Shown here: in pieces, positions 1 through 64,000 of the stretch
Position numbering within the stretch: position 1 is the first letter of the stretch
How the letters are laid out: each line of letters opens with the position of its first letter
Origin: a virus
IMG/VR virus record: IMGVR_UViG_3300026291_000001
Span: 311 to 64,310 of that record
Length of the DNA: 64,000 bases
Strand: one strand, 5' to 3'
The notes under the pieces: model-generated
The model's input: only the letters and a program-made list of their open reading frames with translations
What the model was told of the DNA's origin: nothing
Databases searched by the model: none
Made by a program: the position numbers and the translations under genes

Positions 1-15
1 TATCAGATTGTATTT

Positions 16-465
16 GTGTCTTTTATTAAACCAGGACCAGATGATGTTGCCCACTTATACGATACCCGCTTGCAGGCTACCAGTAGTGAGCAAGTCATCA
101 TGTACTATCCAAACTGGCGCGACCTCAGTTCCAGACCCAATTGTTTTATTCAGCTCGATAAAACCATTGAGATTATCCCCAAATCCGACACTGATGGATC
201 GTTGCACATCGAAGCGTACCGTTTGCCGTTGGCGGATATGGAAGATGACGACGAAGAGCCTGAAATCCAACGCACGCATCACCTGAACTTAATCGACTGG
301 GTGTTATACCGGGCCTACAGTATGCCGGATGTGGATATTCAAAATACCGCGAAGGCTGACTTCTTTGAAAAACGGTTCTCGCGGATATTCGGCAATGAAC
401 CCCATGCGACGACCCGAAGAGAACAACAAGCCGACCTTCCGCATCACAATAGGGCATGCTTCTGA
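16..465 (+). CDS. phage head-tail adaptor-like protein (probably 5'-truncated by the window edge)
   Basis: Frame is open from base 1. Motifs EAYRLPLADM and LIDWVLYRAYS-PD-D resemble podovirus adaptor proteins; it would follow the capsid genes if the genome is circular. Confidence 0.55.
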   Translation: MSFIKPGPDDVAHLYDTRLQATSSEQVIMYYPNWRDLSSRPNCFIQLDKTIEIIPKSDTDGSLHIEAYRLPLADMEDDDEEPEIQRTHHLNLIDWVLYRAYSMPDVDIQNTAKADFFEKRFSRIFGNEPHATTRREQQADLPHHNRACF

Positions 466-824
466 TGGTAATAAAAACCAGAACCCCGCAATATTTGCAG
501 TATGATGTGGTTGCCATATCAGGGGACAACTTAAATCTATCCGTGTCCTGGCGTGATGCTACAGGCGCTTATGTCGATTTTTCAGGCGCTACCGGAAAAG
601 GCCAGATTAAGCTGGATAAAACTGATACAGAGAGTGTCGAGGAATTTACCGTGGCACTGGGATCAACAGCAAACAATATTCAATTCAGTTTAACCGCTGC
701 GCAAGTGGCCGCGTTAACCGTTGGCAACAAGTATTATTACGATATTCAAATTACTGAAGGCGCTAACATTCGCACTTACATTATCGGTTATTTGAAAACG
801 ACTCAGGATGTTTCGCGGCCGTGA
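456..824 (+). CDS. virion structural protein, BppU-N-like Ig fold
   Basis: W-D..G..VDFSG.T.K.QIK and YYYDIQIT motifs; sits directly upstream of the fibre gene. Confidence 0.45.
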   Translation: MLLMVIKTRTPQYLQYDVVAISGDNLNLSVSWRDATGAYVDFSGATGKGQIKLDKTDTESVEEFTVALGSTANNIQFSLTAAQVAALTVGNKYYYDIQITEGANIRTYIIGYLKTTQDVSRP

Positions 825-2122
825 GTTTGGAAACTGTTGAAACAACAACGGAGTTAATCGTCGAGGTTACGGAAAACGTTATCGAGGTTGTGGATTTAGG
901 AATCCAAGGCCCGATTGGCCCACAGGGCGTGGCCGGGGAAATGGGCATTCCGGGGAGCGCTGTTTTCAAGGGCGATACGGGCTCTAGCGCTTATGAATTA
1001 GCTGTTACCAATGGTTTTATAGGTACTGAAGCAGCGTGGCTTTTATCTTTGGTTGGAGCCACAGGCGCGGCAGGCCATGACAGTACAATCCCAGGGCCAA
1101 CCGGACCCACTGGCCCCACTGGCGCGGCGGGAGAAAATAGCACCGTTGCCGGCCCAAAAGGCGAAAAGGGAGACACCGGAAATTCCGGATTAGACAGCAC
1201 TATTGCTGGACCAAGGGGCTACAAAGGCGATACCGGAAATTCCGGAGCAGACTCAACAATTCCAGGACCACCTGGCTCGGTTTGGCGTGACGGTTCTGGT
1301 GTTCCATCAAATAGTTTAGGCATAAATAATGATTACTACCTCGATGACGCAACCGGAAATGTTTATCTAAAAGCAGCCGGTAGTTATACTTTCGTTGCCA
1401 ATATTAAGGGCAATACGGGTAGCACCGGGGCAACCGGATCGGCAGGCGCAACAGGAAGCGCAGGTGCCAAAGGCGATACTGGCGATCAAGGCATTCAGGG
1501 TATCCAGGGTATCCAGGGTATAAAAGGCGATACCGGAAATACGGGCGCGACCGGGGCCACGGGAAGTATAGGTGCCACAGGTTCAGTAGGCTCAATAGGC
1601 GCCACGGGTAGTTCTGGCAGTTCAGGAACTAATGGAACTAATGGAACCAATGGAACCAACGGCAATGTCTGGCGCGATGGCACCGGCGTTCCTTCAAATG
1701 CTTTGGGCGTCAACGGCGACTACTACCTGGATGACGCTACCGGAAATATCTATTTAATGGCAACAGGTACTTACTCGCTGGTTGCCAACATCAAAGGCTC
1801 GCCTTTACCCCGCATAACAACACCTGCTTACTCAGCGAACCTTACCCTCAATTGGGCCGTTGCCGATGTTATTAAAGTTACCCTAACTGGTAACATCATC
1901 ATAACCAATTCGGGCGCTGTTGATGGTCAAAAGTGTATTTTAGAATTAATTCAAGACAGCACGGGCAGCCGAACCGTCGCCTTTACCAGCGAAACCCGGT
2001 TTGGGGGCAGTATTACCAGTTATACAGCTACTACCACCGCTAGTAAGTTAGATAGGTTGGGATTTATTTATAATGGCGTAGCTACAAAATATGATGTTTT
2101 GGCTGTTGCCAAGGGGTTTTAA
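821..2122 (+). CDS. collagen-like tail fibre protein
   Basis: Long Gly-X-Y runs and two copies of the module WRDG(S/T)GVPSN.LG.N.DYYLDDATGN.YL. Confidence 0.8.
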   Translation: MSLETVETTTELIVEVTENVIEVVDLGIQGPIGPQGVAGEMGIPGSAVFKGDTGSSAYELAVTNGFIGTEAAWLLSLVGATGAAGHDSTIPGPTGPTGPTGAAGENSTVAGPKGEKGDTGNSGLDSTIAGPRGYKGDTGNSGADSTIPGPPGSVWRDGSGVPSNSLGINNDYYLDDATGNVYLKAAGSYTFVANIKGNTGSTGATGSAGATGSAGAKGDTGDQGIQGIQGIQGIKGDTGNTGATGATGSIGATGSVGSIGATGSSGSSGTNGTNGTNGTNGNVWRDGTGVPSNALGVNGDYYLDDATGNIYLMATGTYSLVANIKGSPLPRITTPAYSANLTLNWAVADVIKVTLTGNIIITNSGAVDGQKCILELIQDSTGSRTVAFTSETRFGGSITSYTATTTASKLDRLGFIYNGVATKYDVLAVAKGF

Positions 2123-2128
2123 TTAATC

Positions 2129-4576
2129 ATGTTAATCACAGCTATCAGTGCACAGAACCCAGCCAGAGTTACGGTTACAGGCCATAATTCTGTGACAGGG
2201 CAAGTGGTAGCGATTGATTCAACTAACTCCACGCCGCCGCTGTCAGGGGATTATGTCTGTACGGTGATTGACGCCAACACGTTTAGCGTGCCAGTTAATG
2301 TCACTGGCTCAGGTAATATGGGTAACGCCTACCCGGTGCTTTTCTGCTCGTATGAGGATGGCAATAACGCCAATTCGGGCATTACGTATGCCCTACGCTT
2401 TAAGGACCTGACCAACGGGGCCACTGCGGCAAGGCTTTTCCCTGGCTATCAGGTCAGAATAAAAGCAAGTCCAAATCCTACCTCTCTTGGTCAAACTGCT
2501 ACCTGGACTGATGGACCACTACCTGCAACAATTGTACCAGTATCCTCTACTGCCGCTAACCCTATTGTAATGACCTTATCTGCTGGGCATGGATTGGTTA
2601 CTGGCGATACTATTATTGTTAATGGGCATAATGGTAATCTTTGTGCTAATGGTGTATGGAGTATAACTGTCTCTACTAATGCTATTACCCTACTTAATGC
2701 AGATGGAAGTAATAGTCTAGGCACTACCTCAGGTAATAGTCCAGGTGGAGTTTCAGGTACAGTACGTAAGATTACTAATTCAGTAGTTAAATTAACCACT
2801 TCTGTTACTAAAAATATCGCTGGCTTTGGGAATACTAGTGTATATGCTACAAATGCATGGACTGCCAGTACAAATGTAACTACAGATACAGCAGCTATAT
2901 GGAAAGAGGGTTGGGGTTCTCCACGAATAACCATTGCAGCAGCTTTTACCACTGGACTTGCAGCCTATTATCCAACAGGTACTTTAGATTTATCAGGTTA
3001 TCAACAAGTTTCATTTTGGATTTACCAATTTTCAGGGACATTGGGAGCAGCCTCATCTTGTAGTTTAGCACTATGCTCAGACACAGCAGGTACAACTGTT
3101 GTTAATACCATCAATATTCCAGTTTTAGGTGCATTAGGCAGATGGAGTCCAATTACAGTTGATTTAGGTACTAATTTAGGTTCATCTATTAAATCTATCG
3201 CCTTTATTGTTAATACTGACAATGGCGCACAACAGTTTTATATTGACAATATTATCGCCTGTAAAGCTAGTAGTTCAGCAGATTCATTAAGTCTTACTTC
3301 GCTTATCTCTAAAAATACTGGCACTGAAGGTTGGTATGGGATTCAATCAATAAATGGAACTAGAGTTATTTTAGATCAAGATACCAATTGTGTTCCAGCC
3401 GCTACTTCATCTCGTGGATATTCAGGTACAACAGAAACAGTTACTACCTATAAGAAAGAAACTACTAAAACTGCTATGGCAGTTGCGCTGGCTACAGTAA
3501 TACAACAGATAATGGATTCAGGTACAGATGGTAATCCAATTACTTTTTCTGGTGGTTGGAATCGAACAGATATGTCAACTCAAACTGGAGAAACTATATT
3601 TGATGGGCAGAATGGCTGGGGTTATGGAATATATTTAGTAAGTATAAATTTTATAAATTTATCTATCTCAGCAGTTAGATATAGTAATGGAATACTACTT
3701 AATAATGCCTATATCAATACAATTCTTGTAAATAATGCAAATAATAATGCCTATAGTGGTGTTTATTCTACAGTTCTTAGCAGTAATAAAATAACAGTAA
3801 TAAATGCTAATAATAATTTGATAACTGGAATATATAATGTTACCTGTTCTAACCAAAAAATAATTAGTGTTAATACTAACAACAATGCCGGTCCAGGAGT
3901 TACTCTTTATAGTTCTAGTTCCAATAACAAGGTAGTTGCGTCTATCGGTAGAAATAATACTTGTGCAGCATCTCTTATGCTTGGCACCAGTAATAATTTT
4001 TGTTCTATAGCAGATAGTTCAGGGAATTCTACTGCCAGTATCATTACAGATTCAATGAATTATTTAACTAATAGCACACTTAATTCTAGTGTAAAAGTTA
4101 GTTTGCAATACCCACAAAATTATATGAATAATATGCTTTGGTCTACTAATGAAAATGGTAATACTGACACCCACTTTGGCTATACCGATGGTGGTTTAAT
4201 AAGTTCTGATATAACCACTGTACATACCGCAGGTGGAATGAGTTGGAAACTTTCACCAACTTCCGCTAACAGGGCAGTAAATTATCCTTTACCACTTAAA
4301 GTAGCCACTGGTGCTACACCAGCTAATACACCGATAACCTGTTCAGTTTGGTTCATGCGCGATAACACCGGACTTACCGCCAGATTAATATGTAGAGCAA
4401 ATCAGTTAACTGGTATTCCTACTGATATTATAACAAATGCCAGTGCTGCCGCTAATGTCTGGGAAAAATTATCTGTAGTCGTCACGCCAACTCAAAAAGG
4501 TGTATTAGAGTTCTACGCAGAAGCCTGGGGTGGTACCTCTTGGAATTGCTGGGTTGATGAACCGAGTTTTAGCTAA
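2129..4576 (+). CDS. tail fibre / receptor-binding structural protein with beta-helix-like region
   Basis: 815 aa, rich in T/S/N/G; HGLVTGDTIIV module, Asn-ladder repeats; lies in the tail module. Confidence 0.55.
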   Translation: MLITAISAQNPARVTVTGHNSVTGQVVAIDSTNSTPPLSGDYVCTVIDANTFSVPVNVTGSGNMGNAYPVLFCSYEDGNNANSGITYALRFKDLTNGATAARLFPGYQVRIKASPNPTSLGQTATWTDGPLPATIVPVSSTAANPIVMTLSAGHGLVTGDTIIVNGHNGNLCANGVWSITVSTNAITLLNADGSNSLGTTSGNSPGGVSGTVRKITNSVVKLTTSVTKNIAGFGNTSVYATNAWTASTNVTTDTAAIWKEGWGSPRITIAAAFTTGLAAYYPTGTLDLSGYQQVSFWIYQFSGTLGAASSCSLALCSDTAGTTVVNTINIPVLGALGRWSPITVDLGTNLGSSIKSIAFIVNTDNGAQQFYIDNIIACKASSSADSLSLTSLISKNTGTEGWYGIQSINGTRVILDQDTNCVPAATSSRGYSGTTETVTTYKKETTKTAMAVALATVIQQIMDSGTDGNPITFSGGWNRTDMSTQTGETIFDGQNGWGYGIYLVSINFINLSISAVRYSNGILLNNAYINTILVNNANNNAYSGVYSTVLSSNKITVINANNNLITGIYNVTCSNQKIISVNTNNNAGPGVTLYSSSSNNKVVASIGRNNTCAASLMLGTSNNFCSIADSSGNSTASIITDSMNYLTNSTLNSSVKVSLQYPQNYMNNMLWSTNENGNTDTHFGYTDGGLISSDITTVHTAGGMSWKLSPTSANRAVNYPLPLKVATGATPANTPITCSVWFMRDNTGLTARLICRANQLTGIPTDIITNASAAANVWEKLSVVVTPTQKGVLEFYAEAWGGTSWNCWVDEPSFS

Positions 4577-4713
4577 TGGACGATTATGCTTACCAGGCTC
4601 AACCATTTTCCCCACCACCTAATGATACAGAAACCTACGCGTATCAATGCCAGCCCTTTATCCTTTATCCAAAACCGGAGAGTGATCCTGGTGCCTTTTT
4701 TGAATTATTCTAA
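4576..4713 (+). CDS. small hypothetical protein (45 aa)
   Basis: ATG overlaps the TAA of the preceding gene; internal repeat YAYQAQPF / YAYQCQPF. Confidence 0.35.
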   Translation: MDDYAYQAQPFSPPPNDTETYAYQCQPFILYPKPESDPGAFFELF

Positions 4714-4858
4714 TGGTCAGTTCTGAAAAAAAAGAATTTTGGCAAGCAGTCATTTTATTGGGATGCTTGATAGGAATGGCCTTAATCATCATGATTAGAA
4801 TTTTCAAAATATTTTAGTAGGTGAAAAAAGCACCCAAACTATTGCCGGGAGGCATCAA

Positions 4859-5380
4859 ATGCACACACAATTAAATCGAACAGAAACCGGATTTACTCTC
4901 ATTGAACTGATGATTGTCTTGGCCATTATTGGTATACTGGCCGCTATTTCAATCCCTGCTTATAACGATTATGCGACCCGCTCAAAGGTAGCGGTGGTCA
5001 TATCCTTAGCCAGTAACGGCAAGCTTCCGCTTATGGAGGAATATTCCAGCAATGGCACGATGCCTATTGGGCAACCACTACCGGGAACCATTATTGGCGA
5101 CTGGTTAAAATCGATAGCGGATTCCAAGTATGTCGGCACCACACCGTCTTATAGCGTAGGTAGCGCCGGGGGCTTAAGTAATAATCAGGCAAAAATATCA
5201 GTGACGCTATCACCCACGATTGGCGGAGATGCCGCTTCGAAAGTGATTGAATTTCTGTACACGGTAACGGGCAGCGGTCTGGCTTTTGAATGTTCAGCTA
5301 CTGCCGCCACGAATCCTGTCGCGGGCATAGGCTCGGCAACTACTACGCCGATTCGCTACCTGCCGTCGATTTGCCGGTAA
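4859..5380 (+). CDS. pilA: type IVa major pilin
   Basis: Class III signal peptide G|[24 protein letters not shown]; C-terminal disulfide loop ECSA...PSIC. Confidence 0.9.
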
Positions 5381-5384
5381 AAAT

Positions 5385-5585
5385 ATGGATATTCTAACCT
5401 CGCTATTCAGCAATACCGGACTGACGGGCGCTGTAATGGCAGCCCTGTTCGGCTTGATCTTAATGTTGTTGAAGGATAGACGGGCGGAACATGAGCAGTA
5501 TATGGAGATGCAAAAAGAAACCAATGCTGTGTTAAGGGAATTATCAAATTTGGTGCGTGATATAAGAAGTGGAAACCACAGGTGA
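5385..5585 (+). CDS. small membrane protein, holin-like
   Basis: One TM segment (GLTGAVMAALFGLILMLL) followed by a charged coiled-coil tail. Confidence 0.4.
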   Translation: MDILTSLFSNTGLTGAVMAALFGLILMLLKDRRAEHEQYMEMQKETNAVLRELSNLVRDIRSGNHR

Positions 5586-5859
5586 TAGACGCAAAGGCAA
5601 TAGAAGAATACAGGAAGACAGAAGGTATTCAAGGAGCGAGTATCATTATCGTGTATTCAGCGAGGGCATGGTTCTTAACCGAGAGCAGGCCATTAATATT
5701 ATCAGCAACAGCCATGCAGATTTAACCGACTGTTACGGGATTTGTTTTACAGGCGTCAGTGGGCTGTTGCAATACGTAAATTTTAAGGAAATGACCAGAA
5801 AAGAATTGGCGCTGCTGGATTTAAACAGGGTTGGATCTAATGATTACCGAGAGAAGTAA
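5569..5859 (+). CDS. hypothetical protein
   Basis: 96-aa ORF overlapping the previous gene. Confidence 0.45.
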   Translation: METTGDRRKGNRRIQEDRRYSRSEYHYRVFSEGMVLNREQAINIISNSHADLTDCYGICFTGVSGLLQYVNFKEMTRKELALLDLNRVGSNDYREK

Positions 5860-6319
5860 TTGTGTTGGTTTTAGCGTCTATTGAGTGCTAAAATCGATAA
5901 ACAAAAATAAGGGCAGCGATACTAGAAATATCCTGCCCTACATAGAAGGCCTGAGACACCTATCTATGGTTTGTGGTATTTTTGCAATGCCACGGATATT
6001 AGACAGTAAAACGTCCTATAAAGTCAAATTAGGTTAAAGTTTGCCAGTCGCTCAAGAAAGAACTTAAACATGGCCTGCCGTGAATGCAGGTGTAGAAGTT
6101 ATAAGATCGGGGCAAAGACCGACCCGCGCTGTAAACAATGCAGGGCGCATACAACCGTAAAGTGATAAACAAGGATGCTGAAGGGGTGGCATAGGTTTCC
6201 CTGGGAGTTCATATTACCCGATAACCGTGGTTGAAATTGATCTTATAACATCGAAGTGAGACAGATAATACCAGCCGGTATGGAATGTATTCTAACCATC
6301 CCTATCATATACGGTCTAA

Positions 6320-6610
6320 ATGATTGCTATGGTTCAAAAAAATGGAAGCCAAAATATGATCATAGAACGAATTGAACTTATGGCCCTCTGCTTGGGCATG
6401 GCGCAAGATTCCTACGGCTTCAAGCCGGGCAAGGAACCTGTCAAGAAGGATCACAACCTGGCGTGTTGCCGCCGTATTCAAAAGGGCTTGGTGAAACAGG
6501 GTTTTGATCTGGACCTGGAGTCTATCGATGCGATATTAACGAGTGCCGCCGCCTATTACCGCGATAAATCTGCACAAGGAATTGTACGTAAACATGCCGT
6601 TTCTAAGTAG
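6320..6610 (+). CDS. hypothetical protein
   Basis: 96-aa ORF. Confidence 0.45.
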   Translation: MIAMVQKNGSQNMIIERIELMALCLGMAQDSYGFKPGKEPVKKDHNLACCRRIQKGLVKQGFDLDLESIDAILTSAAAYYRDKSAQGIVRKHAVSK

Positions 6611-6797
6611 AGCCATCATTCTTGTATCAAAGTTAACAGGCTATTGCCGTGATTTAACTTACGAATGGTCTTGGAAACGAAAATCGCCGGGTATTCATAA
6701 AGATGAGTACGATAAACTGCAACACACCATTGACGAAGGCGATCACCTGACCGATAAATTAACCGACCTGAAAAAAAATGACGAAGATCAAGAGTGA
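6594..6797 (+). CDS. hypothetical protein; its stop codon is supplied by the IS right end
   Basis: ATG at 6594; the TGA at 6795-6797 lies within the reverse-complemented IS end GGTAATTCAC. Confidence 0.5.
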   Translation: MPFLSRAIILVSKLTGYCRDLTYEWSWKRKSPGIHKDEYDKLQHTIDEGDHLTDKLTDLKKNDEDQE

Positions 6798-6808
6798 ATT
6801 ACCAAGTC

Positions 6809-7204
6809 CTATTGGACATGGCTTCCAGCTTCAACGGCACGAGCAAGAACAGAGGATTTACGTCCTTTGACTTGGCTAACAGTGCCTCGACTGGCAGTAC
6901 CGGCGATCCCCGCCGCTATCATACGTTGTGCTTCATTGCGGATGTTTTGTGCAGCATTTATGTCTCTATCGTGTATAGAGCCACACTTATCACACCGCCA
7001 TGAGCGGATTTCTAAAGGCATGTAGGATTGAACATGAAGACAGTTAGAGCAAGCTTTAGAACTCGGAAAGAAGCGATTGACTTCTATGTAGCCCTTTCCT
7101 GCTTGTTCAGCCTTATATTTGAGCATTCCTGTGAATGTTCCCCAACCCACGTCACCAATAGATTTTGCAAGACGGTGGTTTTTCATCATGCCTTTTACAT
7201 GCAA
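6809..7204 (-). pseudogene. tnpB: tnpB C-terminal fragment (zinc finger and RuvC-III)
   Basis: VKGMMKNHRLAKSIGDVGWGTF, FFPSSKACSNC, CDKCGSIHDRDINAAQNI. Confidence 0.9.
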
Positions 7205-7252
7205 CTATCGTTATTTATCAAACTATAGTACAATGTATCATACATAAATGAA

Positions 7253-7963
7253 TTGATAAGAAACGATACTATGGTTAGCTCAATAACACATATTGTTAAA
7301 GACGGTAACTTAACCTTACGCGAAGCAAGTTCAAAATATAACATACCTGTAAGTACATTAAAATCAAGGATGTTCAAAAATGAATTATCTTTGGAAGATG
7401 CTATTTTTAATAACATAACCAAGAGAGCAAGAATTATAAAAGGTGATAGGTTTGGTCATCTTGTTGCTACTGGCAATACCATCAGCAATCCTCACGGAAA
7501 TATGAGCTATGAAGTTGTATGCGACTGCGGAAATATAATTAATGTTTTAGGAATTGTGCTTAAAAGCGGAAAAAGCAAAACTGCTTGTAATATGGCCGGT
7601 TGTTCTTATAGCAGGTCAATTAGGCATGGCGTATCAAAGACTAAAGAACACAATGCTTGGATTAATATAAAACAGCGATGCTATAACAAAGATAACAGTG
7701 CGTATCCCTATTATGGCGGCATTGGTATAACAATGAGTGATGAGTTTTTAAACGATGTTTCAGCGTTTTTGGAGCATATAGGAAAAGCTCCATCACCTAC
7801 GCATAGCGTAGACAGAATAGATGGTAGCAAAGGATATGAAAGAGGTAATTTAAAATGGTCTACAAAGACCGAGCAAAGCAATAATCAAAGACGTGTAAAT
7901 GATCTAACGATGGAAATTAAAAGATTAAAGGATTTGCTAGATGTTAATGATATTGCTTATTGA
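7253..7963 (+). CDS. HNH-type homing endonuclease
   Basis: GDRFGHLV, YEVVCDCGN, KSGKSKTAC, WINIKQRCYN...YYGGIGI, HSVDRIDGSKGYERGNLKWST. Confidence 0.85.
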   Translation: MIRNDTMVSSITHIVKDGNLTLREASSKYNIPVSTLKSRMFKNELSLEDAIFNNITKRARIIKGDRFGHLVATGNTISNPHGNMSYEVVCDCGNIINVLGIVLKSGKSKTACNMAGCSYSRSIRHGVSKTKEHNAWINIKQRCYNKDNSAYPYYGGIGITMSDEFLNDVSAFLEHIGKAPSPTHSVDRIDGSKGYERGNLKWSTKTEQSNNQRRVNDLTMEIKRLKDLLDVNDIAY

Positions 7964-8048
7964 ACCAACGCGCACAACCGAACGCTTTATCCAGTTTTTC
8001 AACTTGCTTAGTGTCTGGATATATGCGTATTTTTGTAGCTTTTATCAT
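7944..8048 (-). pseudogene. tnpB: tnpB N-terminal HTH stub
   Basis: MIKATKIRIYPDTKQVEKLDKAFGCARWF is the typical IS605 OrfB N-terminus. Confidence 0.85.
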
Positions 8049-8121
8049 GGATTTAGTATAAATAACATTAATACTAAAGTCAAGATAAGTTTCATATCCC
8101 CAAACTAAGGGAAGGGGAATT

Positions 8122-8469
8122 ATGATCAATATTAAAATTTGTTATCCCAAAAAAAAGGCCATAACAATGCAGCACCAAGAAGAACCAACCCACGTAACTC
8201 ACCTTTTAAAGGAAATTGAAATGCGCTTATCAGAACTTTTACAACAAAACGTCAGTGTCAAAAATCAGTTGAACAAAGCTGAAGCTGAAATCGTAGCCAA
8301 AGTGAACGCTTTACAAGCGTCTATCGATAAACTAACCGCCGATTTAGCCGATGTTGAATTAACCGAAGAACAAACCCAATCTGTGCTGGACTTGCAGACT
8401 GCGGCGGATGCTTTAGATAATTTGGCTCCAGAATTAGTACCGGTAGTAACACCCCCACCAGCGGCGTAG
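8122..8469 (+). CDS. coiled-coil hypothetical protein
   Basis: Heptad-rich ORF; true start may be 8167 or 8221. Confidence 0.5.
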   Translation: MINIKICYPKKKAITMQHQEEPTHVTHLLKEIEMRLSELLQQNVSVKNQLNKAEAEIVAKVNALQASIDKLTADLADVELTEEQTQSVLDLQTAADALDNLAPELVPVVTPPPAA

Positions 8470-8585
8470 TAAACGCTACAGCGTGCTCGTTTATTAAATT
8501 ACCGGGAGAATTACGATGGGGAAAACCATCAGACCCTGGAAATAATTATGGCTCTCCTGCCAATGCCCCCTGTCACTTTGACAAT

Positions 8586-8610
8586 GCCCGTGTAGTAGCG
8601 GGCTTTTTTT
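8586..8610 (+). terminator. rho-independent terminator
   Basis: GCCCG-tgtagtag-CGGGC followed by T7. Confidence 0.75.
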
Positions 8611-8623
8611 CAGGTGCTCAACT

Positions 8624-9625
8624 ATGTTCCTATTCAAACTATTATTGGCTTTAGTGCTACTAATTCCTCCTAACGCTTTTTCAATACCCTTTGCGCCAAC
8701 ATCGATCTGGAACAGGACAATCCCAAGCACGGCGGTCTATACCGATGTGAGCGATGCTTTATGGGGTTCTCCAGAAAATAGCCCGGCGCAAATCTATCTA
8801 GATTTAATCACTATTCTTTATGTCGATCCCCACTTAACGCCTGTCAATATCCGGCTTGATAACAACTGGGACTACCCTTACCGAACCCAGCCTGCTAGTG
8901 GAACGCTGTATCAAAGAAAACTTGGTGCGACCGCTGGCGTTAAAGAAAGCACCACGAATAGCAATGGCATAGTGGTTATTGTAGATCCACTAACAGGCCG
9001 AACTGATGAAGGCGGCGCTATGTTTCGAGATCAAGGCAGTAATGATTTGCTCATCTTTCAAGACAGACCCGCGCTTCATTACAACGTCTTTACGGGAAGT
9101 GGACTCTATGATGGCGTGAGAGGCTCCGGTATGTCTGGATTGGGCGGTGTCATTCGAGCTGGTGAGATCAATACGGTCATTCCTCATGCCATCGCGATCA
9201 TGACGAGTGGTCGCATCTATTCAAAAAACACCTGCTATATCTGGCCTGCGACACGTTGCGACAGTATTGCCAAGGATCCCACTTATGGTTACAAGGGGCC
9301 CAATAATGCCTATACCCTTGGCACTTTACTAGCGATACCTTCATCCATCAATTTAAGTACCATTAAGTTAAAGACCATGCAAGGCTATACTATTGCGATA
9401 GCCGCTCAGAAATATGGCATCTATGTGGTTGACTCCTCAGCAGCGACAGGTAATCGAGTGGGTCTTAGCATGGATTATCAGGCAGCTGTCACCGATTTAG
9501 GACTTGTCCAGGATCCAGTAACTACCTACCAATCCGTAGACGCTAAAAAAATCGATGGCAATGCTTTCCAGGCCGACATAATCGCCATCTTGCATAAGGT
9601 AAAAGCTGTAGTGAATAATAAATAA
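8624..9625 (+). CDS. secreted hypothetical protein (moron)
   Basis: N-terminal signal peptide MFLFKLLLALVLLIPPNAFS; bracketed by terminators. Confidence 0.65.
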   Translation: MFLFKLLLALVLLIPPNAFSIPFAPTSIWNRTIPSTAVYTDVSDALWGSPENSPAQIYLDLITILYVDPHLTPVNIRLDNNWDYPYRTQPASGTLYQRKLGATAGVKESTTNSNGIVVIVDPLTGRTDEGGAMFRDQGSNDLLIFQDRPALHYNVFTGSGLYDGVRGSGMSGLGGVIRAGEINTVIPHAIAIMTSGRIYSKNTCYIWPATRCDSIAKDPTYGYKGPNNAYTLGTLLAIPSSINLSTIKLKTMQGYTIAIAAQKYGIYVVDSSAATGNRVGLSMDYQAAVTDLGLVQDPVTTYQSVDAKKIDGNAFQADIIAILHKVKAVVNNK

Positions 9626-9637
9626 TTATTTATACAT

Positions 9638-9663
9638 CCCCGCTTAACTGCGGGCTTTTTTTT
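9638..9663 (+). terminator. rho-independent terminator
   Basis: CCCGC-ttaact-GCGGG followed by a T-run. Confidence 0.8.
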
Positions 9664-9740
9664 GTCAAATTTTTGTTGTGTTATTTTTTTAGGCATATTA
9701 ATATTGCCCCGTAACTTACACTCTACTATGTGTTTTTCAT

Positions 9741-9825
9741 AGCGTAGCGAATCTATCCTAAACTCAGCAGTCCCCAGAAGAGCCCATCGCAGTAAAGCGG
9801 AGTATTGCCGAGCCAAGCACAGGCT
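9741..9825 (+). ncRNA. 5-nt periodic (WNY-NN) guide-like tract 1, 17 units
   Basis: AGCGT AGCGA ATCTA TCCTA AACTC AGCAG TCCCC AGAAG AGCCC ATCGC AGTAA AGCGG AGTAT TGCCG AGCCA AGCAC AGGCT. Confidence 0.8.
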
Positions 9826-9872
9826 ACAAAATAGCGTTTAGTCCATTGCAAAGTGGGCTAATCGGTATTCGT

Positions 9873-9952
9873 AGTAAATCCTAGCAGAGTCTTGCCATGC
9901 CGAGCCTTGCGAACCGAATTTCAGCCAAGCAAATCGCTGCGAACCAAAGTCT
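9873..9952 (+). ncRNA. 5-nt periodic tract 2, 16 units
   Basis: AGTAA ATCCT AGCAG AGTCT TGCCA TGCCG AGCCT TGCGA ACCGA ATTTC AGCCA AGCAA ATCGC TGCGA ACCAA AGTCT, then TTTAACC. Confidence 0.8.
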
Positions 9953-9974
9953 TTTAACCAAAAAAGGTATCTAC

Positions 9975-10586
9975 ATGAAACAAATAAGAATAAAACTAAC
10001 CGGAACCTCGCCACTATTGCTATCCAGCGATAAACTAGCCGACCCCCTTAATCCGTTAACGATACGTCATAAAGAACTTACCAGTAAACGCAAGAAAACC
10101 GAGGATGACCATAGATTAATAGCCCGTTCCCAATGGCAAGGGTTGTTATATTGGGATGACAAACTAGGCGTAGTGATGCCGACGCAAAATATCCGTGCGG
10201 CGATGATAGGCGGAGGAAAATTAAACAAGCTGGGCATGGCGCTCAAACGCGGAACATTGATGATGGAAGATCAGGTCCCTGTAGAGTATGGTAAAAAATT
10301 AACGATTGAACAGTTATGGGATGGCGATTATAAAGATGTACGTTCTGTAGTAGTCTCTCAAGCACGGGTCATGGCTTACCGACCAAAATTCCTTAATTGG
10401 TCATTAACTGTCGACTTCCAGTATGATGAAAATGTATTGGATGAAAACCAGATTATGCAATCCCTGGAAAATGCCGGGATGTTTGTGGGTATTGGCGGTT
10501 ACAGACCGGAGAAAGGCGGTGTTTTCGGGAGGTTTAAAGCCGAGAAAGTTGTCGATAAAGTACAAGAAACAAAAATCGCAGCGTAG
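9975..10586 (+). CDS. stand-alone Cas7-like RAMP protein (Vipr-like effector)
   Basis: RAMP motifs: beta1 KQIRIKLTGTSPLLL, VVMPTQNIRAAM, and a C-terminal G-rich loop GIGGYRPEKGGVFGRF; 203 aa; no other class 1 cas genes nearby. Confidence 0.8.
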   Translation: MKQIRIKLTGTSPLLLSSDKLADPLNPLTIRHKELTSKRKKTEDDHRLIARSQWQGLLYWDDKLGVVMPTQNIRAAMIGGGKLNKLGMALKRGTLMMEDQVPVEYGKKLTIEQLWDGDYKDVRSVVVSQARVMAYRPKFLNWSLTVDFQYDENVLDENQIMQSLENAGMFVGIGGYRPEKGGVFGRFKAEKVVDKVQETKIAA

Positions 10587-10633
10587 TTAAGCTCAGCGCA
10601 TCGAAGCTGACATAGCGCATCAAAGCAAAGTTT
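10575..10633 (+). ncRNA. 5-nt periodic tract 3, 12 units (one 4-nt unit), overlapping the RAMP stop codon
   Basis: ATCGC AGCGT AGTTA AGCTC AGCGC ATCGA AGCTG ACAT AGCGC ATCAA AGCAA AGTTT, then TTAAT. Confidence 0.75.
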
Positions 10634-10640
10634 TTAATAA

Positions 10641-10700
10641 TTCGCAGCAGTGTAGTACCCAGCGAATCGGAGCAGATCGAAGTATTGCAGAGCACAGTTT
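10641..10700 (+). ncRNA. 5-nt periodic tract 4, 12 units
   Basis: TTCGC AGCAG TGTAG TACCC AGCGA ATCGG AGCAG ATCGA AGTAT TGCAG AGCAC AGTTT, then TTTAACC. Confidence 0.78.
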
Positions 10701-10721
10701 TTTAACCCAAGGAGCACACTT

Positions 10722-11195
10722 ATGAACCCCACAAACGAAACACCCAATGTAACCCTCGATAAACTGTATATTTTAGCCGCCGAGGAAGCTGCTACTAAAT
10801 ATAATTATGGAGAGGTTATCAGTAAAAACTGGTTGCTGGAAAAGTTCTCAATCGAATTTCCACAACGAGGAACAAAAAAAGACTTTGAAGATGCCAGCTT
10901 TGAGTTTTTACAAAACATGGAAGGCTTTAAAAGCATTATGCTGGAAAAGTTCCAGATGTTTTTATACCCGGTTAAAGGGGTCGGCTATGAGATTGTCTAC
11001 CCTAAATACCAGTCTGATTTAGCAATGATACGCTTAAGGAATACAGTCTCTACCGAGATTAAAAGAGCCATCAATGTACTGACGCATGTTAACGAACAAC
11101 ATTTAACCCAGGACGATATACGGAAAAGGGATGAACACCAGGGAAAGATTGCAGCTCTAGCCGCGTTCTCGAATAAGCGACTTTCTAATAGTTGA
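10722..11195 (+). CDS. accessory protein of the RAMP/periodic-repeat locus, function unknown
   Basis: 157 aa, AGGAG RBS, embedded between tracts 4 and 5. Confidence 0.7.
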   Translation: MNPTNETPNVTLDKLYILAAEEAATKYNYGEVISKNWLLEKFSIEFPQRGTKKDFEDASFEFLQNMEGFKSIMLEKFQMFLYPVKGVGYEIVYPKYQSDLAMIRLRNTVSTEIKRAINVLTHVNEQHLTQDDIRKRDEHQGKIAALAAFSNKRLSNS

Positions 11196-11201
11196 TTTCT
11201 T

Positions 11202-11271
11202 AGCAAAGCAAAGCCAATCGGAGCTGACTAAAGCTGATCGGAGCGGAACCTAGTTGAGCCAAGCACAGGCT
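11202..11271 (+). ncRNA. 5-nt periodic tract 5, 14 units
   Basis: AGCAA AGCAA AGCCA ATCGG AGCTG ACTAA AGCTG ATCGG AGCGG AACCT AGTTG AGCCA AGCAC AGGCT. Confidence 0.8.
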
Positions 11272-11317
11272 ATCAATAGCGTATTGTCCATTGCGAAGTG
11301 GGCAATGCGGTATTATT

Positions 11318-11382
11318 ATCGATGCAATGCCGATCAAAGCCGAGCGGATTAAAGCGATGCACAGTGGAGCAAATCTCATCAC
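11318..11382 (+). ncRNA. 5-nt periodic tract 6, 13 units, interrupted by an IS (last 2 units at 12627-12636)
   Basis: ATCGA TGCAA TGCCG ATCAA AGCCG AGCGG ATTAA AGCGA TGCAC AGTGG AGCAA ATCTC ATCAC | IS | AGCAA AGTTT TTAAC. Confidence 0.78.
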
Positions 11383-12626
11383 CGGTTTTGCTCCAGGTTG
11401 CCCCTTGCTTTAGCTGGGTGAGGAATGGAGTGCTCTTGATTTTTATGTCTTGACATAGTGTTAAAACTCTCTATACTTGAAGATATGAAATTAGTAATAA
11501 ATCTTAAACTTAACCCGGATGTACAGCAGCAACGCGCACTTCAAGATACTCTTGAACGGTGCAATGCAGCTTGTAATTGGCTGTCTGAGGTTGCCTATAA
11601 AGAAAATACTATTAAACAATTTGCCCTCCAAAAATTAACATACCGGCAATGCCGTGAAGATTATGGTTTGACAGCTCAGGCCGCAATCCGTTGTATTTCT
11701 AAAGTTGCCGATGCCTACAAGCTTAAGGATGCCGATAAGACCCAGAGAAATTTCAGGAAGTGGTCGGCACAACCTTACGACGACCGTATCTTCCGGTTCG
11801 GCAAAGGCGACACCGTAAATTTGTGGACTATTGCTGGAAGGCAAACTATCCCGTTTGAGTGCGGTGAATACCAACGTAAGCTTATCCCTTACCGCAAAGG
11901 CGAAGTTGACTTGATGTTTATCAAAGCCAAATGGTATGCGTCTTGTGTTATTGATGTTGACGATGCCGAACCGTTTGCGCCAACTGGCGGCGTGTTGGGT
12001 GTTGATTTGGGTATTGTCCAGATTGCTTCCGATTCTGATGGAGAACAGTTTTCCGGAGACAAAATTGAAGTCGTGCGTAAGAGATACCATACACTCAGGC
12101 AACAGCTTCAAAAGAAAGGCACTAAATCGGCAAAGCGGCATTTGAAGCGCATTGCCAAAAACGAAGCTAATTTTCGTAGCGAAACCAACCACGTAATTTC
12201 TAAAAAACTTGTTGAGAAGGCTAAAGGCACTTTTCGCAGCATCAACCTTGAAGAACTCAAAGGCATACGCGAAAGGATTACGGTTAGGAAAAATCAACGG
12301 GCTAAACAAAGTGGATGGGCGTTCTATCAACTTCAGCAATACATTGCCTATAAATCCAAGCTTTGTGGCGTGACGGTCAATTTTGTTGACCCTCGCTACA
12401 CAAGCCAAAGCTGTAGCGTTTGTGGTCATACCGCAAAAGCCAACCGCAAAAGCCAAGCTGTTTTTGTTTGCAAAAGTTGTAACCATAATCAAAATGCCGA
12501 CATCAATGCGGCAAAAAATATAAGTTTAAGGGCGGCTGTCAATCCGCCTATCGTAGCTACCGATGACCCACATGGATTGTGGCGAGGTAAGTTACAAGCT
12601 CCGTCATTCATGACGGTGTAGTTGAC
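11383..12626 (+). mobile_element. IS200/IS605-family (IS1341-like, tnpB only) element
   Basis: Left end CGGTTTTGCTCC...CCCCTTGCTTTAGCTGGG after TCAC; right end CAAGCTCCGTCATTCATGACGGTGTAGTTGAC; no target duplication. Confidence 0.8.
11485..12621 (+). CDS. tnpB: TnpB RNA-guided endonuclease
   Basis: RuvC D-E-D intact (GVDLG, LEELKGIR, NADINAAKNI) plus a CxxC...CxxC zinc finger. Confidence 0.93.
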   Translation: MKLVINLKLNPDVQQQRALQDTLERCNAACNWLSEVAYKENTIKQFALQKLTYRQCREDYGLTAQAAIRCISKVADAYKLKDADKTQRNFRKWSAQPYDDRIFRFGKGDTVNLWTIAGRQTIPFECGEYQRKLIPYRKGEVDLMFIKAKWYASCVIDVDDAEPFAPTGGVLGVDLGIVQIASDSDGEQFSGDKIEVVRKRYHTLRQQLQKKGTKSAKRHLKRIAKNEANFRSETNHVISKKLVEKAKGTFRSINLEELKGIRERITVRKNQRAKQSGWAFYQLQQYIAYKSKLCGVTVNFVDPRYTSQSCSVCGHTAKANRKSQAVFVCKSCNHNQNADINAAKNISLRAAVNPPIVATDDPHGLWRGKLQAPSFMTV

Positions 12627-12711
12627 AGCAAAGTTTTTAACTAAAAATCTTATTTTTCGCAAAAATTAAGAGTATAGTCTAACTTAATCCCTCCCGCTGA
12701 TAAGAAGCGTT

Positions 12712-13818
12712 ATGAAATCCAAAATTCTCACCAGTTTTTTAGGCATTAGGAATAAGGAAGGTCCTAGATCAATACCATTTAATGCTCTAGTTGATTGTGA
12801 AAATTTAGACATTTCCTCAGAAGGAGTACTTCTTCAACGCGCAGGCCATATCCTGGCTAAAACTATTCCCGTTAGCGCTGCTTATAGCACGCTCGCCAAA
12901 CGCTCCTATATCATCACTGACGGTATTCTGTGCGAAGTCCTGGCAGACCTGTCCCTGTTGGAACTGGCAGCAACTGACGCCACGGCTTTCGACGATTACA
13001 AGCAGTTTCTGTTTTTAAATACAGGTTTAATGGTCAATGACGACACGGTCACTAACCTTAAACTGCCCATTCCCGCCTTTGCTCCCCAATTAACAGTATT
13101 ACCCGGTGATCTTCCAGCCGGAACCTATCGATCCGTCTCCACTTATAAAGCCGCTTCAGGCTTGGAAAGCGGCGCGTCGCCAATGAGCGTGATTGAATTA
13201 ACCGGACCCGGCAATATAAGCATCCAGAACGAGATAGAGCCTGCTGGTTACCAAATAATAAATTATTTGTCATACGCTAGCGGTACGGTTTTTTATCGCC
13301 CTGATGGTGTTCAAATTGACCCGGTTCAATTAACCGCCAAGTCCATGCCTGATGGGGAGTTGATTGCGTATCATGACAGCCGCTTGTGGTTGAGTCGAAG
13401 CTTGGCGGATGGTTCAAGCGTAGTTTGGTTTAGTAAACTATTCTCAATGCACTGGTGGAATTTAGAGAAGGATTTTATAATAATTCCAGGCCAAGTTCTA
13501 ATGCTGGCTTCAACTTCAAAAGGCTTGGTTATAGGTACGCATAAAGCGATTTATGCGTATGTGGACGACACCCTGCAACCGTTAGCGGATTATGGGGTAA
13601 TCAAGGGAAAACCATACGCAAAAACACCGGAACATTCAGTGCTTATGTGGACCGAGCGTGGTGTATGCAGTTACCCGCCATTTACCAACCATACGGTTAA
13701 TAAGGCTACCTTTCCGCCCGGTAGCCAATGCAGTGCGGCGATTGTTGAAAGTAATGGCATATCGCGGTTCGTGGCGTTAAATGATGGAATAGGAGTCCCC
13801 TATAATGCCCGCTCATGA
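12712..13818 (+). CDS. tail structural protein (nozzle/tubular-like)
   Basis: FLGIRN...CENLDIS..G.L.QRAG N-terminus and beta-propeller-like composition; first gene of the tail block. Confidence 0.5.
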   Translation: MKSKILTSFLGIRNKEGPRSIPFNALVDCENLDISSEGVLLQRAGHILAKTIPVSAAYSTLAKRSYIITDGILCEVLADLSLLELAATDATAFDDYKQFLFLNTGLMVNDDTVTNLKLPIPAFAPQLTVLPGDLPAGTYRSVSTYKAASGLESGASPMSVIELTGPGNISIQNEIEPAGYQIINYLSYASGTVFYRPDGVQIDPVQLTAKSMPDGELIAYHDSRLWLSRSLADGSSVVWFSKLFSMHWWNLEKDFIIIPGQVLMLASTSKGLVIGTHKAIYAYVDDTLQPLADYGVIKGKPYAKTPEHSVLMWTERGVCSYPPFTNHTVNKATFPPGSQCSAAIVESNGISRFVALNDGIGVPYNARS

Positions 13819-14216
13819 AACACAAGCAGTATAAAGTTATTGAAATGGTTCTTAATGGCGCATCATTTAGCCATGTAGATAATGAGCTGGGTTATTGCAA
13901 AAATGGCTCAAGAGCGGCTTTTTATTCATGGATAAGACGACTCAATAAGACTGTTTATGATGCCGGATTAACTGACGAGCAAAAAAAACATATTACTAAA
14001 TACGGTAGTCTTGAAGATCTTGAAGATCGTGAAGCCTGGAAATCAGCCTCAACTTCCATAGACTATTTACGACTTAACAAAGAGCATTTTTTAAAAAATA
14101 TACCTGATGCTGATGCTAAAGAAATTCTATCCTATTCGATAGATTTAGAAATTGATAAAGCTATCTTATTGCTGGTTAAAAATGGTTATAGAGTTGAGAG
14201 ACAGATAAGTAATTAA
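13815..14216 (+). CDS. hypothetical protein
   Basis: 133 aa, AT-rich relative to flanking genes, ATGA overlap with the upstream gene. Confidence 0.55.
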   Translation: MKHKQYKVIEMVLNGASFSHVDNELGYCKNGSRAAFYSWIRRLNKTVYDAGLTDEQKKHITKYGSLEDLEDREAWKSASTSIDYLRLNKEHFLKNIPDADAKEILSYSIDLEIDKAILLLVKNGYRVERQISN

Positions 14217-14265
14217 AAACAATTTTTCGCGCTGTGAAGTGCCATGATCCCATGAGGAAATACCC

Positions 14266-14718
14266 ATGTTTAAATATTCTACGAAATGCTTTAACGCCAT
14301 GCTATCGGCGTTAGATACGCAATTTACCAATGGCGTTATAGAGCTTCGAACCGGCGCACAGCCAGCTTCACCGGACGATGCCGCTACCGGGACCCTAATA
14401 GCAGTCGCTACACGTGATGCGGCTGTTTTCGTGCCGGGTTCTCCCGGCAATGGCTTGAATTTCGCTACCCCTGTTTTAAATGTCATGGGAAAGGAACCGG
14501 CGGAAGTTTGGCGTTTTACGGCCATAGCCAGCGGGACAATAGGGTGGGGGAGATTAAAAGGAAATGGTGTCGATGCCGGAGATGCTTCAACAATATTACC
14601 AAGGATCGATGCCAGCGTTGGGATCACTAGTGGAGAAATGAGAACTTCCAAGGTAACTTACGCATTGAATGAGGTCGGATCGGTCGACTCCTTCAACATC
14701 ACCCTGACCAATATCTAA
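14266..14718 (+). CDS. virion structural protein
   Basis: IELRTGAQPASPDDAATGTL...ASGTIGWGRL, a motif pattern seen in phage tail-associated proteins. Confidence 0.5.
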   Translation: MFKYSTKCFNAMLSALDTQFTNGVIELRTGAQPASPDDAATGTLIAVATRDAAVFVPGSPGNGLNFATPVLNVMGKEPAEVWRFTAIASGTIGWGRLKGNGVDAGDASTILPRIDASVGITSGEMRTSKVTYALNEVGSVDSFNITLTNI

Positions 14719-14744
14719 GACTAAACCGCTAACCGGCAACGGCT

Positions 14745-16457
14745 GTGAGCATAATTATCCAGGGCGACCAAGTAGAAGGCACCAAATGGCTGGGTCTGGT
14801 CAAGCAGCAGAAAAACCAGTTGGAGCGTATTTACGCGCCTAACAACCCGTTCATGCAGACATGGGAGCAACTGTCTCCCGATGTCAGCGTGCATATCTTT
14901 TTGCAGCAGGGCAAGGCGAGCGCGATTATTTTTGCTGGCGTACAGAAAATATATGTCACGATAATGAATATATACCGGACGGATCAGCATTTTCTATATG
15001 ATAAATTTGATAAGTATGCGACTAAGGACAATTATCCTTCCGGGGCAAACGGATGGTTAGGCAAGAATAATAAGGTTATGTCCTGGGATCAGGAATCTAA
15101 TGGCACTAGCTATAACAGATTCAGGGTCTATTTAGCCGGAGCCAGCGGAACTAACCTGATGGGATCACTGACTTTAAAAGTATTGTCTGTTTGTCTTAAT
15201 GATAAATATGTCGTGGTAATAGCAGAGGACGGAGGAAACCCTATTCTTAATAAAAAAGAGATAGCAGTAACCTACCCTACTATAGCATTTGTCGATAATA
15301 TTGATGTTCTATTAGCGCTTCCCCCGCTTGGCAGCGAGCTTGGGACAGGCAGTTATTGGTTTTTATCAGAGTTCTCGCCAGACGGGAAAAGTATTTGTTT
15401 GGTATCGAAGATCGTTGCCAACTCTACCCGTCAGGAGGTCAATATTATAACCTTCTCAAGCGACTACAGTACCTATGCGACCTCGCTGGTATATAACAAG
15501 GCTATTGTATCGGTTACTACCACTACGACTACCGTTGTAACAGGTGAAACTGAAATGGGCGCGGATAGACTGGCTACTCGAACCGGAGCAGTTAATTTGG
15601 GTGAACCCTATATCGTTATGGTTAAAGCAGAAGGGTCTAGCTTTTGCGCTTTACGGCAGAACATAACCGAATATCATGATAATGCGCAAGCCCACGAAGA
15701 TATTACCGGGAATTTCACACGGTCGTCGGTAACTACTATAACGAATACGCTTGAAGTCATCAGTATTATTCCAGAGATAATAGATGTATCGCCAGCGATC
15801 GTAAACGTAGAGTTTACCGTATCTATTCCGCAAGACTCCATAGCAACATCAGCGCACAGGCCAGCAGGATTAGTGACCGATACTTTTCTGGATGAAAGGA
15901 GTTCTCCGGTTCTGGAGGTAGCTTACTATTCCGCGATCAATAAAGCGGTACTTTATAAAAATTATATAAGTCATACCAAAGATTACTCGGATGGAGGGAC
16001 TATTTATAATTCGTTTGGGTCGCTCGTACCACGTAAATCTATTACCAAAAATGAATCAGAACTATGCGCTTATGCAAATAATGACGGCTCGGTAAGTATA
16101 GCAAGCAAAGATTACGTTACGCCTACCGCGTATTCTGTGGTTAGTAATGAGCCTTATTTTATAGGTTTAGGGGGAGATGCCGTATCAACCTCTCCAAAAA
16201 TCATTAATATTGCCGGTATATTCCATGACCAAACCTATCAATGGAGCTATTTACCCTACCACCTGCGTTCGGCTTACAATGAATTTACCATACTTTATTG
16301 CTTTAATCTTTTATACCCGTTAGGTGGAATTATTGGGCCCTTTGGCTATACCGCCGCAATCGATATAAAAACGGGGCTAAACATTTTAGTCAATGAACGG
16401 CTCGACTTGCTGAGTTCAGCACCCTTAACCTATACACCGATTTCCATCACCAATTAA
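14745..16457 (+). CDS. tail-associated structural protein
   Basis: 570 aa, beta-rich, within the tail module. Confidence 0.45.
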   Translation: MSIIIQGDQVEGTKWLGLVKQQKNQLERIYAPNNPFMQTWEQLSPDVSVHIFLQQGKASAIIFAGVQKIYVTIMNIYRTDQHFLYDKFDKYATKDNYPSGANGWLGKNNKVMSWDQESNGTSYNRFRVYLAGASGTNLMGSLTLKVLSVCLNDKYVVVIAEDGGNPILNKKEIAVTYPTIAFVDNIDVLLALPPLGSELGTGSYWFLSEFSPDGKSICLVSKIVANSTRQEVNIITFSSDYSTYATSLVYNKAIVSVTTTTTTVVTGETEMGADRLATRTGAVNLGEPYIVMVKAEGSSFCALRQNITEYHDNAQAHEDITGNFTRSSVTTITNTLEVISIIPEIIDVSPAIVNVEFTVSIPQDSIATSAHRPAGLVTDTFLDERSSPVLEVAYYSAINKAVLYKNYISHTKDYSDGGTIYNSFGSLVPRKSITKNESELCAYANNDGSVSIASKDYVTPTAYSVVSNEPYFIGLGGDAVSTSPKIINIAGIFHDQTYQWSYLPYHLRSAYNEFTILYCFNLLYPLGGIIGPFGYTAAIDIKTGLNILVNERLDLLSSAPLTYTPISITN

Positions 16458-16469
16458 CGAGGTTACACC

Positions 16470-16871
16470 ATGTTAGGCAATGTCCCCGCAGAAGGCGAAA
16501 ACTTAATCGCCAATTTAGTTTACCCAGGTGCTGATGCCAATCGTGGTAGCAGTTTACAATTAGGCTTATTCACCAATGCCTCGGTGAGTAACTCAACCAC
16601 ATTATCGGCTATTACCGAACCAACTGGAGGTGGTTATGCCAGGAAAACGCTAGTGAATGCCAACTGGACAGTGACTGGTAATGCTTCTGCCTATGCCCTG
16701 CAAACCTTTACGGCCACAGGCTCGGCGATGACCGGCTCCATTTATGGCTATTTTATCGCTACTACCGGAACTACGCCCAAGCTTTTGGCTTATGAGGTTG
16801 ATGTAAGTGGACCTTATACCCTGGCGATAGGCGATAGTTACGATGTGACGCCTAACTTGTCTAATTCCTGA
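16470..16871 (+). CDS. tail fibre-associated protein
   Basis: LGLFTN...TEPTGGGYARKTL...W..T...YA.QTFTATG. Confidence 0.5.
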   Translation: MLGNVPAEGENLIANLVYPGADANRGSSLQLGLFTNASVSNSTTLSAITEPTGGGYARKTLVNANWTVTGNASAYALQTFTATGSAMTGSIYGYFIATTGTTPKLLAYEVDVSGPYTLAIGDSYDVTPNLSNS

Positions 16872-16894
16872 TGTCAGGCTGACGGAGCAGAGTC

Positions 16895-18880
16895 ATGGCT
16901 GATCCCTATAGTGCTAATGTAAGTCTGTTACTTCATTGTGATGGGACTAATGGCAGCACGACGTTTACCGATAGCTCTTTAAACACAAAAACCATAACTG
17001 CTGTAGGGGCTATATTAAGTACTACTTCCCCTAAATTTGGAACAGCAGGGTTCTATAGTTCAGCAGCAGATCCCAGTCATTATCTATATGGTACAGGGTC
17101 TTCAGATTTTTCTTTTGGCACTGGTGATTATACTGTAGAGTTTTGGATAAATCCTATAACTCGGCCCAGTCTTGGATATATTTATTGTAATTCTGATACT
17201 ACTAATGCAGCAAATGCCGTCACTATAGCCCTACATCCCGCTAATGGGTTTTTATTTACTCTTGGAAATAATGCCTCTTTTTACTCCTTAGGCACTGTTA
17301 CTAATAATACTTGGTATCATGTTGCTGTAAGTAGAAGTGGAACAAGCGTTAGAGCTTTTATTAATGGAACTCAAGTTGGATCTACAGGCACTGATACTGC
17401 TACTCATACTATAGGAGCAAATGCTCCTTATATAAATGGTGGTGTGGCTACTGGTACAAATAGTTATTTAGATGAAATCAGGGTCACTAAAGGTATAGCT
17501 AGGTATACCTCAAACTTTACTCCCCCTGCGGCAGCTTTTGATAACCCGTCAACCACTGTAGCGCACAGCATCGTTGGAAATATACCGTTAGTAACAACTG
17601 TAGCGGCGACTCTTCAAAAGCATACGGCAACCATAGCGCACAGTATAGTTGGCAACATCCCGTTGGTAACGACGGTAGCAGCGGTGATGCACAAGCGTAA
17701 TTCCAATTATCACGCTATCATCGGTAATATCCCACTTACAACGACCGTAGCGGCAACCATGCATAAGCGTACAGCACATCGCATAGTTGGAAATATACCG
17801 CTGACAACTACCGTAGCGGCTACTCTGCAAAAGCATACCGCGACTATCGCTCATAATATTGTTGGCAACATCCCGTTAACAACAACCGTAGCGGCACTGT
17901 TAAATTCCCATATAATGCCACGCGTGAATATTGAAGGCGGTGGCTTTAATAGCGTTCTGACTGCAACTCTAAACAGTTTTGAAAACATGGCAGTACAGGG
18001 CGGCGCGTTCACCTCGTCCTTGTCGTCTTATTTTGGCGGCAACATCGAAGGCGGAAACTTTAACTCGGTGCTGGATTCAACCATTACCGGGATCCCATCG
18101 TTTTTTATCAGTGGCGGTGCGTTCAATTCAGCGCTGTCTGCAACGATTAGTTATGAAACTAATATCAATGCCCAGGGTGGCGCGTTTAAGTCGTCCCTTG
18201 AGGCTAATTTTGGCTGGAATACACAAGGTGGCGGCTTTGCCAGTAGCTTATCAGCGGAGTTTTCCGGCTGGGCTTCGTTGTCGGTAGCAGGCGGTGCGTT
18301 TACTTCGGTATTTAATAGTGAGATAACCGGCTATTATGGGATTAACGTAAAAGGCGGCGCGTTCAGGTCACAATTATTGTGGATGGACATTCAGGGCGGC
18401 GGCTTTTCTACCGGACTGAAAGCGCATATTGATGTGGGGGCGGCTAATAGTGTGGCTTTTTGTATGAACATTATTACTCAGGAAAGCACTCGTTGGACCA
18501 ATATTCGGTTTAACCACATCATTGCTATTGGTCAAAAATACTTCGGTGTTACAGATGCAGGACTTTTTGAAATATCGACTAACTACTTAACTGATAATAG
18601 CGTACCTATAAACGGAATCGCACGATTGCGAGACGATGATTATGGTTCGTTCAACTCAAAGAATTGTCCTGCAGTCTATTTAGACTCAGATACCAAAACC
18701 CATATAACACCTTTTGTCGATGGCGTTAAACAACATACCTACCCAAGTCAGTTCAACGGTAGAAAGACTAGATTAGGGCTTGGAAATCAAGGCCGTTACT
18801 GGCAGTTTGAAATACAGAATATAGTCAAGCTTAATGGATTAGAAGTTTTGGTAGCTGAGAAACAGCGGCGGGTAAAATAA
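16895..18880 (+). CDS. tail fibre protein with LamG/concanavalin-A-like domain and tandem repeats
   Basis: VSLLLHCDGTNGSTTFTD, FGTGDYTVEFW, WYHVAVSRSG, YLDEIRVTKGIARYTSNF; five H.I.GNIPL.TTVAA repeats; many GG.F.S.L repeats. Confidence 0.75.
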   Translation: MADPYSANVSLLLHCDGTNGSTTFTDSSLNTKTITAVGAILSTTSPKFGTAGFYSSAADPSHYLYGTGSSDFSFGTGDYTVEFWINPITRPSLGYIYCNSDTTNAANAVTIALHPANGFLFTLGNNASFYSLGTVTNNTWYHVAVSRSGTSVRAFINGTQVGSTGTDTATHTIGANAPYINGGVATGTNSYLDEIRVTKGIARYTSNFTPPAAAFDNPSTTVAHSIVGNIPLVTTVAATLQKHTATIAHSIVGNIPLVTTVAAVMHKRNSNYHAIIGNIPLTTTVAATMHKRTAHRIVGNIPLTTTVAATLQKHTATIAHNIVGNIPLTTTVAALLNSHIMPRVNIEGGGFNSVLTATLNSFENMAVQGGAFTSSLSSYFGGNIEGGNFNSVLDSTITGIPSFFISGGAFNSALSATISYETNINAQGGAFKSSLEANFGWNTQGGGFASSLSAEFSGWASLSVAGGAFTSVFNSEITGYYGINVKGGAFRSQLLWMDIQGGGFSTGLKAHIDVGAANSVAFCMNIITQESTRWTNIRFNHIIAIGQKYFGVTDAGLFEISTNYLTDNSVPINGIARLRDDDYGSFNSKNCPAVYLDSDTKTHITPFVDGVKQHTYPSQFNGRKTRLGLGNQGRYWQFEIQNIVKLNGLEVLVAEKQRRVK

Positions 18881-18991
18881 AGTTACAAAAATGCTATAAT
18901 AGTAAAGCACAGATAGGGGGATACCCCGAATACCAGTACCTAGCTGACCTCTGTGCATCCTTTCTAGGAATTGCTGTAGGAGGCAATAAAA

Positions 18992-19519
18992 ATGTTAACT
19001 CAAGAATATTTGAAAGAATGCGTAGATTATAATCGTGATACTGGTATTTTTATTTGGTTACATAGACCTGAATGTCATTTTAAAAATAAAAGGTCATTTA
19101 AACAACGTAATGCAGCACGTACTGGAAAACAGACAGGTTCATTTGATGGTAAAGGATATTATACGATCAGTATTGATAACAAATCCTATTTATCCCATAG
19201 ATTAGCTTGGCTTTATGAATATGGTAAGTTCCCTGAAAATGATATTGATCATGTAGATGGTAATAGATTAAATAACAGAATATCAAATTTACGAGAAGCT
19301 ACCAGATTACAAAATATGCAAAATCAAAGAGCACCTAGAGGGAATAATAAAACAACAAATTTACTTGGAGTGAGTCTAATACCAAGTTCTGGTAAATTTA
19401 GAGCACGTGTAACTGTTGCTGGAAAAACCCTATTTAGTGGTTGTTATAAAACAAAAGAAGAGGCTGCTATAGCCTATACAGACGCTAAAAGGAGATTTCA
19501 CCCATTCGGAAATTTATAA
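18992..19519 (+). CDS. HNH homing endonuclease with AP2 domain
   Basis: YLSHRLAWLYEYG, IDHVDGNRLNNRISNLREAT, GKFRARVTV. Confidence 0.9.
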   Translation: MLTQEYLKECVDYNRDTGIFIWLHRPECHFKNKRSFKQRNAARTGKQTGSFDGKGYYTISIDNKSYLSHRLAWLYEYGKFPENDIDHVDGNRLNNRISNLREATRLQNMQNQRAPRGNNKTTNLLGVSLIPSSGKFRARVTVAGKTLFSGCYKTKEEAAIAYTDAKRRFHPFGNL

Positions 19520-19532
19520 TCAGGAGAATAAC

Positions 19533-21437
19533 GTGATTGATCCAGATGTATTAATATTAGAAAACGTAGCCAGAGCCAACGACTATCTGGGAAAAGCTGA
19601 CAGCGCCATATCAGAAATTAGAAGCACGCACTTTACCCAGTACGGCTTTCTGACGCCTCCTGATATTAACTTTAGCTATCCAAACTACACAGCACCTGCT
19701 AAAGATAACACCCCTGTTCCTGTTTATGAGCCGCCCACTACGCGGTTGCCTACGCTACCTGCGTTAGCGGATGTCGCTACCATTCCCAAACCAACCTTTC
19801 CTGACGCGCCGGTTCTCAATATCAGCGGCCTGTTCAACGAAGTTAAACCCTCGACCAATATTCCCGACTGGAATAATGCCGAGCCTGATATGCGCATCGA
19901 TGCCCTGGTTGCGGAAATGGATGCCTTAGTGATGCCGGTCTTGAGTACGATTGACTTCCCGGTCATTGAACCACTGCACATAGGTCCAGCGCCCGGTCTG
20001 ACAATCCCTGCCTATACAGCACCGCTGCCGCCCGATACCTTACGCGAGCCGGTCAACTATCAGGCTCTGGTAGAAAGTAAATATCAAACATTATTACCGG
20101 AAATGCAGGGCTACATCGACGATAAAGTGGATAGCTGGCTATCTACCTATGCGCCGGAATATAATAATCTTAGAAACCTGTTAGCGGATAAGATAATAGG
20201 TTCCCTTAATGGCGATCAAATCTTGCCAGACCATTTTGAAGCGGCGCTGTATACCCGCGCCCGTGGCCGTGTTGAACAAGAGTTTGCCGCTATTGAAGAA
20301 GGACTTGCCGATACTTACAGCAAGCGCGGCTTTATCGCCCCGCCGGGCGCTTTAACCGCAGGACTCCATGCCGGACGTTTAAAAGGCGCGGACGCCTTGG
20401 CGAACCAGTCTACCGATATTTACATCGAGCGTCGTAAACAGGAAATTCAACACCTGCAATTCATTATGACCATGGCGGATTCCCAAGTGATGGGGCTGCG
20501 TAGTCTGGCGATGCAGTATGCCGGGGTGTTATTAAACACCGTTCAGCAAGCGCTCGCCTTCTCAACGCAACTGGGCGAGATGGCTATCAAGTTGTATGAC
20601 CACCTGATGGCGCGTGCGCAATTTATTCTCGCTGTGATGGCGGAGCTTCGTGCCCAGTATGAAACTAACCTGAAATCAGCGTTATCAGCACTGGAAGGCT
20701 ACCGCCTGCAACTGGAAGCGGAGAAAGCCAAAAAAGATGTAGAACTGGCCGTTGTGACCATCCTGGAAGCGGAAGTAAGAACCCAGGAATTGCTGGTTAG
20801 CCGTTATAGCGCGATGATTGACGCGATTAGCCGCAAGGCTACCGTGGAAGAATTGAAGCTAAAAGGCTATGAGATACGTTCAGAAGTCTTCAGAACCCAA
20901 ATTCAGGCGCAAGTGGCGGGCTTTGATATTTATAAGGCGTCCTTATCCGGCGATCAATCCAAGATGGAAGGCGAATTGTCCAAGCTTAAAATTTATGAAA
21001 GCCAGTTAGGTGCTATTACTAAAGAAATGGAAGCCAATATCAAGTCTACGGAATCCACGATTGCCACGAATGATGCAAAGATTAAGGTATTTCAAGCAAA
21101 TGGAGACGTGTATAAATTAGATTCTCAGGCTGCTATCCAGAAATTCAGTGCATTGGCTGAAGTTAAAAAGATGGCACAATCCCTATACAGCACAGAACTA
21201 CAGGGTAGCGTGCAGATTTATCAATCCTTGATAGAACAGCCTAAACTTATTCTCGATGCTGTGATGAGGGAATATGAGGGCCGTATCAGGAGCTTTGAAA
21301 CGACCGGCAGGTTGAATACTGAGGAGTTACGCAGGGTGCAATCTGCCAGTGAGGCTTTGGCTGCGGGTTATAGTGGTATCGCTCAAAGTGCCCTCGGAAG
21401 CGCAACTTCTCAAATTTCTTCGATTACGAGTGTTTAG
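19533..21437 (+). CDS. internal virion / ejection protein (coiled-coil)
   Basis: Pro-rich N-terminus and long helical coiled-coil; position before the giant ejection proteins. Confidence 0.5.
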   Translation: MIDPDVLILENVARANDYLGKADSAISEIRSTHFTQYGFLTPPDINFSYPNYTAPAKDNTPVPVYEPPTTRLPTLPALADVATIPKPTFPDAPVLNISGLFNEVKPSTNIPDWNNAEPDMRIDALVAEMDALVMPVLSTIDFPVIEPLHIGPAPGLTIPAYTAPLPPDTLREPVNYQALVESKYQTLLPEMQGYIDDKVDSWLSTYAPEYNNLRNLLADKIIGSLNGDQILPDHFEAALYTRARGRVEQEFAAIEEGLADTYSKRGFIAPPGALTAGLHAGRLKGADALANQSTDIYIERRKQEIQHLQFIMTMADSQVMGLRSLAMQYAGVLLNTVQQALAFSTQLGEMAIKLYDHLMARAQFILAVMAELRAQYETNLKSALSALEGYRLQLEAEKAKKDVELAVVTILEAEVRTQELLVSRYSAMIDAISRKATVEELKLKGYEIRSEVFRTQIQAQVAGFDIYKASLSGDQSKMEGELSKLKIYESQLGAITKEMEANIKSTESTIATNDAKIKVFQANGDVYKLDSQAAIQKFSALAEVKKMAQSLYSTELQGSVQIYQSLIEQPKLILDAVMREYEGRIRSFETTGRLNTEELRRVQSASEALAAGYSGIAQSALGSATSQISSITSV

Positions 21438-21566
21438 AGTGCAAGCGACAAACTTTCCCTTTTAAGTAATTTTAAAAGCTTTTAGGAGGTCTGTAAGTCA
21501 CGAATACTAATGTTTTAAAAGATGATATAACTTGATAATGCTATCATATTGTGATAGTATATAGCC

Positions 21567-21821
21567 ATGAAAACCAAGCACACTAAAACCTTGATAGCCA
21601 TTTATGCCAAGCCAACCCCAGCAACGCTGGAATGGCAACACATAGAATCTCTATTGATCGCTTTAGGTTGCCGGGTTATCGAAGGACGCGGGTCACGGGT
21701 ACGGTTTGAGTTTCAGGGTAGAGTGGTGGCGTTTCATCGGCCGCACCCCGCTAAAGAAGCCAAACCATACCAAGTCGAACAAGCCCGCGATTTTCTATTG
21801 GCTATAGGGGTTAAACCGTGA
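21567..21821 (+). CDS. hicA: HicA toxin (mRNA interferase)
   Basis: IEGRGSRVRF...FHRPHPAKEAKPYQV. Confidence 0.9.
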   Translation: MKTKHTKTLIAIYAKPTPATLEWQHIESLLIALGCRVIEGRGSRVRFEFQGRVVAFHRPHPAKEAKPYQVEQARDFLLAIGVKP

Positions 21822-22153
21822 ATACATTGACTTATAAGGGCTATACCGCCAGGATAGATTTTGATGATAGAGACAATATTTTAGTAGGCAGATTGCTGGG
21901 TATCAACGATTTCATCGGCTTTCATGCTGACAATGGCACAGAGTTACGAGAGGCATTTAAGGAAGCTGTAGACGATTATCTGGAAGCTTGCCAAGAAGTA
22001 GGTAAGACCCCAGATAAGCCTTCTAATGGCAAGTTACTGTTACGCATACCGCCAGAAGTTCATGCCGCTGCGCTGGTCGCTGCAAAAGCCGCTGGTAAAA
22101 GTCTGAATGCGTGGGCAGGTGAGGTTCTTACCGGAGCTTGTCATGGACACTAG
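21818..22153 (+). CDS. hicB: HicB antitoxin
   Basis: MNTLTYKGYTARIDFD...FHAD...AVDDYLEAC...GKLLLRIPPEVH...SLNAW. Confidence 0.92.
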   Translation: MNTLTYKGYTARIDFDDRDNILVGRLLGINDFIGFHADNGTELREAFKEAVDDYLEACQEVGKTPDKPSNGKLLLRIPPEVHAAALVAAKAAGKSLNAWAGEVLTGACHGH

Positions 22154-22410
22154 AACCGTATACATGCAGTGTTTGGTATTCGCAAAAAAATAGGCATATT
22201 GGCATGATTACAGCTACGAATGGGGCATATAAGACGACTTGAATCAGGTAATATATGGGTTAATTCTTGCGTAGTGGGCAATTCTGAAAAGGGCGTTATT
22301 GATAAAACCTATAGGCTTGATTCATAAAGGCTTGAATACCCATAATAACAAGCACATAATCGCTAAATACCAGCGCCGCGAGGCACTACCTTCCTCATCT
22401 GGAAACAGTC

Positions 22411-24054
22411 ATGCAAACTCAAACAGTCAAACCACTGGGTACAAAAGTTCCCGGCGTTCAAAGAACCGGAAATAGTTACAGCGAAGCGCCGCCCCCCATC
22501 GTTACCGAGAGAAAACCCTATCAGCCCATCCTGCAAACGGTTCAAGCCGGACAGCCTGACCCGAAACAAACGCTGTTAACCGTGCCTACCCCGGTAGCGT
22601 GGAAAGACCGCCTGGGTTATAAGGACGGCGGCGAGGTTAAGGACAGGCCCAAGTTAGCCGCCAAGAAAGGCCCTGTTACCGGACCCGGTACCGCAACTTC
22701 GGATTCAATACCTGCCAAGTTGTCCAAAGGCGAGTTCATCATCCCGGCAGCTATCGTTAAGCAGTACGGCAAGGCGTTCTTCAATAAGCTGATTGGTGGT
22801 ACCAAAGAACCGGATACGGACGATAAGGGCAGGCCGAAGTTAGCGCAAGGCGGTGGCTTATCGGATGCGGAAAAAATAAGAATCAAGTCACTCATTGCGC
22901 CGGTAAATGATAGTTCACCTGACAATACCGGATTAATTAAAAATTTGCCACAATCTAAATTAACCACGCAAAACTCAAGTGCTTATCCCTCATTAAATAA
23001 ACAGACGTTTATGCCTGATGTATACCCAAAAAATAAAGCATTCACAACAGGAAGTGGATTAGGCACGCAAGGGATAATGATCCCACCTGATTTAAACAAA
23101 GATATGTTGCAACTACCTAAAGAACAACCGGCAACTATACCCGAGCAACCCTCATCTACAGGTTTTGACGTTAACGGTATGCTGGGACAGCAAATTCCTT
23201 TTCCTAAAGTTAATCTTGGCGATCCTAACCGGGCAGGACAAGTTAAACCGCAACAACAACAGTTTAAACCCACTCAAGTTATTAACAGACCGGCTGGAAA
23301 CGAATACCGGAACGATTTAGGCAACGGTAACTATATAGGCGCTAGTCAACAAAAAACAGCGCCAAAGGTAGATAGGATGCGGGCTTTAATGACACCGTCC
23401 ACAGATGCGCAAAAACAAAACCGCGCAGAGCAAGCAAAAATTGTTGACGATCGCTATGCCTGGGCTGGAAATAAGGAAGCTGAACGGCAACAAGCGCAAC
23501 GCACCGCGCAGCAAGACCAGATGACCCAACAAGCCAATAACACCTTACTGGCTCCGACGGTCAGCGGCGATCTGCTGGGCATGGTCCGGCAAAAGCACGA
23601 TAGGGCGGCGGCCGGTGAGTTCTTGAACCAAAACAATAACAGTCAGCAGATTCAGGCAAACAACCGGCTGGGACTGGGGAAACTGGCGACCGATCAGGCG
23701 CAGTTCGATCAGACCATGGGCTATAATAAAGAGGCTGCCAAGAATGCAGGAACACTCAAGGCGGAGGAAATGGCGCAAGAAAAAGAGTTAAAGACCATCG
23801 AAAACACTAAACCTGTTCAAAAAAGGAATGTTGACATTTATGCTGAAGGTGTCAAAACAGGCGAAGAACCAGGTGGGTTAATAACCTATGATCCGGCAAC
23901 AAAGACCTGGGGATCAAAACTGGATGCGGGTCAGCAAACTTCAACAGCTGAGCAACAGTTCCTGGAAGCGCACCGACAAGCGGCCAAAGAAAAAGACCCT
24001 GCAATTAAAGCCAAACTGATTGCAGCCGCTAATGCGATTTACCACCAAACATAG
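22411..24054 (+). CDS. internal virion / ejection protein
   Basis: GPGTATSDSIPAKLSKGEFIIPAAIVKQYG motif; Q-rich low complexity. Confidence 0.55.
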   Translation: MQTQTVKPLGTKVPGVQRTGNSYSEAPPPIVTERKPYQPILQTVQAGQPDPKQTLLTVPTPVAWKDRLGYKDGGEVKDRPKLAAKKGPVTGPGTATSDSIPAKLSKGEFIIPAAIVKQYGKAFFNKLIGGTKEPDTDDKGRPKLAQGGGLSDAEKIRIKSLIAPVNDSSPDNTGLIKNLPQSKLTTQNSSAYPSLNKQTFMPDVYPKNKAFTTGSGLGTQGIMIPPDLNKDMLQLPKEQPATIPEQPSSTGFDVNGMLGQQIPFPKVNLGDPNRAGQVKPQQQQFKPTQVINRPAGNEYRNDLGNGNYIGASQQKTAPKVDRMRALMTPSTDAQKQNRAEQAKIVDDRYAWAGNKEAERQQAQRTAQQDQMTQQANNTLLAPTVSGDLLGMVRQKHDRAAAGEFLNQNNNSQQIQANNRLGLGKLATDQAQFDQTMGYNKEAAKNAGTLKAEEMAQEKELKTIENTKPVQKRNVDIYAEGVKTGEEPGGLITYDPATKTWGSKLDAGQQTSTAEQQFLEAHRQAAKEKDPAIKAKLIAAANAIYHQT

Positions 24055-24071
24055 AAATACCAGGAACTATC

Positions 24072-27000
24072 ATGGCCGCAAATCCTTACCGGACAGCCTT
24101 CGAAGCTATTAAGCCCGGCTCTTATGCCGATAGTGTGGAGTCTGGCGCACCGGAACCCGCAGCTAATAATAATCCGTATGAAAAAGCCTTTACGGAGATA
24201 CGCAATGCACCCAAGCCTGCCGGTACGCTGCGTCAACTGGGTACTCAACTAGGCGCGGGCGCTGTGGTTGATCTTCCAAGAATGGTGGGTCAGGCAGCGC
24301 AAGCTTTTAGCACAGAAGGCTCACCTACTACCAGGTTAGGTAAATCATTAGTGGCAGGCGCGGAGCAACGCGCTCCTAATTGGGAACCTGATTTAAGCGA
24401 TAAGAATGAAGTTCAAAAAGCTTTAATTACAGGAAGCCGATCCATAGCGCCTAGTTTGGCTACAGTAGGCGCTTATGCAGTTCCGTTTGCAGGGCCGGTA
24501 TTAGGGCCTGCTGCAACGATAGGTTTATATGGTGGCAGTCAATATCAGGACACTTATGAGAAAGCCAAACTGGCAGGAAACACCGACGAACAAGCCCATT
24601 TAGCGGGACTTGGCACCGGCGCTATTCAAGGTGGCGGAGAAGCTTTAGCTAATAAGATAACGCTAGGCTTATTCGGTGCCGGAAAAAATGTTGCCAAAGC
24701 AGGCATACAAGGTTTAACGGATACCTCAGTCATTAAACCCTTTGCTAAAAGCTTAGGGGTAGCCGCCATAGGCGAACCTGCTACGGAAGTAGGCCAGGAT
24801 ATAGGCACTGCGTTAGTAGAAAGAAATCAAGGTATACCTACTGGGCCTTTAAGCGATATAGCTTATCAATCAAGTACGGCGGCTTTAGGCATGACTGCCT
24901 TGTTTGCTCCATTTGGACTGGGAGGTCATGCAAATAATGCCAGACAAGTTCAAAACCGGAATAACGTCTTAACTGATACCACGAAAGCTCCTGAAGAACG
25001 TGTTAATGCAGCTAATGCCTTACACGCTCAAGCTAAACAGCTTGGCATAGCCGATGCCGATTTATGGCATAGTCAGGCAATGGACAGTATTAGTGCCGGA
25101 TTACCCGTTAGTTTATCTAACCCTGTTATAGCACAAGGCCCGCTCACTAGAGCCGCCAACAGCAACCCAGACTCAGTAGCAGCAGCGGCGGCACAGATCC
25201 AATCCACTAACCTTGCGCAAGCTGAAACAGACCGTGTAGCGCAAGAGCAAGCGGCAGCCAAGCAGGCCGACGACGCCAATAAGCAAGTTATCGCAGAGGC
25301 AAAAGCCAAAGAAACTGCGGCTAAGGCCGAACAAATAAAAGCTCAACAACAAAAACAACCAGGAGCAGACATTGGAACACCTGACACTAGCGGCCTTAGA
25401 GCAGATAATCAATCAGCAGTCAGACGCGTTACACCGGCTAGAGCACCAAGTTCAGGACTTGGAACTCAAGCTACAGGCATTAATACACCAGCACCTGACC
25501 TTACCGGAACAGCAACGGTTAGCGATGCATCGGAGGACATTAACTTAACACCCGCGCAAGCGGCCCTTAAACAAACGGAGAAACAAGATGTCGAAAGGCA
25601 AAAAAATACCACCGAAACCACCGAAACCCTGCTGAAAACTGAAGCGCCCGATAACAAGGGCGCTGAACCCTTCCCAGCAACCCACATAATGAGTGATGGA
25701 AATAAGGCTATCATTCAAAAGGATGGTTCTTTTAACGATATTAATGGCGATAATTGGACTGATCCTTATGCTGAAAAAATTAAACCCACTACCGAGACAA
25801 AAGCGAATGTCCCTGCACCAGCAAATCCGAAAATTGCACCAATCGAATCAGAAAAATCAGGAGCAGGTAAGACTGCATCCGGAATTATACAGACTAGCAA
25901 AGAAGCATCAGCCGAGCCTGTGGGAACGGATAAAGGAGTGGTTACGGGACTGACCGAAGATTCTTATACAAAAATAGATAATGAAAATATAAGAATAGAT
26001 GATGAAAATAGATGGGGAAAGCCAAAACTAAAAGAACACTTGGATAATGGTAATTTGCCCATTATTGATAAGCGTGATGAAGGTGGTATAAGAACTTATG
26101 AAGCAAAAGGTACTGGTAATCCGCTCCCTAAATGGAACGTGAGATTAACATTAACACCTGAAGAAAAAAAGGCAGCACAGAGAGCAGAAGCAGATTACGA
26201 GCTTGCTGAATCAGCAGAAGAAAAACAAAGCGCAAAAGATAATCTTGAAAAAATATTACTTAATGCCTCAAAACGAGCAGTACAAGAAACGGAAAGTTTG
26301 GCAAACCAAACAGAGGTAAAAACCAGTGAACAAGTCAAAAAAGAAGCGCCTGCGCAAGCTGTTCAAACGCCTAGTACCACTGAGGGATTAGATAATGCGA
26401 GAAATCTTGTTGCGAAAATAAGAGAGTCTCTTGCGCGTCCAGGTTCGGCAGGCATGTTAACAACACCAGCTGAATTAAAGAAAGTAGCGACGGATTTAGG
26501 TGTTTATAGCAAAGCCCATAAACCTATTCAGGTATTAGAAGCAGTCGAGGCCAAGTTAGCCGAAGTACAACAACCCACGCAGCCAGTGCCCAAGGCCGAA
26601 GCACAGGCTACCGTAGAAACACCAGCAGCACCTCAGACCCAACAAGAACAAATGAAGGCCAAGCTTGCGCAACAACGCCAATCCGAGCCTGATGTAACCC
26701 AAATCAGCAAAACGCATACGAAGATAAACAGCAGGGCGCAAGTCGAGCTAATTAATACCGGAACTGGACAATCCGTATTTCCAGGCAAGACATTCAAAAC
26801 ACCAACGGAAGCTAATCAGTTTTTCAAGGCGGCCAAGCAGACGCAATTATTGGCAGCAGGAAACACGCAGCCTACGGAAGCCAAGGCCGAGCCGGTTAAA
26901 TCCGAATTACAATTAAATAAGACTGGAAAGATAGAATCATTAGCGGATTTGATCAGTATTGCTCTATCAAGAAAAGACGGCAATAAGGCTTTCTCAGAAC

Positions 27001-30000
27001 TTGGTAAAGTAATGCCTGAAATAGCTAAAAAAGTACAACAAGCAACAGGAATTAATGTTGATGGATGGAGCCATGGTATAGATGAAGCGGCCATCAGGCA
27101 TATTATTAAAGAACATGGTAATGCGTTAGTTGAGTCTGCACGCGGTCAAATTGCAGTAACGCCTGAAGATATTAGTAATATAAAGGAAATAATACAAAAT
27201 CCTGATACGGTAGAAAAGGGCTATCCTATGCCTGATGGAACTGAAACCGTTATTTACAAAAAAATAATAGATGGCCAGTCTATTTATGTGCAGGAAATTA
27301 GAGAAGGAAGGGAAAAATTAACAGCAAAAACGTTGTGGAAAGTCCGCACTGTGCCGCCTGCTACAGAAAAAACTGGCTTGGTGCATACGTCCGAAACGTC
27401 CAGCGCGCGACCCCCACAACTGGATTCAAGTATAACGCAGCCATCAGAAAAGGCAACAAACACTAAAGAAGACAAGCCGAAAACACAGCCAAAATCGCCC
27501 AGTACCAAGACAGAAGCGCATTATTTTAGCCATTTAAGAGATAATGGATTTACTGCTTCCGAAATACAGGAGATTCAAGAAGCCGGTAAAACTAGGAAAG
27601 ATTTAACGGGCTGGGCGCGTGGACGCTTTGGCTATGACCGGATTAAAGGCGTTGATTTTAATGCGTTGCAACCAAGCAAGGCTGAACAGACAAAGACAGA
27701 AACGCCCGTAAAATCCGAACCCGTTAAGGCCGAGCAGTTGGTTAAGGCCGAGCAGCCGGTTAAGGTTGAGGCCAAGCCAGCCCAGGACAAGCCGGTTGAG
27801 ACTGATAAAAAAGGCACGGCGCTTTACAGCAAGGCCCAAACGCCTGCCAATGGAAGCACGATACAGCAAGTTAAGGGCTGGCTGTCAGGCATGAAGAAGC
27901 TGCAAGGCTTGATAGCAGCTGGACAATTAAGAGTCGTTAGCAATATCAATCAGCTACCCGACTCAGAAGCGCAGGGAGCAGGGGCAGAAGCCATCTATAA
28001 CCAGCGTACCAATACGATTACTTTATTTGCGGATAATATCAACGATAGCAATAGGGAATCGGTTTTATTTCATGAACTCATGCACATGGCCGAGGCTACC
28101 GATCCCAAGCTAAAGAAAGCCCTTGAACAGTTCGAGGGCGACTTACAGCGACGTTTTGACTTAGCCTTGAAAGGACTGGGTAGCAAGATTGAAAACGCAG
28201 CAGCAGCGCGAGTTATAAAAGCTGATACGCCACTTGCAGATCAACAAAGCGAGTTCAGAAGTTACATAATAAGTGAATATCTCAAAAAACCTGAATCCTT
28301 CACCGGCAAGCTTCTTAAAGCCATTAAAGACATCTTTGCGGCTATCAGGATTGCCCTGGTCAGGTCTGGTTTAGACTTTGGCATGGTTAGGAAACTGTCC
28401 GATGCAGACCTCTATGCAATGAGCAAGTACGGTACTCAGGTGAAAACCAATTCGGTGACAGCACCGCAATGGATAGGACAGGCGGCACTGGCAAGTAGCC
28501 AAGCCAGTAGGTTCTATTCCCAACTTCACAGAGCCTTGATAACCGCCCCCGATAAGATATTCGGCAATGCCGCCCAGGTTAAGTTGTGGCTAAACAGCAA
28601 TGCGCCTAAGTTGGGAATCAAGGGAGATGAGATTTACTGGAGTGGGATTAACGATTTTCTTGATATCAAAGCCGCCAACAAGGAGAAAGTCACCAAGGCG
28701 GATATGGATGCCTTTATGCGCGAGTCTGGAACGGTTAAGGTTGAGGATGTGATGTTGGGTGAAAATACAAATAAAAAACCTATAAAAACAATCAAATCAG
28801 ATGGGGACGTATGGACTGTTGAATTTAATGATGGGGAAATAAAAGAATTTTCAGCTTATTTAGCAGATGATAAGCAAGAAGCTGAAGCCTACGCCAGAAA
28901 AGGCAAATTAGACACCAAACACGGCGGCGGTACCCTGGTCATCCCTGGTGGTAGGGATTACAAGGAGTTGGTGATTACCATACCTACCATCGACAAATTC
29001 AATGAGAGCGACAAAACTCATTTCGGCGATGTTTCTCATGGAAAAGCTGTGGCCTGGGTCAGAATGGACACCAGAACCGACGCAAATGGCAAGGACACGC
29101 TGTTTCTTCAGGAAGTGCAATCACAGCGATCTCAAAGGGGTCGTAAAGATGGCTTCTCATATCTGGCGGATAAATGGCAGGCAGAATTTCAAACCGGCGA
29201 TGTGGCTTATTTCAACAACGAAGCCGATGCCAAAAAAGCTGAAAAACAAGGTGCTAAGGTAACACGGGTTACTGTTCCTGGCGTACCTCCAGCGCCATTC
29301 GTGACGGACGCAAATAATAAGGCCACGAACGCCTACATAGCCCTAACACTCAAGAAGGCCATCAGCCATGCGGTAGACAACGGGCAGCACAGTGTGAGCT
29401 GGACAACGGGGAATCAACAAAGTGAACGCTATAATTTGAGTAAGCAGATAAATTCAGTTTCATATAGAGGTGGGGATTATCAAGAACTCACGTATAACCT
29501 TATTGATAATAGTGGTACAAAAACACTAGAAAATGTACCAGAAAATAAAATTGCTGATTATATAGGCAAAGAAGTGGCAGAAAAACTGTTGCAACAACCT
29601 GTAGAGTTTAATGGTTTTAAAATATTAAAAGGACTTGATCTTGATATAAAACCAGCATGGGTATCCAGCATGTATGGCGATGAAAACGGCATGAATAAGG
29701 ACGGAAAACCCGCGATGATAACCCAGGCCGCAATGGAGATTGCCCGGAAAATGGGCGGGGAAGTGGGGAGTGTTAGTATTCCGGGACAATCAGATTATCA
29801 AGAAATTTTAGATATGCTAAATGACTTTGATAGTTTTCCAGAAGGCAGCAAAGGTAGGAGAGAGCTTGAATTAAAACTGCCAAAAACATACGACGATAGA
29901 GCTAAATTATCTGGCAAACAACCCGCCCTAATCATAACCGATTCTATGGCCGCAAAAATCCGCGCAGAGGGTATGCCCCTGTTTTCCAAAACTGGCGGCT

Positions 30001-33000
30001 TGGAGGCTAGCCGCGAGAATCTGCCCGCTACCCTAAATATCAACGGTAAAAAACGATCCACTACCAACAGCAACGGTGCGCCGATAGCGCAGACTGAGGA
30101 AGCGATTAGGAACTTCTACGCATGGTTTAAGGATTCAAAGGTGGTAGACGATCAGGGTAGGCCATTAGTCGTGTACCACGGAACTAATAACGATTTTAAT
30201 GAATTTGATGTCAGTAATGAACTGGGAGCGCACTTTGGGAGTACAGGGCAAGCAGGCAGTTTTGCTAAGACAAAGGGGCTTATCATTCCTGCATATATTA
30301 AGATGGATAATCCTTTAAGGCTTGTTGACAACGGTAGCTTCAATGCAAACGATATAATAGGCGAATTAATTGATACGGGTGTTATATCTCAGCAAGCAGG
30401 AGAAAACATACTTAGAAATGATGATCCTATGGCTACAGATTTGACAAAAAAACTCATAAAAAAATCAGGGTTTGACGGTATTGTATATTTAAACAGGAGA
30501 GAAGGACTGGTTGCTATTCTGGATGAAGATGAGGATTTTGAAGTAGATGCTACTGATAACGAATTTAAAGGAAAATATCCTAATGCTAAAGACTCATATA
30601 TTGCTTTTGAATCCAACCAAATAAAATCCGCCACGGGTAATTCCGGTGCGTTTAGCACCACGAACAACGACATCCGGTTTAGCGTTAGGGCGGCAACAGA
30701 AAACACCGAACCCCATATACCACAAGTCGATACCTGGCTCAGTAAATGGCTAAACCATACTAACCTGGACACGGCTATCTATAACCTGCAAGACCGTTAT
30801 ATTGATTTGTACCGGCAAATGCAGAAGATCACCAAAGAGGGCGGCGTGATTACCGAGTCTGAAAATGCACGGATGGGCGAAGAAGTTAGTCACCAGCGTA
30901 TTCAAAGCCGTATTAAAGAGTTTTACGATACCCAATTTAACCCGATCCTGGAAGAACTTCACGATAACAAGTTAGATATGGATGCCTTTCAAAAGGTTCT
31001 GCAAGCCCGTCATGCACCGAGCCGTAATGAAGTCATGGCCGAGCGCAACCCTAATCAAGAGATTATTGATGAAAAACTGGCCGATGCTGAACAGGCATTA
31101 GAGGATGCAGTCTCCAATAAAGAGAAACAGCAAGCGTCTACAGAAATAGCCAAGTGGAGCCGTGCGAAACCGTTTAGAGGTACTGAGGAAGAACGCTTAT
31201 CCTTATCAGGCATGACCGACGAACAAGCACAAACTACCCTGGATAATTTAACGCCAGAACAAAAGCGGGTCATGTTGCCATTGGCCGACAAAATCGACGC
31301 CATTAATAATGACACGCTGGATTTGATGGTGGCTTATGGCATGGAAACACCGGAATCCATTCAGGCATTAAAAGACCAGTGGGAGCACTATGTCCCTCTG
31401 CATCGTGACGAGGCGCACCCGGATGATGCTAATTTTGGTCATCCGATAGGTCGTGGGTACAGTATCCGAGGAACGGGTATAAAAACCGCAACTGGCTCCA
31501 ATGCCGAAGTGACCAACATCATGGCGCACATTGCCGCAGCGCGAGAACAAATGCTCAGACGTGGCGAGAAAAATAAGGTAACTGTGCAACTGGCCGATTT
31601 TATCACTAACCACCCAGACTCCACGTTCGCTGTTACCAAACCCTTACCGACTAAAGATTATTTGGTGAATGGCTTGGTTGAAACTTTACCGGACCCTACC
31701 TTTAAGGATAAAAACAATATTGTTATTTACCGGCTGAACGGCAAAGACAAGGCGCTTATCTTTAATGAATATGTACCGGAAAATGTGCGCCTTGCCATGT
31801 CGCTTAAAAATATGAACGGCATTGAACTGGATAAAGTGGAATCACTAATAGCAAAAGGTACTCGATGGCTTGCGAGCGTAAACACACAATTTAACGTCGT
31901 TTTTGGTTTGATGAACGTGACCCGTGATGTACAAGGCGCGATGTTAAACTTGACCAGTACGCCACTGGCTGGAAAACAACGCGCGGTTTTCTCAAAAATG
32001 GGCGACAGCATTAAAATTATTGCGGGTGTTGAAAGAGGATGGGCTAATACCGATCCTGCCTTAAAAGCGATGTATGAGCGTTTTAACAAAGCGGGTGGTA
32101 CCACGGCGTATAGCCAAATGTTTGAGGGTATCAAAGACCGTGACCATGCTATCCGTAATGAATTGAAGAAATTGAAGGAAGGGAAAGCTATGCACATGGG
32201 CCGTGCAGTCGTTAAAGCCTTGTCCGATTTTAATACCGTGATGGAAAATAGCACACGGCTATCCGTGTTTATGACAGCGGTTGAATCAGGTTTAAGCGAT
32301 ATGCACGCGGCCAGTTTAGCCAAGAACATCACCGTTAACTTTAACCGGAAAGGCGCTTACACCACTAAAGTAGGTTCACTCTATGCCTTTTTTAATGCCT
32401 CGATGCAGGGCAGCTTTCGCATGGCGGAAACCCTAAAGGGTCCTGCGGGTAAACAAATCCTGATAGGCGGCGTGGGACTGGGCGCAGCGTTAACCATTCT
32501 GGGTATTGCCGCCATGGGCGCGGATGACTGGGACAAAATACCGGAGTTTATCAAGGAGCGCAGTTTGATTATTCCGGCACCGTGGAACAGTTCCGGGTAT
32601 ATTGCTATACCGATGCCTCTCGGTTTTCATATCCTTCCCACGCTCGGAAGAGTTCTTGTTGAATCGCTTATTGGTAGCAATAGAATTACCAATCAACATA
32701 GATTTATGAATTTGATTGGTGCGACCACTGGCGCATTCAACCCGCTAGGCGGCAGTGACATTAGCACTTTAGTGATGCCGACTGTATTGGACCCGGCGCT
32801 GGCTCTTTGGAGAAATAAAGATTGGACAAACAAGACGGTTTATCTTGAAGATTTTAACTCGCTTGATCCTACGCCGGGTTATCTTCGCACCAAGAATACG
32901 GCGTCTGCGCCTTCCAAATGGGCGGCAGAAGCAGCGAATACTTTAACTGGAGGTACCTCTTACAAACCTGGATTATGGAGTCCTACGCCCGATCAGCTTG

Positions 33001-33407
33001 ATTATGTCATGGGTCAACTTACCGGAGGAACTGGCAGGGAACTCTTGAAAGCTCAAGAGGCTGTTGCCAGTATCGGTTCAGATGAAGAACTCCCCACCTA
33101 TAAAATACCCTTAATCGGTAGGTTATACGGAACTGTCACAGGTGACGCGGAAGAACGTACGGCTTATTATGAAAATGTTAAAGCATTGAATGAGGAAAAC
33201 AATGAGGTTCAGGGCTTGTTGAAAGAGGAAAACGGCAGAGTGAAGGCCAACGAATACCTAAGAAATAATCCACTGGCACGAGTCTATAACCGGGCGCATG
33301 TTTATCAGAAAATGATTGATAAGCTTAAGAAACGCCCTGGTTCGGAACAGCGTATAATGGATTTAATGAAGCGGCAAAATACGTTAGTGTCTCAGGCACA
33401 GAAATAG
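24072..33407 (+). CDS. giant polyvalent virion/ejection protein (3111 aa)
   Basis: PBECR-like nuclease region (AIRHIIKEHG...EIIQNPD), zincin metallopeptidase HELMH, ART-like WFKDSKVVD.QGRPLVVYHGT, LPD38-like C-terminus (YIAIPMPLGF, DPALALWRNKDW). Confidence 0.8.
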   Translation: MAANPYRTAFEAIKPGSYADSVESGAPEPAANNNPYEKAFTEIRNAPKPAGTLRQLGTQLGAGAVVDLPRMVGQAAQAFSTEGSPTTRLGKSLVAGAEQRAPNWEPDLSDKNEVQKALITGSRSIAPSLATVGAYAVPFAGPVLGPAATIGLYGGSQYQDTYEKAKLAGNTDEQAHLAGLGTGAIQGGGEALANKITLGLFGAGKNVAKAGIQGLTDTSVIKPFAKSLGVAAIGEPATEVGQDIGTALVERNQGIPTGPLSDIAYQSSTAALGMTALFAPFGLGGHANNARQVQNRNNVLTDTTKAPEERVNAANALHAQAKQLGIADADLWHSQAMDSISAGLPVSLSNPVIAQGPLTRAANSNPDSVAAAAAQIQSTNLAQAETDRVAQEQAAAKQADDANKQVIAEAKAKETAAKAEQIKAQQQKQPGADIGTPDTSGLRADNQSAVRRVTPARAPSSGLGTQATGINTPAPDLTGTATVSDASEDINLTPAQAALKQTEKQDVERQKNTTETTETLLKTEAPDNKGAEPFPATHIMSDGNKAIIQKDGSFNDINGDNWTDPYAEKIKPTTETKANVPAPANPKIAPIESEKSGAGKTASGIIQTSKEASAEPVGTDKGVVTGLTEDSYTKIDNENIRIDDENRWGKPKLKEHLDNGNLPIIDKRDEGGIRTYEAKGTGNPLPKWNVRLTLTPEEKKAAQRAEADYELAESAEEKQSAKDNLEKILLNASKRAVQETESLANQTEVKTSEQVKKEAPAQAVQTPSTTEGLDNARNLVAKIRESLARPGSAGMLTTPAELKKVATDLGVYSKAHKPIQVLEAVEAKLAEVQQPTQPVPKAEAQATVETPAAPQTQQEQMKAKLAQQRQSEPDVTQISKTHTKINSRAQVELINTGTGQSVFPGKTFKTPTEANQFFKAAKQTQLLAAGNTQPTEAKAEPVKSELQLNKTGKIESLADLISIALSRKDGNKAFSELGKVMPEIAKKVQQATGINVDGWSHGIDEAAIRHIIKEHGNALVESARGQIAVTPEDISNIKEIIQNPDTVEKGYPMPDGTETVIYKKIIDGQSIYVQEIREGREKLTAKTLWKVRTVPPATEKTGLVHTSETSSARPPQLDSSITQPSEKATNTKEDKPKTQPKSPSTKTEAHYFSHLRDNGFTASEIQEIQEAGKTRKDLTGWARGRFGYDRIKGVDFNALQPSKAEQTKTETPVKSEPVKAEQLVKAEQPVKVEAKPAQDKPVETDKKGTALYSKAQTPANGSTIQQVKGWLSGMKKLQGLIAAGQLRVVSNINQLPDSEAQGAGAEAIYNQRTNTITLFADNINDSNRESVLFHELMHMAEATDPKLKKALEQFEGDLQRRFDLALKGLGSKIENAAAARVIKADTPLADQQSEFRSYIISEYLKKPESFTGKLLKAIKDIFAAIRIALVRSGLDFGMVRKLSDADLYAMSKYGTQVKTNSVTAPQWIGQAALASSQASRFYSQLHRALITAPDKIFGNAAQVKLWLNSNAPKLGIKGDEIYWSGINDFLDIKAANKEKVTKADMDAFMRESGTVKVEDVMLGENTNKKPIKTIKSDGDVWTVEFNDGEIKEFSAYLADDKQEAEAYARKGKLDTKHGGGTLVIPGGRDYKELVITIPTIDKFNESDKTHFGDVSHGKAVAWVRMDTRTDANGKDTLFLQEVQSQRSQRGRKDGFSYLADKWQAEFQTGDVAYFNNEADAKKAEKQGAKVTRVTVPGVPPAPFVTDANNKATNAYIALTLKKAISHAVDNGQHSVSWTTGNQQSERYNLSKQINSVSYRGGDYQELTYNLIDNSGTKTLENVPENKIADYIGKEVAEKLLQQPVEFNGFKILKGLDLDIKPAWVSSMYGDENGMNKDGKPAMITQAAMEIARKMGGEVGSVSIPGQSDYQEILDMLNDFDSFPEGSKGRRELELKLPKTYDDRAKLSGKQPALIITDSMAAKIRAEGMPLFSKTGGLEASRENLPATLNINGKKRSTTNSNGAPIAQTEEAIRNFYAWFKDSKVVDDQGRPLVVYHGTNNDFNEFDVSNELGAHFGSTGQAGSFAKTKGLIIPAYIKMDNPLRLVDNGSFNANDIIGELIDTGVISQQAGENILRNDDPMATDLTKKLIKKSGFDGIVYLNRREGLVAILDEDEDFEVDATDNEFKGKYPNAKDSYIAFESNQIKSATGNSGAFSTTNNDIRFSVRAATENTEPHIPQVDTWLSKWLNHTNLDTAIYNLQDRYIDLYRQMQKITKEGGVITESENARMGEEVSHQRIQSRIKEFYDTQFNPILEELHDNKLDMDAFQKVLQARHAPSRNEVMAERNPNQEIIDEKLADAEQALEDAVSNKEKQQASTEIAKWSRAKPFRGTEEERLSLSGMTDEQAQTTLDNLTPEQKRVMLPLADKIDAINNDTLDLMVAYGMETPESIQALKDQWEHYVPLHRDEAHPDDANFGHPIGRGYSIRGTGIKTATGSNAEVTNIMAHIAAAREQMLRRGEKNKVTVQLADFITNHPDSTFAVTKPLPTKDYLVNGLVETLPDPTFKDKNNIVIYRLNGKDKALIFNEYVPENVRLAMSLKNMNGIELDKVESLIAKGTRWLASVNTQFNVVFGLMNVTRDVQGAMLNLTSTPLAGKQRAVFSKMGDSIKIIAGVERGWANTDPALKAMYERFNKAGGTTAYSQMFEGIKDRDHAIRNELKKLKEGKAMHMGRAVVKALSDFNTVMENSTRLSVFMTAVESGLSDMHAASLAKNITVNFNRKGAYTTKVGSLYAFFNASMQGSFRMAETLKGPAGKQILIGGVGLGAALTILGIAAMGADDWDKIPEFIKERSLIIPAPWNSSGYIAIPMPLGFHILPTLGRVLVESLIGSNRITNQHRFMNLIGATTGAFNPLGGSDISTLVMPTVLDPALALWRNKDWTNKTVYLEDFNSLDPTPGYLRTKNTASAPSKWAAEAANTLTGGTSYKPGLWSPTPDQLDYVMGQLTGGTGRELLKAQEAVASIGSDEELPTYKIPLIGRLYGTVTGDAEERTAYYENVKALNEENNEVQGLLKEENGRVKANEYLRNNPLARVYNRAHVYQKMIDKLKKRPGSEQRIMDLMKRQNTLVSQAQK

Positions 33408-34311
33408 CAGCACTATCCGAAACCATGGCTGGCAAATGAATATTTGATATGCAGGATTCACCCCAATATTTTATTTCAGCCTGTACGCGAGCGTATATTG
33501 CGTCATCCATGTTTGCAAATATACCCAGGTAAATATTTTTCTTATTAACCTTAATTTCTGCGCGCCATTTTGAACTTTGTTTATGAAATCCTACACCTCT
33601 ATATCCACTTTTTGATTTTGTTTCCCTTTTCCTTTGAGCCAAACCCATATTCGCCTTTGCTTCATCAGAAAATTTTCTACCTAAATTGGGTTTCCTTCCT
33701 TTGCTTGCCTCAGACATTTTTTTCCTTGATTCCTCTGAATGTCTTTTACCTGTGTGATAAACCCTTAATTTTTCCTTTGTTGCCTTAGAAAGAATCTTCC
33801 CTTTATGTGCCAGTCCTATTTTTGCTTTATGACTATCAGTCAGTTTATGAGTTACCTTCTTTTTATTGCCGGTATTTGCTAGACTAATTTTCTTTCGAGT
33901 TTCTTCGGTAGCTGGTAGTCTATTTTTTTGTGATAAGCTCATTTTTACCTTTGATTCATCCGAATGTTTCTTACCTTTATTTCGCTCGCTTAGTATCCTT
34001 TTGGTTTCCTCACAAGGGGCAGAGTTATCGCCACCGCTTCTAAGATTATAACCATTAGGTGATAGCGAGTTATAAATAAAAATATAGAACGATTCCCAGT
34101 CGTTAGCTTCTTTTAATGAAAGTTCATCAATCAGAATCTCATGGGCAAAACTATCCCATCCATATTTTTTTATGGCATTAGCAAAAGCCCTGCATTGATT
34201 ATTTGTCCACTTATGGCGATTTGTTCTTGCTTGGTAATTGTTTGTTTGCCCAATATAGGCTTTTCCATTTGGAGCAGTATGCTTATAAATTACAAAATTT
34301 GATGCTTCCAT
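33325..34311 (-). CDS. GIY-YIG homing endonuclease with NUMOD3 repeats and AP2 domain
   Basis: VIYKHTAPNGKAYIGQT, GYNLRSGG, repeated GKKHSDESK.KMS, SGYRGVGFHKQSSKWRAEI; the 3' end overlaps the giant gene antisense by 83 nt. Confidence 0.88.
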   Translation of the reverse strand: MEASNFVIYKHTAPNGKAYIGQTNNYQARTNRHKWTNNQCRAFANAIKKYGWDSFAHEILIDELSLKEANDWESFYIFIYNSLSPNGYNLRSGGDNSAPCEETKRILSERNKGKKHSDESKVKMSLSQKNRLPATEETRKKISLANTGNKKKVTHKLTDSHKAKIGLAHKGKILSKATKEKLRVYHTGKRHSEESRKKMSEASKGRKPNLGRKFSDEAKANMGLAQRKRETKSKSGYRGVGFHKQSSKWRAEIKVNKKNIYLGIFANMDDAIYARVQAEIKYWGESCISNIHLPAMVSDSAAISVPETLTYFAASLNPLYAVPNQGVS

Positions 34312-34467
34312 GACAACCCCCGAACATGAGTTATTGAACAAAAAAGGATGTGGCGACAAGGTGTTCAAGCTTGTATTCAGCAAGGGTAATTAGTCCAAGC
34401 CTAGCCACTTCTTAAGTATAGACGGAATAATGAAAAAGCAGAATGATCTGGTGCAGGCGGCCTATGG

Positions 34468-34689
34468 TTAATCCTGCAAATCAAGCCTGATCTCGATGCG
34501 ATCCAGGCGCTCAACAACCTTATCGATAGACGACTGCATCCGGGCGTCAGTCACCGCGCTATAAGCTTGATGATGCTCCAGGTCAGCGACTCTAAGCGTC
34601 AAATCGCGCACATCCTCAGCCGTCCTATCCACAGTTTTTCGGATATGGCGGAGCTGTTCTAAAACGATATTACTAATATCAGCGGTCAT
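34468..34689 (-). CDS. small coiled-coil protein (NIVLEQLRHIR family, paralog 1 of 4)
   Basis: MTADISNIVLEQLRHIR...RLDRIEIRLDLQD. Confidence 0.7.
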   Translation of the reverse strand: MTADISNIVLEQLRHIRKTVDRTAEDVRDLTLRVADLEHHQAYSAVTDARMQSSIDKVVERLDRIEIRLDLQD

Positions 34690-34724
34690 TTTTTTCTCCT
34701 GAATTTCAATTGAATCTAGTATAG

Positions 34725-34760
34725 TTCAAGCAGCCTGCATACTGGCTTGGTAAGTATGAC
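34725..34760 (+). CRISPR. solitary Cas12m-type repeat
   Basis: AGCCTG CATACT GGCTTGGTA AGTATG AC (core 34732-34760), perfect 6-bp stem, same architecture as the repeats after cas12m. Confidence 0.8.
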
Positions 34761-34913
34761 GGGTTTCATTTTTTTCTTTAACGCGAGAATTTCATTTTTT
34801 CTTTTTAATAAATTACTATAATGTATATGTGGCAATAGGGGGATACCCCGAAAACTCCTTCAGTAAGAGCTGTGCCACTAACCTTAAACTGAAAACTTAA
34901 CTGGAGTTTTATT

Positions 34914-35087
34914 ATGAACACATCAAGAACCGCGCTTTACCGGCACTACGATAAGCAAAACATTTTGCTTTATGTAGGCATTTCGCTCTCGGCTACCTAT
35001 CGCCTTAGACAGCATCAATCAAGTGCTCAATGGGTTACGGATGCAGTGCGCATGGAAACTATGTGGTTTGATAAGGAATCCGCATGA
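34914..35087 (+). pseudogene. truncated GIY-YIG endonuclease (57 aa)
   Basis: TALYRHYDKQNILLYVGIS...RLRQH; ATGA-coupled to the next gene. Confidence 0.6.
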
Positions 35088-35413
35088 ACGCCACTGCCTT
35101 CGACACGCACGAATTTGTTAAGAAATTAAAAGGCGTAGGCTTCAGTGAGGAACAAGCCGAAGTCTTAACCGAACTGCAAAAAACCACCGTAGTCAACACA
35201 CTGGAACAGGCTCGGCATGATTACGAGCTGGATAATCTGGCTACCAAAAGGGATTTAAAAGAATTTGAACTGACGGTTAGTCTGCAATTTAAACAAGTTG
35301 ATGTAAAGATAGCCGAAACTAAAGCCGAATTAATCCGTTGGGTGGTAGCTGTTGGTTTATTACAGACAGTGATTATTACCGGCTTGATTTTGCGCTTGAC
35401 GGGGAAAATTTGA
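35084..35413 (+). CDS. DUF1640/CCDC90-like membrane-anchored coiled-coil protein (paralog 1 of 3)
   Basis: AFDTHEFVKKLKGVGFSEEQAE...LATKRDL...C-terminal TM. Confidence 0.85.
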   Translation: MNATAFDTHEFVKKLKGVGFSEEQAEVLTELQKTTVVNTLEQARHDYELDNLATKRDLKEFELTVSLQFKQVDVKIAETKAELIRWVVAVGLLQTVIITGLILRLTGKI

Positions 35414-37308
35414 TGATCATAGTCCGGAACTACGGCCTTTTACCTCCCGATAATTGGGGAGACGATTGTCACGAACAGTTATTCATGATGAGCAAGTTCT
35501 GGAATCAGCTTGTTGAAATAGACCACGCCGACCGTGAGCGTTATCGCGCTATTCTTACCGAAGACCCGGAAGTAGCAACGCTGGAAGTCCGTCTTTTTGA
35601 AACATCCGAACAACTGTTAAGTTTATCGACCGAGCGTAAAAAACTCAGATCATCCGCGCGTTCTAAAAATGTGGATGACGGCCTGCTTGTGGAGCGGATT
35701 AAAATCCTGCGCGAGACTGAGAAATCAATCAAGGCTCAACTAAAACTAAGTAGGGCAGCGAAGCGGGAAGCGTCAAAACCTGCCTTGGATGCGCTTAATG
35801 AAGCCCATAAAGCCACCGTTAAACAGGCTCGGAAAACATGCGGCTTATTCTGGAGTAATTACAATGCCGTCCTTGAATCCTACCAGGCAGCTCGTACCAA
35901 GGCCATGAAAATAGGCGTCGATCTGCGCTTTCGAAGGTTTGACGGGTCCGGTCGCTTTGTCAATCAGGTTCAGGGTGGTATCGATGTCTCGGAGTTCATG
36001 CACGGTACTTATAGTATGGCAGGTATTGATCCCGAACTATTTCCGGTCCTTGGACGTAGCGGGAAAGACCGGCCACGGTTGCATATAACAGCATTTACAG
36101 GCCATGACGCAGAGGGTAAGCACTTTCGGCGCACCTTAAGCTTTCCTGTTATCCTGCACCGTCCGATACCAGAAGAGGTTAACGGGTATCCGGTACGCAT
36201 AAAAACGCTGACCGTATCAAAGAAACGAGTCAGCGCCGGACACTTCGACTGGAGCTTGACATCCTCCACCAACTTAAAAAGCGTGGATTCCCAAGTACAG
36301 CCTTTCATGCCCGAAAGGGATGACTCTGAAAGTCATCTTACTTCACCCCAGCCCGGAGTTAATCCTGATGAGGTGAAAATACGCAGCAACAGCGTACCCA
36401 ACAAATTAAGTATAGTACAAAACGCTTTTATTTATAGGTTGACCATTACCGCGACGACTGATGGTGAAGCGATAGCTAATGCAAGCCCGGTAGCGGCAGG
36501 CGTTAACCTGGGCTGGAAGCGGGAAGGCCAAGCCTTACGGGTTGCCACGATTTACGATAGCAACGGCGATAGCGAACATTTTAGACTTCCGGCCACGTGG
36601 ACGACTGCCATGGATTACGCGGAATCGCTACGCGGAGATATTGATGAAGTTACCAACTTAATGTTTACGGCGTTACTGGCGCAAAATATTGAATCGGAAT
36701 TGCTGACTAAAGCCAAGCGCCCACACCCTGCCTTAATTAACCGCTTTGCACGTGAAGCTGAAATACGGCCCATGCTACAGGCACATATTATTACCAAGGA
36801 ACTGGTTATTGAATCTATAGCTATGCTACCGGCGCTCAATGCGCTACCGTGTTATCTAGCGTGGTCACGTTATAAAGAGCGCGAGTTTAGCGGTTTAAGA
36901 ACCCGGCTACTTGGGCAACGCAAAGACTTATACCGGAACATTGCGGCTACATTAGCCAGTCGTTATTCAGTTATTGCAATCGACAATGCCGACTATGCGA
37001 AAATGGCCCGGTTGGAATCACGGGGCGGCGAGGAAAATGACTTGTTAAAGATTGCCCGGACGAACCGGTTCAGGGTATCTCCTTCTGAGCTGCGTTTGTC
37101 GATTGAGCAGGCGATAGCCAAGAGCGGCGGCGTAGTCGAACGGGTCGGACAGCAAAACGAATGCGCGAATTGTGGCAGGCCCGATAAACAAGATACAATA
37201 ATCTGGAAATGTGGGCATTGCGGGGCGGTGTATGACCAAGATGAAAACATGGCGAAATTGTTGATTCGTGGGTATCTTCCTGAGCAGTCAAAGGGTGCGA
37301 CAGGGTAG
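35413..37308 (+). CDS. cas12m: Cas12m (type V-M / V-U1)-like effector, predicted nuclease-dead
   Basis: 631 aa; YGLLPPDNW, long REC coiled coil, FWSNYNAVL...LRFRRFDGSGRFVNQVQGG, RuvC GVNLGW / IAIDNAD / YDQDENMA, zinc finger CANCG...CGHCG; repeats start directly after the stop codon. Confidence 0.85.
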   Translation: MIIVRNYGLLPPDNWGDDCHEQLFMMSKFWNQLVEIDHADRERYRAILTEDPEVATLEVRLFETSEQLLSLSTERKKLRSSARSKNVDDGLLVERIKILRETEKSIKAQLKLSRAAKREASKPALDALNEAHKATVKQARKTCGLFWSNYNAVLESYQAARTKAMKIGVDLRFRRFDGSGRFVNQVQGGIDVSEFMHGTYSMAGIDPELFPVLGRSGKDRPRLHITAFTGHDAEGKHFRRTLSFPVILHRPIPEEVNGYPVRIKTLTVSKKRVSAGHFDWSLTSSTNLKSVDSQVQPFMPERDDSESHLTSPQPGVNPDEVKIRSNSVPNKLSIVQNAFIYRLTITATTDGEAIANASPVAAGVNLGWKREGQALRVATIYDSNGDSEHFRLPATWTTAMDYAESLRGDIDEVTNLMFTALLAQNIESELLTKAKRPHPALINRFAREAEIRPMLQAHIITKELVIESIAMLPALNALPCYLAWSRYKEREFSGLRTRLLGQRKDLYRNIAATLASRYSVIAIDNADYAKMARLESRGGEENDLLKIARTNRFRVSPSELRLSIEQAIAKSGGVVERVGQQNECANCGRPDKQDTIIWKCGHCGAVYDQDENMAKLLIRGYLPEQSKGATG

Positions 37309-37311
37309 TGG

Positions 37312-37413
37312 TAAAAATAGCCTGCACAGTGGCTTGGTGACTGTGACGGCAAGTAATATAACTTACCTTATGGATGGTAATAACAGCCTGCACAGTGGCA
37401 TGGTAATTGTGAC
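37312..37413 (+). CRISPR. mini CRISPR array 1 (2 repeats, 1 spacer)
   Basis: Cores 37319-37347 AGCCTGCACAGTGGCTTGGTGACTGTGAC and 37385-37413 AGCCTGCACAGTGGCATGGTAATTGTGAC; 37 nt between cores. Confidence 0.88.
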
Positions 37414-37435
37414 GTATGTACATCGGCATAAACCC

Positions 37436-37495
37436 TAAGCGACACACCGTATCAGACTGTCGCTTAATTAACACACTGTTACCATCTGTTAATTA
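37436..37495. repeat. two abutting 31-bp inverted repeats (9-13-9)
   Basis: TAAGCGACA-N13-TGTCGCTTA and TAATTAACA-N13-TGTTAATTA. Confidence 0.7.
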
Positions 37496-37567
37496 GGCTT
37501 CGTAGGCATTGAATTAGTTGTACTTCTTTATTTAAAGCGCTATACTAATTAACACAATTAACGATAT

Positions 37568-38140
37568 ATGCTCAAATGTTATCATAAGATGAATATAGTC
37601 GAGGCCGCCAACAAGACCGAGATAGCGATGGTACATGGGTTACTGACTCGGAAGTACCCGCGCCTTTATGCTGATATTTGGAAAGTAGGCGTTAACCTGT
37701 CCTTGCGTATTTCTGATTTATTGGCGATAAAGTATGCCGATCTCAACGTCAGCAAACGTAGCCTAAAACTAATTGACAAAAAAACCAGTAAACCCAACGA
37801 AGTGCGCTTGAATAATACCGTGATGGATATTATTAACCAGCGCCGTAATGACTACCCCAATGATGAGTGGCTGTTTCAGGTCCACAGTTCTCGCGCTAAC
37901 AACAAACCTATTTCCAGAGTAGCGGTCGCCGTGGCTTTTAAAAAAGCGGGCGAACAACTAGGCTTAACCATCAATACCCATAGTATGCGTAAATCACGCG
38001 GCATGGCTTTATTCGAGGATGGTGTTCCCGTGGAAATGATAGCCAAGGTATTGAATCATACAAATCCCTTGCATACGTTAAGGTATTTAGGGATTACGAA
38101 AGAAAAAGTGTTAGCAACTTATGATCTGTATGAACTGTAA
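37568..38140 (+). CDS. tyrosine recombinase (catalytic domain only; resolvase/integrase-like)
   Basis: LSLRISDLL, KKTSK, THSMRKSRG, LNHTN...TLRYLG: R-K-H-R-H-Y set present. Confidence 0.9.
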   Translation: MLKCYHKMNIVEAANKTEIAMVHGLLTRKYPRLYADIWKVGVNLSLRISDLLAIKYADLNVSKRSLKLIDKKTSKPNEVRLNNTVMDIINQRRNDYPNDEWLFQVHSSRANNKPISRVAVAVAFKKAGEQLGLTINTHSMRKSRGMALFEDGVPVEMIAKVLNHTNPLHTLRYLGITKEKVLATYDLYEL

Positions 38141-38192
38141 TGCCGCTGGCTGACTAATCAGGATGAAGAACATACGCCATAACAATTGCTGG

Positions 38193-38513
38193 CTATTTTT
38201 GGGCTAGAGGGTTTGACGGGGTGAAAGCAAGAGCACAGGCATTCAATTGGCCTTTCATGGCCTCATCCCAAGTTTCATAGCGCCACTGTGAATCTTTATG
38301 TTTGCCGCCGAATATCATAGTTTCAAACAGCCAGGGCGGCCCTTTACTGGAATGGTTATGGTTCAGCCCGAGGAACACGGTGGACACACGGATACCATCA
38401 TGTTCTTCGACAGCCATAATCCGATCGTCGCTATCAATATATTCCGCCCATTCCAGCATTGTGCAAGGGACAGGTTTATGTCCGTCCAGCCTGAAAAATT
38501 GAGCTTGCATCAC
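38193..38513 (-). CDS. conserved phage hypothetical protein
   Basis: RVSTVFLGLNHN...PWLFETMIFGG...RYETWDEA pattern. Confidence 0.65.
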   Translation of the reverse strand: MMQAQFFRLDGHKPVPCTMLEWAEYIDSDDRIMAVEEHDGIRVSTVFLGLNHNHSSKGPPWLFETMIFGGKHKDSQWRYETWDEAMKGQLNACALAFTPSNPLAQK

Positions 38514-39418
38514 ACCACTTTCTGATAGCGATTATTCGACATCACTTTAACCAGTAATTGACCGGCGATAATCAACCGCTGCCAGGACCTTTTATAGCTC
38601 TCGCAGATAATCAACAGCTCGGCGACAATCTGCTCATCGTCATAACTGCTCATATCCTGCATGGCCAACAAATTTATAAGCTCGGCACGCGTCAGGTTTA
38701 CCTCGCTGCGTCGTTCAGGCGTATTGACTAAAGCGGGTTGCCAGACGGATGCTTCGGTAGTGGTAATGGGTTCAGTAAACGCTTTATCCAACTGTTCTAT
38801 ATCACTGAATACATCAACCTGGGCAGGAACAGGTTTACTCATTGCGACATTATTAACCACGGGCACGACATACCGGCCCCTTTCCGCAAGCGGTACTTTA
38901 TCAATATTATCAAGAACCGTCTGTGACCGTTGCTTGTTATAGCCCTCAATGTGCACGACTCTCAGCTTATCGATCATGGCCAGCACATCGTTATAACTTA
39001 TATTCTTGCGCTTGATGTCATGATAGAGATTGTCGGCAAATCCGGCGTTGAGCGTCCGGCTTAATTCATAAAAAACCGTCTTTCCGATACCCACCTTATT
39101 TAGATCGGTAATGTTATGCTTCTCGGCAAACTTACCCGCCAATACCATGCGGCTAATATTTTGAAAACTATCATCGATATTATATTTATCGCGCATGGTA
39201 TTGATATATCCTTCAAAGCCGTTTTTTCCTTTTTCAGAAAAGCGTTGGCTTAGTTCCCAATACAGACGCCATTTCACTAAAGCGGATTGGTTATCGACTT
39301 GTTCAATACGCTCCAGTAGTGCTTCCTTGTCCAGTTTCTTTATGCCATCCATGGAAAATATATTGACTGGCGTGCTGTATAAATCTTTTGTTTCTTGTAC
39401 AAAGGTATTTTTATTCAT
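38510..39418 (-). CDS. hypothetical protein
   Basis: 302-aa ORF, divergent from the Cro-like gene. Confidence 0.65.
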   Translation of the reverse strand: MNKNTFVQETKDLYSTPVNIFSMDGIKKLDKEALLERIEQVDNQSALVKWRLYWELSQRFSEKGKNGFEGYINTMRDKYNIDDSFQNISRMVLAGKFAEKHNITDLNKVGIGKTVFYELSRTLNAGFADNLYHDIKRKNISYNDVLAMIDKLRVVHIEGYNKQRSQTVLDNIDKVPLAERGRYVVPVVNNVAMSKPVPAQVDVFSDIEQLDKAFTEPITTTEASVWQPALVNTPERRSEVNLTRAELINLLAMQDMSSYDDEQIVAELLIICESYKRSWQRLIIAGQLLVKVMSNNRYQKVV

Positions 39419-39630
39419 TATTTTTTCCTTTTATAGCATAAGTAGTATATAGCTTACAGAGCTTATTGTTCATTTAAGCATAAAAATGAACAAATATAAA
39501 CAAGTACTATTTTTTATATATTTCTTGAACTTAAAACAACTTATAGTTGCCGTTAATCATCAGTTAATTAATAATACAACTGAGATTAATAATTAACTCT
39601 AAATGACTTAAGAATGACAGAGACAAGCTT

Positions 39631-39924
39631 ATGCTAAAGAGCGAAATGATTAAGTTATTCGGATCAACACAAGAAGATGCCGCCAAAGGGCTGGGTATAA
39701 CCCGATGCAATATTAGTAAATGGCCGGAAGTATTAACATGGTCACAAGAGCAAAAGGTTAGAGAGGCGTTAATACGCTTGAATAGTAAGTTACCGGATAA
39801 CTTGGATAGACGCAAACAGGAAATTAAGAGCGTCCCGGAAAAACCAGACGATTCTTTTGAAAAGGTTACAAACGAAATTATCGCTGTGTTTCAGTACTGC
39901 ATTACTAGCTATATTGTGTCCTGA
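39631..39924 (+). CDS. Cro-like HTH regulator
   Basis: MLKSEMIKLFGSTQEDAAKGLGITRCNISKW. Confidence 0.75.
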   Translation: MLKSEMIKLFGSTQEDAAKGLGITRCNISKWPEVLTWSQEQKVREALIRLNSKLPDNLDRRKQEIKSVPEKPDDSFEKVTNEIIAVFQYCITSYIVS

Positions 39925-40021
39925 TTTATCCACATTTTCTGTGGATAATTGCTTACAATTTAGCTCATGATAACACGCCGAATGTGCTTTACCGTCAGAT
40001 TGACCAGTTTTTATCCAAACC

Positions 40022-40258
40022 ATGCTCACGATCTATTATTTCAGGTTATCAACCAATGTACTGATCGGCTCGACCAATGAGAAGAAAATAAGGTTGCTCG
40101 CCTGTTGCAAGCCGGTTTTTAGTTGCGATATTGCAGATTTTAATAGACTGCATGGAAAGCTGATAAACAAAGACTGGAACGGCATGTATACAGCGGCCTG
40201 CGTGGAGCAATTAAATTTCAACCTGCCCAAACTGGGCTATCCGGTTTTCAACTGCTAG
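40022..40258 (+). CDS. hypothetical protein
   Basis: 78-aa ORF in the apparent operon. Confidence 0.35.
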   Translation: MLTIYYFRLSTNVLIGSTNEKKIRLLACCKPVFSCDIADFNRLHGKLINKDWNGMYTAACVEQLNFNLPKLGYPVFNC

Positions 40259-40267
40259 GACGACAAT

Positions 40268-40600
40268 ATGCACTCTCAAGCAAATTTAGCAAACGACCGG
40301 CTATGCCGTTTATTGATATTCACCCTGATGGCGGTTTTGTTACTCCTGTTCATTACCTCCTGCGCGATTGTCAGTTATAACGCTGCGCCGGATGGTACAA
40401 CTAAAGTTAATTTATATTCTCTGGGATCAGATAAAATCATGGAAGATTTTAAGGCGAGCATCAGTAAAACTGGCGAGAGAAACTTATCGATTGGTTCTTT
40501 TGACGCCAATCAAACAGAGGGCTTGAGACAAGTCAATGAAGGCATGAAGATGATTGTCGAAGGCGCGGCCAAGGGCACCGTATCGGGCTTGAAGCCTTAA
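40268..40600 (+). CDS. putative lipoprotein
   Basis: Hydrophobic segment ending LLFITSC. Confidence 0.5.
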   Translation: MHSQANLANDRLCRLLIFTLMAVLLLLFITSCAIVSYNAAPDGTTKVNLYSLGSDKIMEDFKASISKTGERNLSIGSFDANQTEGLRQVNEGMKMIVEGAAKGTVSGLKP

Positions 40601-41025
40601 TCCGGGAAAAACCCGTCATCAATAATCTGATCAAATGACCAGGGGCATGATTCCGGAAAGCTATCCAATCCGGTTTCTTTGATGGCTTTCATAATCGCAT
40701 CACCATAAACACCAGATAACCAGTCATCCTGGGTTAAATCATGTTTTAAACTGGGTGTTCTTTTAAAGCACCTTAGTATTTGCTTGCGCTGCTCCTTAAT
40801 GGTTCTTAGCCAGCTATTACCTCGCCTATCCGGTTGATAGTGCCATTTCAATAAATGGGCTATTAACAACGAGGAGCGATGCTCAAGCTCCAAATGATAG
40901 CTTGCGCCCATATCCAGCAGTTCCTCATAAAGGTTATCAATATCCAGGTGATCAAATTCACCGGCTTGCAAAAAGTTGGCTTGTTCCTTAGCCCAGGTCA
41001 GCACATCTTCTTTGTAGTCCATCAT
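40597..41025 (-). CDS. DUF29 family protein
   Basis: DYKEDVLTWAKEQA.FL...LDIDNLYEEL..MG...LLIAHLLKWHYQP...SW..TIKEQR. Confidence 0.85.
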   Translation of the reverse strand: MMDYKEDVLTWAKEQANFLQAGEFDHLDIDNLYEELLDMGASYHLELEHRSSLLIAHLLKWHYQPDRRGNSWLRTIKEQRKQILRCFKRTPSLKHDLTQDDWLSGVYGDAIMKAIKETGLDSFPESCPWSFDQIIDDGFFPD

Positions 41026-41294
41026 TCAAAATCCTCATCCGGCACAATCGCCACATCGCCCACAATGGTATGCGTGGCGTGTTCAGGATTCTTGCTACGA
41101 TACAGCGCCGTAGCTTTGGGATTTAACGGCAAGCCTTTAAGGTGCCCATCATCATCAACCAGCATGACGTGAACACGATCCGGCAGCAGTATTGAGTCAG
41201 TACAGTCAACATTAATTAGCTTTGCCAACTCCTTAAGGGGTTTTTGCCCTTCTATCTGGATCTCGGCGCCGTTACTGCGGATTATTTTTCTCAT
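41022..41294 (-). CDS. hypothetical protein (DUF3846-like)
   Basis: MLVDDDGHLKGLPLNPKATALY...IVGDVAIV. Confidence 0.6.
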   Translation of the reverse strand: MRKIIRSNGAEIQIEGQKPLKELAKLINVDCTDSILLPDRVHVMLVDDDGHLKGLPLNPKATALYRSKNPEHATHTIVGDVAIVPDEDFE

Positions 41295-41512
41295 TCCTGT
41301 ATCTCCAGGCGGCGCTCGATACGATCCAGGCGTTTATCAAAATTATCCAGGCGATTGTTAATTTTCGCTAAATTGACATGCAGGCAAGCTGTCGATTGCT
41401 CCAATGAGGATACCCTGGCGGTTAGCACATTCGCCTTTCTTTCGATACCATCTACTATCAAACGGATATACTGCAAGTGCTCAAGTACGATGTTGGTGGC
41501 TTCGGCTGTCAT
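41291..41512 (-). CDS. small coiled-coil protein (paralog 2 of 4)
   Basis: MTAEATNIVLEHLQYIR...RLDRIERRLEIQE. Confidence 0.7.
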   Translation of the reverse strand: MTAEATNIVLEHLQYIRLIVDGIERKANVLTARVSSLEQSTACLHVNLAKINNRLDNFDKRLDRIERRLEIQE

Positions 41513-41751
41513 TCCTGAATCTCCAACCTGCGCTCGATACGATCCAGACGCGCCAAAATACGCTCGTCAGTGCTTTGCAAACGAATTTGATCGGCATAGC
41601 CATCAATTACTTCGCGGCGAACCGATAGCATGGCGCGTTCAAGACTGGTCATTCTGGACTTCAAGTCACTCATACCTTCCTTTAATTCGCTTATATCAGC
41701 ACGCAATATGCGAAATTGTTCGAGCATCAAGTGCGCAATGTTGTCGGTCAT
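41509..41751 (-). CDS. small coiled-coil protein (paralog 3 of 4)
   Basis: MTDNIAHLMLEQFRILR...RLDRIERRLEIQE. Confidence 0.7.
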   Translation of the reverse strand: MTDNIAHLMLEQFRILRADISELKEGMSDLKSRMTSLERAMLSVRREVIDGYADQIRLQSTDERILARLDRIERRLEIQE

Positions 41752-41909
41752 GACAATTCCCTGATTGCAACTTTTAGAGCATCTCGTATAAACTCGTTCA
41801 ACGGAATACCTTTTTTATCTGATGCCTGTTTTAAACTCTCTTTAAGATAAATAGGCATGGTTACATTAACCTGTATAGATTTAGATGAAATTAGTCTTTT
41901 TTTTATCAT
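41748..41909 (-). CDS. ribbon-helix-helix DNA-binding protein (53 aa)
   Basis: IQVNVTMPIYLKESLKQASDKKGIPLNEFIRDAL; ATGA-coupled; not in the supplied ORF track. Confidence 0.6.
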   Translation of the reverse strand: MIKKRLISSKSIQVNVTMPIYLKESLKQASDKKGIPLNEFIRDALKVAIRELS

Positions 41910-42009
41910 AATATATAGTCATTGTTATAGTTAATGTTGCGCATACCTATATTTTAGCATACAATAGAGCCTCCCATCGAAAGAAAAATATTTCCAAGAG
42001 GTTTTTCCC

Positions 42010-42231
42010 ATGAACGTTGTATTTGACACCCAAGTTGCGGTCGTTGATTTAAAAGCCGCAGGCTTTGATAATGAACAAGCGGAAGCGATAGTTACCGTGC
42101 TTAAAAATGCACAGGCTGAACTGGCTACCAAGCGAGATTTGGTTGATTTAGAACAAAGATTAATTATTAAATTAGGCGTTGTAATATTTGTTACTTTTGG
42201 GCTTTTTGCATCATTGGTTAAATTATTATGA
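42010..42231 (+). CDS. DUF1640/CCDC90-like protein (paralog 2 of 3)
   Basis: VFDTQVAVVDLKAAGFDNEQAEAIV...LATKRDL...TM. Confidence 0.8.
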   Translation: MNVVFDTQVAVVDLKAAGFDNEQAEAIVTVLKNAQAELATKRDLVDLEQRLIIKLGVVIFVTFGLFASLVKLL

Positions 42232-42349
42232 AAATCCACTGTTACGCCAACAAAAAATGGCTGCATGATCTGGATTCGCGTTATCCGGTTAAGCCCGGCA
42301 AGATCAGGCAGATTTACTATTCCATCATCCTGTTTTTGGGAGTATTAAA

Positions 42350-43606
42350 ATGAGCACAGATTTATCAACCATCCTGGTCATCAACGATGTTGTTCCAGAC
42401 GATTTCTATAAAAATTCAAAGCACTACGAAGCACAACTTGATTTGGCTCTCGTTACAGCTCAAAGTCTTTGCCATGAACTATCCGATGATGGACGCAAAC
42501 GGGCCAAGTCAGATGTCGCGCTAATTCGCAAATATACTAGCGTTAGTAATAAACACGCTCTGTCTGTATTTCGTTCACTGACTGATAAGGTGCAAGCTTG
42601 GAGATCAGGCATAACCGACAAAACCAAAGCTCTTGACCTGGAAGCCGACGCCATCATGAGCCGCTTTGAAGAACTGGAAACCGCCAAACTAACCACTATC
42701 CGTAGCCTATTAACTGATACCCTAAACAATGAATGGAACGAACAGGACATTGATCCTGAGTTCCGTGTGGCCGATCTTGAACCACTGGTAAAACTAAACG
42801 GCACGTTAACCGAAGCCGGTAACTTAACCAGTAAAGCTAAAGACGCTATTCTGGGCATGGTTAATGAAAACCGGGTACGGCAACACAAGATTGAAAGCCG
42901 CCTGCTATTCCTAGAAAACCGTTGTCTACGCGACGATATTACGCCTTTGAGCAAGGGCCATTTGGGAAACTATTTATATGCGGAAGAAGCAGTATTTAAC
43001 GCGCAAGTGGATAAGCTGATAGAGGCTGAATTGGCAAGAATCAGTGACCTGCAAGCTCGCATCGAAGCCCGGACCCAAGCGGAAAATAAGCGCAAGTTGG
43101 ACGATGCTTTAAAAGCACAGCAACAGGAAGTCAGGGAAGCTGCGCGTATTGAAGCCGCAAGAGTCATGGAACAGGGCAGGCAAGCAGCGGAAGCACTTAA
43201 GGCGCATACGCAACAAGAAGCCCTGGCCGTTGACCGCGAGATTGAAAAGCAAAGTCAGGTAGCGCCAGTATCTAAAAACGATAACCGTACCGCAGCATGG
43301 TCAATTAACGATAGCAGCCTTACACCCAGAAGAACAAAGCCTGACCTGCAAAGCGTTAAATCCATACTGGAAGTCAGTGCGCCTACGCTACCTAAAGCCT
43401 TGCCTGAAAAGCGCACAGTGAAGGTTACAGCGGTGTTTAACTTCAATGGCATATCAAGCCGCGTCAGCTCCAAGGCCGTGGTCGATCATTTTATTAAACT
43501 ACTGGGTGACTGCCCAAAGCTAAAAGACGGGCTTGAATCCGCTATTTCTATTGATTTACTTGTTGGAGAGCAACATGAGCCAAGCGCACGCAGTAACGTG
43601 GGATGA
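42350..43606 (+). CDS. coiled-coil recombination-module protein
   Basis: Helical 418-aa protein upstream of the exonuclease. Confidence 0.55.
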   Translation: MSTDLSTILVINDVVPDDFYKNSKHYEAQLDLALVTAQSLCHELSDDGRKRAKSDVALIRKYTSVSNKHALSVFRSLTDKVQAWRSGITDKTKALDLEADAIMSRFEELETAKLTTIRSLLTDTLNNEWNEQDIDPEFRVADLEPLVKLNGTLTEAGNLTSKAKDAILGMVNENRVRQHKIESRLLFLENRCLRDDITPLSKGHLGNYLYAEEAVFNAQVDKLIEAELARISDLQARIEARTQAENKRKLDDALKAQQQEVREAARIEAARVMEQGRQAAEALKAHTQQEALAVDREIEKQSQVAPVSKNDNRTAAWSINDSSLTPRRTKPDLQSVKSILEVSAPTLPKALPEKRTVKVTAVFNFNGISSRVSSKAVVDHFIKLLGDCPKLKDGLESAISIDLLVGEQHEPSARSNVG

Positions 43607-44468
43607 GATCCCCGAGGATATTGTCGATCCTGAAAACGAAATAACCCACGATTCAACCGTATTAAACCAATGTCTGTTAGCAGGTGCAAAAGGGGTTGAT
43701 ATACCCAATACTCTATATCACCAGCTTGACGGAATTAGTGGTAGCGGTTTATCAATCCTGGCCGAGTCGAATAAGCATTTTGATAATAGAAGGTTGTTTA
43801 ATTTAGGCGAGGCACCCGCGTTAAATTTTGGTTCGCTCTTTCATTGCGCTTGTCTTGAACCAGATAGTGTAGAAGACCGCTATACAGTAGAGCCTAAGTT
43901 CGATAATCGGAGCCTTAAAGGAAAAGTACACAAGCTGGAGTTCATGTCCGAAAACAGCCATAAAATCGTCATGAGTAAAGCGGATATGGCCAAGGCTAAA
44001 GCCATGGCGCGTAATGTCCATGCAGTGTATGGCGATGTATTGGATGCCTGTATTAAGGAATGCTCCTGGTTTGTCGAGGTAGACGGATTAATCCTAAAGT
44101 CACGCCCGGATTGTTATGATCAGGTAACGGGCCATGATATTGACCTGAAAGCTATCTCGCTGGGTATTAAACCGTTTAGTAATCTAACCCTGGAACATCA
44201 CATTAAGAAGTTTAACTACCACTTGAGCGCGGCCTTGCGCATGATAGTCCGTCAAGAGCTGGGCCAAGTGGTAGGCAATTCTTACCTGTTGTTTTGCGAT
44301 ACCGGACCCGGTAATCGGGTTAGACTAATCCAGATCGCGCCGGAATGGTTGGCGGAAGCGGAAACGGTGGTGAGAGATTTACTGGATGGGCGCAGGTTTT
44401 ATTTGATGAGCAAGGTCGATAATCCGGTTACTGTTATTGATGATCGGAATAGGCAGTTTGGGGTGTGA
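43575..44468 (+). CDS. PD-(D/E)XK exonuclease (RecE/exonuclease VIII-like)
   Basis: YHQLDGISGSGL, FGSLFHCACLEP, LKSRPDC...IDLKA, YHLSAA. Confidence 0.8.
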   Translation: MSQAHAVTWDEIPEDIVDPENEITHDSTVLNQCLLAGAKGVDIPNTLYHQLDGISGSGLSILAESNKHFDNRRLFNLGEAPALNFGSLFHCACLEPDSVEDRYTVEPKFDNRSLKGKVHKLEFMSENSHKIVMSKADMAKAKAMARNVHAVYGDVLDACIKECSWFVEVDGLILKSRPDCYDQVTGHDIDLKAISLGIKPFSNLTLEHHIKKFNYHLSAALRMIVRQELGQVVGNSYLLFCDTGPGNRVRLIQIAPEWLAEAETVVRDLLDGRRFYLMSKVDNPVTVIDDRNRQFGV

Positions 44469-44703
44469 TTTTTAAGCGATAGCGCGATGTCTGATTTAAT
44501 CAGCATCCGCTTTCTGCTTTTGATGTGCTTTTAATATATCACGAATATAATCAGAGGGTGATATGCCTAAACTTAGTGAGCTGTTTTTAATTGATTCAAT
44601 TAACCAAATTGGCATAACAATATGTACGCGTTTGGATTCAATTTTATTTTTCATGTGATAAAAGATGTGTTGATATTATTTGTAAGTGTGCTAATATTAG
44701 CAC

Positions 44704-45798
44704 ATGAACATTCAAATTAAAACCTTAAAAGTTAGAATCCGCGATAAACATGCAGATGTTTTGAATCGCATGTCTTTTGAAGTCAATCAAGTCTGGAATG
44801 CAGCCAATGAAACGTCTGCTGAGTTCGCTTGGGTTCCAGTGCCTGAAGTTGGCTATATGAATATGCAGACATCCGGTTTTGACTTAATGAAGGAGCTGAA
44901 AGGAATCCGCAAAGAACGAAGTATGATTATCAGTGCTAGAACTGTTCAGGAAGTAATAGCCGTCCACGCCAAGACCCGCAAACAATTCAAGAAAGACAAA
45001 CTAAGGTGGAGGTCTTCAGGTGGAGCAAGACGCGCTTTAGGATGGGTTCCTTTCAAGTCTGGATCGGCTTGTTGGATAAATGGTCAAGTCAGGTTCTGCG
45101 GTATCTATTTCAAGTGTTGGGATAGCTACGGCTTAAGCCAATACGATTTTAGAAGCGGCTGCTTCTCTGAAGATAGTCGAGGCCGCTGGTATTTCAATAT
45201 CGTAGTGCATGTCGAGGAAGAAGTCAGGCTATCAGAAGGTGGTCAGATAGGCATTGATTTAGGACTTAAGACAACGGCAACCTGTAGCAATGGCGTAGTA
45301 TTGGAACGTAAACAGTTTTATCGTAATTTAGAAGAAAAACTAGGCAAGGCACAGCGAGCTAATAAGAAGAAACTGGTTAAAACGATACATGCAAAAATTA
45401 AGAACCAACGGCTTGATGCGAATCATAAATTTAGCCGTAAAATAGTAAATGAAAACAGTTTAATAGTAGTTGGCAATGTAAGCAGTTCAGGTCTGGCAAA
45501 AACCAAGATGGCTAAGTCCGTTCTTGATGCAGGCTGGTTCATGCTAAAAACGATGATTGATTATAAATCGAAAGCGATGCAATCAGCGTTCATAGAAGTC
45601 AATGAAGCATACACTACTCAAGCGTGTTCGTGCTGTGGCTGTATAAGCTCCAGTAGTCCGAAAGGTAGACGCGATCTTGATGTAAGAGAATGGACTTGTG
45701 CCGAGTGTGGCACCGAGCATGATAGAGATATTAATGCGGCTAAGAATATTCTCTCTCTGGGACATCAGAGACTAGCAGTAGGAATCCTCTCCCTTTAG
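44704..45798 (+). CDS. tnpB: TnpB with apparently rearranged RuvC-II
   Basis: GIDLGLK, IVVGNV (no canonical E), VNEAYTTQACSCC, HDRDINAAKNI; right end GGAATCCTCTCCCTTTAGAGAGAGGAGGATGTCAA at 45781-45815. Confidence 0.9.
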   Translation: MNIQIKTLKVRIRDKHADVLNRMSFEVNQVWNAANETSAEFAWVPVPEVGYMNMQTSGFDLMKELKGIRKERSMIISARTVQEVIAVHAKTRKQFKKDKLRWRSSGGARRALGWVPFKSGSACWINGQVRFCGIYFKCWDSYGLSQYDFRSGCFSEDSRGRWYFNIVVHVEEEVRLSEGGQIGIDLGLKTTATCSNGVVLERKQFYRNLEEKLGKAQRANKKKLVKTIHAKIKNQRLDANHKFSRKIVNENSLIVVGNVSSSGLAKTKMAKSVLDAGWFMLKTMIDYKSKAMQSAFIEVNEAYTTQACSCCGCISSSSPKGRRDLDVREWTCAECGTEHDRDINAAKNILSLGHQRLAVGILSL

Positions 45799-45920
45799 AG
45801 AGAGGAGGATGTCAATTGGCAACAATGGGAAGCTAAGGCCGGTTCAAAAAATCACAGAAAAATGGACCCGGCTTTTTGGGAACTGTTTAAAATAAAAAAT
45901 CTACATTAGGGGCATATATC

Positions 45921-46403
45921 ATGAACAAGAAATTATTAACCATAGCAATGAGTGTTGCTATGACGGGAGCGCCATTAGCCGTCCACGCAAGCACTGAGTT
46001 TTTAGGCTATAAGTGCGGGGAAGGCAGTTCTCCAATTGCTTTTCAGCACAACCAATGTCTGGCAGGTGTTATTGAGCATAAAGTTATGCTGATAGGAAAT
46101 TTAGTTAAGTTGATAGACAGTACTGAAATAGGCACTGAAGCAACTGTTAGTTTGCAAAAAAGCACAGCCGGTAATATGGCTATAAGGCAAGCAGCTAATA
46201 AAGAAGCCGAGCTTATTAACCTGCAAAAAGAACAAGCGTATAAACAACGTCAGGCCGAGATGATGGCGGCTAATGCGCAAGTACAGGCACAAGCTAATCG
46301 AGACTATCTGTTGAATAATATCAACAAAAAGTTAAGTAACATACGGACGCAACAGATTGTTGATAATAACAATCTATTGTTTTATCGGATACAACATCAT
46401 TAA
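45921..46403 (+). CDS. secreted hypothetical protein
   Basis: Signal peptide MNKKLLTIAMSVAMTGAPLAVHA. Confidence 0.6.
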   Translation: MNKKLLTIAMSVAMTGAPLAVHASTEFLGYKCGEGSSPIAFQHNQCLAGVIEHKVMLIGNLVKLIDSTEIGTEATVSLQKSTAGNMAIRQAANKEAELINLQKEQAYKQRQAEMMAANAQVQAQANRDYLLNNINKKLSNIRTQQIVDNNNLLFYRIQHH

Positions 46404-46426
46404 CAAAAACTAATTAAGGAACCACT

Positions 46427-47572
46427 ATGGCACACGAGAATAATTTTTTTAGCGCACCGGCAGTTATCCCCGCTAAAAATCTAATGTCCAATGAATCGGA
46501 CAAGGGCATTGCTGAGATTCAATCAGCCATGATTATTGCCAAGAAGTTTCCGCGCGATCAACGGGCGGCGCTTGATCGTATTCTTACAGCCTGTGAGCGT
46601 CCCTCCCTGGCTGAAGTATCGCAGTACCAGTACGCTAAGGGCGGAACCGATATAACCGGTCCATCTATTCGCATGGCGGAAGCTCTTGCCATGTCTTGGG
46701 GTAACATTTCCTACGGAATAAAAGAAATATCTCAGGAAGATGGCGTTAGTACCGTACAGTCGTATGCTTGGGACATTGAGACAAACACAAGGCGAGAAAT
46801 TGTGTTCCAAGTCCCCCACATTCGTCACACCAAGAAAGGCGACTACACATTGACCGATCCGCGTGAAATATATGAGCTCGTTGCCAATCAGGGCGCGCGC
46901 CGCTTAAGAGCCTGTATCCTTGGCTTGATACCGGGCGATGTGCAGGACGCGGCGATTAATCAATGCAATGTCACGCTGAATGCAGCCTGTGATATGTCTG
47001 TTGATGCTATTACCAAAACGATTGCCGGTTTTTCTACCTTGGGCGTATCGAAAGCCGCGATTGAAAAACGCATACAGCGACGCATGGATACCATTACCGC
47101 TGCGCAAATGATTGGGCTTAAGAATATTTTTAATTCAATCCGCGATGGCATGAGTTCACCCAACGACTGGTTTGAGGGTTCTGAAAATGGCGCAAGTGAA
47201 AATCCGGAAGCTCTGGAAAAAGCGCTTATTGCTATCGACAAAGCCAGTTCTAAAGCTGAAGTTGATATTGTGTTGTCCCTTATCGACGGATTGGCCGCTT
47301 CCGATCAAAAAATAGCACGGGCAAAGTGGATGGAAAAAGTCGCGGAATTGAAGAAAAGCAAAGCTAGCCTTTTACCTGGAGTAAAAGCAAAAGCTAAAGC
47401 AGAAGCCAAACCGGAAGCAAAAGAAGAAGCCAAAGAACGCAACTGGCTACAGGAAATTAAGGAGTGCGGCGATAAGAATATGCTGAATGCTCTGCTTGAT
47501 GAAGTCCCGGAAGATGTGCAGATGGAAAACCAAGAGTTAATTGATGAGTGCTTGGATGCGTTGAGGGATTGA
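46427..47572 (+). CDS. putative single-strand annealing/recombination protein
   Basis: AKKFPRD...YQYAKGGTDITGPSIRMAEALAMSWGN, a conserved phage protein found beside exonucleases. Confidence 0.6.
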   Translation: MAHENNFFSAPAVIPAKNLMSNESDKGIAEIQSAMIIAKKFPRDQRAALDRILTACERPSLAEVSQYQYAKGGTDITGPSIRMAEALAMSWGNISYGIKEISQEDGVSTVQSYAWDIETNTRREIVFQVPHIRHTKKGDYTLTDPREIYELVANQGARRLRACILGLIPGDVQDAAINQCNVTLNAACDMSVDAITKTIAGFSTLGVSKAAIEKRIQRRMDTITAAQMIGLKNIFNSIRDGMSSPNDWFEGSENGASENPEALEKALIAIDKASSKAEVDIVLSLIDGLAASDQKIARAKWMEKVAELKKSKASLLPGVKAKAKAEAKPEAKEEAKERNWLQEIKECGDKNMLNALLDEVPEDVQMENQELIDECLDALRD

Positions 47573-47790
47573 TTATCAAAAAATTACATATTTCCTGCAG
47601 CCCACTATCTGGGACTATTTTTGCAGGCACGGTTTTAAAAGACGGCAGGACATGGTCTTCTAATAAGCAGGATGTTACCATAGAGGCACTGATAGCCGTT
47701 GCAGAGCATGTGCTAAAATTTGGGAGTCCTGTAGAGATAACACAGGAAAATGGAACGATAGAATACAGAATAACAGTCGAGAAATTCTAA
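47548..47790 (+). CDS. hypothetical protein
   Basis: SPLSGTIFAGTV...KQDVT.EAL.AVAEH. Confidence 0.5.
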   Translation: MLGCVEGLIIKKLHISCSPLSGTIFAGTVLKDGRTWSSNKQDVTIEALIAVAEHVLKFGSPVEITQENGTIEYRITVEKF

Positions 47791-48167
47791 TGAACACCGT
47801 AGAAATACCCTGGCCACCTAGCTTCTTATCCCCAAATAGCCGTTGCCATTGGCGAACCAAGGCCAGTGTCGGCAAGAAATATAAAAGGGATTGCTTTTAT
47901 CTCTGCAAAGAAGCAGGGTTCACTAAGCTGGAATTACCGGTAGGCGAGAAAGTACATGTGTTTATGGATTACTACCAGCCCAGCAGGCACGAGAATGATC
48001 AAGACAATATGCAGGCCAGCGCAAAATTCCTTTTAGATGCGATAGCTGAAGCCCTGGGCATTAACGACAACCGCTTTGTGCTGCACCCTTTCTTTACAGA
48101 TGCGTTGGGCGGTAAAATAGTGGTTCGCATAGCAACGCTTGGAGAGCGTGATGAAAAACAGGTTTAA
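47790..48167 (+). CDS. rusA: RusA-like Holliday junction resolvase
   Basis: PWPPSFLSPN...ENDQDNMQASAKFLLDAIAEALGINDNRF. Confidence 0.7.
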   Translation: MNTVEIPWPPSFLSPNSRCHWRTKASVGKKYKRDCFYLCKEAGFTKLELPVGEKVHVFMDYYQPSRHENDQDNMQASAKFLLDAIAEALGINDNRFVLHPFFTDALGGKIVVRIATLGERDEKQV

Positions 48168-48170
48168 CCC

Positions 48171-48263
48171 ATGATCCAGGCACAAGTAAAACTTAGGCTC
48201 AACGTCATTCAGTCATCATTACTGGATGGATGGTTATTTATGCTCACCGGAGATTTATCATGA
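48171..48263 (+). pseudogene. tnpB: tnpB N-terminal stub (30 aa)
   Basis: MIQAQVKLRLNVIQSSLLDGWLFMLTG resembles the N-terminus of a TnpB subfamily; an IS605-type right end is present at 48863-48897. Confidence 0.6.
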
Positions 48264-48856
48264 CGGAATTAGAAACAGCTTGGCTTGCTGGCATTCTTGA
48301 AGGCGAAGGATGTTTTAGCTGGTATGCATCAACACGGGAGTATGGTAAACCCACAGTTAAGCTTGCTATGAGCGACTTCGATATTGTTGAACGTGCAGCT
48401 AAAATAATGGTGGCAAAAACCGTAAGGCCAGTAAAGACGGATAGGCCGGACAGATTGGAAAGTCTTAATTATAAACCCATGTTTAAATGCTGTGTTTCTA
48501 CAACAAAGGCAGCGGTATTAATGGAAAAAATTCTTCCTTATATGGGAGAGCGTAGAAGCGCGAAAATTAAAGAATTGCTTGATTTGTGGGTAAAAAGGCC
48601 AGGATATAAGGCAACAAGTTTGGCTATACGATCTGGAAATGTAGCTAGATGGGATAAACAAAGTTTGCCTGTTAGCACACTTAATATCATTGAAGAACTC
48701 TCTATAAGTGGTTTGTCACAGTATAAAATTGCTGACAAACTGAATCAGGAAAGCGTACCTACCAGAACAGGTGTTGGTAAGTGGTCTCAAACACAAGTAG
48801 GCCGAACACTACGTTTAGGACAGCCCTCGAATGGAATTATGCAAAATGTCGCGTAA
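48260..48856 (+). CDS. LAGLIDADG homing endonuclease with C-terminal HTH
   Basis: AWLAGILEGEGCF, VKLAMSDFDIVER, ILPYMGERRSAKI; C-terminal IADKLNQESVPTRTG.GKWS.TQV. Confidence 0.85.
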   Translation: MTELETAWLAGILEGEGCFSWYASTREYGKPTVKLAMSDFDIVERAAKIMVAKTVRPVKTDRPDRLESLNYKPMFKCCVSTTKAAVLMEKILPYMGERRSAKIKELLDLWVKRPGYKATSLAIRSGNVARWDKQSLPVSTLNIIEELSISGLSQYKIADKLNQESVPTRTGVGKWSQTQVGRTLRLGQPSNGIMQNVA

Positions 48857-48862
48857 CTCTTT

Positions 48863-48897
48863 CAGGAATCCACCGGATTTATTCGTGGGGAAGTTCA
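48863..48897 (+). mobile_element. IS200/IS605-type right end
   Basis: CAGGAATCCACCGGATTTATTCGTGGGGAAGTTCA hairpin, similar to the right end at 45781-45815. Confidence 0.7.
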
Positions 48898-48920
48898 GCT
48901 AAATTAAATGGAGAAATATA

Positions 48921-49127
48921 ATGGCTTTAAAAATGCACCCGGTAAAATCATCAAACATAACTCACATAGGCCACGATAATAATACGTTGCATGTTACCTA
49001 TTCAAGTGGACAGACATACGAATTTAAAGATGTCACAGAGGATCAATTTCATAAATTGATGGCAGCGAAAAGCCATGGTAAATATCTTAACAAGATGAAC
49101 ATTATAGGTGAAAAGCTTAAAAAATAA
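48921..49127 (+). CDS. KTSC domain protein
   Basis: MHPVKSSNITHIGHD...LHVTYSSGQTYEFKDV....LMAAKSHGKY. Confidence 0.85.
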   Translation: MALKMHPVKSSNITHIGHDNNTLHVTYSSGQTYEFKDVTEDQFHKLMAAKSHGKYLNKMNIIGEKLKK

Positions 49128-49188
49128 TTACCACTTTTCAAAAACTTAAGCTTATAATCGAATAAACCTCAATAAATCAGGTAGTCCT

Positions 49189-49551
49189 GTGATCCTGTTA
49201 ATCTTTATTCTAATCGCCCAATTCCTGGGCATCTTCGGTCACTGGCTGACGCGCTGGGTTCAAGGCCGTACCACGAGTACTTTCAAAGAATATATGCTCG
49301 GCATGAAAGCACAGACGCTACAATCCTTAATGGCTAGTATCGCCTCGGCACTGACTATCTATGCGTCCTTGCCTGATACCTTAACGGGTAAACCGTTGTT
49401 GCTGGTTTTGATAGGCGCGTATACCGCAGGCTTTTCTTTTGATAGTTCGCTTAACAGGGATATAGGAGCCTGGGTCCCTGAAACTACGCGAGAACAGCGC
49501 AGCACGCCTTTAAAGATTCCCGATAACGAAAATATGGCAATAGAGCCGTGA
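49189..49551 (+). CDS. membrane protein, holin-like
   Basis: Three hydrophobic segments. Confidence 0.45.
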   Translation: MILLIFILIAQFLGIFGHWLTRWVQGRTTSTFKEYMLGMKAQTLQSLMASIASALTIYASLPDTLTGKPLLLVLIGAYTAGFSFDSSLNRDIGAWVPETTREQRSTPLKIPDNENMAIEP

Positions 49552-49704
49552 TAGTCATAGTTGAAGTTTTGCGTCTGTTTATTATTCTGGTGATTTTGAT
49601 TATCGGTTTTGCGGCGATTGCCTATGCGGTGTGCCCAGTGAACGAGTTGTCCGGTAGCGGCTTTGATTAATTTTTTTTAGGAGTGATTACAAGGAGTTTT
49701 TTAG

Positions 49705-50238
49705 ATGGCTGAAAAAAAAGATGTTGATTGGGACTTGATTGAAAAGGATTACAGATCAGGAATAAAATCATTAAGGAATATTGGTTCTGAGTTTGGTGTC
49801 AGTGACATGCTGATACGACGAAAAGCCAAACAAGAACATTGGATAAGAAACTTAAAAGAAAAAATTATTGATAGAGCTGATGAGATAGTGTTCTCAAATG
49901 GTGTTCGCGATAAAATTCGTATAGCTGAATATGATACTGTAGAAAGCAAGGCCGCTCAGATTGCATGTGTTCTCTTAAGCGAACGCGCTGACATAATAAA
50001 GCTGTCAGGAATCGCTGAAAAATATGAATTAGAGCTTGAAGATTATCAGGAAGACCCTGAGAAAAAATTCAGAACGCTTAAATGTGCTGTCGATATTCGT
50101 GAAAAAATCTTTAATCTTCGCCGCCGTAATTACAACATCAATGACGCATACAACAGTAATGAACAATCTATGGAAATAACGGAAATCAAGCGTATTATCG
50201 TCAGAGTTAATGGAAATCAAAACCCCGGAAGTATTTGA
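49705..50238 (+). CDS. terS: terminase small subunit
   Basis: VDWDLIEKDYRSG.KSLR.IG.EFGVS...IRRKAKQEHW.R; directly upstream of terL. Confidence 0.8.
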   Translation: MAEKKDVDWDLIEKDYRSGIKSLRNIGSEFGVSDMLIRRKAKQEHWIRNLKEKIIDRADEIVFSNGVRDKIRIAEYDTVESKAAQIACVLLSERADIIKLSGIAEKYELELEDYQEDPEKKFRTLKCAVDIREKIFNLRRRNYNINDAYNSNEQSMEITEIKRIIVRVNGNQNPGSI

Positions 50239-51418
50239 ATCGCTGTTAGAACCAAGCCGCTACAAAGGCATTTTTGGCGGGCGCGGCTCTGGAAAATCAT
50301 GGTTTTTTGCAGAGGCAATGATTGAACAACATATTATCAAAAAGATTAACTCCGTGTGTGTTCGGGAAATACAAAAATCACTGAGCCAGTCTGTTAAAAA
50401 ACTGCTTGAACTAAAAATAGAAAGCATGGGCGTCGGCCATTTATTCGATGTGCAAGAGTCCGTCATCAAAGCCAAAAATGGCGGTCAGATAATATTCCAA
50501 GGGATGCAAAACCACACCGCCGATTCTATCAAGTCTCTGGAAGGATATGATCTTGCATGGGTCGAAGAGGCGCAATCACTCAGTCAACGCTCTTTAGACC
50601 TGCTCAGGCCAACGATTAGAAAACCTAAATCGGAACTGTGGTTCAGTTGGAATCCTGGGCAGGACACGGACCCTATCGATGTGTTATTACGAGGAAAACA
50701 GCCACCTTCTGATGCTATCGTTGTACAAGCCAATTACTCGGATAATCCCTGGTTCCCTGATGTACTACGGCAAGAAATGGAGTACGATAAACGCCGGGAC
50801 CCTGATAAATACGCACACGTCTGGCTGGGTGAATATCTACGTAACAGCGAAGCGCGGGTATTCAGAAACTGGGTGATTGAAGAGTTTGAAGCGCCCCTGG
50901 GAACCTGTTTCAATTTTGGGGCAGACTGGGGTTACTCTAACGATCCCAGCGTATTAGTGCGTTGTTACCCGGATGGAAACAGGCTCTATATTGATTATGA
51001 GGCGTATTTGATTGGCTGTGAAATCGTTAATTTGCCTGCGTTATTCAACACCGTACCTGAGTCTGAAAAATGGTTCATTACAGCAGACAGCGCACGACCT
51101 GAAACAATCTCATATATGCAACAGCACGGCTATCCAAGGATGTCGGCAGCTATCAAAGGAGTTGGCTCGGTGGAAGAAGGCGTTACGTTTTTACAGTCGT
51201 TTGACATAGTAGTGCATCCTCGCTGCAAACATACGATTGATGAGCTATCGATGTACAGTTATAAAATAGACAAGCATACTGACCAGGTTATGCCGTTGCT
51301 GGAAGATAAGAATAATCACGTTGTAGACTCAATCCGTTACGCATGTGAAGGAGCAAGACGCTACAAACAAACTAAGTACATAGAAGAACCGCGAGAGGCC
51401 GCAGACTGGCGGTTTTGA
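50210..51418 (+). CDS. terL: terminase large subunit, PBSX family
   Basis: Walker A GGRGSGKS, Walker B WVEEAQ, nuclease GADWG...DSARPE...NHVVDSIRYA. Confidence 0.95.
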   Translation: MEIKTPEVFESLLEPSRYKGIFGGRGSGKSWFFAEAMIEQHIIKKINSVCVREIQKSLSQSVKKLLELKIESMGVGHLFDVQESVIKAKNGGQIIFQGMQNHTADSIKSLEGYDLAWVEEAQSLSQRSLDLLRPTIRKPKSELWFSWNPGQDTDPIDVLLRGKQPPSDAIVVQANYSDNPWFPDVLRQEMEYDKRRDPDKYAHVWLGEYLRNSEARVFRNWVIEEFEAPLGTCFNFGADWGYSNDPSVLVRCYPDGNRLYIDYEAYLIGCEIVNLPALFNTVPESEKWFITADSARPETISYMQQHGYPRMSAAIKGVGSVEEGVTFLQSFDIVVHPRCKHTIDELSMYSYKIDKHTDQVMPLLEDKNNHVVDSIRYACEGARRYKQTKYIEEPREAADWRF

Positions 51419-51420
51419 TT

Positions 51421-51516
51421 TGTAGGTACGTTGCTACATTATAATGTAGATATGTTGCTACATTTAATTGTAGGTACGTTGCTACATTGATAAATAAGTA
51501 GGTACGTTGCTACTTT
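51421..51516. repeat. 4 copies of a quasi-palindromic GTAGGTACGTTGCTAC unit
   Basis: Starts at 51421, 51445, 51469, 51497 (period 24, 24, 28). Confidence 0.85.
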
Positions 51517-51533
51517 CGCACTTTTGCGAATTG

Positions 51534-51677
51534 AACACTGTTTAATAGCTAAACAACGTTTAATTAATTAAAAAACAACGTTTAATTAATTATTGAACAA
51601 CGTTTAATTACTTATTAAACAATGTTTAATTAAAATTAAAAAACACTGTTTAATTAATTTATTAAACAACGTTTAAT
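51534..51677. repeat. 7 copies of AACAA/CC/TGTTTAAT, iteron-like
   Basis: Starts at 51534, 51552, 51574, 51596, 51618, 51642, 51665 (mostly 22-24 bp period); palindromic core TTAAAC-N3-GTTTAA; extremely AT-rich. Confidence 0.85.
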
Positions 51678-51715
51678 TATTTATTCCCCCTGCCGTGAGG
51701 CACAGGAGTTACACC

Positions 51716-53944
51716 ATGTTTTCAGATACCGAACGCGAACCCGAAGACCTTCTACAAGAACAAGAAGGCTTGTCTTTAGAACGCTTTACCAAGTTCTTTC
51801 ACGAGATTCTGCACCAGCCAGCATGGCGACGAGAAGCGGACCGGGAAGCGGATTATAAGGACGGCAATCAAATATCGGCGGAAGTTCTTGAAAAGATGAA
51901 GCGGATCGGGATGCCGCCCGCCGTTGATAATGTTATAGCAGTCGCCATTGAGTCTATCCTGGGCATGGAAGCCAAGAAAAGAACCGATTGGCGGGTGATA
52001 CCGGACTCAGATAAGGAAGGCCAGGAGGTTGCCGACGCCTATAACTACAAACTCAGTCAGGCCGAGCGTAAAAGCCGCGCTGACCGTTCCTGCTCGGATG
52101 CCTATGAGTCACAAGTGGGAGTTGGCATTGGCTGGGTCGAAGTCTCACGGGAACCGGACCCGTTTAAATACCCGTACCGCTGCACCTTCGTCCATCGCAA
52201 CGAGATTTGGTGGGACTGGAAAGCGAAAGAATCCATGCTAGACGATGGCCGGTACTTGATCAGGATGAAATGGATTGATAAGGATATTGCTAAGCTCATG
52301 TTTCCGGATCACGCCGACCTGCTGGAATACTCAATCTCAGGCTGGACCGGCTTTGATGCGTTCATGTTGGATGGCGGTAAGTCTACGAATCTGGTCATGG
52401 CGAACGACGTTGAGCGTGGCTGGACGATAGAGGAACAGGAATGGCGCAACATAGAGCATAAGCAAATACGGTTGTTCGAGGTCTGGTATCGGGAATGGAG
52501 TAATGTCCTGGTATTGAACATGCCCGATGGCCGCGTCGTGGAGCTGGATCAGGACAATGATATGCACATGATGGCCGTGGCTTCGGGGATACAACCAGAG
52601 TATAAAATTATAAGCAAACTCAATAAATCATTTTGGGCTGGACCCCATAAGTTGGAAGACACCCCGTCTCCTTATTTGCATCATCACTTCACGTATGTAC
52701 CATTCTGGGCGCATAAGGAAGACCGTACCGGCGTTCCCTTTGGGCGAATCAGGGGAATGATGTTCGCGCAAGACAATATCAATGCGACGATCAGTAAAAT
52801 ACGCTGGGGCTTATCGGCTACGGTTACCACACGCACCAAAGGAGCTGTGTTATCTACCGATTCTAATTTCCGGACCAATATCAGCCGACCAGATGCCGAC
52901 GTGATCCTCGATCAGCAACACATGTCCATGCCCGGCGCCACGTTTAAGGTAGACCGAAACTTTGAGCTGAACGAACAGCAATACAAAATGCTGCAAGACG
53001 CCCGGTTATCGGTGAAAAACTCAGGCATAAGCGATGAGTTCCAGGGTAATAACAACACCTCAACCAGCGGAGTGCAGTTTAACGCGCAGGTTGAACAGAG
53101 CAACCAAAACCTGGCCAACGTCGATGATAATTTCAAGGAATCGCGCTCACAGGTCGGTGAATTGCTGTTAAGTATGATTATCCAGGACGATATCGGCAAG
53201 CCGCAGGAAGTCAAGATACCCGGTTCGGTGTTGAAAGAGGATAAGGTGATACAGCTCAATCAACCTATTACGGATGAAGACGGTTTTCAGTATTTGAATA
53301 ACGACGTAGAACGGACTATTTTGAAAGTTGACCTCGAGGAGATTCCTTCCAACGCCAGCTACCAGTCCCAGCAATTAGCCGCACTAAGCGAGGCTTTTAA
53401 GGCCGCTCCACCAGAATATCAACGGATTATTCTTCCCCACATGTTACAGCTTTCCAATATCCCGGATAAGCAAGATATCATTTCACAAATAAAAGCTGCC
53501 GACTCACAACCCAGCCCTGAACAGCAAGCTATTGAGGCTAAACTCAAAGAGATTGAGATCAAGCAGATGTTGGCTGATGCGCAGATTAAGACGCTTGAAG
53601 CAACGGCTACCAAAACCCTTGTTGATGCTCAGTTTGCAAGTATGCAGGCTGGTTCTCAGGTGGTGCTCCAACCTGCTATCGCGCCGGTAGCTGATCAGGT
53701 TCTTATCAATGCAGGTTATAGAGAGCCAATTAATCCTCCAGGCCAAGACCCCGGATTTAGTAATCAGCCTTACCAGCAACCGCAACAACCGACACAACCT
53801 TCTCCTGAAGCCCAGCAACAAGCAAGGCTAGGACAGCAACAGTTAACACCAAACACCTCGCCACAAAGCCCAGCCGTGCCACAACAGGCAGGTTCGGCAC
53901 AGGCCGGTATTGAAACATCACGAAATGAAAATATGGGAGCCTAG
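51716..53944 (+). CDS. portal protein (P22-like)
   Basis: PAWRREADREADYKDGNQ, VGVGIGWVEV, FTYVPFW, SGVQFNAQVEQS; follows terL. Confidence 0.88.
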   Translation: MFSDTEREPEDLLQEQEGLSLERFTKFFHEILHQPAWRREADREADYKDGNQISAEVLEKMKRIGMPPAVDNVIAVAIESILGMEAKKRTDWRVIPDSDKEGQEVADAYNYKLSQAERKSRADRSCSDAYESQVGVGIGWVEVSREPDPFKYPYRCTFVHRNEIWWDWKAKESMLDDGRYLIRMKWIDKDIAKLMFPDHADLLEYSISGWTGFDAFMLDGGKSTNLVMANDVERGWTIEEQEWRNIEHKQIRLFEVWYREWSNVLVLNMPDGRVVELDQDNDMHMMAVASGIQPEYKIISKLNKSFWAGPHKLEDTPSPYLHHHFTYVPFWAHKEDRTGVPFGRIRGMMFAQDNINATISKIRWGLSATVTTRTKGAVLSTDSNFRTNISRPDADVILDQQHMSMPGATFKVDRNFELNEQQYKMLQDARLSVKNSGISDEFQGNNNTSTSGVQFNAQVEQSNQNLANVDDNFKESRSQVGELLLSMIIQDDIGKPQEVKIPGSVLKEDKVIQLNQPITDEDGFQYLNNDVERTILKVDLEEIPSNASYQSQQLAALSEAFKAAPPEYQRIILPHMLQLSNIPDKQDIISQIKAADSQPSPEQQAIEAKLKEIEIKQMLADAQIKTLEATATKTLVDAQFASMQAGSQVVLQPAIAPVADQVLINAGYREPINPPGQDPGFSNQPYQQPQQPTQPSPEAQQQARLGQQQLTPNTSPQSPAVPQQAGSAQAGIETSRNENMGA

Positions 53945-53946
53945 AT

Positions 53947-54123
53947 ATGAGATTCCAACCCGAAACTACTAACGATTATTCACAATTCAACGAAGAACTG
54001 GGTTACTGTTCCAACTGCTTTGGAAGTGCGGAAGGGAATATTTCAGGCGACCGCTGCACAGTTTGCAACGGCTCCGGCATGGAACCCAATGGCAACGAGG
54101 ACGATAATGATGATTTCGACTAA
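53947..54123 (+). CDS. small zinc-finger protein (58 aa)
   Basis: CSNCFGSAEG...CTVCNGSG DnaJ-type CxxCxG motifs; acidic tail; not in the ORF track. Confidence 0.55.
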   Translation: MRFQPETTNDYSQFNEELGYCSNCFGSAEGNISGDRCTVCNGSGMEPNGNEDDNDDFD

Positions 54124-54136
54124 ACCGGAAGCACAA

Positions 54137-54673
54137 ATGAGTATTCAAACGATGATCGATGACGTTCTAAAGAAAGAAGGCGGATATACTGATAATCCAT
54201 TAGATCATGGAAAATGCACTAATATGGGCATCACCCTATCCACACTGGACGAGTTTACCGGAAAAAAAAATGGTAAGGACAACATCAAGGCACTAAGCCA
54301 GGCTGATGCCTGGCATATTTACTACAATAATTACTACATCAAGCCTGCTATCTATTCACTGCCGTCAGCGCTACAACCGCTTATCTTCGATATGGCCGTC
54401 AACCAAGGCCCTCACAGCGCCATTAAACTGCTGCAACTTGAATTAAAAACCCTGGGCTATATGTACCGCGCTGCCGATGGTATTAACGGACCAATCACTA
54501 TCGCCGCTTCAAAAAAAGCTATCAATGATCTAGGCGCTAAGTTTATTAATAGCGTGGTCAACCGGCGTATTGATTTTTATCATGCCATTGTCGAAGCCAA
54601 GCCCAACCAATCGATGTTTTTAAAAGGCTGGATCGCCAGGGCGGAAACTTTTAGAGAGCATGAAACTGTGTAA
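54137..54673 (+). CDS. endolysin, glycoside hydrolase family 108 with peptidoglycan-binding domain
   Basis: LKKEGGYTDNPLDHGKCTNMGIT, FDMAVNQGP, DGINGPIT, FLKGWIAR. Confidence 0.9.
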   Translation: MSIQTMIDDVLKKEGGYTDNPLDHGKCTNMGITLSTLDEFTGKKNGKDNIKALSQADAWHIYYNNYYIKPAIYSLPSALQPLIFDMAVNQGPHSAIKLLQLELKTLGYMYRAADGINGPITIAASKKAINDLGAKFINSVVNRRIDFYHAIVEAKPNQSMFLKGWIARAETFREHETV

Positions 54674-55924
54674 ACAATCACCTACCTGAAGGAAGGTGCT
54701 TTTATGGTAACTAAAATCGTTCCACATTAGGGCGGCTTACCGCACCCCTTGACGGACTGAAAAGCCTGTCAAACTTAGCAATATTCGACGCCGCATTGAC
54801 GTCGCTGTGGGATAAGTGACCACAGTTCTTACAGGAAAATTTATGTTTTACACGAGTACCGATAGCATCACAGACCGAGCAGGATTTGGAGGTATAAGCG
54901 GGATTAATGTATTTAATCTCGATACCGACCGCTTGTGCTTTGTAGGCAACAAAATCTTGAAGCTGTCTAAACGACCAGCGATGCAAGCGAGAGCGAACGC
55001 GCCTACCGGCTTTGATGTTATCGCGAATGTTGGTCAAGTCCTCAAGCCTGATTTCACTGGCATTGTAGGCAATGGCTTCTTGAACAATCGCTTTGGATAT
55101 TTCGTGGTTTACGTGTTTTACATGGGCTACTTCTTTGCCGGAGATTTTCTTCAGCAATTGCTTTGCCGAATTAGAACCGTTGCGTTGAAGTCTCTTGCGG
55201 TGCGCCAAGAACTTGTCTCGTTTATGGCGCAGTTCGCCACCACCAAACACCTTTCCGGTGCTGGTTGCAGCGATATTATTTTCACCAACATCAACACCCA
55301 TAGAGCCGTTTCCGGTACTGGGTGTAGCGTCGGGTATGTCAATAACCAGATTGAAGTACCACTGGCCTTTTCGTTTAAGCAATTCTGCTTCTTTGGCAAT
55401 ACCAGAGTTAAGCAGGTTAGCTTGATGCTTACCCAATATGTAATTGACTGCTATGCGGCCATCCAGCGTGAACAGGGAAATAACTTCTTTCTTGAACGAA
55501 TAGGTACGCTTATCAAAGTGCACGGAAGACGTTTGTTTAAAGCTGATAACCGGCCAGTCTTCTTTTTTGAGCTTGGGTTCATTAGCTACCAAGGACTTGT
55601 AAGACTGGGCAACATTAGCAATGGCATTACAGACCATTTGGGAGCCAAGAGCAGGCACTTGTTCCCTGACAGAATAGTAGCAAAGATGGTGCAAAGCTAC
55701 CCGATTCGAGCATTTGACGTGTGCGGAAAAACCAACCGCAATGTTACAAGCGTTAGAAAATTCAACTTGCAAAGCGTCGAGTTTAACGCTTTGTTCGATG
55801 GTTGGATCAAGCTTGATAGACACTGTTTTTTTCATATAGGAAACTATAGATTAGAAACAGCAAAAGATCAAGAGCACTCCTTACCTCCCCGCCCTAAAGA
55901 GACGGGGTATCACGGAGCTTTCCG
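54670..55924 (-). mobile_element. IS200/IS605-family element (tnpB only)
   Basis: Minus-strand left end CGGAAAGCTCCGTGATACCCCGTCTCTTTAGGGCGGGG after TCAT; right end AAAGCACCTTCCTTCAGGTAGGTGATTGTTTAC. Confidence 0.85.
54711..55835 (-). CDS. tnpB: TnpB RNA-guided endonuclease
   Basis: GVDVGE, RLEDLTNIR, HSDVNAASNI (D-E-D intact), CSVC...CKNC. Confidence 0.93.
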   Translation of the reverse strand: MKKTVSIKLDPTIEQSVKLDALQVEFSNACNIAVGFSAHVKCSNRVALHHLCYYSVREQVPALGSQMVCNAIANVAQSYKSLVANEPKLKKEDWPVISFKQTSSVHFDKRTYSFKKEVISLFTLDGRIAVNYILGKHQANLLNSGIAKEAELLKRKGQWYFNLVIDIPDATPSTGNGSMGVDVGENNIAATSTGKVFGGGELRHKRDKFLAHRKRLQRNGSNSAKQLLKKISGKEVAHVKHVNHEISKAIVQEAIAYNASEIRLEDLTNIRDNIKAGRRVRSRLHRWSFRQLQDFVAYKAQAVGIEIKYINPAYTSKSCSVCDAIGTRVKHKFSCKNCGHLSHSDVNAASNIAKFDRLFSPSRGAVSRPNVERF

Positions 55925-56113
55925 ATGATGTTTAACCAAACGGACAAAACCATGACCCCAAGCGAACATGCTACTTATGAAAAAATGCTGGAATTAATAC
56001 GGGACGCGCCGACCGATGAAGCCGCTTACAATGCGTCTGAAGTGTTATCGGTGCTGATGCATACGATAGTGATGCGGGTTGAGTCTGGGGTTAAGATGCC
56101 TAAAGAGGTCTAA
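55925..56113 (+). CDS. hypothetical protein
   Basis: 62 aa; a GGAG 5' of the ATG is supplied by the IS left end. Confidence 0.5.
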   Translation: MMFNQTDKTMTPSEHATYEKMLELIRDAPTDEAAYNASEVLSVLMHTIVMRVESGVKMPKEV

Positions 56114-56128
56114 ATCAGTAGCCCATTA

Positions 56129-56299
56129 GTCACAATTATGAAGCCATTGTGCAGGCTGTTGCTGACTCGAATATGCATCTAAGTACGTCACAATTACGAG
56201 GTCACTGTACAGGCTCTGACTTAAAAGTTAAATTTACCAAGCCAATTTACAGGCATTACGAGTGTCACATTTTCGATGCCAATGTACAGGCTTGAGTTT
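56129..56299 (-). CRISPR. delocalised mini array 2 (4 degenerate Cas12m-type repeats)
   Basis: 29-nt cores at 56129-56157, 56187-56215, 56227-56255, 56264-56292; inter-core gaps 29, 11 and 8 nt; all keep the 6-bp stem on the minus strand. Confidence 0.8.
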
Positions 56300-56442
56300 A
56301 TACTGTACCACCCGGACGGCTGACAACAATCCGGGCTTAACACTTTTAAAACACCCCCCTTAAACCGCCAAGTTCGAGGGGCTTATAACCCTATACCGCG
56401 CCTGTATTATAGCAGGTTCCAGAGAATTTAAACATGCGTTTT

Positions 56443-56715
56443 TCATACCGGTTTCACCAGATAGGCAATCGTCAACACAAGCAATATTTCCATGCCGATT
56501 ATCAGCGCTATGTTGAATAACAGCCTGCGTTCAAACTTCACCAGATCAAACGAGGTAAACAGTGTTTCCTTGGGTAACTCAGGCGGTATCGCGACAATAT
56601 CCTGCTTAATGGCCTCTACCAAGCCGCGCGTAATCGCTCCAGCAAGTTCTGTTTGCATCCCTTTATCCTCAAGGCTCTGCCTGAATTTTTGGGTATCAAA
56701 ATTGAGAGCGCTCAT
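56443..56715 (-). CDS. DUF1640/CCDC90-like protein (paralog 3 of 3)
   Basis: LNFDTQKFRQSLEDKGMQTELAGAI...TSFDL...TM. Confidence 0.7.
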   Translation of the reverse strand: MSALNFDTQKFRQSLEDKGMQTELAGAITRGLVEAIKQDIVAIPPELPKETLFTSFDLVKFERRLLFNIALIIGMEILLVLTIAYLVKPV

Positions 56716-56718
56716 CGC

Positions 56719-56886
56719 TCAATTATCCGTCTGGTTCCTGTTGGTTGGCTTGGCGTGTGTTTTGGTAATATGTTCACGCACTAAATTATCTATTATCAAG
56801 GTTAATGACAGCTCTTGTTCACTAGATAACTGTTTTAACAGCGTCCATGTTTTAGCTCTTATTCTTACCGTTTTATGTTCTATCAT
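56719..56886 (-). CDS. small RHH-like DNA-binding protein (55 aa)
   Basis: KTVRIRAKTWTLLKQLSSEQELSLTLIIDNLV; not in the ORF track. Confidence 0.45.
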   Translation of the reverse strand: MIEHKTVRIRAKTWTLLKQLSSEQELSLTLIIDNLVREHITKTHAKPTNRNQTDN

Positions 56887-57056
56887 AAAATTATGCCTAC
56901 ATAATGGCTACATTGTGTATAATAGTATAACACAATTATTTGGTAGACAAGTATACATTAAGTGAACAAATTGACAAAAACAACACCCACCGCTGGCACG
57001 GTGGGCCTTACAACACAACAACCGTCTGAATTATAGCAGACGATAGAGAGTTTAAA

Positions 57057-58346
57057 ATGATCATTGAAATATTCGATAGGCCGATAGCATTCCATAGATG
57101 TTTTGTTCCATTAACTGGATCAATTACAGCAGCTCTTATGTTATCACAGGCAATTTATTGGAGTAACAGAACCAAAAATAATGATGGATGGTTTTATAAA
57201 ACTCAAGAAGAATGGTTAGATGAAACAGGAATGAGCAGGAGTGAACAAGAAAAAGCCAGGGATAAACTACGTTGTACCGGGTTTTGGTTTGAAGAAAGGC
57301 GAGGCGTACCAGCAAAACTATTTTTTCGCGTAGATGAAAAAGAATTGTCAGCTAAGGTACATGGACAAAAACGAATTGTCGTTATGGAAGATGTATTGAA
57401 ACATTCAAAAAGAAGCTTGTTAGGGCTTTCTAAAACAAGTCTCATGCGAGCCATTAAAATAGGTGTTAACTCTGAATACGTAGATTATTCCAAGGTATTA
57501 GAAGAACATGGAATGCACTGCCATATCTGCGACCAAGCAATAACTAACACACTGGGACAACAACCAGATGCTTTATGTTTTGATCATGTTAAACCTATTG
57601 TTTTAGGCGGTGCTCATGTCTACGAAAACATAAAACCAGCGCATTTTAAATGCAATGGAAAAAAAGGTGGTAATTTTGAAGAAAAAGACTCGAATACCAA
57701 TGAAATTAAGAATGATTACGCTAAACATACTGATAAAATCCAGTCTGCTTACACTAAGCAGACTGGAGTGCTTACCGTAAACACTCAGGAGTGCTTACCC
57801 AAAGCAGACAAGAAGGATTACAGTAAACAGACTATTACAGAGAATACATCAGAGAATACATCAGAGAAGGTTGTTGTTGGCAAAACCGAAAATTCTTATT
57901 CTGAATCGATTGAACAAAACAAGGCCCTGAAAAAATGGCTCGAATATTTTATGAATGTAAAAGGCTATGCGCTGGTTGAGGTACAAACAGTCGATACAGT
58001 TCCTATGTTTCTGGAATGGGAAAAAATAGGAGTTACTGATGACGATATGGTATTTGCCGAGTTGGCAATAACGAAGTCGTTGAAAGGAAAGCGTCCTGTA
58101 ACGCCACTGTATTACAGGCAGATAGTACAAGATATTGTTGAAAAACGAAAAAGCCAGAACACCGCTAGAAACGGGTCTGGCTCCAATTCAAATAAAACTC
58201 ATAACCACGGTGATAATCATGAAAGACAAGGATACAACAATGAAACCCATTCTTCAACTGGTAGGAAACAATCTGCAATTGAAAGAATGGCAGCAAACTC
58301 AAGAGAACTCAGAGAAATACGGGCGCAAGAATCCAGAGTTATCTGA
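57057..58346 (+). CDS. replication initiator (lambda O-like wHTH) with an in-frame HNH domain
   Basis: RPIAFHRCF...AALMLSQAIYW...WFYKTQEEW..ETGMSR.EQ N-terminus; CHICDQ...FDHVKPIVLGG.H..ENIKPAHFKCNGKKG; ENTSENTSE linker. Confidence 0.8.
   Translation: MIIEIFDRPIAFHRCFVPLTGSITAALMLSQAIYWSNRTKNNDGWFYKTQEEWLDETGMSRSEQEKARDKLRCTGFWFEERRGVPAKLFFRVDEKELSAKVHGQKRIVVMEDVLKHSKRSLLGLSKTSLMRAIKIGVNSEYVDYSKVLEEHGMHCHICDQAITNTLGQQPDALCFDHVKPIVLGGAHVYENIKPAHFKCNGKKGGNFEEKDSNTNEIKNDYAKHTDKIQSAYTKQTGVLTVNTQECLPKADKKDYSKQTITENTSENTSEKVVVGKTENSYSESIEQNKALKKWLEYFMNVKGYALVEVQTVDTVPMFLEWEKIGVTDDDMVFAELAITKSLKGKRPVTPLYYRQIVQDIVEKRKSQNTARNGSGSNSNKTHNHGDNHERQGYNNETHSSTGRKQSAIERMAANSRELREIRAQESRVI
57747..57833 (+). 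repeat. putative origin iterons inside the initiator gene
   Basis: TTAC-N3-AA-N-CA motif with TTAC at 57749, 57772, 57795, 57818 (23-bp period) and one more at 57716. Confidence 0.6.
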
Positions 58347-58905
58347 TTCTGCAATTTTGTTCATTTGGGAAAAAATGACGGTTATCTATGCGGATCAATG
58401 GTTATCGCGTAATGGTCTGTTACATGAAAATGGAAAATATACCGCAGCGGCTAAGGAATGGGCAGAAACTTTGGCAGGTTTAACAGCTAGGCAAATAAAA
58501 TCAGGTTTTGATGCACTGAGAAAAAATGGGGAGGAATGGCCGCCCAATGCTATCAAGTTTAGAAAACTATGCCTAAGCCTGGAACTGGAAAGCTTACCGA
58601 CCGTTAACGAGGTTTACAACATACTGGCTTACAACAAAAACAAGCAAGGCAGCATCAAAGATCGGTTCGAGCATCCACTCGTGTTTAGCATAGCTAATGC
58701 AGTTGATCTGCAAAAGGTAAGATATGAAAGCTTGAAAACAGCCATGCAGCTCATAACCCCGGTTTATGATCGACTGATAAAACAAGGTTGGCCCGATTGG
58801 AAGCCTGAGCATTTGTTAACGCCTGCACTCATCGAGAAAAAGCCCACGGAAGTCAATAGCAATATAGCCCGTAAGTCATTTGCCGAGATGAGGAAATCAT
58901 TATGA
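58219..58905 (+). CDS. replication protein P-like helicase loader
   Basis: IWEKMTVIYADQW...EWAETLAGLT.RQIK.GF...WPPNAIKFRKLC. Confidence 0.7.
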   Translation: MKDKDTTMKPILQLVGNNLQLKEWQQTQENSEKYGRKNPELSDSAILFIWEKMTVIYADQWLSRNGLLHENGKYTAAAKEWAETLAGLTARQIKSGFDALRKNGEEWPPNAIKFRKLCLSLELESLPTVNEVYNILAYNKNKQGSIKDRFEHPLVFSIANAVDLQKVRYESLKTAMQLITPVYDRLIKQGWPDWKPEHLLTPALIEKKPTEVNSNIARKSFAEMRKSL

Positions 58906-58994
58906 GCGATAATACTTATTACACTATCAAGACATCTATGGCAAAAGTCGCCGATAACATAGAGCGCATGATGGAGTATGTTACGAGAACATAC

Positions 58995-59080
58995 GTCACA
59001 ATTATAAAGCCACTGTGCAGGCAAGATTAAATTATATGGCTACCGTCACAATTACAAAGCCATCGCGTAGGCAGATTAGA
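58995..59080 (-). CRISPR. delocalised mini array 3 (2 Cas12m-type repeats)
   Basis: Cores 58995-59023 and 59045-59073, 21 nt apart; minus strand TGCCTGCACAGTGGCTTTATAATTGTGAC and TGCCTACGCGATGGCTTTGTAATTGTGAC. Confidence 0.8.
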
Positions 59081-59237
59081 TTATGCCACAACTTGAAAAA
59101 CTAGCCGCAAAAAATAGCGCTGACGACACGAAAACAAAAAATAGGTACATTGGCTTATGTATAAAATATAAAAGGGCTTAGAACTAAAAAATGACTGACG
59201 CCGAATACCTGGAAAAAGAACTACTTCGACCGGAAAA

Positions 59238-59480
59238 TTAATCCTGCAAATCCAGGCGTTTCTCAATTCGCTGTATTTTCTCATACAGAAAATCCAGGGT
59301 TTTTTGTTGCCGGTCGTCAACATCAGCGCACGTTAATACCTCGTAGCGCACCGAACGTACGGAATTTTCAAAACTACCAAGCCTAAGCAAAATATCGCCC
59401 TGGATTTTCTTTACGTCATATATTTCAGACCGGATAAACCGAAGCTGTTCCAGAACAAGGTTACTCGTGTAATCGGTCAT
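59238..59480 (-). CDS. small coiled-coil protein (paralog 4 of 4)
   Basis: MTDYTSNLVLEQLRFIR...KIQRIEKRLDLQD. Confidence 0.7.
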   Translation of the reverse strand: MTDYTSNLVLEQLRFIRSEIYDVKKIQGDILLRLGSFENSVRSVRYEVLTCADVDDRQQKTLDFLYEKIQRIEKRLDLQD

Positions 59481-59748
59481 GGTGCTCCTTAAGCCAGTCT
59501 TTCAAAACGTTATTCATGCGCGTTTGCCAGCCCCGGCCGGTAGCTCGAAAAGCCGTCAGTACATCCGAATCAAAACGCACCGTGGTTGATACCTTGATGG
59601 GAGCTTTCTGCTTGCCACGGCCTTCTTTCAAGCCCAGCAAAGTAGTTTGTAACGATTCAGGCAAAGCCGAAAACGGCATAGCATTTTTAAAATCTTCTTC
59701 TGTCCACTCAGGATTATCATCATCAATCATTTCTGGATTTCGTTTCAT
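59461..59748 (-). CDS. brnA: BrnA antitoxin (no adjacent brnT)
   Basis: DDDNPEWTEEDF...RGKQKAPIKVSTTVRFDSDVLTAFRATGRGWQTRMN. Confidence 0.9.
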   Translation of the reverse strand: MKRNPEMIDDDNPEWTEEDFKNAMPFSALPESLQTTLLGLKEGRGKQKAPIKVSTTVRFDSDVLTAFRATGRGWQTRMNNVLKDWLKEHHDRLHE

Positions 59749-59931
59749 ACTGTTTTCTCTCTCTTTTGTTAATTGTAGTAACAAAAAAGAATTTAAGCAA
59801 GAAAAAAACCACCATGATTCATTTGCCATTTGAAAAAAAAAGCGAATTATGGTATACGTATGGCTCTCTAATCGTCACCGCGACGACACAGCGGATAAAC
59901 CCCTACGGGATTATATGAGATTTAAAAAACC

Positions 59932-60888
59932 ATGAGCGAAAGAAACGCAGAATACTTTGAATTACAACCCCACGAATTCGAGTTACTTTCTGATGAAGAG
60001 AAAGAACTGGTAACAACCGGCCAAACTCTTGAGGACGATACCAAGGTCGAAAATACTAAGGCCGAGGAAAGCAGCGATTCGTCCGACGCTGACAAAGACA
60101 GTGATGAGAAGGAAGATAAAGAACCTGAATACAAATTGCTGGCGAAAGACAATATTCATGAGATCCCTTATCAGGAACTCCTGGACACCCGGCAACGAGA
60201 AGCGGAATGGAAAGAGTTTGCTAACCAGCAAAGTCAATTAATAGCGGATTTGCAAACCGCCAAAATCGAGGATGCCGGGACTGGTAAAACCGAAGCACAG
60301 GACGCGGTAAAGGCTGAATACGCTGGCGAATTTCCAGAAGTCGCCTCGGACTTAAAGCCTTACATTCAGTCGATGATCGATGATGGAATAAAATCCGGGC
60401 TGGCCCAGTTTCAGGAAGAGATCAATAAGCGGGTAGCTCCCGTGGAACAGATCGCCAATGAAAGCTATTGGGATAAATACTTTACTTCCATACGCAATGC
60501 TCATCCTGATGCAGACTCCATAGTGGATGGTAAAGATTTACAAGTCTGGATTGATGCACAACCTTCGTTCGTGCGTGATAAATATGTCGAGGCCCTTGAA
60601 TATAAGGGCCCTGCCAAGAATCTGATTGAACTGTTCGCTAAGTTCAAGCAGGACACCGGCAGTGACAAACCGAAAGAACCGGCTACCGACGTAGCCGGAA
60701 AAGCTAAATCGGCTATTGCCAAAGTGAAATCACCGGTACCCGGAAGCTTGTCGGATATTCCCGCTGGAACAACCGGACATCATGATGAAGCCGAAGCAGT
60801 TTTGAATATGTCACCTCGCGAGCTGGAACGGAAATTCGCCGGTAAAAGCGCTGATGAAGTGATGAAAATGATGTCGAAATACGTGTAA
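59932..60888 (+). CDS. capsid scaffolding protein
   Basis: Acidic N-terminus, KDNIHEIPYQEL, IRNAHPDADSIV...WIDAQP; between portal and capsid genes. Confidence 0.7.
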   Translation: MSERNAEYFELQPHEFELLSDEEKELVTTGQTLEDDTKVENTKAEESSDSSDADKDSDEKEDKEPEYKLLAKDNIHEIPYQELLDTRQREAEWKEFANQQSQLIADLQTAKIEDAGTGKTEAQDAVKAEYAGEFPEVASDLKPYIQSMIDDGIKSGLAQFQEEINKRVAPVEQIANESYWDKYFTSIRNAHPDADSIVDGKDLQVWIDAQPSFVRDKYVEALEYKGPAKNLIELFAKFKQDTGSDKPKEPATDVAGKAKSAIAKVKSPVPGSLSDIPAGTTGHHDEAEAVLNMSPRELERKFAGKSADEVMKMMSKYV

Positions 60889-61127
60889 ACAGCCACAACC
60901 TGAGGGCATGGGCTTTATGGTAACCACGAAGGGTCCCACAGTAGGGAAGCTTACTGTACCCCTTAACGATCTGAAAAGTTCGTTAACCCTGCGTTATTTA
61001 GTTTTATCGATACCTGAAAGGTTCGAAAGGATGCCGACGCCGGGGAAGCGCACCATGTATAAATTATAGACAATGTTAATACAAGATCAAGTACACCATT
61101 TCTCCCCCACCTGAAGGAAGGAAACTG
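60885..61127 (-). mobile_element. miniature non-coding IS200/IS605 derivative (about 240 bp)
   Basis: Minus-strand right end GTTACCATAAAGCCCATGCCCTCAGGTTGTGGCTGTTTAC and left-end hairpin CCTTCCTTCAGGTGGGGGAG both resemble the ends of the 54670-55924 element; no ORF inside. Confidence 0.65.
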
Positions 61128-61216
61128 ATTGAAACTGAAGTAAAGAACACACTGCCCCAGGGCAGTAAGCCGCCGCGTCGTGATGACGCTGCTAATCCCG
61201 TAGAAGGAAACCTATT

Positions 61217-62509
61217 ATGCCAACCTCCGTACCTTACGGATCGGATCAAGCGATCCGAATCCAGTCGGCGGGTTTGTTTGCTGCTTCAATGCAGCGCAAC
61301 ACTACCCTAAACCGACTCACAGGCCCGATGCCACAGCAAAGTGACGCGGAAAACAATTTACGCACACAATCCAGTAACAAATACCCGATTGTATTGTGCA
61401 AGGACTTATCGAAAACCGCAGGCGACGAGATCACCTTCGACCTGATTAACCCTCTTAGTGGTATCCCTATCATGGGCGGCCAGAACGCGGAAGGTCAAGG
61501 CGAGGCATTAAGCTTCTCGCAAGACCGTTTGCGGATCAATCAAAGCCGGAAACCGATTAGCGCGGGCGACGCCATGTCGCAACAACGCACCAAATGGCAA
61601 CTCAGGAGCCTGGCTCGAACCCTGGCCGAAGAGTACATGAACCGGCTGCTGGATCAAACTACTCTTGTACACATGGCGGGCGCTCGCGGCTTCCATGACA
61701 ATATTGAGTGGGCCATACCGCTGGCTACGCATCCAAAGTTTGCTGAAATCCTGATTAACCGCATTAAAGCCCCGACTAAAAACCGGCACTTTATGTCCAC
61801 GGGAACCGGGATTGAACACATTAACGCCACAGCGGGCGAGTTAAATTTTGCCTCGACCGATACCCTGAATATGGAAGTGGTCGATGCTATTCGCACACAA
61901 CTCGACTCGATGCCGCTACCTCCGGCCCCAGTCATCTTTGATGGTGACAAGATGGCAGGCGATTCCCCGTTGCGTATTTTGCTGGTATCCAGCGAAAATT
62001 ATACAAAATTCGTGCAATCCACCAACTTCAGGACCTTGCAATCACAAGCGATGGCACGCTCCCAAAACGCAGGCGATAACCCGTTATTCAGGGGTGATGC
62101 CGGATTGTGGAACGGGATTCTGATTGTTAAAATGCCTAAACCGATTCGTTTCTATCCAGGCAATCCGATGAACTGGTGTGGCAGTTTTACCACGGAAGTG
62201 GAAAATACCACTGATGTGATACCGGCCGCGTTTACGTCGAACGGTAAGCAACTGTTTGCGGTAGATCGTTCGATTCTGCTGGGTGGTCAGGCAATTGCCA
62301 CGGCTCTCGGCATGAATAACAAGACCGGGAATCCGTTCTTTTGGTCAGAACGTGAACTTGATCACGCCGACAAGCTAGAAGTGCTTATAGGAATGATGAA
62401 TGGGACAAGTAAAATACGCTTTAAAATTGATCACGGAACCGCAGGTCAACAAGTGACGGATAATGGCATAATTTGTATAGATAGCGTTGTGCCTATGGGT
62501 GCTTTATAG
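61217..62509 (+). CDS. major capsid protein, N4-gp56 family
   Basis: DLSKTAGDEITFDL..P.SG.P.MG...AEGQGEALSF..D.LRINQ.R..., LFRGDAG.WNGIL, FFWSERELDH. Confidence 0.92.
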   Translation: MPTSVPYGSDQAIRIQSAGLFAASMQRNTTLNRLTGPMPQQSDAENNLRTQSSNKYPIVLCKDLSKTAGDEITFDLINPLSGIPIMGGQNAEGQGEALSFSQDRLRINQSRKPISAGDAMSQQRTKWQLRSLARTLAEEYMNRLLDQTTLVHMAGARGFHDNIEWAIPLATHPKFAEILINRIKAPTKNRHFMSTGTGIEHINATAGELNFASTDTLNMEVVDAIRTQLDSMPLPPAPVIFDGDKMAGDSPLRILLVSSENYTKFVQSTNFRTLQSQAMARSQNAGDNPLFRGDAGLWNGILIVKMPKPIRFYPGNPMNWCGSFTTEVENTTDVIPAAFTSNGKQLFAVDRSILLGGQAIATALGMNNKTGNPFFWSERELDHADKLEVLIGMMNGTSKIRFKIDHGTAGQQVTDNGIICIDSVVPMGAL

Positions 62510-62619
62510 CATATTATAGCCTATAATAATTATGTCGGACAGGCCTATGCATGGCTTTCCACTCGCCTATTTCGGGTGGATTACGACACCAATTATTAAT
62601 TACAAAATAGGTGTAGGCT

Positions 62620-63435
62620 ATGAAATTCGTGGATCGTTGTGGACAGCGCTATGGCAAGCTGTTGGTTATCAGTAAATCAGTTAATGACTCTAACAAAACT
62701 TATTGGAATTGCCAGTGCGACTGCGGAAATACTACCGTGGTTTATGCAGGAAAACTCAGTTCAGGACTTACCAAATCCTGTGGTTGTTTAAGGCATGAAG
62801 CTGGTGAACGAAGAGTTATTGATAGAGTAGGTCAGCGTTTTAGCCGTTTGGTTGTTTTGGAACGTGTTGAAAGTGATAAAAAGGTAATGTGGCGTTGCTT
62901 GTGTGATTGTGGAAATGAATCGATTGTTGATAGTGCTAATTTAGCAGATGGACACAGCCGTTCATGTGGATGTTTAGTTAAAGATAAGGCCCGTGAGAAT
63001 TTCACGACGCATGGGTTAACTAATATTCCTGAACATAAAGCATGGATGAGTATGAATAATCGTTGCAACAACGAAAACGATAGGCAATACGTAGATTATG
63101 GTGGTCGCGGTATTCATATATGCGAACGCTGGCTTAGTTTTGAAAACTTTCTTGAGGATATGGGTAACAAGCCATCACCTCAGCACAGTATTGACCGGAT
63201 CGATAACGAGCTTGGCTACTCTAAGGACAATTGCCGTTGGGCAACCACTAAAGAGCAAGCTAATAATCGCAGGTCAAATCGTTTACTGATTATTGATGGC
63301 ATCACTAAAACCCTAAGCGAGTGTGCTGATGAATACCAAATATCCTATGGTGTTATTCAAAATAGATTGAAAAAAGGCTGGTCTGATGAGGACGCAGTGA
63401 AACTAAAACATTTTCAAAAGAGATCACAAACATGA
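62620..63435 (+). CDS. HNH-type homing endonuclease
   Basis: Two GQR(Y/F)G.L.V...W.C.CDCGN...SCGCL modules, W.SMNNRC...YGGRGI.ICERW.SFENFLEDMG, HSIDRIDNELGY...NCRWAT. Confidence 0.88.
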   Translation: MKFVDRCGQRYGKLLVISKSVNDSNKTYWNCQCDCGNTTVVYAGKLSSGLTKSCGCLRHEAGERRVIDRVGQRFSRLVVLERVESDKKVMWRCLCDCGNESIVDSANLADGHSRSCGCLVKDKARENFTTHGLTNIPEHKAWMSMNNRCNNENDRQYVDYGGRGIHICERWLSFENFLEDMGNKPSPQHSIDRIDNELGYSKDNCRWATTKEQANNRRSNRLLIIDGITKTLSECADEYQISYGVIQNRLKKGWSDEDAVKLKHFQKRSQT

Positions 63436-63914
63436 GCTTAATAACCAAAAAACAAACCGGCGAGAACCGTAACTGGTGCGCCCCTTACGGCAATGCCTTG
63501 TCATTGCTCTATACCTTCACAACAGACGCATCCGGTATCTTTATCCAAAGCGATACGCCGACTGCGCCACAAATTGGCGATGTCATCATTCTGGGCAGAC
63601 TGGAAGCAGGCTTGCTTATCTTTGATGCCCAGGTCATCGTATCTGACGCCTTTACCGCGTTAACCACGGCGAATATCGGCTTTCAGTATTGTGACGGTAT
63701 CGATGATGCCAACGCGCCGCAGGACAATGCTTATTTTGCTTCAGCCTTAGCCACTTCGGCAACTGGCGTGAGTCGAAAGACGGGTGTTAAAGCCCCTATT
63801 CGACTCAAGAAAGATGCTTACTTGATCTTGACGAATGCGGGAGCCGCTCATGCCGCTGCCGGTCAGATAGATGTAGTAGTTAACGGTATCTGGGAAGGTT
63901 TTCCTAATCTGTAA
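63432..63914 (+). CDS. capsid-associated structural (decoration-like) protein
   Basis: 160-aa beta-rich protein directly downstream of the capsid/HNH genes. Confidence 0.55.
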   Translation: MSLITKKQTGENRNWCAPYGNALSLLYTFTTDASGIFIQSDTPTAPQIGDVIILGRLEAGLLIFDAQVIVSDAFTALTTANIGFQYCDGIDDANAPQDNAYFASALATSATGVSRKTGVKAPIRLKKDAYLILTNAGAAHAAAGQIDVVVNGIWEGFPNL

Positions 63915-64000
63915 GCGATCAAACTAAAGGGGATGTAAAAATCCCCTTTCTTTAACCCCAGGAGATTCACAAATGTTAGTCCCTATACTATATTGCGGCA

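Follow-up and report, generated by a model that had tools for sequence, protein, structure and literature searches.

In the window, by which we mean the whole 64,000-nt stretch of phage DNA that was analysed, a gene for a Cas12m protein (P0001) is preceded by two short genes and followed on the same strand by two CRISPR repeats enclosing a single spacer, and then by a gene of the integrase family. The features of this region are the following:

34914..35087, plus strand: ORF of 57 aa (orf57), weakly like the N-terminal part of GIY-YIG (PF01541, E 0.003, below the cut-off)
35084..35413, plus strand: gene for a DUF1640/CCDC90-like coiled-coil protein of 109 aa with a hydrophobic C-terminal segment (PF07798)
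35413..37308, plus strand: cas12m, encoding the type V-M effector P0001 of the N-D-D clade (631 aa)
37312..37347, plus strand: CRISPR repeat B1 (nhmmer, motif scan)
37348..37377, plus strand: the single true spacer, 30 nt, between B1 and B2
37378..37413, plus strand: CRISPR repeat B2 (nhmmer, motif scan)
37438..37465, plus strand: hairpin AAGCGACA...TGTCGCTT, 24 nt past the last repeat (read from the sequence)
37568..38140, plus strand: short tyrosine-recombinase/integrase-family gene, 190 aa, directly 3' of the array (PF00589, E 2e-20)

The stop codon of the 57-aa ORF overlaps the start of the next gene (ATGA, 35084-35087), and at the following junction, TTTGATGATC, the upstream TGA (35411-35413) shares its A with the ATG of cas12m. 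An earlier note on this DNA had described cas12m as translationally coupled to a DUF1640 gene via TGATG, with the first repeat beginning right after the cas12m stop codon, and both statements agree with what we see, each with a small refinement. The 109-aa protein matches PF07798 (CCDC90-like/DUF1640) with an E-value of 6e-8 and 33.2 bits, just under the Pfam cut-off of 33.5 bits, so that "DUF1640-like" is the accurate wording. Repeat B1 starts 4 nt past the stop codon TAG (37306-37308) if the 36-nt unit is used, which was defined from the 10-repeat array of a relative, and immediately past it by the 40-nt similarity block. Among the related loci, L027 likewise has a DUF1640-like gene upstream of cas12m, and L005, L006 and L028 have none at this position; as such a gene is found there only here and in L027, its link to cas12m is too weak for it to be claimed as an accessory gene. 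The two DUF1640-like ORFs of the window share no significant similarity, and a homologue of the 57-aa ORF is found elsewhere in L006, away from cas12m. Scans for consensus promoters and terminators gave counts at or below shuffle expectation. The hairpin at 37438..37465 has no clear T-run and was not called by the terminator scan; it is possibly the 3' end of the transcript.

A search with the repeat-core pattern, allowing three mismatches, returned four matches where 0.00 were expected from 100 shuffles, and no matching family exists in Rfam. Proteins that are 57-75% identical to P0001 have the same repeat in arrays directly after their cas12m genes. It is present in 2 to 10 copies beside cas12m in L005, L006, L007 and L027, the array of L006 having 10 repeats and nine diverse spacers of 28-35 nt; in L028, the closest relative, the contig ends within the first repeat downstream of cas12m. 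The branch consists of six proteins at 57-75% identity. The genes of four are on contigs that look phage-like, a fifth has a plasmid-type TrfA gene as its neighbour, and the sixth lies beside Cro/HTH and HNH genes. Related phages were not found by megablast of the locus against phages or by protein and repeat pattern scans of IMG/VR. In the phage array itself, the sequence 3' of B2 offers a possible second, repeat-less guide. That the array has just one spacer could also be a sign of decay, which counts against a working module.

The virus record from which the window is taken has 64,913 bp and is 100% complete according to CheckV. The 64,501-nt contig of the source run is permuted relative to it, in keeping with a closed genome. 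The phage has genes for portal, capsid, terminase and tail proteins together with Cro-like, O/P-like and integrase-family genes, and it carries two real tnpB genes as well. The phage stems from a soil metagenome and, judged from its sequence, appears to be of a temperate type resembling F116 and lambdoid phages; its host is probably a proteobacterium. The system is thus encoded by a phage, as the earlier note had it, and the statement that cas1, cas2 and cas4 are missing also holds, since at E<=1 the Pfam models for Cas1, Cas2 and Cas4 hit nothing in the entire 64,913-bp record. The lack of an adaptation module agrees with V-M membership: V-U1 loci, now V-M, are typically without adaptation genes (PMC11013384).

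The effector and its RuvC site

Within cas12m, the following elements are relevant for the assignment of the protein:

36259..36441, plus strand: in-frame 61-aa insertion at residues 283-343, with the direct repeat TTGAC on either side
36505..36507, plus strand: codon of N365 at the RuvC-I position, Asp in canonical Cas12/TnpB (alignments)
36982..36984, plus strand: codon of D524 at the RuvC-II position, Glu in canonical enzymes (alignments)
37162..37221, plus strand: zinc-ribbon (TNB) CxxC...CxxC with C584, C587, C600 and C603 (PF07282, E 8.4e-5)
37240..37242, plus strand: codon of D610, the RuvC-III Asp in the D-x-N-x-A motif (alignments)

The best PDB matches of P0001 are Cas12m proteins in sequence, with E-values of 5e-39 to 3e-12, as well as in fold (E 1e-23), which bears out the Cas12m-like character read earlier from motifs. 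In the sequence search Cas12m 23vw_A (E 5.2e-39) was followed by UnCas12m4a 23vu_A (4.2e-33), MmCas12m2 (8hhl_A, 6e-19) and 8pm4_A (GoCas12m according to the entry title, 2.7e-12), compared with an E-value of 0.9 for TnpB 8bf8; 23vw_A and 23vu_A, the closest solved chains by sequence, align from the N-terminus through the zinc-ribbon. The AF2 model (pLDDT 78.8) shows long helices at residues 17-167, beta regions at 180-392, helices at 394-517 and the zinc-ribbon at 574-608, corresponding to a predicted WED domain, a REC1 domain with an inserted coiled-coil REC2, a RuvC domain and a zinc-ribbon target-nucleic-acid-binding domain. Ranks 1-4 in Foldseek are all Cas12m (8hhl, 8pm4, 8hio, 8hhm; E 7.6e-24 to 4.3e-17), while Cas12f and TnpB are far weaker at 1e-7 to 1e-9. 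The comparison of an apo multi-domain model with ternary complexes accounts for the TM-scores of about 0.45 to Cas12m. The HMM and structure comparison suggested in the earlier note as a check therefore puts Cas12m far ahead of TnpB and Cas12f; over its full length, P0001 is more similar to experimentally characterised Cas12m than to either of them. The protein is a full-length type V-M Cas12m.

The opposite reading, which takes the gene for an ordinary transposon tnpB and its repeats for IS ends or omega-RNA sequences, deserves next to no credence and is already refuted. It could draw on the two real tnpB genes of the phage and on a weak similarity of the C-terminal 130 residues to the TnpB model NF040570 (E 1.9e-6), but the two TnpB models score P0001 with only 27 (NF040570) and 18 bits against cut-offs of 100 and 350, and full-length matches to Cas12m reach E 1e-39 where TnpB reaches 0.9. 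Likeness to the phage's own TnpB is confined to 31 residues of the zinc-ribbon. IS200/IS605 TnpB proteins have about 350-450 aa, no REC2, a D-E-D RuvC site, a 3' omega-RNA and IS ends, whereas P0001 has 631 aa, a long REC coiled-coil region absent from TnpB, an N-D-D site and, in its relatives, true spacer-bearing CRISPR arrays.

According to the earlier note, the RuvC-I Asp is replaced by Asn and the RuvC-II Glu by Asp, and the alignments bear this out. The motifs GVNLGW (residues 363-368), IAIDNAD (521-527) and YDQDEN (607-612) contain N365, D524 and D610, respectively. In the HMMER alignment to 23vw_A, a D-E-D Cas12m, N365 stands opposite Asp (AAIDLGWR), D524 opposite Glu (IVLEE) and D610 opposite Asp. 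In MmCas12m2, D524 has its counterpart in the Asp-Asp (vlvDD) that contains D485, a region mutated by the authors of that study as dRuvC (PMC10442227). All three residues are invariant in the 12 aligned clade members (P0001 and 11 relatives), so the substitutions are not a loss specific to this phage, and the four zinc-ribbon cysteines (residues 584-587 and 600-603) are likewise invariant in the alignment with the 11 relatives.

Among the known Cas12m forms D-E-D, H-D-D and N-D-D, the phage protein represents the last, which has been published (PMC11013384; bioRxiv 10.64898/2026.03.26.714355). Two N-D-D variants described by Bigelyte et al. 2024 show no cleavage, PAM-dependent binding and RuvC-independent processing (PMC11013384), and PmCas12m, for which a cryo-EM structure is available, binds DNA without cutting it (N372/D494/D581, YTN PAM, crRNA of ~33+17 nt; bioRxiv 10.64898/2026.03.26.714355). 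These variants together with PmCas12m, PpCas12m and MkCas12m (same preprint) belong to the same family and carry the same triad as P0001; they are of a similar size class and have a C-terminal zinc-ribbon and no adaptation genes. P0018, named from Pelobacter propionicus, aligns with P0001 over the whole length, is 38-40% identical to it and has the same N-D-D triad. By homology, it is a reasonable inference that the phage Cas12m is nuclease-dead, and it would be expected to bind DNA without cleaving it, the tested orthologues being at most about 40% identical.

The best structural matches, MmCas12m2 (8HHL/8HHM/8HIO; PMC10442227) and GoCas12m (8PM4), with Foldseek E-values of 7.6e-24 and 1.5e-23, share with P0001 the bilobed WED-REC-RuvC-ZnF build, a non-canonical RuvC site and, in the case of P0001 by analogy, presumably also silencing by binding. 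They differ in being H-D-D proteins from actinobacterial hosts with 17-18% identity to P0001 in the structural alignment, whereas P0001 is N-D-D and comes from a phage of a probable proteobacterium.

The 61-aa insertion lies in the WED/RuvC-I region, before RuvC-I. It is absent from all 11 aligned relatives and is predicted to be disordered (pLDDT <50 at residues 287-340 of the AF2 model); no further copy of its DNA exists in the 64-kb window. The insertion may alter function, which again counts against a working module.

Repeats outside the array

A structural motif scan found exactly nine copies of the repeat in the 64 kb. They are distributed over four loci, seven of them lying outside the array, and one of these upstream of the cas operon:

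34725..34760, plus strand: repeat A, a solitary Cas12m-type repeat (nhmmer E 3e-10, structural motif scan)
56129..56299, minus strand: locus C, four co-oriented Cas12m-type repeats (nhmmer, motif scan)
58995..59080, minus strand: locus D, two co-oriented repeats 21 nt apart (nhmmer, motif scan)

The earlier note dealt with the adjacent array only and did not include the seven other cognate repeats, for which the same reader had made notes of their own. Repeat A is located in a divergent intergenic region; orf57, with which the orf57-DUF1640-cas12m operon opens, begins ~150 nt further downstream. After the repeat comes a T-rich tract, GGGTTTCATTTTTTTC, a motif that recurs at 34684-34698 and 34790-34804. 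Locus C is situated between a DUF1640-like ORF on its upstream side and a tnpB on its downstream side, both on the minus strand, with spacings between the repeat cores of just 8, 10/11 and 28/29 nt; locus D is found downstream of a minus-strand brnA antitoxin gene. All seven extra repeats are co-oriented with the local genes. Usable guides follow C3, C4, D1 and D2, and there are almost none at C1, C2 and A. Type V-M effectors use a single crRNA as guide, with no tracrRNA. As to this trait, an antisense copy of the repeat was not detected within 18 kb of cas12m (nhmmer, both strands), and the copies on the minus strand at 56 and 59 kb do not fold except in their own sense.

Folding identifies the repeats as the cognate crRNA handle of Cas12m. 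Across the nine copies, 99.3% of cells are paired and five of the six stem pairs change on both sides, a result equalled in none of 500 shuffles. In repeat A, for example, the stem CATACT/AGTATG differs from CACAGT/ACTGTG in B1 by two compensatory pair changes, and the G-U wobbles fit the stated strand only. The paired positions, -28..-26 with -17..-15 and -23..-20 with -6..-3, are identical to those reported for the PmCas12m crRNA (bioRxiv 10.64898/2026.03.26.714355), so that the handle has the topology known from the N-D-D orthologues. An adjacent array with a repeat of about 36 nt that forms such a two-helix pseudoknot is a further V-M trait. Compared with these orthologues, which are encoded on bacterial chromosomes or plasmids, P0001 is carried by a complete tailed phage, and its system is distinguished by a single spacer, the disordered insertion before RuvC-I and the seven extra handles at three other loci. 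The cas12m gene is ordinary for its family; the unusual part is these extra guide-RNA handles elsewhere in the phage.

The same observations bear on the idea that the locus is a decaying remnant, with an array shrunk to one spacer, a disruptive insertion and scattered repeats as debris of former arrays. One spacer here compared with nine in L006, the collapsed spacing at locus C and the uniqueness of the insertion fit this idea, which we nevertheless regard as improbable: the ORF is intact with all clade-invariant residues retained in the alignment with the 11 relatives, the insertion is in-frame between confidently modelled strands, and thanks to compensatory and wobble changes the stem is still fully paired in every one of the nine repeats, something that neutral decay would not produce. 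Similarly small is the chance that the dispersed repeats A, C and D are Racr-type RNA anti-CRISPR decoys directed against a V-M Cas12m from the host or a competing plasmid or phage. Inhibition by solitary viral repeat units resembling CRISPR repeats is established (PMC10651486), V-M systems are common on plasmids (PMC11656645) and the guide-less units C1 and C2 would suit a decoy, but the phage's own cognate Cas12m would be titrated too and several units have room for a guide.

A lone repeat next to cas12m is not restricted to this phage. In L028 it lies 32 nt before the cas12m ATG, so that the "guide" is the cas12m RBS region, and it also occurs upstream of cas12m in L009, a Nitrospirae MAG; L005, L006, L007 and L027 have no such upstream repeat. 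Further repeat copies are situated between tRNA genes on the unrelated metagenome contigs L029, L031 and L032. The arrangement of repeat A and of the repeats in L028 and L009 resembles that of CreR, a Cas-regulating mini-CRISPR (bioRxiv 10.1101/2023.03.10.532045), and of phage crRNA-like RNAs (bioRxiv 10.1101/2024.10.29.618823), in which a lone diverged repeat lies beside the cas upstream region, as the degenerate repeat A does beside the presumed cas promoter; CreR is not described for V-M in the literature examined. CreR is defined by a pseudo-spacer that partly matches the cas promoter next to a functional PAM. Autoregulation of this type by repeat A was considered and set aside: the best local match of its pseudo-spacer (34787-34804) comprises 13 of 17 positions with seed mismatches at guide positions 2-3, is no better than those of shuffled guides, and has the 5' flank GCGA, which is neither a T- nor a C-rich PAM. 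With regard to the PAM of this orthologue, the exclusion is provisional.

We see a limited though real chance that Cas12m mainly serves the phage's own gene expression through nine handles in phage transcripts, with defence as a secondary function; binding or cutting of the handles, including the one in its own operon leader, would set transcript ends, stability or the level of Cas12m itself. This explanation would account for seven of nine handles lying outside the array in the orientation of neighbouring genes, for foldability kept by compensatory changes even at C1 and C2, where there is no room for a guide, and for the recurrence of the lone upstream repeat in L028 and L009. It is weakened by the absence of that repeat from the four loci named above, by the poor match of guide A, by the fact that no guide matches a phage promoter beyond chance, and by the lack of any published RNA-directed regulatory role of Cas12m. 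Slightly less probable still is the full version, in which Cas12m has become a regulator of the phage's own transcripts and the handles, which selection would keep foldable and which are oriented like the local genes, mark phage RNAs, including the cas12m leader, for binding or cutting. If this were true, the module would chiefly be an RNA-handle-based gene-expression circuit with defence secondary or absent, and the copies between tRNA genes would represent reuse of the handle as an RNA-processing signal.

Targets, probable mode of action and significance

The searches for targets were negative throughout. The 18- and 22-nt starts of the spacer following B1 had no exact match in IMG/VR or JGI metagenome contigs. 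The array region matched no GenBank phage and, in PLSDB, only a Geminocystis plasmid at chance level (34 nt, 88%, E 0.03), and no protospacer was present in the source run or in a second soil run. Seven possible guides, consisting of the one true spacer and six others, were compared with the complete phage sequence, the 913 bp beyond the window included, and none scored above shuffled guides. The L006 array matched no phages or plasmids, and two of its spacers had no match in IMG/VR. When the 55 spacers of all fetched loci were compared with each other and with the window, a single chance-level 16-mer was obtained. As the relatives' spacers gave no matches, a PAM cannot be derived from them.

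Taken together, we consider it likely that the locus encodes a functional CRISPR-Cas12m module of type V-M from the N-D-D branch, situated in an accessory region beside the integrase-family gene of a temperate-type soil phage. By analogy with characterised orthologues, Cas12m would be translated from the orf57-DUF1640-cas12m operon, and the array is probably co-transcribed with it because it starts 4 nt past the stop codon. Cas12m itself would cut the pre-crRNA independently of RuvC into crRNAs of ~50 nt (a ~33-nt handle and a ~17-nt guide), and the complex would bind PAM-flanked dsDNA tightly without cutting, thereby blocking the target's transcription or replication. Having one real spacer, such a system would act as a silencer of fixed specificity rather than as an adaptive immune system. 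We would guess that it is most likely directed against some other mobile element that the lysogen encounters, as has been proposed for plasmid-borne V-M systems. The extra handles at A, C and D probably yield further Cas12m-bound RNAs, and through the repeat preceding the cas operon, Cas12m expression may be subject to feedback.

The earlier note had interpreted the locus as an RNA-guided repressor used by the phage against competing mobile elements, host defence genes or its own genes. The identity stands, that is, a V-M Cas12m with an N-D-D site on a phage, with an array and without adaptation genes; the choice among the targets was not narrowed, as no guide gave a match. The novelty implied there was overstated, because an N-D-D site, missing adaptation genes and carriage by mobile elements are published V-M traits, V-M having already been reported in plasmids and some prophages; at the level of the gene, our findings add nothing new in kind.

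Among nuclease-dead proteins of the TnpB/Cas12 lineage, some TldRs are prophage-borne. Like the phage Cas12m, they are RNA-guided, and they serve mobile elements as transcription repressors of fixed specificity. TldRs use an omega-RNA and have neither a CRISPR array nor a REC2 insertion, in contrast to P0001, a bona fide Cas12m with CRISPR repeats. The PmCas12m preprint (bioRxiv 10.64898/2026.03.26.714355) cites TldRs as nuclease-dead TnpB-like repressors.

With this gene, the N-D-D Cas12m group known so far gains a phage-borne branch from soil. In practical terms its value is modest, as it would provide one more compact, naturally non-cutting DNA binder, in which residues 283-343 mark a natural insertion site that may tolerate cargo. 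The main biological interest lies in a complete temperate-type phage that keeps a one-spacer silencer together with seven extra handles, and thus in a compact system for studying how mobile elements use non-cutting effectors after loss of adaptation, be it for silencing of rivals with a fixed target, self-regulation or decoying.

Identity of the Cas12m protein and its RuvC site

The earlier note had described a phage-encoded Cas12m with asparagine, aspartate and aspartate (N-D-D) at the RuvC-I, -II and -III positions. The observation is confirmed and the assignment to Cas12m is supported. When all PDB sequences were searched with the 631-residue protein, the five top matches were all Cas12m chains (23vw_A, 5.2e-39; UnCas12m4a, 4.2e-33; MmCas12m2, 6e-19; GoCas12m, 2.7e-12), and TnpB reached an E-value of 0.9 in the same search. 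An AlphaFold2 model built from 12 homologues (pLDDT 78.8) retrieved Cas12m2 first in Foldseek (7.6e-24) and GoCas12m at 1.5e-23, with Cas12f, Fanzor and TnpB behind Cas12m at 1e-9 to 1e-7. TnpB family models scored 27 and 18 bits versus cut-offs of 100 and 350, and the products of the phage's own two tnpB genes resemble Cas12m over 31 Zn-ribbon residues only. Because of these comparisons the protein is not grouped with ordinary TnpB, an outcome that the earlier note had named as refuting its reading; the Cas12m matches are far stronger by sequence and by fold.

Features of the phage (coordinates, strand, description)
33325-34383, minus: GIY-YIG/NUMOD3 homing-endonuclease gene
34725-34760, plus: repeat A, upstream of the cas operon
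35413-37308, plus: cas12m, 631 aa
37312-37347, plus: CRISPR repeat B1, 36 nt
37378-37413, plus: CRISPR repeat B2, 36 nt
44704-45798, plus: full-length IS605-type tnpB (PF07282 and PF01385)
54711-55835, minus: full-length IS605-type tnpB (PF07282 and PF01385), just downstream of locus C on the same strand
56129-56299, minus: repeats C1-C4 (locus C), behind a minus-strand DUF1640-like ORF
58995-59080, minus: repeats D1-D2 (locus D), behind brnA
59461-59829, minus: brnA antitoxin gene (PF14384, E 8e-23), directly upstream of locus D

The motifs GVNLGW, IAIDNAD and YDQDEN begin at residues 363, 521 and 607, and CxxC pairs lie at residues 584 and 600. N365, D524 and D610 align with the Asp, Glu and Asp of the D-E-D protein 23vw_A, in agreement with the proposed N-D-D site; D524 also aligns with the Asp-Asp of MmCas12m2 (vlvDD), in the region of D485, the site of the dRuvC mutation (PMC10442227). 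All 12 aligned members of the clade, a Pelobacter propionicus protein included, keep the triad unchanged, and D-E-D, N-x-D and H-D-D forms occur in homologues that are more distant; the substitution is therefore an ancestral trait of a Cas12m branch, not an inactivation specific to this phage. Residues 283-343 (nt 36259-36441, 183 nt) form a 61-aa in-frame insertion that, among the 12 aligned homologues, is found in this protein alone and is predicted to be disordered. A direct repeat of 5 nt, TTGAC, flanks it on both sides, and a small mobile insertion might have left it as a footprint. The same 183 nt hold a 7-bp inverted repeat, GATGACT...AGTCATC.

All three main traits of the locus have already been published for the subtype. 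None of the eight Cas12m proteins chosen by Bigelyte et al., with D-E-D, H-D-D and N-D-D sites, cut DNA; binding was PAM-dependent, pre-crRNA processing was independent of RuvC, and V-U1 to V-U5 loci are described as typically devoid of acquisition genes (PMC11013384). For PmCas12m (N372/D494/D581, YTN PAM), a cryo-EM structure is available, and its crRNA consists of a repeat of ~33 nt and a guide of ~17 nt (bioRxiv 10.64898/2026.03.26.714355).

The cas12m locus, its relatives and the phage

Translational coupling of cas12m to the preceding gene is borne out, the TGA sharing its A with the ATG (TGATG). The designation of that gene as DUF1640 stands in part: PF07798 (CCDC90-like/DUF1640) is matched, but at 33.2 bits, just below the cut-off of 33.5 bits. 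Ahead of it lies a 57-aa ORF, coupled by ATGA. The array does follow immediately, with 3 nt between the stop codon and the first 36-nt repeat, and B1 and B2 enclose one 30-nt spacer. As had been noted, cas1, cas2 and cas4 are missing; profiles for Cas1, Cas2 and Cas4, which do register in control genomes, match nothing across the whole phage. Small DUF1640/CCDC90-like ORFs recur beside Cas12m repeats or cas12m genes, with weak Pfam matches: one lies upstream of locus C (56443-56715, minus strand; 5e-4), the other in the related locus L027, where it precedes cas12m by two genes (1861-2097; 9e-5).

Five proteins are 57-75% identical to the phage Cas12m, four of them encoded on phage-like metagenome contigs, and in all five cases the repeat type of the phage array is found directly behind cas12m.

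Loci of the five close relatives
L005: 59-kb contig with DarA and PAAR genes; mixed array (11800-12260) with two repeat types, GTTGAAAACCGTGCTCAGCCGGTTAAATGTTGAGAC and GCCTG...GAC, and a hybrid unit
L006: terminase, Mor, Bro-N and endolysin genes; array of 10 repeats, the spacers diverse and 28-35 nt long
L007: Ogr/Delta gene; 2 repeats
L027: cas12m adjoins a plasmid-type TrfA gene; 3 repeats
L028: Cro/HTH and HNH genes; a single repeat, truncated where the contig ends

The two repeat types and the hybrid unit suggest recombination between arrays in L005. Arrays of the same structural repeat also accompany homologues of 28-33% identity in bacterial genomes (L008, L009, L013). Because relatives and homologues bear such arrays, B1 and B2 constitute a genuine, though minimal, CRISPR array.

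The 64,913-bp IMG/VR record, of which positions 311 to 64,310 form the window, stems from a soil metagenome and is rated complete by CheckV; the source run's own contig (64,501 nt) is a permuted version of its order, which is what a closed genome should give. The phage has portal, major head, terminase and tail genes. Its portal shares ~45% identity with the portals of Pseudomonas phage F116 and of related Pseudomonas phages; the 408 records that match the portal include many Stx-converting phages. A phage of temperate type, probably infecting a proteobacterium, is indicated by a Cro-like gene, lambda O/P-like replication genes and a short gene of the integrase family. Between the tail genes and the homing-endonuclease gene, a 3111-aa ORF with a HELMH metalloprotease-like motif occupies 9.3 kb (24072-33407). 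In a second soil study (run X2), short contigs carry an identical cas12m end and repeat B1 (compared over 37300-37480), so close relatives of the phage occur in more than one sample; contigs of this run also show the repeat in other contexts, one of which resembles the region of the solitary upstream repeat in L028.

Dispersed handles

Searching the phage with its own array uncovered further copies of the repeat. The total in the 64 kb is exactly nine, both by profile search and by scanning for a strict motif (GCYTR, 6-nt stem, 9-nt loop, 6-nt stem, AC). The handle, the pseudoknot into which the repeat part of the crRNA folds, comprises helices pairing -28..-26 with -17..-15 and -23..-20 with -6..-3, counted back from the last repeat base, and the paired positions are identical to those of the PmCas12m crRNA. 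When 16 distinct repeats, drawn from six loci, were compared, 99.3% of the cells were paired and five of the six stem pairs showed changes on both sides, a level of pairing and covariation that no shuffle or slid register of these repeats approached. Reading the module as a decaying remnant is disfavoured, because the cas12m ORF is unbroken, every clade-invariant residue is present and compensatory changes preserve the stems. The phage carries a Cas12m of full length that belongs to the N-D-D branch, with a cognate handle under selection and without adaptation genes.

G-U wobbles are compatible with the listed strands only, and C and D are therefore sense repeats of minus-strand transcripts. 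Core-to-core gaps amount to 8 and 10/11 nt (C1, C2), 28/29 nt (C3) and 21 nt (D1), so some units lack the capacity for a normal guide. A brnA gene occurs in L006 as well. On three short metagenome contigs, in which no cas12m gene is visible, Cas12m-type repeats in both orientations flank and separate tRNA-Lys and tRNA-Ile genes (L029, 3556-3870; L031, 1597-1911; L032, 311-625).

Repeat A lies ~150 nt ahead of the cas operon. In L028, the closest relative, a lone repeat (2539-2574) lies 32 nt before the cas12m ATG, and its 'guide' is therefore the RBS region; in the Nitrospirae MAG locus L009, a lone repeat (~5826-5860) with the same sequence as the terminal repeat of the array downstream is situated ~140 nt upstream of cas12m. 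L005, L006, L007 and L027 have no lone upstream repeat. In a CreR-like circuit, the pseudo-spacer must match a promoter beside a PAM (bioRxiv 10.1101/2023.03.10.532045), whereas the best match of the repeat A guide reaches 13/17 with seed mismatches, has no T- or C-rich flank and is no better than those of shuffled guides. Repeat A could conceivably feed back on cas12m expression.

Targets and proposed working

With shuffled guides as the null, no guide matches the phage itself, and none was matched among the relatives' loci, in IMG/VR, JGI metagenomes and GenBank phages, or in two soil runs. PLSDB plasmids gave one weak partial match (E 0.03), judged to be due to chance. The L006 array likewise found no target among phages and plasmids, nor did two of its spacers in IMG/VR.

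We propose that cas12m and the array would be carried on one transcript, that Cas12m itself would process the pre-crRNA, and that it would then bind PAM-flanked DNA tightly without cleaving it, thereby silencing a fixed target; the most plausible candidate is a mobile element that competes with the phage in the lysogen. Further Cas12m-bound RNAs could arise from the extra handles and may serve as additional guides, in self-regulation or as decoys.

Follow-up and report, generated by a model that had tools for sequence, protein, structure and literature searches.

Near spacer-less units in a phage type V-M array: probable by-products that expose a compact class of Cas12m arrays

Array 2, found on the minus strand at 56291-56129 of a phage genome, is a type V-M array by its scaffold and its cognate gene, in which two of four units (r1 and r2) fail in spacer length. 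These near spacer-less units are probably by-products which expose a class of compact phage Cas12m arrays. The window, meaning the whole stretch of DNA that was analysed, is 64,000 nt long and represents a nearly complete soil-phage record of 64.9 kb.

The phage genome and its Cas12m-type scaffolds

A 28-nt core with the layout GCC-TG-stem6-loop9-stem6-AC is present in nine copies at four loci of the window. The cas12m gene (35413-37308, +) encodes a protein of 631 aa with the RuvC residues N365, D524, and D610, and a PDB search with this ORF matched Cas12m structures (E values of 3.6e-39 to 1.8e-12). It lies 19 kb from array 2 and, being part of the same genome, is presumed to encode the cognate effector. 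Array 1 (37320-37413) contains two repeats behind cas12m, and A0 (34733-34760, +) is a solitary core upstream of the cas12m operon with a U-rich tract after the core. Array 3 (58995-59072, -) consists of two cores with a 22-nt gap and a period of 50 nt, and is preceded by an extended -10-like box. Downstream of its last repeat, a perfect 7-bp hairpin was found at 58976-58994 (-; p = 0.005); weaker hairpins occupy both array 1 guide positions, 37348-37367 and 37414-37433 (+).

Arrays 2 and 3 are part of a ~6-kb block (53950-59930) which separates the portal gene from those for scaffold and capsid. This block also contains an endolysin gene, a TnpB element, replication genes, and a BrnA antitoxin gene. 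In the closest related phages, scaffold and capsid are found within a few kb of the portal, and the replication genes are located upstream of it. Between the terminase and portal genes (51415-51685) there are two AT-rich sets of tandem repeats with periods of 24-28 nt and 22 nt, possibly operator or origin iterons.

Array 2 comprises four Cas12m-type scaffolds whose crRNA sense is the minus strand. The core-to-core gaps are 9, 12, and 30 nt with 28-nt cores, which confirms the 8, 11, and 29 nt that the initial annotation had given for 29-nt cores. The first core, r1 (56291-56264), has a paired stem (6/6) and pseudoknot (3/3) and carries a rare A at positions -10 and -14; the 9-nt gap behind it (ACTCGTAAT, 56263-56255) results in a period of 37 nt. 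The most diverged core, r2 (56254-56227), has an A/U-rich stem and lacks G(-3). A 12-nt gap (TTTTAAGTCAGA, 56226-56215) leads to r3 (56214-56187), which has an intact stem and a broken pseudoknot, as its loop reads GAC and not GGC; the initial annotation is silent on this defect. The 30-nt gap between r3 and r4 (56186-56157) contains a spacer of ~21 nt and 9 nt that can be recognised as coming from the 5' part of the full repeat. The terminal core, r4 (56156-56129), is intact, shows 26/28 identity to a canonical-array repeat (L002), and comes very close to the repeat used by a related system with a 62%-identical Cas12m. The guide position after r4 (56128-56109) overlaps the stop codon of a convergent ORF of 62 aa. 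No homologue was found for the 62-aa neighbour of array 2, and among 400 genomes of one class there was no match to a neighbouring protein.

The stems of all four cores are paired at 6/6 positions. This includes the core at 56227, for which a perfect stem had been claimed from the start: r2 reads TAAATT/AATTTA where the consensus is CACAGT/ATTGTG, which amounts to three double-sided changes. Given the number of substitutions and their random placement, the chance of intact stems is ~3e-5 for all four cores and ~0.008 for r2 alone. The A-U pair of r2 at -21/-5 is absent from 266 other units. At position -16, r3 carries an A where G is found in 266/266 other units, a count partly ascertained by the search patterns. 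The scaffold scores of r1 and r2 fall in the lowest 6-9% of the family.

Comparison with relatives supports the Cas12m identity of these scaffolds. Cas12m homologues of 57-66% identity adjoin canonical arrays in which the same core is part of a 37-nt repeat and the spacers are ~27-37 nt. This match to arrays beside cas12m relatives rules out that the repeats are part of the neighbouring TnpB element. Across 19 aligned copies, stem and pseudoknot are paired in 95% of cells (at least as high in 0/500 shuffles), and double-sided changes occur at 7 of the 10 scaffold pairs. The strict scaffold scanner gave no matches in 1.4 Mb of shuffled genomes; within the window, nothing was matched by Rfam. 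The register is common to array 2 and the PmCas12m structure, in which G(-28) to C(-26) pair with -15 to -17; in both, the stem starts at -23/-3 and AC stands at the repeat end. Stem, pseudoknot, and AC end are all found in r1, r2, and r4, and r3 lacks the middle pseudoknot pair. In PmCas12m, Asp475 contacts G(-3), the mature crRNA consists of ~33 nt of repeat and 17 nt of guide, 17 nt is also the optimum guide length, and activity is abolished by a single mismatch in the 12 nt next to the PAM (bioRxiv 10.64898/2026.03.26.714355). In Cas12m2, repeat nucleotides 1-7 are disordered, the duplex measures 17 bp, and an intermediate R-loop of 12 bp is formed (PMC10442227).

The r1 and r2 spacers were rightly described at the outset as too short for a normal 17-nt guide: with any handle included, r1 (9 nt) and r2 (12 nt) cannot form a 17-bp guide duplex, for which only r3 (30 nt) and array 3 (22 nt) are long enough. 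The accompanying estimate, a repeat of about 36 nt leaving spacers of about 1, 4, and 22 nt, does not hold. The canonical repeat of the closest relatives is 37 nt, and compact arrays keep ~28-31 nt, which leaves a guide of 6-9 nt for r1 and 9-12 nt for r2. Cutting as in PmCas12m, with its 33-nt handle, would leave guide remnants of 4 nt (r1) and 7 nt (r2). No unit of array 2 combines an intact scaffold with a free full-length guide.

A candidate sigma70 promoter (TTGTCA-18 nt-TATAAA, 56326-56297, -) has its predicted start at ~56292, the 5' end of the r1 scaffold. The element ends 5 nt before r1 and its PWM score exceeds that of all 300 random genome positions tested; it was not listed by the promoter scan because its -10 box is without the last T. 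An alternative extended -10 element (TGcTATAAT, 56414-56406, -) would give a leader of ~107 nt and is found within a palindrome repeated at 57023-57056. At the other two delocalised loci, -10-like boxes are located 7 nt before the first core, and none precedes the array behind cas12m. For the three delocalised loci, the boxes have p values of <0.003, 0.01, and 0.08 relative to random positions, uncorrected for the AT-rich intergenic background. Transcription of array 2 would presumably run along the minus strand and start at a promoter that belongs to the array itself. The palindromic element encloses TATAAT (-), and its two copies (56399-56432 and 57023-57056) are found on either side of a DUF1640-like gene, making the pair a candidate duplicated promoter or operator. 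A role of solitary repeats as 5' UTR operators found no support across the set, as 3/43 precede an RBS and ORF vs 15% at random.

Compact arrays and the origin of short gaps

Scans with scaffold patterns matched many viral and bacterial contigs, and gaps were then measured on whole records. The gap lengths were found to be bimodal, with a canonical mode of 42-48 nt and a compact mode of 17-23 nt; the latter is a class of compact phage Cas12m arrays. Outside the window there were 73 gaps of 15-28 nt, and a gap shorter than 15 nt was seen in 1/194. Compact arrays are clearest in three genomes (G014, G015, and G016), where the core and ~3 nt, mostly NAY, are retained. The resulting scaffold of 28-31 nt is followed by a gap of guide length, giving a period of 45-51 nt. 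Both G015 and G016 encode Cas12m homologues. In these genomes (L168, L169, and L170/L180, respectively) the arrays reach ~30 units with strongly covarying stems; G014, a provirus at 92% completeness, contains 35 units, and no cas12m match was obtained there with the queries used. Array 3 is a normal compact unit. The 21-nt gap reported for it is correct in length (22 nt with the 28-nt core) and is no oddity.

Compensated stems are a signature of the compact class. At least one double-sided stem change is found in 35% of compact units vs 1% in canonical arrays, at least three in 7/74 compact units (gaps of 15-28 nt), and full stems in 65% of compact units. The perfect stem of r2 had been taken as a sign that guide-less units are maintained by selection; compact arrays with gaps of 15-28 nt are, however, equally compensated. 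Since compensated stems are routine in compact arrays, the r2 stem alone shows no guide-less selection. Random decay of the stems in relatives, which the initial annotation had named as the outcome that would speak against maintenance, was not seen; the short gaps are not kept by relatives either. A literature search covering papers open without subscription returned no description of compact or short-spacer V-M arrays, and array finders based on repeat identity probably miss them.

Other solitary or composite scaffolds were also seen. In a complete virus record (G005, L012:124-151), a promoter-like element precedes a lone scaffold repeat, and no cas12m or TNB-domain match was found in that record. 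As a candidate RNA anti-CRISPR of type V-M, this repeat is a clearer case than array 2. In L003:11827-12236, two scaffold types are mixed in one array and the pseudoknot is compensated (ACCG/CGGT vs AGCC/GGCT).

Gaps below 15 nt look to have a different local origin in each case and not to be conserved across the family. In G015, an unrelated phage, a 9-nt gap follows the first core of the array upstream of cas12m; this is the one gap below 15 nt among the 194. A relaxed search revealed a pair with a 5-nt gap in G010 which is lacking in its sisters G003 and G004 (98-99% identical), so such pairs are gained or lost when a repeat is inserted or deleted. In G001, a 16-nt gap includes 11 nt duplicated from the 3' end of the repeat itself, in G009 such a duplicate measures 13 nt, and L003 has a half-repeat joined without any gap to a repeat of the second scaffold type. 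In array 2, the r1 3' end and gap (GTGAC-A-CTCGTAAT) match the interior of r3 at 13/14 nt, the r1 period of 37 nt equals one full repeat without spacer, and the r1/r2 gap contains GTAAT, the start of the full repeat as found before A1b. Sequence comparison therefore points to the 9-nt gap probably being repeat debris. Array 2 repeats were absent from all 86 related-phage loci (1.05 Mb) found via capsid and replication P proteins.

Sister phages offer two further observations. In G004 (L058:4659-4706), the 20 nt after a solitary repeat are native genome sequence, and in the 98% identical sister G010 (L059:756-780) the same 20 nt are preceded by a TTC PAM and not by a repeat. By analogy with TnpB, a repeat sitting at a TTN site could make the DNA next to it serve as a guide that targets the allele of the sister phage, although this is a single case. 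Both indel breakpoints between these sisters (L058 and L059) coincide with scaffold repeats, which suggests that dispersed repeats are recombination points for cassette exchange between sister phages.

Explanations for the short-gap units

RNA folding predicts that 56225-56211 (the r2 gap and the first 4 nt of the r3 5' arm) pairs with 56124-56109 in the r4 guide. The predicted helix has 15 bp with one bulge and three G-U pairs, a free energy of -18.1 kcal/mol, and pair probabilities of 0.72-1.0. It was equalled by 24 of 30,000 dinucleotide shuffles (p ~0.001) and is the most extreme of 28 arrays; corrected over these arrays, p is ~0.03. Five of its pairs follow from the AGCC/GGCU complementarity of the repeat, and for the part formed by spacer sequence only, 0.24% of genomic 20-mers do as well. 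The repeat which gives an arm to the helix, r3, is also the one with the broken pseudoknot. Guide sequestration as a family-wide feature is unsupported across the 28 arrays tested. A special r1-r2 cross-pairing was rejected, as every tandem cross-pairs through AGCC/GGCU.

About an even chance is given to the explanation that array 2 is a delocalised compact type V-M array which has been eroded by local rearrangement. This would build on what the compact arrays show, namely that phage V-M arrays shrink to a 28-31-nt scaffold with a guide-length gap and that their stems diversify by compensated changes. Cas12m would bind at each intact pseudoknot, with its cut falling 0-5 nt on the upstream side. 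Behind r1 and r2, the original spacers may have been lost or exchanged when repeats slipped, recombined, or underwent template switching, and what remains there would derive from repeats and from local inversion. Processing would then yield r1 and r2 scaffold RNAs whose guides, at 4-9 nt and 7-12 nt respectively, are too short for a 17-bp R-loop; r3 is probably poorly bound, and r4 would be intact with its guide paired. The compensated stems would mostly reflect past selection on the scaffolds while they bore guides, and any titration of Cas12m by the stubs would be a side effect and not the reason for their existence. Several points bear on the other side. All three units with a gap of 12 nt or less keep their stems (6/6) and pseudoknots (3/3), a small sample (n = 3) set against full stems in 65% of compact units. 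The 9-nt first gap recurs in G015. The unique A-U pair of r2 also counts against erosion, as it needs two changes or one template switch. Finally, the modelled helix, with its p of ~0.001 and three G-U pairs, hints at constraint at the RNA level; an inverted duplication, though, would yield such a helix without selection.

Possible, but doubtful, is a guide-less decoy maintained by selection and similar to Racr RNAs: the promoter at the first scaffold would produce a stable RNA of ~185 nt with several handles and no usable guide. It is equally doubtful that such an RNA titrates the Cas12m of a host, plasmid, or rival phage, or else buffers the phage's own enzyme. Promoter-like boxes 5-7 nt before the first core at all three delocalised loci, and not before the array behind cas12m, are consistent with a decoy, as are the missing combination of scaffold and guide, the near-identity of r4 to the repeat of the 62%-identical Cas12m system, the 9-nt first gap shared with G015, and the presence of repeats but no cas12m match in the near-complete virus records G005 and G014. 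Moreover, V-A Racrs are known to inhibit Cas12a (PMC10651486). However, the phage's own Cas12m would be titrated as well, r1-r3 carry changes at conserved positions (the reverse of what an optimised mimic would show), and the short gaps are sporadic and mutually unlike. The naked-RNA fold, modelled without pseudoknots or protein, gave scaffold stem pair probabilities of at most 0.11, which also speaks against a decoy; these values are low because neighbouring repeats cross-pair.

Somewhat less probable still, array 2 could be a purpose-built RNA, in which promoter-proximal Cas12m handles are joined to an anti-guide spacer that locks the terminal guide and to which the neighbour's pseudoknot has been ceded. 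If so, it would be a multi-handle sponge or threshold switch for a phage-borne Cas12m, of which no type V-M description was found in the searched literature.

The helix could also act as a locked-guide switch, although this is improbable. The r2 gap would be an anti-guide which, with the r3 5' arm, pairs the r4 guide at the cost of the r3 pseudoknot, and the guide would be released by processing, the Cas12m level, or the convergent late transcript. The strength of the 15-bp helix among the 28 arrays argues for this, as does the arm being taken from the one repeat with a broken loop. On the other hand, the helix is not family-wide, its p value is ~0.03 after correction, and inverted duplication suffices without selection, with five pairs coming from AGCC/GGCU. 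Searches of the phage, of related loci, and, by exact matching, of IMG/VR returned no target for the r4 guide. At the DNA level, the r4 guide was rejected as directed against its own array, where there is no TTN PAM and the seed is mismatched.

Short or read-through guides are very unlikely. Here r2 would supply a 12-nt seed, or a 17-nt guide reading into an uncut r3, for low-specificity repression of host or rival promoters, much as Cracr RNAs do with ~10 matching bases. Precedents are CracrVA1, which represses with Cas12a via 10 consecutive matches (bioRxiv 10.1101/2024.10.29.618823), and the 12-bp intermediate of Cas12m2; the broken pseudoknot of r3 may also protect against cleavage. However, the behaviour of PmCas12m, which works best at 17 nt and is inactive after one mismatch close to the PAM, makes the seed-only guiding proposed initially unlikely for r1, whose guide is at most 9 nt and apparently repeat-derived, and the r2 gap is predicted to be paired. 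PAM-flanked (YTN) seeds matched the phage at chance level, with a best match of 8 nt, and no PAM-flanked match of at least 10 nt to a cas or toxin promoter was found; both searches covered the phage genome.

For all nine units, self-matches of gap-only and read-through guides in the phage were at chance level; no guide matched 1.9 Mb of related loci with up to 2 mismatches, and IMG/VR contained no exact match to the 19-nt r4 guide or to the PAM-flanked guide of array 3. The array 3 guide (59044-59023, -) begins with GGTAGCCA, of which 8 nt match beside TTN PAMs at 35245 and 42129 (-). The match at 35245 falls in an LATK-coding motif of a DUF1640-like gene just upstream of cas12m. Three such seed matches vs 1.6 expected are not significant.

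An assembly artefact, with short gaps arising from collapsed repeats, is hardly credible: short-read assemblies can collapse repeat arrays and the comparison was made at the contig level, but many positions distinguish the four cores from one another, and a Logan contig is identical across the region. This contig, from the likely source run and hence not independent evidence, spans 54400-59700 with zero differences. Coverage from run X2 was limited to 55906-56084, and from run X3 to distant fragments; no RNA run was listed as containing the sequence.

Comparison with known systems

Array 2 shares its scaffold and an N-D-D cas12m with the known type V-M systems, namely MmCas12m/Cas12m2 (PMC10442227), GoCas12m and MsCas12m (PMC11013384), and PmCas12m, none of which needs a tracrRNA (PMC10442227; PMC11013384; bioRxiv 10.64898/2026.03.26.714355). 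A 2026 preprint describes a phage Cas12m that has an array next to it (bioRxiv 10.64898/2026.09.14.751636). In contrast to the published systems, array 2 is located 19 kb from cas12m, its repeats are diverged and cut to the 28-nt core, two gaps are below guide length, r3 has no pseudoknot, and a target was not found by the searches above. Compact scaffolds could serve as natural minimal, recombination-resistant units for multiplexed Cas12m repressors and base editors, and they constrain the Cas12m precursor cut site, which is not resolved in published structures. If the decoy or the locked guide were true, array 2 would represent either an RNA anti-CRISPR of type V-M or a guide switch of natural origin.

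Racrs are phage-encoded repeat mimics with a promoter-like element directly upstream and no known target (PMC10651486), features which array 2 resembles, and by analogy it could work like one. Racrs are solitary and unlinked to a cas gene of the phage itself, whereas array 2 has four tandem scaffolds in a phage that encodes Cas12m; because it is not solitary and the phage has its own effector, array 2 is not classed as a Racr. The Racr study tested types I-C, I-E, I-F, and V-A, and V-M is not mentioned there (PMC10651486).

Cracr and CreR RNAs (bioRxiv 10.1101/2024.10.29.618823; 10.1101/2023.03.03.530964) are also similar, being small stand-alone units with degenerate repeats that may redirect an effector to repress transcription. 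They differ in having guide-length spacers (21 nt in CracrVA1) that partly match a cas or toxin promoter beside a PAM; for array 2 no promoter match was found in the phage, and r1 and r2 are physically shorter. A further parallel is the silencing of extraneous crRNAs. The mutated terminal repeats of Cas12a arrays (PMC6610086) neutralise the guide position behind the terminal repeat, as would be the case in array 2, and the leader-repeat hairpin described for Cas13 likewise neutralises an extraneous crRNA (PMC13187072). In array 2, by comparison, the terminal repeat is intact and it is a predicted long-range helix with an internal spacer remnant that would block the guide.
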